Source: Chiloscyllium plagiosum (taxonomy: Eukaryota). Taken from it: DNA of 20,000 nucleotides. The notes under the pieces are model-generated. The model was not told where the DNA came from. It worked only from the letters and a program-made list of their open reading frames with translations, and did no database searches. The stretch is from the NCBI RefSeq assembly GCF_004010195.1, contig NC_057756.1, positions 948,016 through 968,015 on the forward strand. Reading direction: 5' to 3'. A program made the position numbers and the translations under genes. Of this stretch, positions 1-20,000 are shown one piece after another (position 1 is the first letter of the stretch; every line of letters starts with the position of its first letter).

Positions 1-119
1 CAATACAAATACATCTGTAATGTATTAACTTCATGCAGATCAAATGTATCTTTTCTATTGTTCTCAAAACCAAATAGGTAGGACACTTTCATAACACGGT
101 GCATTAGGAATGTTTAGTT

Positions 120-3100
120 AGTGAGGGCAGAAATAGGAGGATAGAGCAGATGACTGTATGGCTGAGGAGCCGGTGTATGGGGGAAGGATTCACATTTTGG
201 ATCATCCGAATATCTTTTGGGGTGGTAGTGACCTGCTCAAGAAGACCGGATTGTAGCTAAATTGGAAGGAGACTAGTATACTTGCAGGAGATTTGCTAGA
301 GCTGCTCGTGAGGATTTAAACTAGTAAGGTGCGGGGGAGGGGTGGTGNNNNNNNNNNNNGAATGCAGAGCATTGTTAGAAACATGGAACTGGGATTTCAT
401 AGTAGTTACAGAAACATGGCTCAGGGATGGACTGGCAGCTTAATGTTCCAGGATACAAATGCTACAGGAAGGATAGAACAGGAGGCAAAAGACAAGGGAG
501 AGTGGCGTTTTTGATAAAGGAGAGCACACAGCTATACGGAAGAAGAATATTCCCAGAAATACATCCACGGAAGTTTTGTTTGGGTGGAACTGAGAAATAA
601 GAAAGGGATTATCACATTATTGTGATTGTATTATAGACCCCCTAATAGTCAGAGGGAAATTGAGAAACAAATTTTTAAGGAGATCTCAGCTATCTGTAAG
701 AATAATAGAGTGGCTATGGTAAGGGATTTTAACCTTCCAAACATACACTGGGACTGCCATAGTGTTAAGGATTTAGATGAAGAGTGTTAAGTGTGTACAA
801 GAAAATGTTGCGATTCAGTATGTACCTACTAGAGAAGGTGCAAAACCTGACCAACTATTGGGAAATAAGACAAGACAGGTGACTGAGGTGTCAGTGGGGG
901 AGCACTTTGGGCCACCGACTATAATTCCATTTAATTAAAATAGCGATAGAAGAGGATGGACCAGATCTAAAAGTTGAAGTGTTAAATTGGACAAAGGCCA
1001 ATTTTGACTGTATTTGGCAAGAACATTCAAAATCTGACTGGGGGCAGATGTTCGCAGGTAAAGGGAAAGCTGGAAAATGGGAAACCTTTAGACATGAGCT
1101 GATGAGAGTCCAGGGAATGTGTACTCCTGTTAGGGTGAAAGGAAAAGCTGGTAGGTATAGATAATAATGGATGACTAAAGAAATTGAGGGTTTGGTTCAG
1201 AAAAAGAAGGAAATATACGTCAGGTATAGACAGTATAGATCGAGTGATTCCTTAGAAGAGTACAAAGGCAGTAGGAGTATACTTAAGAGGGAAATCAGGA
1301 GGGCAAAAAGGGGACATGCGACAGATTTGGCAGATAGATTTAAGGAGAATCCAAAAAGTTTTTAAAAATACATTAAGGACAAAAGGGTAACTAAGGAGAG
1401 AATAGACCCCTCAAAGATCAGCAAGGCGGCCTTTTTATGAAGCCGCATGAAGTGGGGGAGATACTAAACGAGTACTTAGCATCAGTATTTACTGTGGAAA
1501 AGAACATGGAAGATATAGAATGTCGGGAAATAGATGGTGACATCTTGAAAAATGTCCATATTACATATGAAGGAGTACTGCATGTCTTGAAACACATAAA
1601 AGTGGATAAATCCAGAGGGCCTGATTAGGTGTACACAAGAACTTTGTGGGACGCTAGGGAAGTGATTGTTATGCCTCTTGCTGAGATATTTGTTTCATCG
1701 ATATTCATAGGTGAGGTGCCAAAAGGTGGGAGGCTGGCTAACGTGGTGCCACTGTTTAAGAAATGTAGTAAGGTCAAGCCAGGGAACTATAAACCAGTGA
1801 GCCTGACATCAGTGGTGAGCAAGTTTTTGGAGGGAATCCTGAGGGACAGGATGTGCATGTATGTGGAACGACAAGGACTGATTAGGGATATCCAACATGG
1901 CTTTGTTCGTGGGAAATCGTGTCTCACAAACTTGACTGAGTTTTTTGAAGAAGTAACAAAGAGGATTGATGAGGGCAGAGCAGTGGATGTGATCTATACG
2001 GACATCAGTAAGGCATTTGACAAGGATTCCCCTTGGGAGACTGGTTGGCAAGATTAAATCTCATGGAATACAGGGAGAACTAGTATTTGGATGCAGAACT
2101 GGCTCAAATGTAGAAGACAAGGATGGTGGTGGAGGTTTGTTTTTCAGAGGGAGGCTTGTGACCAGTGGAGTGTCACAAGGATCAGTGCTGGGACCACGAC
2201 TTTTTGTCATTTATTTAAGTGATTTCGATATGAGCATAAGAGGTTTAGTAAGTAAGTTTGCAGACAACACCAAAATTGGAGGTGTAGTGGACAGCAAAGA
2301 AGGTTACTTCAGATTACAAAGGGATCTTGATCACATGGGCCAATGGGCTGAGATGTGGCAGATGGGGTTTCATTCGGATAAATGCGAGCTGCTGCATTTT
2401 GGGAAAGCAAATCTTAGCAGGACTTATACACTTAATGGTAAGGTCCGAAGGAGTGTTGCTGAATTAAGAGAATTTGGAGTGCACGTTCATAGCTCCTTGA
2501 AAGTGGAGTCACAGGTAGATAGGATAGTGAAGAAGGCATTTGGTATGCTTTCCTTTATTGGTTAGAGTTTGAGTACAGGAGTTGCGAGGTCGCGTTGCAG
2601 CTGTACAGGACATTGGTTAGGCCGCTGTTGGAATATTCTGTGCAATTCAGGTTTCCTTCCACTTGGAAAGGTAATTTGAAACTTGAAAGGTATCAGAAAA
2701 GAGTTACAAGGATGTTACCAGGGTTGGAGGATTTTAGCTATAGGGAGAGGCTGAACAGGCTGGGACTGTTGTCCATGAAGCGTTGGAGTCTGAGGGGTGA
2801 CCTTATAGAAGTTTGCAAAATTATGAGGGGAATAGGTTAGATAAATAGACAAAGTCTTTTCCCTGGTGTGGGGGAGTCTATAACTAGATGGCATGGTTTT
2901 GGGATGAGAGGAGAACGATATAAAAGAGAATTATGGGGCAAAGTTTTCATGCAGAGGATGGTAGATGTATGGAATGAGCTGTCAGAGGAAGTGGTGGAGG
3001 CTCGTACAATTGCAACATTTAAAATATATTAGAATGGGTATATGAATAAGAAGGGTTTGGAGAGATATTGGCCGGGTGCTGGAAGGTGCAGTTAGATTCG

Positions 3101-3182
3101 ATTGGGATATCTGGTTGGCATGGACAGGTTGGACCGAAGTGTTTGTTTTCGTGCTATACATCTTTGTGACTCTATGACTCTA
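120..3182 (+). mobile_element. CR1-clade LINE (HER1-like), 5'-truncated and decayed: ORF1 C-terminal remnant, APE endonuclease and RT of ORF2, 3' UTR
   Basis: 120-324 resembles the C-terminus of the CR1 ORF1 esterase (RIEQMTVWLRS..GF.FLDH..DL.KK.GL.LNWK.T.IL..RFARAAREDLN*). ORF2 fragments include YRPPN, GDFN.P, NYKPVSLTSVV, QHGFVRGKSCLTNL, SGVSQGSVLGP, KFADNTK (catalytic D to N), LYRTLVRPLLEY and LRGDLIEV. It ends in the short tail tgactctatgactcta. It has many stops and frameshifts and a 12-N gap at 348-359. Confidence 0.95.
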
Positions 3183-3310
3183 CTTAGTCAATGAATTAAC
3201 GATCAAGGTATCTTTTGAAAATTGATTTTGAGTTCTAAGGTTATTTTTCTAAACATATGTGACTTTTTCTCTGTACTATTCGGTGAAATCAGTTACAATG
3301 CGAAACACTT

Positions 3311-3641
3311 GGCACAGTGGCTAAGTGGGTGACACTGCTGCCTCACAGCACCCAGAACAGTGGTTCGAATCCAGCCTCGGGTGACTGTCTGTGTGGCGAT
3401 TTCGTGTTCACTCAGTGTTTGCATTGGTTTGCTCTATTTTCTGACACAATCCAAAGATGTGCAAGTTCGGTCAATTGTTCATGCTGAATTGCCCACCGTG
3501 TTCAGGAATGTGTGGGTTAGGTGCATTAATCAGAGGTAAACGAAAGATAGGAGGAATTGATCTAGGTGGATTATTCTTCAGACCGTTGGTGTAGACTTTA
3601 TCGGTTGAATGGCCTGTTTGAGCACTGTTGGGATTCTGTGA
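3311..3641 (+). mobile_element. tRNA-derived SINE, HE1/V-SINE-like
   Basis: Pol III A box TGGCTAAGTGG (3318-3328) and B box GGTTCGAATCC (3362-3372), followed by gactgtctgtgtgg and ccaaagatgtgca core motifs. The LINE-like 3' tail ends gggattctgtga. Confidence 0.88.
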
Positions 3642-3711
3642 CATCCATCTTCTCAACTGAATCTCCAGTGTATTTTGGAATACATCATTTTCTATCGAAA
3701 GTGAGACATAT

Positions 3712-5259
3712 TAGAGTCAGGGAGACAAAGAAATAAACAGCACGGAAACAGACCCCTCCATCCAGCTCGTCCAAGGATATCAGAAATCCGAAATAATTGT
3801 TATCCCATTTGCCAGCATTTGTCCCATATCCCTCTAAACTCTTTCCATTCAAATACGTATCCAGCTGCCTTTTAAATGTTGCAATTGTACCAGACTCCAC
3901 CACTTCATCCAACAGCTCATTCCATACGTGCACCCTCTTTTTGCATGAAAATGTTGCCTCTAAAGTCCCCTTTAAATTTTTCTCCGCTCCCTACATCCTT
4001 GAGTTTTTGGAATCACGCACTTCGGTCAAAAACCTTGTGTATTTATCCAATCCATGCCCCTCAGGATTTTATAAACTTCTATGAGGTCACCCCTCAGCCT
4101 CTGACGCTGCAGCGAATGTAGGCCCAGGCTATTCAGCCTTTTCCTTTGGTTAAACCTCTCCAACCCTGGCAATTTCCTAGCAATTGTTTTTGAACCTTTC
4201 AAGTTTCACAACATCATTCTTATAGCAGAGAAACCAGAACTGCACTCAGTATTCCAATGGTGGTCTAACCAAAGTTCTGTATAGCTGCAACAAGACATCC
4301 CAACTCCTATAATAAATGCACTGACAAATAATAAAACACATACAGAATGTTTTCTTCACTATCCTATCTACTTGTCATTCCACTTTCGAAGAAATATGAG
4401 TCTGCACTAGAAGCTCTCTTTTTTCAGCAACAGACTCCAGAATCTTGTCAGGAAACAGACATTTCCCACCCTGATTTGTCTTTCCAAAATGCAGCAATTC
4501 ACATTTATCTGAATTAAACTCTATCTGCCATCCCTTTGACAATTGGCCCATTTGATCAATGTCCTGATGTATTCTGAAGTAGCCTTCTTCGCTGTTCACT
4601 GCAACTTCAGCTTTGGTAGAATGTGTAAATTAATAACCAGACCTCCTATTTCATTTCCAAATCATTTACATAAACAAAGGACCCAGCACCGATCCATTCA
4701 GCACACAGCTGGTCACCGGCCTCCAGTCTAAAAAGCAATCCTCCACGAGAAATACTCTTCTACCTTTGAGCCAGTGCTGTATTCAAATAATTAATTTTCT
4801 CTCTATTCTGTTTGATATAACATTGCTAACCAGTCTACCATGAGGAATCTTGTGAAACACCTTACTGAAGTCCATATAAATCACGTTCTCCATTCTCAAA
4901 TCATCAATCTCTTAGCTACCGCTTCAAAAAATTCAATTAAACTACTGAGACACAGTTTTCCACGCACAAAGGAATGCTGACCACTACCAATGCCAGGCTT
5001 ACCTGTCTATCATTCACTTGCATTTCCTTGCCATATTTCCTAAATAATGGCACCACATTAGCTAAACACCAGCCTTCAAGCACTTCCCCAGTAGCTATTG
5101 ATGGTGCAAATATCTCACCAAGGGTCACAGCAATCACTTCCTTAGCTAACCATAGAGTGTTAGGGTTCGCCTGATCAGGTCACGAGGTTTGATCCACCTT
5201 TATGCCTTTTAAGACGTCCAGCACCTTCTCCTCTGTAATATGGACATTTTTCAAGATGT
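3712..5259 (-). mobile_element. CR1-clade LINE 3' fragment (RT and 3' UTR), same family as 120-3182, in inverted orientation
   Basis: The reverse complement of ~5190-5259 matches 1540-1610 (acatcttgaaaaatgtccatattaca...). Minus-strand ORF fragments give WCLANVVPLF, WQIEFNSDKCELLHFGK and VWNELLDEVVESGTIATFKRQLD. The 3' tail tgactcta is at 3712. There is an internal deletion near 4970. Confidence 0.93.
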
Positions 5260-5655
5260 TGTTATTTATTTTAGTTTTGGCAAAACATTTTCGAATGCAT
5301 TTTTGTCTGAAGGCTTAGCATTCTTGTTCGTTACTTAAAACAAATTAAAATATAGAGAGAAACTGTGCAAAATTTGCCAATTTTAATCTAGCCATCATAT
5401 TTGAGCATTGCTTCATTTTTTTTGCCGACCAAGTATGTGAATAACTCTGAGATCCAACAATGAGCTGCATTCCTCCACAACGATATACCAGTCTCAGTTA
5501 CAATATGCTTGTCATCATTCAAGTATGAGCCTTTATTATAATATTGCATTGTCATGATATTCAGGGCAACTTTTAATATGAGAATAACTAATGAGGTTAA
5601 ACTTCTTTCATACAATGATTATTGCAGTGCATTAATCCATTTGTGTCCCTGTTAG

Positions 5656-5682
5656 AACAACAAATGAACAAGAAAGACAGAG
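5656..5682 (+). CDS. Putative 27-nt micro-exon (phase 1-1), x-QQMNKKDR, of an unidentified coiled-coil gene
   Basis: ttgtgtccctgttAG|AACAACAAATGAACAAGAAAGACAGAG|GTaatg. Its length and phase match the other micro-exons. Confidence 0.72.
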
Positions 5683-6333
5683 GTAATGATATTCAGCTAT
5701 GCCGTAATTCTTCACTTCTTAACAGTGGATAATCTGAAGTAATCTAAGGATTTGGAGCGTATGACAAAATATTCCATCCAACGTTGATATGGTTATTAAG
5801 TAAATGCAATTGTAAGAGAAACCTCGGTCATCTGCCTTTCAAAGGAGAATTGAATTTAATGTTAAATCAAAATTGAGAGATGATTTGAAATGACCATTAT
5901 GAGACGTTTAACTCAAAACTGCATATGAAGGAAATAGTTGAACTGGTGAAAAGTTGGTTGTCATAGTGTATTTCTTTTTAAGTTTATTGCCAAAAAAAAA
6001 CAAGATCATATCCATTCCTGTTTTCTTCTGTGGAATATACCACCAAAACCGAGATACTGAGACAATCAGTAATAACATTTGAAGTGTATGCAGCTTACCT
6101 TGTAGAAGTAGAAATGGAAGTCAGAAACAAATCATTTAATGTGTTTTTCTATTATTCTGTTAATTCGTTTTGGAAGTAATCCAATAAACAACTCTGTATC
6201 AACATTTTTTCTGCGGTGCGCGAGGTGTTTTATTTTCTCTGTATCTATCCTGTGGAATGCACAGATAGAAGGCACATTTTCATTAACCTGCAGTTAACAT
6301 TAACCCTCTGTTTTGTTCTACATCCACCGTTAG

Positions 6334-6369
6334 AACTGGAAAAGTTAAGGAAGAAGCTTCAAGATTGTG
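6334..6369 (+). CDS. Putative 36-nt micro-exon (phase 1-1), E-LEKLRKKLQDC
   Basis: Pyrimidine-rich acceptor ctgttttgttctacatccaccgttAG and donor TG|GTgaga. It encodes heptad-pattern leucines and resembles the exon at 14917. Confidence 0.8.
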
Positions 6370-6838
6370 GTGAGAATGGATTTGCTTTAAAGCATGCTGC
6401 TTCTTTTTTCGTCTTGAACTCTAAATATTATTGTAATTATTTTTGGGCTAATTCATCAATTTCTTCTTGCCTGAAGTATAATGATGCGAGAAATATGAAA
6501 CTGCTCTAGTCAGGAGCCAGTGCCAATCTAGTCTGCAATGTAAAGTTTCAATCCATTTAAAGTTCTATTAAAGTGATCTGAAGTTAATGTCTGGTGCCAA
6601 AATGACACCAATTCACCAACGGTTTTGCTTCAGGCTATAGACATCCCAGATGAACTGAATACAAAACTGCTGACATTAGCGGATGAAAATGTGAATTTAA
6701 ACGTTAAAAAGCATTAGATATATAAGTTCAATTTAAAAAGATAGATTTCACAGACTTCTCTCCCACTTCCGTGATAGTTGATCTAATTGTGGTTTTTCAG
6801 AAAATTTGAAAATTTCACAAGTTGATCGATTATATGAG

Positions 6839-7033
6839 GAGAAAGTGAGGTCTGCAGATGCTGGAGATCAGAGCTGGAAATGTGTTGCTGGAAAAGCGCA
6901 GCAGGTCAGGCAGCATCCAGGGAACAGGAGAATCGACGTTTCGGGCATAAGAAGGGCTTATGCCCGAAACGTCGATTCTCCTGTTCCCTGGATGCTGCCT
7001 GACCTGCTGCGCTTTTCCAGCAACACATTTCCA
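6839..7033. mobile_element. Young non-autonomous Penelope-derived inverted-repeat insertion
   Basis: Perfect 78-bp inverted repeat (6874-6951 and 6957-7034, loop aaggg), flanked by the perfect direct repeat gatcgattatatgag (6824-6838 and 7034-7048). It shares ctgcagatgct, caggcagcatcc and gacgttt motifs with the Penelope-like terminus at 15572-15700. Confidence 0.85.
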
Positions 7034-7640
7034 GATCGATTATATGAGTCAGCTTTACTATTCAGAAGGGGACACAATGTATCTTGTTCTGGCAATCAGT
7101 CATATAAAGTAAAATGATAAATTTTGCAAAACTAACACGTTGTAAAATCAATCATAATTCAGCTAACTTTCACTAAACTTTATTAATCTGCTGTCGCCTT
7201 CTTTGTCCAATGGTGTTCCTCCTTAAGCAATTGGACAATGTTTTTTGATTTTTGATTTCATGTCACGCAAATGCCTTTTCCCAGCCTACCTCGATAATAT
7301 CTTTAAGCTACATAGTTAACCAAGGTACCTACTTCAAAATCACTTGAGAGCAGTTTAATTGTGAAGCAACTGGAAATCTTCTGTTTAGTTCTGCAGTTAA
7401 CAAATATGAAATGTTATCTACAAGAGTTTCTGATCCACAGCCTCTCCTTTACTGATGACAATGTTCATTCAAACATGTCAAATTGACCAATATGTTGTTA
7501 TATAAGCTGACGTGGCTCGTAGTTAAATTATATTTACTACTTCCTCCTGTGGACCTTGAATACTTAATTTTATTTAAGAAAAACTATGTAGCCATAAGTT
7601 TTATTGGAATTGACTTCAGTATCAATAATATCCCTCTTAG

Positions 7641-7667
7641 AACAGAAATTAATTTCAGATGAGAAAG
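7641..7667 (+). CDS. Putative 27-nt micro-exon (phase 1-1), E-QKLISDEK
   Basis: atccctcttAG|AACAGAAATTAATTTCAGATGAGAAAG|GTaagt, a consensus donor. Confidence 0.8.
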
Positions 7668-8957
7668 GTAAGTGTGTGCATCAATTTAATTCTTTAACTG
7701 ATTTGAAACCCTCAGAATCTTCCAAAACTGGATGGATAAGCAGTTGAAATGTCATATAATTAAAGGCTAAGGACCACGTGCTGCAAAATGGGTCTGGTGT
7801 GGATTATTCTCCCTCCTTATTGGAACTTGCTTTCTGATCAAATATTCATTTACAGTTTCCAGGTTTTTTCTTGTTTGCGCCATAAAACTGCATATTATAA
7901 CTATAGCGGATAATCCATTAGATTGATCTGAAGCTTATGCACCAAAGAAGAATAGATTACTTCGATATTTGTCGCAATTATTACTCATGAACACTGATGT
8001 TGTTAAATGGTGGTTAAATCAATCTTCACCAATGCATTGTTTTGCAAATGCTGCAGCCGTTTACCGTTCTGCATGTCTGATAGTAAGCTTCATCTAGTAA
8101 CGTTTCCTTCCGTGAAGATGTTCTAGGTCCGAAGTATCAAGATGGTTATACAACACTCCTTTCTATCTATACAAAGAAAAGCATAGATCTTCATTTGGGG
8201 ATGCCACGAGTACACATCAAACTATACATAAACGCAACGTGTTTACCTACCAGCAACAATACAATTGAATAAAACCCTGGGAAATATTTACGTGCATTGA
8301 CTGAAATTCGTTCAAACATAAAATGGAATTGACATAAGTGCTTGAAAATATGTCTCCTTTTCTTTCTCCTCCACACAACGTCATCTCAGTTATCCCATAT
8401 GGATGCCGAAATTACTGACAAACTTTTAAATTATAAGTAAAATGATCAACATGCGATTAATTTGATAAATCTGTCAAGAATGTCATGACAGCATTATGAT
8501 AGGAACATGTTTCCACTTGTCTGTTGCATGCAATTATTCTATAATAACGTCCAGAAGTAGATCCACATTAATTTCACAATATATTTCCTTTGAGAAATAT
8601 CCTTATACGACTCTTGGAACCCTTGATAAGGAGCACGATCTTTTGTATACCCCCTAAAAGTATATTCTACTTCACTACATACTAAATATAATATCTCTGT
8701 GGATCAAGAATGCCTCTGATCACACCTTCAGAAAAAAAACTGTTAGAAAACAATGAGATCAAGCGGCTTCCTTTCACTTGTTCATCTCCTTGCTTACATT
8801 TACCGTTAAGATACTTCAGTGATGACCCTACTACCAGCCAATCCTGCACCCAGGCAATTAGAATGGTTATTGTATTCAGGAAAAATGGCGTTACAAAACC
8901 CTGTGAAATGAGTATTCCACTATTGTCGAAACATTTTTAATTCAGGACTTACGATTA

Positions 8958-9680
8958 ATAATAGAGCCCTGGGCAGTGTTGTTAGAGACCTAGAGTTTCA
9001 GGTATACAGTTCCTTGGAAGTGGAGTCACACATAAAAGAGGATGGTGCTGAAGGCATTGCCATGCTTGCCTTCATTGCTCAGAACATTAAGTATAGGAAT
9101 TGGGGTGTCAGGTTTCGGTTCTACACTACATTTCTCAGGTCGCATTAACAGTAGTGTGCACAGTTCTTGTCATCTTGCTATAGGAAATGTATTCTTTATT
9201 GGAAGGAATGCAGGAAAGATTTACATGGACGTCACCAGGACTGGAGAGCTTCAGAACTAACGCGGGACTGGATAGGCTGGGACCTTTTTTTTGGTCAGGA
9301 GCATAGAAGATTAAGAGGCGAACTTAAAGATGTTTATAAAATCATGAGGGGCAGATATGATATAAATAGCGAAAGTTCTTTTATGTTTTCCCTGCGGGTA
9401 GGGAGTTCAAATCTATAGGGCATAATTTTGACGAAGTTTTTAAAGGGGACCTGTGAGGCAACATTTTCACACAGAGTGTGGTTGTATGTGTATAAACTGC
9501 CGGTGGAAGTGGGTGATGCACGGACAGTTCCGAGATTTCAAAGACATTTGGGCAGGTATTCGAATAGGAACGTTGTGAGAGTACAGGCCAAACGTAGAGT
9601 AATGGGAGTAGTTTAGTTTGGAAATCTGATCGGCATGGACAAGTTGGACTGAAGGATATGTTTCCTTGCTGTAGGACTTA
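8958..9680 (+). mobile_element. Older CR1-clade LINE 3' fragment
   Basis: It shows degenerate ORF2 C-terminal motifs (EHRRLRGELKDVYKIMRG, FSHRV, KLPVEV, FQRHLGRY). The 3' UTR ggcatggacaagttggactgaagg...tttccttgctgta is homologous to ~3117-3160. Confidence 0.88.
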
Positions 9681-10617
9681 ATGAATTGAAACTAATCTTC
9701 TGTTCACCTCTGTCATCTTTGTCTATCCATGAGGCGCTGTTGAAACTTCTGTTTTACAGAGACATTCATGGAAAATTGCTGTCTTACATGTTTTGTTTTA
9801 AACATGTTCATTGAGTGCAGATTGATAAAATGGTAAAATGTTAGCTTGAATTTGTCTTGCTTTATTGTATGCAATGAAACGTCTGTGAGGAGTGTTTTGC
9901 ACTGTTTGGTACATGTCAGCGCTGGTAAATCGGTCAGTATAGACACAAAAAGGCTCTTTCCACAGCATTGAAAAAATTGAGCACCAAAGTTAAGTTACGA
10001 GATAAGTGGTTGCTGACTGTCAAATTGGGAGGTATATTTATTGAAATGGAATGATATGTTTAGAAGTCTGCAGCTTGATGTTTGGAACTATATCTAAGTT
10101 TCAGAAAAATAATGAAGCTGACTTTTGGCTTTTTTCGGGTGCTGGGTCAAGTAGGCCAGACCATGTAAGAATAGCAGATTGTATTTCCAGAAGTGAACCA
10201 CATGAGTCCGTAGAAAAATTATTGATCATGGTCACAATCATTAATAATCATTTCTGCTTGTTCTTGTTTTAAACGACTGAAGGTGGTTTAAAGTTGGAAT
10301 GAATTTCAAATACAATATGATCTCATTTCGTTGGATAATATTATCATAAGATATTATTAAGTGGAAGTGTTGAACTACAAAAGTAAAATTTAGGTTAATT
10401 TTATACTGGATGTAGAACACAAGCAAGGCTTTCCATTCTTGAATTTATTCAGCTCCCTGCTAATGGCGTACAGAGAGTTAGTACATTGCAAAATAAAATA
10501 ATTCTTTACAGGGTCTCGTGACTCTCTTGGCTGTAAAGAAAAGCTTCACTAATAGTATTAACGACTTCAATTATGTCTTTCAATTTTATGACGATGAACG
10601 TTTACTGTTAAATCTAG

Positions 10618-10644
10618 GAATGAAGACTCTTAACGAAACGAAAG
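10618..10644 (+). CDS. Putative 27-nt micro-exon (phase 1-1), G-MKTLNETK
   Basis: ttactgttaaatctAG|GAATGAAGACTCTTAACGAAACGAAAG|GTctgt. It contains an N-E-T sequon. Confidence 0.62.
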
Positions 10645-11039
10645 GTCTGTCTGTGTTTTGTTTGCAAAAAATCAGTATATTTGATCATTAAACACAATTG
10701 CTTTTCATTGAGTTTCAGTGCCAGCATCTGCAGATTTGATTTGAAAAAGTGGCTCTTCCTGGTCAACCAGGCTGTTGTGTCTGATACCTAAGTCGTACTT
10801 ACAGTGCAATATGCTGCAGCATGGCAATAATGGAAGGTACCATGTGTTAATCATTAGAGTCGAGAGCAATACTTTTGACCATAACTATTTTTCATTTTCT
10901 TTAATCAGTACGTTTAAGCAGTGTAAATAAAACCTGTCACAGTGCAGTTCATTACATTATAATAAGCATCAACTATTAGTTGCAGTGACCAATTTATTAA
11001 ATTGCTTGCACCCAAAAGATATGTTTTCCGGATTGCCAG

Positions 11040-11700
11040 ATTTTTCTCTCATCTGCTCTAAGCACTGATCTTAAATCAATGCCCCCGGACTTAAAATCCT
11101 CCTTCCTGTTAATCCTGTCCCATTTCAATTTTCTCTCCTTTATGGAAGACAAATCCCATCAGTCCAATCTCTCTTCGTAACTGGAACTGTCCTTCACAGA
11201 CGACATTTTAATAAATCGCCTGTGCACCTTCTCCAGTGCTATCCCAACCCTCCAAACAATGTGACTTCCAGCACTGCACAGAATGCTTCAACTGTGGTGG
11301 AGCTAACGTTGTCTACAGTTCCAGTATAGCCTTGTAGTTCACAGACTCCTTGCCTCAGAGAATAAAGGAAAGTCTTCCATATTTCTTCTTAATGATGATA
11401 ACGTCCTATCTTGAACTTTAAGGAACTGCTTTAGATAAAAAGAAACTAAGTTTTCTGTATTCTTCGCAGTTTCCCAGGGCATTAATATTAAGCATACATT
11501 CTCTTATCTTTCTCTTTCCAGCTAAAGTGCATCGGCTCATATTGATCTCGATTGAATTCTGTTTTCCACTGATTAGCACGTTTTATTAGTCCGAATTTTG
11601 TTATTTGTTTGCTGTGTCGTCCAAATAGTCGTCCTTTGCCTTTAGTTTTACCTTTCCAAGGAATCCAGTTCAAATATGTCCGCACATTCTTGTGTTTGCA
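11040..11700 (-). mobile_element. Highly degenerate CR1-like LINE RT remnant (approximate boundaries)
   Basis: The minus ORF 11488-11685 contains ANQWKTEFNRDQYEPMHF, which resembles CR1 W(Q)MEFN.DKCEVMHF. The reverse complement of ~11220-11330 resembles the PQLEYCVQFW and LEKVQRR regions. Confidence 0.65.
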
Positions 11701-11923
11701 AAGTACCTTTCATTCAATTAACGTTTTGGCTGCAATGTTTTATTTCAATTTACTACAGCAAAATGTCATCTCAGTCAATTAAACTTGACACTAAGCCAAT
11801 TACATTATTGATATTTATGGGGTGTTCATTTCATGTTTCTTTTAACCAATGCAACCTAATCGTTTGTGCTTTTGCATCTAAGAATGTTACTTCATTTAAA
11901 TCGGTTACAATCATTTTAAATAG

Positions 11924-11950
11924 ACGATCAACTGTATAAGTTACAGCGTG
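11924..11950 (+). CDS. Putative 27-nt micro-exon (phase 1-1), D-DQLYKLQR
   Basis: tcattttaaatAG|ACGATCAACTGTATAAGTTACAGCGTG|GTaagc. Confidence 0.75.
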
Positions 11951-12184
11951 GTAAGCACCACTTTCTCTTTGAAGTCTGAATATGCTGTAGCAAGCAAATT
12001 GACTTCTTGATAATATATTGTCTAACTAAAATGAATTACTAAATGTCATGGTAGTTGTGAATGAAATTAGTAAGGTGCTCATTTATCTCAAAGTAAACAA
12101 GCATACAAACAAACTCGGAGTTTAATCATAGTTGCCATAATGCCTGTTCTGTAATAGCTGAGAACTTCAGAACTTTGAAACATA

Positions 12185-12560
12185 CCAAAGGGAGTGCAGC
12201 AGAGCTTCACTAGGTTCATTCATTAGAAACCAAGACTTTTCTAGGAACGAAGCTTATTGCAACAGGACCTGGTTTTACGACACTTTACAAGGATGAGACA
12301 GTACAAGGATGAGACTGTAGATTCGAAGCAACAAGATCATTTCCCTGGTTGTACAATCTAGGACTGTGAATGCATTCTCAGGAAAAGATGTAGGCCAGGT
12401 TGAAACTGAGAAAGGAGGACACAAGAGCAGAGAATTAAATAAAAAGAGAGAAAGCAACTTTAAGGCAACTCATTTAAGTGCACCAGAACTTCTGGATTGT
12501 AATATAAAAGAATGATGGGTTATTAAATCAATTATTGATTACAAATATATAACTGAAAAT
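12185..12560 (+). mobile_element. Possible very old CR1-like 3' remnant
   Basis: gggagtgcagcagagcttcactaggttcatt resembles GVQRRFTRLI, and ggaggacacaag resembles RGH. The rest is weak. It contains a local duplication tacaaggatgagac (12286-12299 and 12302-12315). Confidence 0.4.
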
Positions 12561-12707
12561 AAATAATTGTAAAACAAGCAGGCAGCTAATAGCATTCCAA
12601 CATTGAGAACAGAGGGAAATAGACAGGAGCTTAGCCCTTGAAAGTCAAAGCTGGAGGAAAACATGTTTGGTGCATCATGTGATTTTTTTTTCTTCAACTA
12701 AAACCAG

Positions 12708-12734
12708 GAGAAAAGCATTCCAGTAACGGGGAAA
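12708..12734 (+). CDS. Possible additional 27-nt micro-exon (phase 1-1), G-EKHSSNGE
   Basis: Strong acceptor gatttttttttcttcaactaaaaccAG and donor AA|GTgagc. It is exactly 27 nt and open in phase 1, but it is not heptad-like and ends in A rather than G. Confidence 0.5.
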
Positions 12735-12790
12735 GTGAGCAAGAAACTATTCTGATTTAACAACCCATTCCCCTCTTCTCACATATGGAA

Positions 12791-13130
12791 GCACGGTCAC
12801 TCAGTGGTTAGCACTTATGCCTCACAGTGCCAGGCACCAGGAGTAATCCCACTGTTGATTGACTGTCATGGAGTTTGCACATTTTCCCCATGGCTGTGTA
12901 GGCCTTCGGTGGAGGTTCTGGTTCCCTCCCAGAATCTAAAGAAGTGTAGGTCTGTTAGATTGGCCATGCTAATCTTTCCGTAGTGTGCACGGATGTACAA
13001 ATCAGACGGATTAGCTATGGTGAGTACAGTGTTACGGAGTTAAGGTGGTAGTCTCATGGGATGCTGCTTGGGCAATTGTTTCAGAATCAATGGACAGAAT
13101 AACCTCTCTCCACTCTATTGGGATCCTATG
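12791..13130 (+). mobile_element. Diverged HE1-like tRNA-derived SINE
   Basis: The head gcacggtcactcagtggttagcac...gcctcacagtgccagg and the core ggagtttgcacatt and attggccatgcta are homologous to 3311-3641. It ends gggatcctatg, and the B box is decayed. Confidence 0.82.
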
Positions 13131-13334
13131 CTGCCCTAAACTTCTTATTATCCACAACAGGCTCTGAATGTAAAAAGTCGATTGAGTACGCAGCAAATTG
13201 ATCTGGTGGTGATTAGTTGTTAAAAAAAAAACAAAAAAAATGGCTTCCAGTGATTTGATGAAGAGACAAACAACAGCCATTCAGTCGTGTTCGAGAGTTC
13301 TTCTATATACTTTTTTCAAAAGAACAACAAAATC

Positions 13335-13570
13335 AAGTTGGCTATTAAAAATTCCAGGTAGTGTGCTACGGAGACTGTCATTGCTGGTGAATATCAACAG
13401 CTCTTCAATGGCTATGCTTGTGCCCGGGTGTCCTTCAACAACTAGCATGCGGTCGCCACCAAGACTCTTGGTGCCTTTAGACAAAGGTGGACCCCATAGC
13501 AGATGGAGTACTTTATCTCTCTGTCCAACTCCATCTTGATTTAGCTCCCTCTCCCCTCCCACCTCTCTAC
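13335..13570 (+). mobile_element. Tx1/L1-clade LINE ORF2 extreme C-terminal remnant
   Basis: Frame 13335-13544 reads KLAIKNSR*CATETVIAGEYQQLFNGYACARVSFNN*HAVATKTLGAFRQRWTP*QMEYFISLSNSILI*. This resembles the Tx1-type ending (KLAI..SR / F.GY.RARVS / F..RW.P / NSILI*) and is followed by a pyrimidine-rich 3' UTR start. Recognised from memory. Confidence 0.68.
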
Positions 13571-14916
13571 CTCTGCCTCTCGCGTTATAATTTGCGCTGA
13601 CCTTAATGGACTTTGCACATTAGTTACATAATTGCAAATAAAATGATTTCGTGATGGGCATTAAATTATAAAGGAGAAAAAAAGCACCAGTGATTTTGCG
13701 ATTAAAAAAATACAGATTGTCTAAAAAAAAGTAAAGGATAAACATAAATCTGGAAAGATTAAGACATTTTGTCAAATAACATTAAATACTTCAATAACCT
13801 ATCACCCACGGAAACAATAAGTGAAGAAATCAGCAGCATTAAATCATGGGCAAAAATGGTGGAATAGGTTGGAAATGAGAAAGGCATATGATGCATGCTT
13901 ACTTCATAATTTTTAATGGTGTTTGAAAAAAAGCATGAGCAGGGTAAATGTTAGTGAAAGCGTAGAAAGGAGAGGCAATGGATGGAGTAAACGATGAGGC
14001 AAGGTATGGGGAAATGCTGGCTAAGACCATGTTGGATGAAACCTCCTACTCAGGTGGCTCACACCTACATTTGGCAAAGGGATTGGTTTGGTAAAAGCAG
14101 GAAGTTTTCTTATAAAGTCAATACATTTCAAAGTTACTACGGGCTGCGGGTGAACATTGCTCATTGAAACATTAGATAACCGAAGCTCCAAAAAGAAAGG
14201 ACAGGACAATCCAAAAGTGTTAAGAATTAGAGATCATTCATTTTGTCCTCAGTTTCATGCGAGAATTTTTTTTTTTAGAAAAAATGAGTTAAAGCTTAAC
14301 ATTTATTTGGAGAACGTTGAGTTGATGAAGAATACAAAGATTTGAACTGTAAAAGTTATTTCTTTCTTAATTAGCTCAGTTGATTTTTTTTTATTTACCC
14401 TAACTATATTGACATCATAGACGATGCTTACATGGATCTGAAAAAGAATATATTTAGTGCAGTTATTCATAAGAGGTTAATTAACAATGCACTTCGGGAT
14501 TTTCGCAGAGACCGGAAGTTGTAGCTTATCAACCATATTAATATTGTGATCTTTGGAGAGTAATTCATTTCCTGAATATACCACCGTTCCATCAATTCAC
14601 GTGGGCAAGATGCCTGGAGCTCTCTTTAAAAGCATTGAGGGTGCCCCAATCAAATAATTCTCCAGTTGTTGACTCATGGGGTTGGCGATGCAGAGACTGC
14701 TTAGATTTAAGTAAACTCGTGGATTTAGACAAAGATGGACCCCACTTGCGAAAGTTTCACCCTATTTATAATTACAGATTAACAGTCTGTAATTTAGCTG
14801 TTTGGTCATGATCAAGTTAAGAGACCAAGACAGTTCAAATTGCTTTGCCCAGTGCATTGTCAGTGTTTCTTAAATCTTCCTAATCTAACTCAATGTCAAT
14901 GCCTTCATTGCATCAG

Positions 14917-14952
14917 AAAGCGAATCCCTGAAAAAGAAGATTCAACTTTTAG
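14917..14952 (+). CDS. Putative 36-nt micro-exon (phase 1-1), E/K-SESLKKKIQLL
   Basis: A branch-like ctaac lies upstream. The acceptor is gccttcattgcatcAG and the donor is AG|GTaagg. It resembles the exon at 6334. Confidence 0.8.
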
Positions 14953-15154
14953 GTAAGGAAATGTTTGGAACTTCTTTGGTCTATGTTACAAACCAATTAA
15001 CGTAAATGGATTAAAAAAGGAAATGTCACTTCTAAAAGCTTGGTTTGTGAATGTCATTCTTGGAGATTTTCTGGTAGATCTTATTTGGAAAGTAACAAAT
15101 GGTGTACAAATGTTATAATAACAGAATACTATTGAAATTCTGTGCCAACATCAG

Positions 15155-15181
15155 AAGAGAAACTGAAAGAGAAAGAGAAAG
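15155..15181 (+). CDS. Putative 27-nt micro-exon (phase 1-1), E-EKLKEKEK
   Basis: ttctgtgccaacatcAG|AAGAGAAACTGAAAGAGAAAGAGAAAG|GTaaat. It resembles exon 7641 (EQKL...EK; both end GAGAAAG). Confidence 0.78.
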
Positions 15182-15267
15182 GTAAATGAAAAGATGCAGT
15201 TGCATTCCGTGCTCTCTTCCATCTGAATTTCGACGATTGCTTAAACACTCCTGTAATTGTGCTTTAG

Positions 15268-15294
15268 AAATTAAAGCTAAAGTCTCAGATGATG
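15268..15294 (+). CDS. Putative 27-nt micro-exon (phase 1-1), E-IKAKVSDD
   Basis: taattgtgctttAG|AAATTAAAGCTAAAGTCTCAGATGATG|GTgagt, a consensus donor. The preceding intron is 86 nt. Confidence 0.8.
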
Positions 15295-15571
15295 GTGAGT
15301 AGGAATTAATTATGAAGGAAAACATGTACTGACACCGATGGTAATCACAATTCAACTGAAAATTAAACATCATGCTGGAAGTTTCCACACTTCAAGAATA
15401 TTGAAAGTGAAAGAATGCTTTGCGGTGTGCCTCACTAAAAGCTTCCTGGCTCTGATAAAGTAATGATTACTCTTTTTTGGTCAGATTCATTAATCCACAA
15501 GTATTCAGGAGCGATTCTTCGAAGTTACACCTGATGAAATGTTAACCACAACAAAGAGTCTAACGTTGGAG

Positions 15572-16345
15572 CAAATAACTGCAGATGCTAGAATTTGTAC
15601 CGAAAGCAAAAATAAATACAAGAGTTCACAGCGGGGCAGGCAGCATCCTTCGAGAGAGAGCAAGCTGACGTTTTGAGTCTGGGTGACTCTTCATCAGAGT
15701 TGAACTGAAGTATGGAGGAGGCAGCACTTATGCAATACTGGTGAGGGAATTGGAGTGTTGGGGGAGAAAGGATGTTAACAGTTCAGATTTAGTGATCGAA
15801 ATGTAAGAAGGGCAGAACAACGGTGTCTCTAACTGCCAGACTGGCAAGAATATGCCGTCCCACTGGAGTGGGGGAAGGGAAGAGGGGCATGGTTACAGAG
15901 AATGTAACAAGCAAAGCTGAAGGAAGGGGAACGAATGTTTTCAGAATCTGAAGGCGTTCAACTCAATGTTTAGACCAGAAGGTTGTAAAGTGTTTTGCTG
16001 GAGCATTTCAAGAAGAGACAAGTTGCATGAGCGCAGAACACTGTATTACATTGACTGGCATTGGGACGATCACAGTTATGCTTGCATACAGACTGGAGGT
16101 GTTCTGCAAACGGGTCATCCAGTATGTGTTTCGTTTCTGCAATGAAAGTCGGATGATTGGGTGCAGCGAATCCAATACAAAAATTGGAGAAGGTGTAGTT
16201 GAAATGGTGCATCACCCAGAAACATTGTTTGGGGCATTGGATTGTGAGCAGGGAGGATGTGAAAGAGCAGTTGTTGTACCTTCTGCGATTATATGAGAAG
16301 ATGCTGTGGGAAGGGGTGGGATTGTTGGTCGAGGAGTTGACACCT
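15572..16345 (-). mobile_element. Penelope-like element 3' fragment: degenerate GIY-YIG endonuclease C-terminus plus terminal repeat region
   Basis: Minus-strand translation gives NRRRYNNCSF..LTIQCPKQ.F....F..T.SN...IAETK..L.D.FAEHLQSV, ending PSGLNIELNAFRF* near 15941. This is typical of the linker and GIY-YIG domain of vertebrate Penelope/Poseidon elements. A hammerhead-like motif lies downstream. Confidence 0.85.
15662..15702 (-). ncRNA. Degenerate minimal hammerhead ribozyme motif in the Penelope-like terminus
   Basis: The minus strand reads CUGAUGA-A-GAGUC-accca-GACUC-AAAAC-GUC-ag. The CUGANGA core and a 5-bp stem II are intact, while GAAA is mutated to AAAA. Confidence 0.7.
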
Positions 16346-16775
16346 AATGTTAAAGTATTATCCACAAGGTTGTATTTCTACAGGTTGTAGGAATCACTGA
16401 CTCCTTCCCTCCAAAGTTAATCTTTCCTACTGACTGTATAGCAGTTCCTTAGTAGTGCAATATATTTTACATCTGAATTCTTGATCCCAAGGCAGGTCAA
16501 ATGAACTAACATTTTTTTTATGTCAGAGGCCAGTGTATGAAAGCGTGATCCATACTTGACAATATGTATGTTACAATGAATTGTTGCATTTATGTAAAGG
16601 TTGGATCAATAAAGTATGGATAATACAGTAGAAAGATAAAAGGAACGGAAGGTCTGTGTGGAAACAACGGTATATCAGCAAATGTTTTCCTAATTTTTGC
16701 TTCTATGGTTGTTGTTGACATGTCGGAATGTGAAGTTCACCTCAACGTATTATATTTCACTTTGTCAATTTGCAG

Positions 16776-16802
16776 GAGAGGCGCTACGTGAAAAGAACTC
16801 AG
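16776..16802 (+). CDS. Putative 27-nt micro-exon (phase 1-1), G-EALREKNS
   Basis: tttcactttgtcaatttgcAG|GAGAGGCGCTACGTGAAAAGAACTCAG|GTaagt, with both sites strong. Confidence 0.82.
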
Positions 16803-16830
16803 GTAAGTTATTGACCGATTGAGTTCTGAT

Positions 16831-17501
16831 TGTTATGACACGAGGTAAAACCGTCTGCTAATTTAAACCAGACACACTGAAAATCTCACTTCACCTCATA
16901 ATTTGTTAAACTACAGGTGACAGAAATCTAGCAAAATTCCCCTATTTAAAGAAAAAAAATCAACAATTTATCCTTTAACTCCAAAAACGAACATTAAATA
17001 ACAACTATCTACACTTTATCCTTTGTGTGATAAATTAATCTACCTCCTACTCGAAAACAATATGCTGATCCGATAAAATCCCCGATCTACCCTTTGTATA
17101 TTCCTGGATCTTTCCTTTGGTCTTCTGCTGCTCAGGTGTTTCATATGAAAAGGTACCTTTCAGAGAGTGGGTCTGCGGGCAGTCTGATTGCTGCTCTTTG
17201 TCTCACTCTGGCTAATTGTTCAAAATGCCTGATTTTTATACCCAAAACATTGGATGTTCTCATTCGTATAATATCACCAAAATACTAAAATTCTAATTCG
17301 ATTGGGTTTTAGTATCTTGGACATAATTTAAACTAATTGGCTAAATTCAAATTGTTGTGTAACATAGCAACTCAGCTCAATTATTTGTTTCACAGCTAAA
17401 TGTCATATTTTCATATTTTCCAGCACACTTTCTGCCTGTTAGGTCCTTTGCGAGCTTTCACACTCTCTTAAAGATACAGTACACGTCTGTATATCATAAC
17501 A
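16831..17501 (-). mobile_element. Probable solo LTR (671 bp)
   Basis: Termini TGTTATGA...TCATAACA form a TG..CA-bounded 8-bp inverted repeat. The flanks ctgat (16826-16830) and ctgaa (17502-17506) look like a 5-bp TSD with one mismatch. Minus-strand TATAAAAA near 17233-17240 suggests the orientation. Confidence 0.7.
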
Positions 17502-18109
17502 CTGAATTGGAGTTCCTGACAGCTAAATAGATATTTGCTAAATAATCACTTTGTTGAATGGAATCCACCACCATATATTTTTTGGATACTTAACATCCGA
17601 ATCAAATTACTTTTCTGGCTACCAGGACTTTATATTTAAAGTAGATGAAAGTGTGATCAAGTTACTTACTAAATGAATACAATCATAAGATTTCACGGCA
17701 TTGAACATTTTAATATAATAATTATTAAGCACCATTAATTTTAATATACACCAACAGAACAACGTAAGAAACGACAATATATAAATAAAGTGTATTGTAG
17801 CACCTCAGATTGTATAGCAGACTAATACAACAGACAAACAATTGTCCTATGCTTCACTTAATGGATGCAACAGAATTCTAAATACAGTCTCACATCACTA
17901 ACCCAGAATGGCTACCCAGCCTCTACGAACACTCCCAACCTCCTACCTCCAAACAAATACATAATCACACGCAGAACTCTATGACATTAGTGAAATTGTC
18001 GTTCACCAAATCGCATTATAAATTTGTGAAAGAATCAGATGCTGTTAAATTGTCACTGTGTCATAATGACATAGAACCTGTAACAATATTCTTTAATGTT
18101 TGCAACAAG

Positions 18110-18290
18110 AGACTTCCAAAATCAAAAGGCATAATTTAGGAATTAGGGGTAATCATGCAGAAATAACATCAGAGACATTTCCCTTACTCAGAGAGATGTG
18201 ACTTTCTTTTCAATTCCTAACCCTGATGGTATTTGAGGATTCATTATTGTGCATGTGTCACAGAAAGATTAACACACTTCTCTGATAAGG
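18110..18290 (+). mobile_element. Possible very old CR1-like 3' remnant
   Basis: aaaaggcataatttaggaattagggg and cttactcagagagatgtg resemble the RGH.L.IRG / FTQRVV region of CR1 ORF2 ends. Confidence 0.4.
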
Positions 18291-18365
18291 ATCAGACAAT
18301 TGATAACAACAACAGATTATCTATTAAATACACAACGTGATTTTAAATTTTATGCTTTTTTTCAG

Positions 18366-18457
18366 CAGCAGAGCCTTTTTTTGTCGGGATGACGTTGGCT
18401 TCTGTCATTCTCTGTTTTGCAACTTCAATACAACGTAATCCAGCAATTGTTCTTTAA
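18366..18457 (+). CDS. Candidate terminal exon, A-AEPFFVGMTLASVILCFATSIQRNPAIVL*, a hydrophobic tail (TM segment or GPI signal)
   Basis: Strong acceptor ttttatgctttttttcAG. The phase-1 frame continuing from exon 16776 is open, gives an uncharged hydrophobic run of about 18 aa, and ends TAA TGA (18455-18460). Confidence 0.55.
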
Positions 18458-18554
18458 TGACATGTGAACATTTTCAAATTATCTAATTATACGTTTGTAC
18501 CATGCCTGACTATCGTTGCAGATGGATAATTAGCATGTAAGATTTGAGGCCCAG

Positions 18555-19281
18555 ACATACTAGGCAATGACTGCCTCCAGCAAGGTGAATGTAGCCATCA
18601 GCACTGAACATTCAGTGGCATCAACAGTCAATCACTAACATCACACTGCAGATCACATTCACAAGACACTGGAACAGATTGTTAATACAATTGCTGTTCC
18701 TATAAAATGAGGTCAAAGATTTGGAGTCTTGAAGAGAGTACTTCTCACTGAATCTAAAATGTTCATCTATCGTCTACAGTGTACAAATCAGGAATGTGAT
18801 GGATGAATCTGCTCTTGCTTGCTTGAATTTATTTCCAGCAACGGGGAAGTCTGACATCATCCAAGACAAAGCGACTGCTTGATTAACATCAAATATGCAA
18901 GCATTGACTCTGTCCACCATGAACGCTCAGTAATAGCAGCAGTGTTTACTGTCTACATAATGTAGTGCACAAATAAACCAATGCTTTTTAGAAAGCGTCT
19001 CCTAAACACATCATCACGACCCTCTTGAAAGACAGGGCCAGTGGATAGATGCGAACACCATGAACTGCGAAGTTTCATCCAAATTTGTTAACATTTCGAT
19101 TTGTAGTTCATCAGCATTGCTTAAGTGTTGTTCAATCGAAACTTTCCAATGACCTTGTAGGTCTACACTCAGGAAATATCCCACAGCGCTTCAAGAACAC
19201 TGGTCACCATACATATTCAATCACAACTGAAGATTGGCAATAAACGTGGACCAGCCAGAAACGTCCCTATTCTGTCAATGA
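18555..19281 (+). mobile_element. Decayed non-LTR retrotransposon 3' fragment (L2/CR1 superclade, distinct from the HER1-like family)
   Basis: Recognised segments include caaatcaggaatgtgatgga, catccaagacaaagc, ccaccatgaacgctcagtaatagcagcagtgtttactgtctac and the 3' end ggcaataaacgtggaccagccag...caatga. No ORF is intact, and the clade call is tentative. Confidence 0.65.
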
Positions 19282-19369
19282 TATTGCTTTTTTTTCGTTA
19301 TTTTAAATGCAAATTAACTAGGAATGGAATCAAACTACGACACTTACTTGGAGATGCCAATCTCTGAGT

Positions 19370-20000
19370 ATTATGTAGACAGGCCTACAAAGGGCGAAGT
19401 CACTTTAGATTTAGTACTGGGTAATGAACCTGGCCAGGTGTTAGATGTGGAAGTAGGTGAGCACTTTGGAGACAGCGATCACAATTCTGTCAAGTTTACT
19501 TTAGTGATGGAAAGGGATAGGAGTACGCCACAGCAAGAGTTACAGCTGAGGGAAGGGAAATTACGATGCAATTAAGAAAGATTTAGGAAGTGTAGAATGG
19601 CGAAGGAAACTGCAGGGGATGAGCACATTAAAAATGTGGAGCTTATTCAAGGAAAAGCACCTGTGTGTCCTGGATAAGTATGTACCTGTCAGACAGGGAG
19701 GAAGATATAGAACGTGTGAGCCGCGGTTCACTAAGGAAGTGAAACCCCTGGTCAAGAAGAAGAAGAAGGCTTATGTTAGGACAAAATGTGAAACCTCAGG
19801 GCGCTTGCGGGTTACAAGGAAGTCAGGAAAGACTTAAAAAGAGAGCTCAGAAGAGCCAGGAGGAGACATGAGAAGTTGTTGGTGGATAGGATCAGGGTCA
19901 ACCCTAAGGCTTTCCATAGGTATGTCGGGAATAAAAGAATGACGAGAACTAAATTAGGGCCAATCAATGATAATAGTGGGAAGTTGTGTGTGGAGTCAGA
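19370..20000 (+). mobile_element. 5'-truncated CR1-clade LINE ORF2 (end of endonuclease and linker), running off the window end
   Basis: YVDRPTKGEVTLDLVLGNEPGQV, VGEHFGDSDHNSV (the APE SDH motif), then MWSLFKE, P.FTKEV and NPKAF.RYV. It is frameshifted. Confidence 0.92.

Follow-up and report, generated by a model that had tools for sequence, protein, structure and literature searches.

Nine short segments in a 20,000-nucleotide stretch of Chiloscyllium plagiosum DNA (the window) are, with a probability of about 80% as judged from sequence, successive internal exons of a single, very large plus-strand gene that would encode a long coil ending in a SPRY domain (coil-SPRY). Nearly all of this gene would consist of symmetric micro-exons in phase 1-1, 27 or 36 nt long and about 100 in number; the nine represent less than a tenth of the gene.

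Anatomy of the window exons

The first-pass annotation had proposed nine segments as micro-exons of a hidden gene encoding a modular coiled coil. When these were checked directly on the plus strand, each was found to be preceded by AG, followed by GT, terminated by G and open in phase 1-1. The lengths of 27 or 36 nt were confirmed (seven segments of 27 nt, and two, at 6334 and 14917, of 36 nt), and the proposed peptides were reproduced by reading from the third base of each segment. The segments are as follows, with the scores of their acceptor and donor sites.

5656..5682, plus strand: micro-exon EQQMNKKDR, 27 nt, phase 1-1; acceptor/donor 4.6/6.0
6334..6369, plus strand: micro-exon ELEKLRKKLQDC, 36 nt, phase 1-1; acceptor/donor 2.0/8.2
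7641..7667, plus strand: micro-exon EQKLISDEK, 27 nt, phase 1-1; acceptor/donor 3.8/11.6, donor GTAAGT
10618..10644, plus strand: micro-exon GMKTLNETK, 27 nt, phase 1-1; acceptor/donor 1.5/5.3, donor GTCTGT
11924..11950, plus strand: micro-exon DDQLYKLQR, 27 nt, phase 1-1; acceptor/donor 1.1/8.8, donor GTAAGC
14917..14952, plus strand: micro-exon ESESLKKKIQLL, 36 nt, phase 1-1; acceptor/donor 5.9/9.5, donor GTAAGG
15155..15181, plus strand: micro-exon EEKLKEKEK, 27 nt, phase 1-1; acceptor/donor 1.6/7.1; class B archetype
15268..15294, plus strand: micro-exon EIKAKVSDD, 27 nt, phase 1-1; acceptor/donor 1.7/10.1, donor GTGAGT
16776..16802, plus strand: micro-exon GEALREKNS, 27 nt, phase 1-1; acceptor/donor 7.9/12.5, donor GTAAGT

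The opening codon of EQQMNKKDR takes its G from the preceding exon. Exon 6334 represents a 36-nt class that recurs, E-[LI]-x-x-[LC]-[KQ]-x-x-[LV]-x-[ED]-x, and can be aligned with 23 further 36-nt exons of the surrounding array, positions 2, 5, 9 and 12 being hydrophobic; exon 14917 was also placed in the 36-nt class alignment. Exon 7641 belongs to the class E-E-K-L-x-x-K-x-K and shows three mismatches to the class-B DNA pattern. The best splice sites of the window are those of exon 16776, which has the upstream look-alikes ETDLEQKDS and DEETREKDS.

The class-B pattern is matched exactly at only six places in the 3.56-Gb genome; exon 15155 is one of them, and five of the six lie within three arrays on the same contig (C47). 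Exon 15155 is 85% identical over 34 nt to an exon at -128575, the similarity covering the exon and its splice sites only. This was the sole exception when the 300 nt around each exon were compared across 290 kb, all others being single-copy. The claim that the exons are located outside repeats is thereby confirmed.

Splice sites and the chance background

By the bare criterion of an open AG-(27|36)-GT segment, 90 were counted in the exon frame of the plus strand of the window, 84 and 101 in the two other plus-strand frames and 62-64 in each minus-strand frame. Splice sites were scored with a weight matrix whose frequencies came from recall and not from a tool, the peptide being ignored. In this scoring, the nine segments ranked 1, 3, 4, 5, 6, 7, 9, 10 and 15 of 90, the last and weakest being exon 10618, and they stood apart from the 79 other scanned segments (Mann-Whitney p = 1.4e-6).

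With a joint criterion (splice sum of at least 6.5 plus at least 37% E/K/R/D/Q, thresholds picked after the nine had been seen), 10 segments were retained in the exon frame of the window, 3 and 5 in the other plus-strand frames and 0, 0 and 1 on the minus strand; in 200 first-order Markov simulations the count averaged 0.93 and peaked at 4. As regards their density in background DNA, such segments are therefore common by the bare criterion, and it is the conjunction of splice strength and composition that exceeds chance.

A micro-exon array ending in a SPRY exon

The window is part of a larger array. A catalogue, whose thresholds were fixed after the data had been seen and in which overlapping candidates were settled by hand, comprises 72 micro-exons of the same kind over 255 kb of the plus strand: 44 of 27 nt, 25 of 36 nt and only three of 21 nt. 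Within 290 kb, a splice score of at least 9 together with coil-like composition was found on the plus strand for 34 segments of 27 nt and 22 of 36 nt, and on the minus strand for none of either length. Exons of this type reach back at least 472 kb from the 3' end, with essentially none beyond the SPRY exon. The gene would end at C47:995,039 and begin at C47:522,958 or still further upstream, a span of at least 472 kb. Genome-wide, the class-B pattern occurs at 73 places with at most one mismatch; 21 of these are on C47 (0.3% of the genome), in three arrays, and all 21 have the same orientation as the closest SPRY exon of the subfamily. The class-C pattern, at two mismatches or fewer, has 8 of its 11 places on C47.

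The 3' end of the array, 30 kb beyond the window, is made up of the following exons (window coordinates).

41805, 42804 and 43969, plus strand: three 21-nt exons, followed by a 36-nt exon and then the SPRY exon
46504-47024, plus strand: SPRY (B30.2-like) exon, intact; Pfam SPRY, E 1.7e-16

The acceptor of the SPRY exon is in phase 1, compatible with exons ending in G, and the 36-nt exon that would precede it in the transcript is a conserved one containing tryptophan. The Pfam PRY model gave no match at E <= 0.01, and the SPRY domain is about equally identical (34-38%) to those of butyrophilins and TRIM proteins. With the 178-aa Chiloscyllium punctatum protein chiPu_0007878 the SPRY exon shares 98% identity, 170 of 173 residues matching. 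In that protein only MLISR precedes the SPRY domain, and the corresponding ATG mini-exon is intronic here, at 44733; the annotated bamboo-shark protein of the locus thus represents the last exon only. Joined together, the 72 catalogued exons and the SPRY exon give 890 stop-free codons, partly by construction because every exon was chosen as open. The claim that ORF-based annotation cannot see this gene is supported by the strand-specific array leading into an in-phase SPRY exon, by the block differences between homologues and by the last-exon-only annotation.

A family in cartilaginous fishes

Two paralogues of the same build are present on the same contig. In one of them, 59% identical, the exons before the SPRY exon encode ELEKKLRDSSNE (36 nt), DSPKKDS (21 nt) and DWNDASKHK (27 nt), the counterparts in the present gene being ELEKKLQESCGE, DSKEKES and (HS)DWRDVKRNK.

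Homologues were found in other species, as automatic predictions under misleading names (RefSeq XP and other models). For the elephant shark, Callorhinchus milii, there are two RefSeq models, XP_042192744.1 (1697 aa, 'nuclear-pore anchor-like') and XP_007898089.1 (1722 aa, 'myosin-2 heavy chain-like'), holding about 1450 coil residues in one protein; the former consists of a long coil and a C-terminal SPRY domain with the end ISIV, as in the shark gene. The two models differ by 12 length changes, four of 9 aa, four of 12 aa and single ones of 18, 16, 10 and 3 aa. In the present gene the motif E[LIVM]xxC[QKRE] is found 6 times over 717 aa, and XP_042192744.1 has 7 copies; the remaining collected proteins, 114,268 aa in total, have 5. 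The postulated modular coil of 9- and 12-residue units is borne out by these block differences and motif counts. A blastp search with the spliced coil matched only XP_042192744.1 (E 1.8e-8) and a skate member (E 4e-6). In the skate model, ...SDWDTIKNNK is joined to the SPRY exon exactly as predicted for this gene. Further members are Leucoraja XP_055510696.1 ('TRIM69-like'), Scyliorhinus XP_038668997.1 ('TRIM39-like') and Narcine XP_069775384.1 ('A33-like'). Cassette differences of 6, 7 and 9 residues separate isoforms in Narcine and Callorhinchus, and the shortest and longest family members have 178 and 1722 aa. A search with the N-terminal 247 residues of the Callorhinchus protein had no match on this contig.

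In a tree of 27 SPRY/B30.2 domains, selected by ourselves among the search matches, the 11 coil-SPRY rows form a cartilaginous-fish clade (support 100/100, branch 0.64) apart from butyrophilin and TRIM domains. Common to the family are this single SPRY clade, the C-terminal ISIV, the ELxxCQ motif, the modules of 9 and 12 residues and, ahead of the SPRY domain, an exon with tryptophan; the gene belongs to this chondrichthyan coil-SPRY family. A literature search retrieved no study of cartilaginous-fish coil-SPRY proteins.

The predicted rod and the use of its exons

The joined exons would form a Pro-free, K/E-rich alpha-helical rod with a hydrophobic repeat of 3.5 residues, that is, a coiled coil. 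The joined coil of 717 residues contains no Pro and 42% K+E, and its hydrophobic period peaks at 3.48-3.54 (z 8-13 against residue shuffles). Periodicity and composition agree with the E/K-rich product of 3-4 hydrophobic spacing first described. The genomic order of the 72 exons was equalled by 1.3% of 1000 shuffles, and that of the nine window exons by 0.25% of 2000. The joined product of the nine holds one heptad register, with L or M at heptad position 4 in eight of its nine first heptads.

The coherence of the local chain, 2.01 with all exons, falls when any one of seven of the nine window exons is removed: among others, to 1.50 without 5656, 1.21 without 6334, 0.95 without 7641, 1.10 without 10618 and 1.27 without either 11924 or 14917. 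The inclusion of exon 10618 is therefore favoured in spite of its rank. Without exon 15268 the value is unchanged (2.04), so the periodicity test is neutral on this exon; without exon 16776 it rises to 2.65, and a register break or a missed neighbour is therefore possible there.

Because all exons are multiples of three in one phase, skipping, duplication or unequal crossing-over would alter rod length without a frameshift. This part of the first-pass proposal on symmetric exons holds; the heptad register, on the other hand, is shifted by single-exon skipping. Indeed, 27 and 36 nt are not heptad lengths, and the loss of one exon moves the register by 2 or 5 residues. The register is kept only when a 36+27 pair goes (21 residues, or three heptads), the reading frame being kept in either case.

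The rod would be expected to oligomerise and to hold the SPRY ligand-binding domain far from the opposite end, which in the elephant-shark and skate homologues carries a short N-terminal hydrophobic segment, possibly a membrane anchor or signal peptide.

It is possible, if rather unlikely, that the exons are real but serve as a menu from which each mRNA takes a cassette or mutually exclusive subset, the nine not normally being joined in series. The symmetry of every exon would suit such use, as would the 6-, 7-, 9- and 12-residue blocks by which relatives' isoforms and model versions differ and the spread of family members between 218 and 1722 aa. However, heptad coherence is higher for the genomic order than for shuffled orders and is lowered on dropping any of seven of the nine window exons, as expected if adjacent exons are used together; the elephant-shark models, moreover, include their coil residues all at once.

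Improbable, in our estimation, is a decaying relic whose transcription or splicing was lost in this lineage, leaving the nine as pseudo-exons. No RNA run is listed as containing the stretch, the reads and contigs compared with the exons, a weak test, gave neither depth nor joints, the close relative's only annotation of the locus is the 178-aa last-exon model, and some exons, such as 10618, have weak splice sites. Against decay, AG/GT, frame and coil-like composition are retained in every one of the 72 catalogued exons, whereas the flanks of the window exons are matched nowhere else in the array. In addition, the SPRY exon is intact, three paralogues share the build and the heptad register is continuous across exons. 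Splicing of these exons in Chiloscyllium plagiosum is predicted.

Comparison with known gene designs

The comparison with butyrophilin and chicken BG genes made in the first-pass annotation is apt as to design, although the SPRY phylogeny places the gene in neither group. BG genes encode a long coiled coil from tiny symmetric exons, its length varying with exon number; these exons measure 21 (sometimes 24) nt, one heptad each, and the genes are compact, with IgV and transmembrane exons and without B30.2 (Salomonsen et al. 2014, PMC4046983). The shark gene likewise builds its putative coil from a long series of tiny symmetric exons, but differs from them in its 27/36-nt exons, its SPRY terminus, its span of at least 472 kb and the lack of an Ig domain in the DNA scanned. 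It does not show a BG-type cytoplasmic tail of many 21-nt exons without B30.2, there being three such exons only, with SPRY last.

Butyrophilins have IgV-IgC ectodomains, few heptad micro-exons and a B30.2/PRY-SPRY last exon (PMC4046983, PMC8813856). The shark gene resembles them in having three 21-nt exons and a phase-1 SPRY last exon, with a 36-nt exon intervening, and departs from them in its roughly 100 micro-exons, as against a short heptad stretch, and in a SPRY domain outside the joint butyrophilin/TRIM clade with PRY below the Pfam threshold. Domains were searched in 126, 150 and 132 ORFs of at least 55 aa and 144 of at least 75 aa, 11 boundary-spanning ORFs being dropped. No Ig domain was found in the plus-strand ORFs scanned from -210 kb to +80 kb, and no RING or B-box in the ORFs scanned or in the homologues. 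That this is a true butyrophilin/BG-type gene, with Ig and transmembrane exons still further upstream, is quite improbable: its 3' layout is that of butyrophilins, and the array does continue upstream of the stretch scanned for Ig, but no Ig was detected within that stretch, SPRY is the sole Pfam domain of family members in four other species, and the coil-SPRY clade stands apart.

TRIM proteins with PRY-SPRY have an oligomerising coiled coil followed by a C-terminal SPRY ligand-binding domain (PMC8813856). The shark gene shares the coil ahead of a C-terminal SPRY, and database names of family members are TRIM-like; the N-terminal RING and B-box of TRIM proteins were not found in the DNA examined or in homologues. 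TRIM coils are, besides, short and located in ordinary exons.

Schistosome micro-exon genes (MEGs) contain runs of symmetric micro-exons whose skipping produces variants without frameshift. The principle is common to MEGs and the shark gene and the lineages are unrelated; MEGs encode small secreted proteins rather than coiled-coil rods that end in a globular domain. On sequence grounds, the design of the shark gene is best described as of BG/butyrophilin type with new features: 27/36-nt exons, a giant span and its own SPRY clade.

Lastly, although 90 bare segments occur in the exon frame of the window alone, a chance origin of the nine as open AG...GT windows in A-rich intronic DNA is regarded as already refuted by the rank test, the Markov simulations (0.93 against 10 observed), the strand contrast of 56 to 0 over 290 kb, the presence of a SPRY exon downstream and the existence of paralogues and homologues.

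For a coil-SPRY gene of this build, ordinary annotation would catch only the last exon of nearly half a megabase of micro-exons. The length of the rod would be changeable without frameshift, and it is by such blocks that the isoforms and model versions of its relatives differ.

The nine segments and their chance background

Nine short segments on the + strand had been proposed by the first-pass annotation as hidden micro-exons, and all nine have the described anatomy: each is preceded by AG, followed by GT, ends in G and is open from its third base. Coordinates are counted from the window start, negative values lying upstream of the window and values above 20,000 downstream.

27-nt segments, + strand, AG/GT, phase 1-1: 5656, 7641, 10618, 11924, 15155, 15268 and 16776
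36-nt segments, + strand, AG/GT, phase 1-1: 6334 and 14917

Openness between AG and GT at these two lengths was by itself a poor, weak criterion, because such segments are common throughout the window: there are 90 in the frame of the nine, against 84 and 101 in the two remaining + frames and 62-64 in every - frame. The concern that comparable segments would be as dense by chance was thus justified for the bare 27/36-nt form, but the nine stood out by splice score. This score was obtained with a weight matrix of general splice-site frequencies, not derived from a tool, and made no use of the peptide. The nine ranked 1, 3, 4, 5, 6, 7, 9, 10 and 15, and their scores were higher than those of the 79 others scanned (Mann-Whitney, p = 1.4e-6). 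When splice score and composition were combined, with thresholds fixed post hoc once the nine were known, the frame of the nine retained 10 segments, compared with 3 and 5 for its two + strand alternatives and 0, 0 and 1 for the - strand frames; Markov simulations (n = 200) averaged 0.93 and never exceeded 4.

Within the 290 kb examined, the 300-nt surroundings of each of the nine were single-copy, with the exception of 15155, where a 34-nt exon-to-exon match was found with an exon at -128575. In the same exon, a DNA run carried T for C at 15163, which changes CTG to TTG in frame, both leucine; this single synonymous difference has no statistical weight. A transmembrane-like 69-nt segment at 18366 was considered and dropped, its donor being weak and no homologue fitting it.

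An array of like exons around the window

The window occupies positions 948,016-968,015 (+) of its contig, C47, in a 3.56-Gb assembly, and the analysis was extended to 210 kb upstream and 60 kb downstream. Like exons recur across these flanks, at splice scores of 9 or more on the + strand only. At this score and with coil-like composition, the + strand count was 34 for 27-nt exons and 22 for 36-nt exons, and the - strand count was zero for both lengths; at a score of 6.5 or more, the counts were 44 and 25 on the + strand and 3 and 1 on the - strand. The following peptide classes were recognised.

36-nt class: E-[LI]-x-x-[LC]-[KQ]-x-x-[LV]-x-[ED]-x, hydrophobic at positions 2, 5, 9 and 12
27-nt class: E-E-K-L-x-x-K-x-K
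27-nt class ending in A: E-F-E-D-F-Q-x-K-C
27-nt class: x-x-L-E-Q-K-D-x

The resulting catalogue, in which overlapping candidates were settled by hand, comprises 72 exons from -208652 to +45686. Three further + strand exons (DERLRDAKE, EIQRLRMDLKDC and EIEDLLQNI) were present in a 6-kb sample at C47:522001-528000, and the array therefore extends over at least 472 kb. A local profile HMM of the 36-nt exon peptides was powerless as a search tool.

The introns also contain mobile DNA. Two ORFs at 1629-2562 (+) match RVT_1 (E 1.4e-5 and 5.6e-9) and are retroelement fragments within the 6.2-kb intron that precedes exon 5656. Fragments of similar appearance were recognised, by eye only, at about 3500-5200 (-), 8900-9500 (+) and 19300-20000 (+), and 12 N stand in a row at 348-359.

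The SPRY exon and the 3' end

The array closes, past the window, with the following exons.

41805, 42804 and 43969, + strand: three exons of 21 nt, their splice sites very strong
45686, + strand: 36-nt exon, peptide GHSDWRDVKRNK
46504-47024, + strand: open SPRY exon of 521 nt (Pfam SPRY, E 1.7e-16)

The acceptor of the SPRY exon leads into phase 1, a property that was no selection criterion, and its GTG codon is therefore completed by the final G of the preceding exon. The 72 exons joined to the SPRY exon give 890 codons with zero stops, and in the downstream DNA examined the micro-exons cease past the SPRY exon.

Domains were also sought in the + strand ORFs lying between -210 kb and +80 kb; for the most distal 150 kb upstream, the set comprised ORFs of at least 75 aa, and 11 ORFs at locus borders were left out. 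Besides SPRY, the only cellular domain in this set belonged to a Myb/SANT-like ORF, the rest being retroelement pieces. This 206-aa ORF (+), about 62.9-63.5 kb past the window start and downstream of the SPRY exon, matches the Myb/SANT-like DNA-binding domain PF13873 (E 1.4e-10) and may be a domesticated or transposon-borne gene.

Heptad coherence of the joined product

The coil part of the predicted product (717 residues) contains no proline, 8 glycines and 42% lysine plus glutamate. The coiled-coil spacing read from the nine peptides was confirmed, with a hydrophobic period of 3.48 for the 72 exons and 3.54 for the nine alone, both at z 8-13 relative to residue shuffles. The long-range coherence of the genomic exon order, a measure of this heptad periodicity in the joined product, was matched by only 1.3% of 1000 exon-order shuffles for the 72 exons and by 0.25% of 2000 for the nine. 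When the window product was written in rows of seven, position 4 was L or M in eight of the first nine heptads, a register that spans seven exons lying kilobases apart. Removal of any single exon from 5656 to 15155 lowered the coherence; removal of 15268 left it the same and removal of 16776 raised it.

Two exons of 36 and 27 nt together encode 21 residues, that is three heptads. One exon, in contrast, encodes a non-integer number of heptads, and skipping it therefore keeps the frame and loses the register. The proposal that symmetric exons could be skipped without a frameshift was thus correct as to the frame, but a single skip would break the heptad register.

Paralogues on the same contig

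A genome search with the SPRY exon returned two closer relatives, both on C47.

C47:4577504-4578016, + strand: SPRY paralogue, 59% identical
C47:1296632-1297144, - strand: SPRY paralogue, 42% identical

The remaining matches in the genome were at most 39% identical, and most of them belonged to a large cluster of B30.2 exons on C37. In this cluster, at about 9-34 Mb, more than 100 intact exons share 50-69% identity with a butyrophilin-like protein of the elephant shark; the cluster is a very large butyrophilin/TRIM-type expansion.

The micro-exons were followed with a 31-place DNA pattern, splice dinucleotides included, for the class E-E-K-L-x-x-K-x-K (class B). Allowing at most one mismatch, it occurred at 73 places genome-wide, 21 of them on C47, which makes up 0.3% of the genome. 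The matches outside C47 belonged mostly to one dispersed repeat; those on C47 formed three runs, every one of them upstream of one of the three SPRY exons and on the identical strand.

C47:651320-970932, + strand: class-B run
C47:1445141-1565564, - strand: class-B run
C47:4329139-4395131, + strand: class-B run

A class-C pattern with at most two mismatches matched 11 places, 8 of them on C47; seven of these eight lay on the strand of their own array and one (1792840, +) on the opposite strand. In the last 10 kb before its SPRY exon, the 59% paralogue contains ELEKKLRDSSNE (36 nt), DSPKKDS (21 nt) and DWNDASKHK (27 nt), the counterparts of which in the window's gene are ELEKKLQESCGE, DSKEKES and DWRDVKRNK. 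The - strand paralogue reaches from C47:1296632 to at least 1808083, with class-B and class-C matches spread over at least 511 kb upstream of its SPRY exon, and this gene may exceed the window's gene in size.

Homologues in cartilaginous fishes

A HMMER search with the SPRY exon against 1.84 billion representatives gave 2717 matches at E <= 0.001. The best single-domain matches were 41-51% identical, and the named ones among them are predicted cartilaginous-fish proteins. One of these, XP_042192744.1 of the elephant shark (Callorhinchus, 'nuclear-pore anchor-like', 1697 aa), has a short N-terminus, hydrophobic and then basic, a coil of about 1450 residues with motifs such as ELSDCK, ELIDCQ and ELKNCQ, and a SPRY domain that ends in ISIV, as does that of the window's gene. 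This N-terminus may be a membrane anchor or a signal peptide, and the rod may lie in the cytosol or outside the cell. Relative to this protein, an older model of the same elephant-shark gene, XP_007898089.1 (1722 aa), has 12 changes of length: exactly 9 residues in four cases, exactly 12 in four, and 18, 16, 10 and 3 residues in one case each. Several of the 12-residue blocks begin with EL or EY and have C at position 5. These 9- and 12-residue differences indicate that the 27/36-nt module is common to the chimaera.

Six copies of the motif E[LIVM]xxC[QKRE] are present in the 717 residues predicted here and seven in XP_042192744.1, compared with five in 114,268 residues of all the other proteins collected. 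When the spliced coil was compared by blastp with the protein collection as it then stood, only XP_042192744.1 (E 1.8e-8, 31% over 245 residues) and the skate member (E 4e-6) were found. The skate protein XP_055510696.1 (295 aa) reads ...SDWDTIKNNK and then SPRY, the same junction as predicted here, and isoforms of Narcine and Callorhinchus show cassette differences of 6, 7 and 9 residues.

In proteins of this coil-SPRY family, Pfam recognised SPRY as the sole confident domain; Ig, RING and B-box were absent, and PRY was below threshold or without a score. When 27 domains were placed in a tree, the 11 coil-SPRY entries grouped as one clade (support 100/100), separate from the domains of butyrophilin, ERMAP and TRIM proteins. 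Searching the genome with the N-terminal 247 residues of XP_042192744.1 gave two matches, on other contigs and at E about 9, and searching it with the skate protein gave SPRY exons only.

Among proteins of 933-2970 aa, the two Callorhinchus models alone were recovered. 'Long' matches from salmonids, a lizard and a frog were rejected as relatives of the giant coil, being tandem fusions of two ordinary TRIM genes. The 632-aa protein P0110 has another architecture, in which an internal transmembrane segment is followed by near-identical coiled-coil repeats, with 63 residues among their spacings, and by a B30.2 domain of TRIM type; its place in the tree is among ERMAP-like domains, outside the coil-SPRY family.

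Annotation and transcript data

That annotation based on ORFs would be blind to this gene was borne out. The nearest database protein, 'hypothetical protein chiPu_0007878' of Chiloscyllium punctatum (178 aa), represents the last exon only, and the protein databases searched held no close homologue of 304-2000 aa. It is identical to the SPRY exon at 170 of 173 residues and starts with MLISR, followed by the SPRY exon through the same acceptor. In the window species, MLISR corresponds to an ATG mini-exon at 44733, in the intron that leads from the last of the 21-nt exons to the 36-nt exon. In all respects the model looks like one with an ab initio first exon, and the whole rod is missing from it.

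For 6851-16850, no RNA datasets were on record. Two single-cell polyA runs, a possible RNA contig set and a DNA run were aligned to 5301-19300. One polyA run (about 2% sampled) gave 908 reads, of which 906 were partial fits, nearly all on repeats; the second (about 6% sampled) gave none. The exon bins had zero depth and none of the 15 read joints displayed (of 158 in total) lay at an exon, which is no test of the prediction, since these are small, probably 3'-biased single-cell samples and the exons are of 27 nt.

Repeats accounted for two further features of the alignments. At 6702-7168, the summed contig depth reached about 1.8 million in the DNA run and was high in the RNA sets; many variant 'joints' fell at 6856-6995, in a very abundant short repeat of the intron between 6334 and 7641. 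At 13240, 104 polyA single-cell reads end and continue as a run of A, and the repeat-rich bin 12773-13239 showed depth on the opposite-mate strand; probably a transcript derived from a repeat ends and is polyadenylated here.

A proposed shark family of micro-exon coil-SPRY genes

Taken at the level of sequence, the view that the nine segments would be a slice of a giant micro-exon coil-SPRY gene is supported in substance. This predicted gene is a variation on the BG/butyrophilin design, one already represented by misnamed and unstudied predictions from other cartilaginous fishes. It shares with BG and butyrophilin genes a coiled coil built from tiny symmetric exons, one at a time, but differs from them in exon size, scale and domain lineage, and the Ig part is absent as far as the gene was read. 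Among the portions of full text returned by a literature search, no publication on the family was found.

A fuller reading, to which we tentatively give a probability of about one in three, would join these observations into a shark family of three genes on one contig, of 0.25-0.5 Mb each, with the largest micro-exon arrays known from a vertebrate. In each gene, some 100 or more symmetric 27/36-nt exons would have arisen by duplication of a 63-nt (three-heptad) unit, and the rod, more than 1000 residues long and with a SPRY sensor at its tip, would owe its length to combinatorial exon choice.

If this is true, the product would serve as a molecular ruler or tether that can be adjusted, a type undescribed for butyrophilins, BG or TRIMs. 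What is new relative to BG and butyrophilin genes is the exon sizes, the far larger scale and the separate SPRY lineage, which dates back at least to the shark-chimaera split. A half-megabase gene of about 100 exons would be nearly invisible to standard annotation, and its homologues elsewhere carry the names of myosin, nuclear-pore protein or TRIM. The family would offer a natural system in which to study the recognition of 27-36-nt micro-exons across kilobase introns and to ask whether splicing tunes the length of the rod, as well as a concrete target for the re-annotation of cartilaginous-fish genomes.
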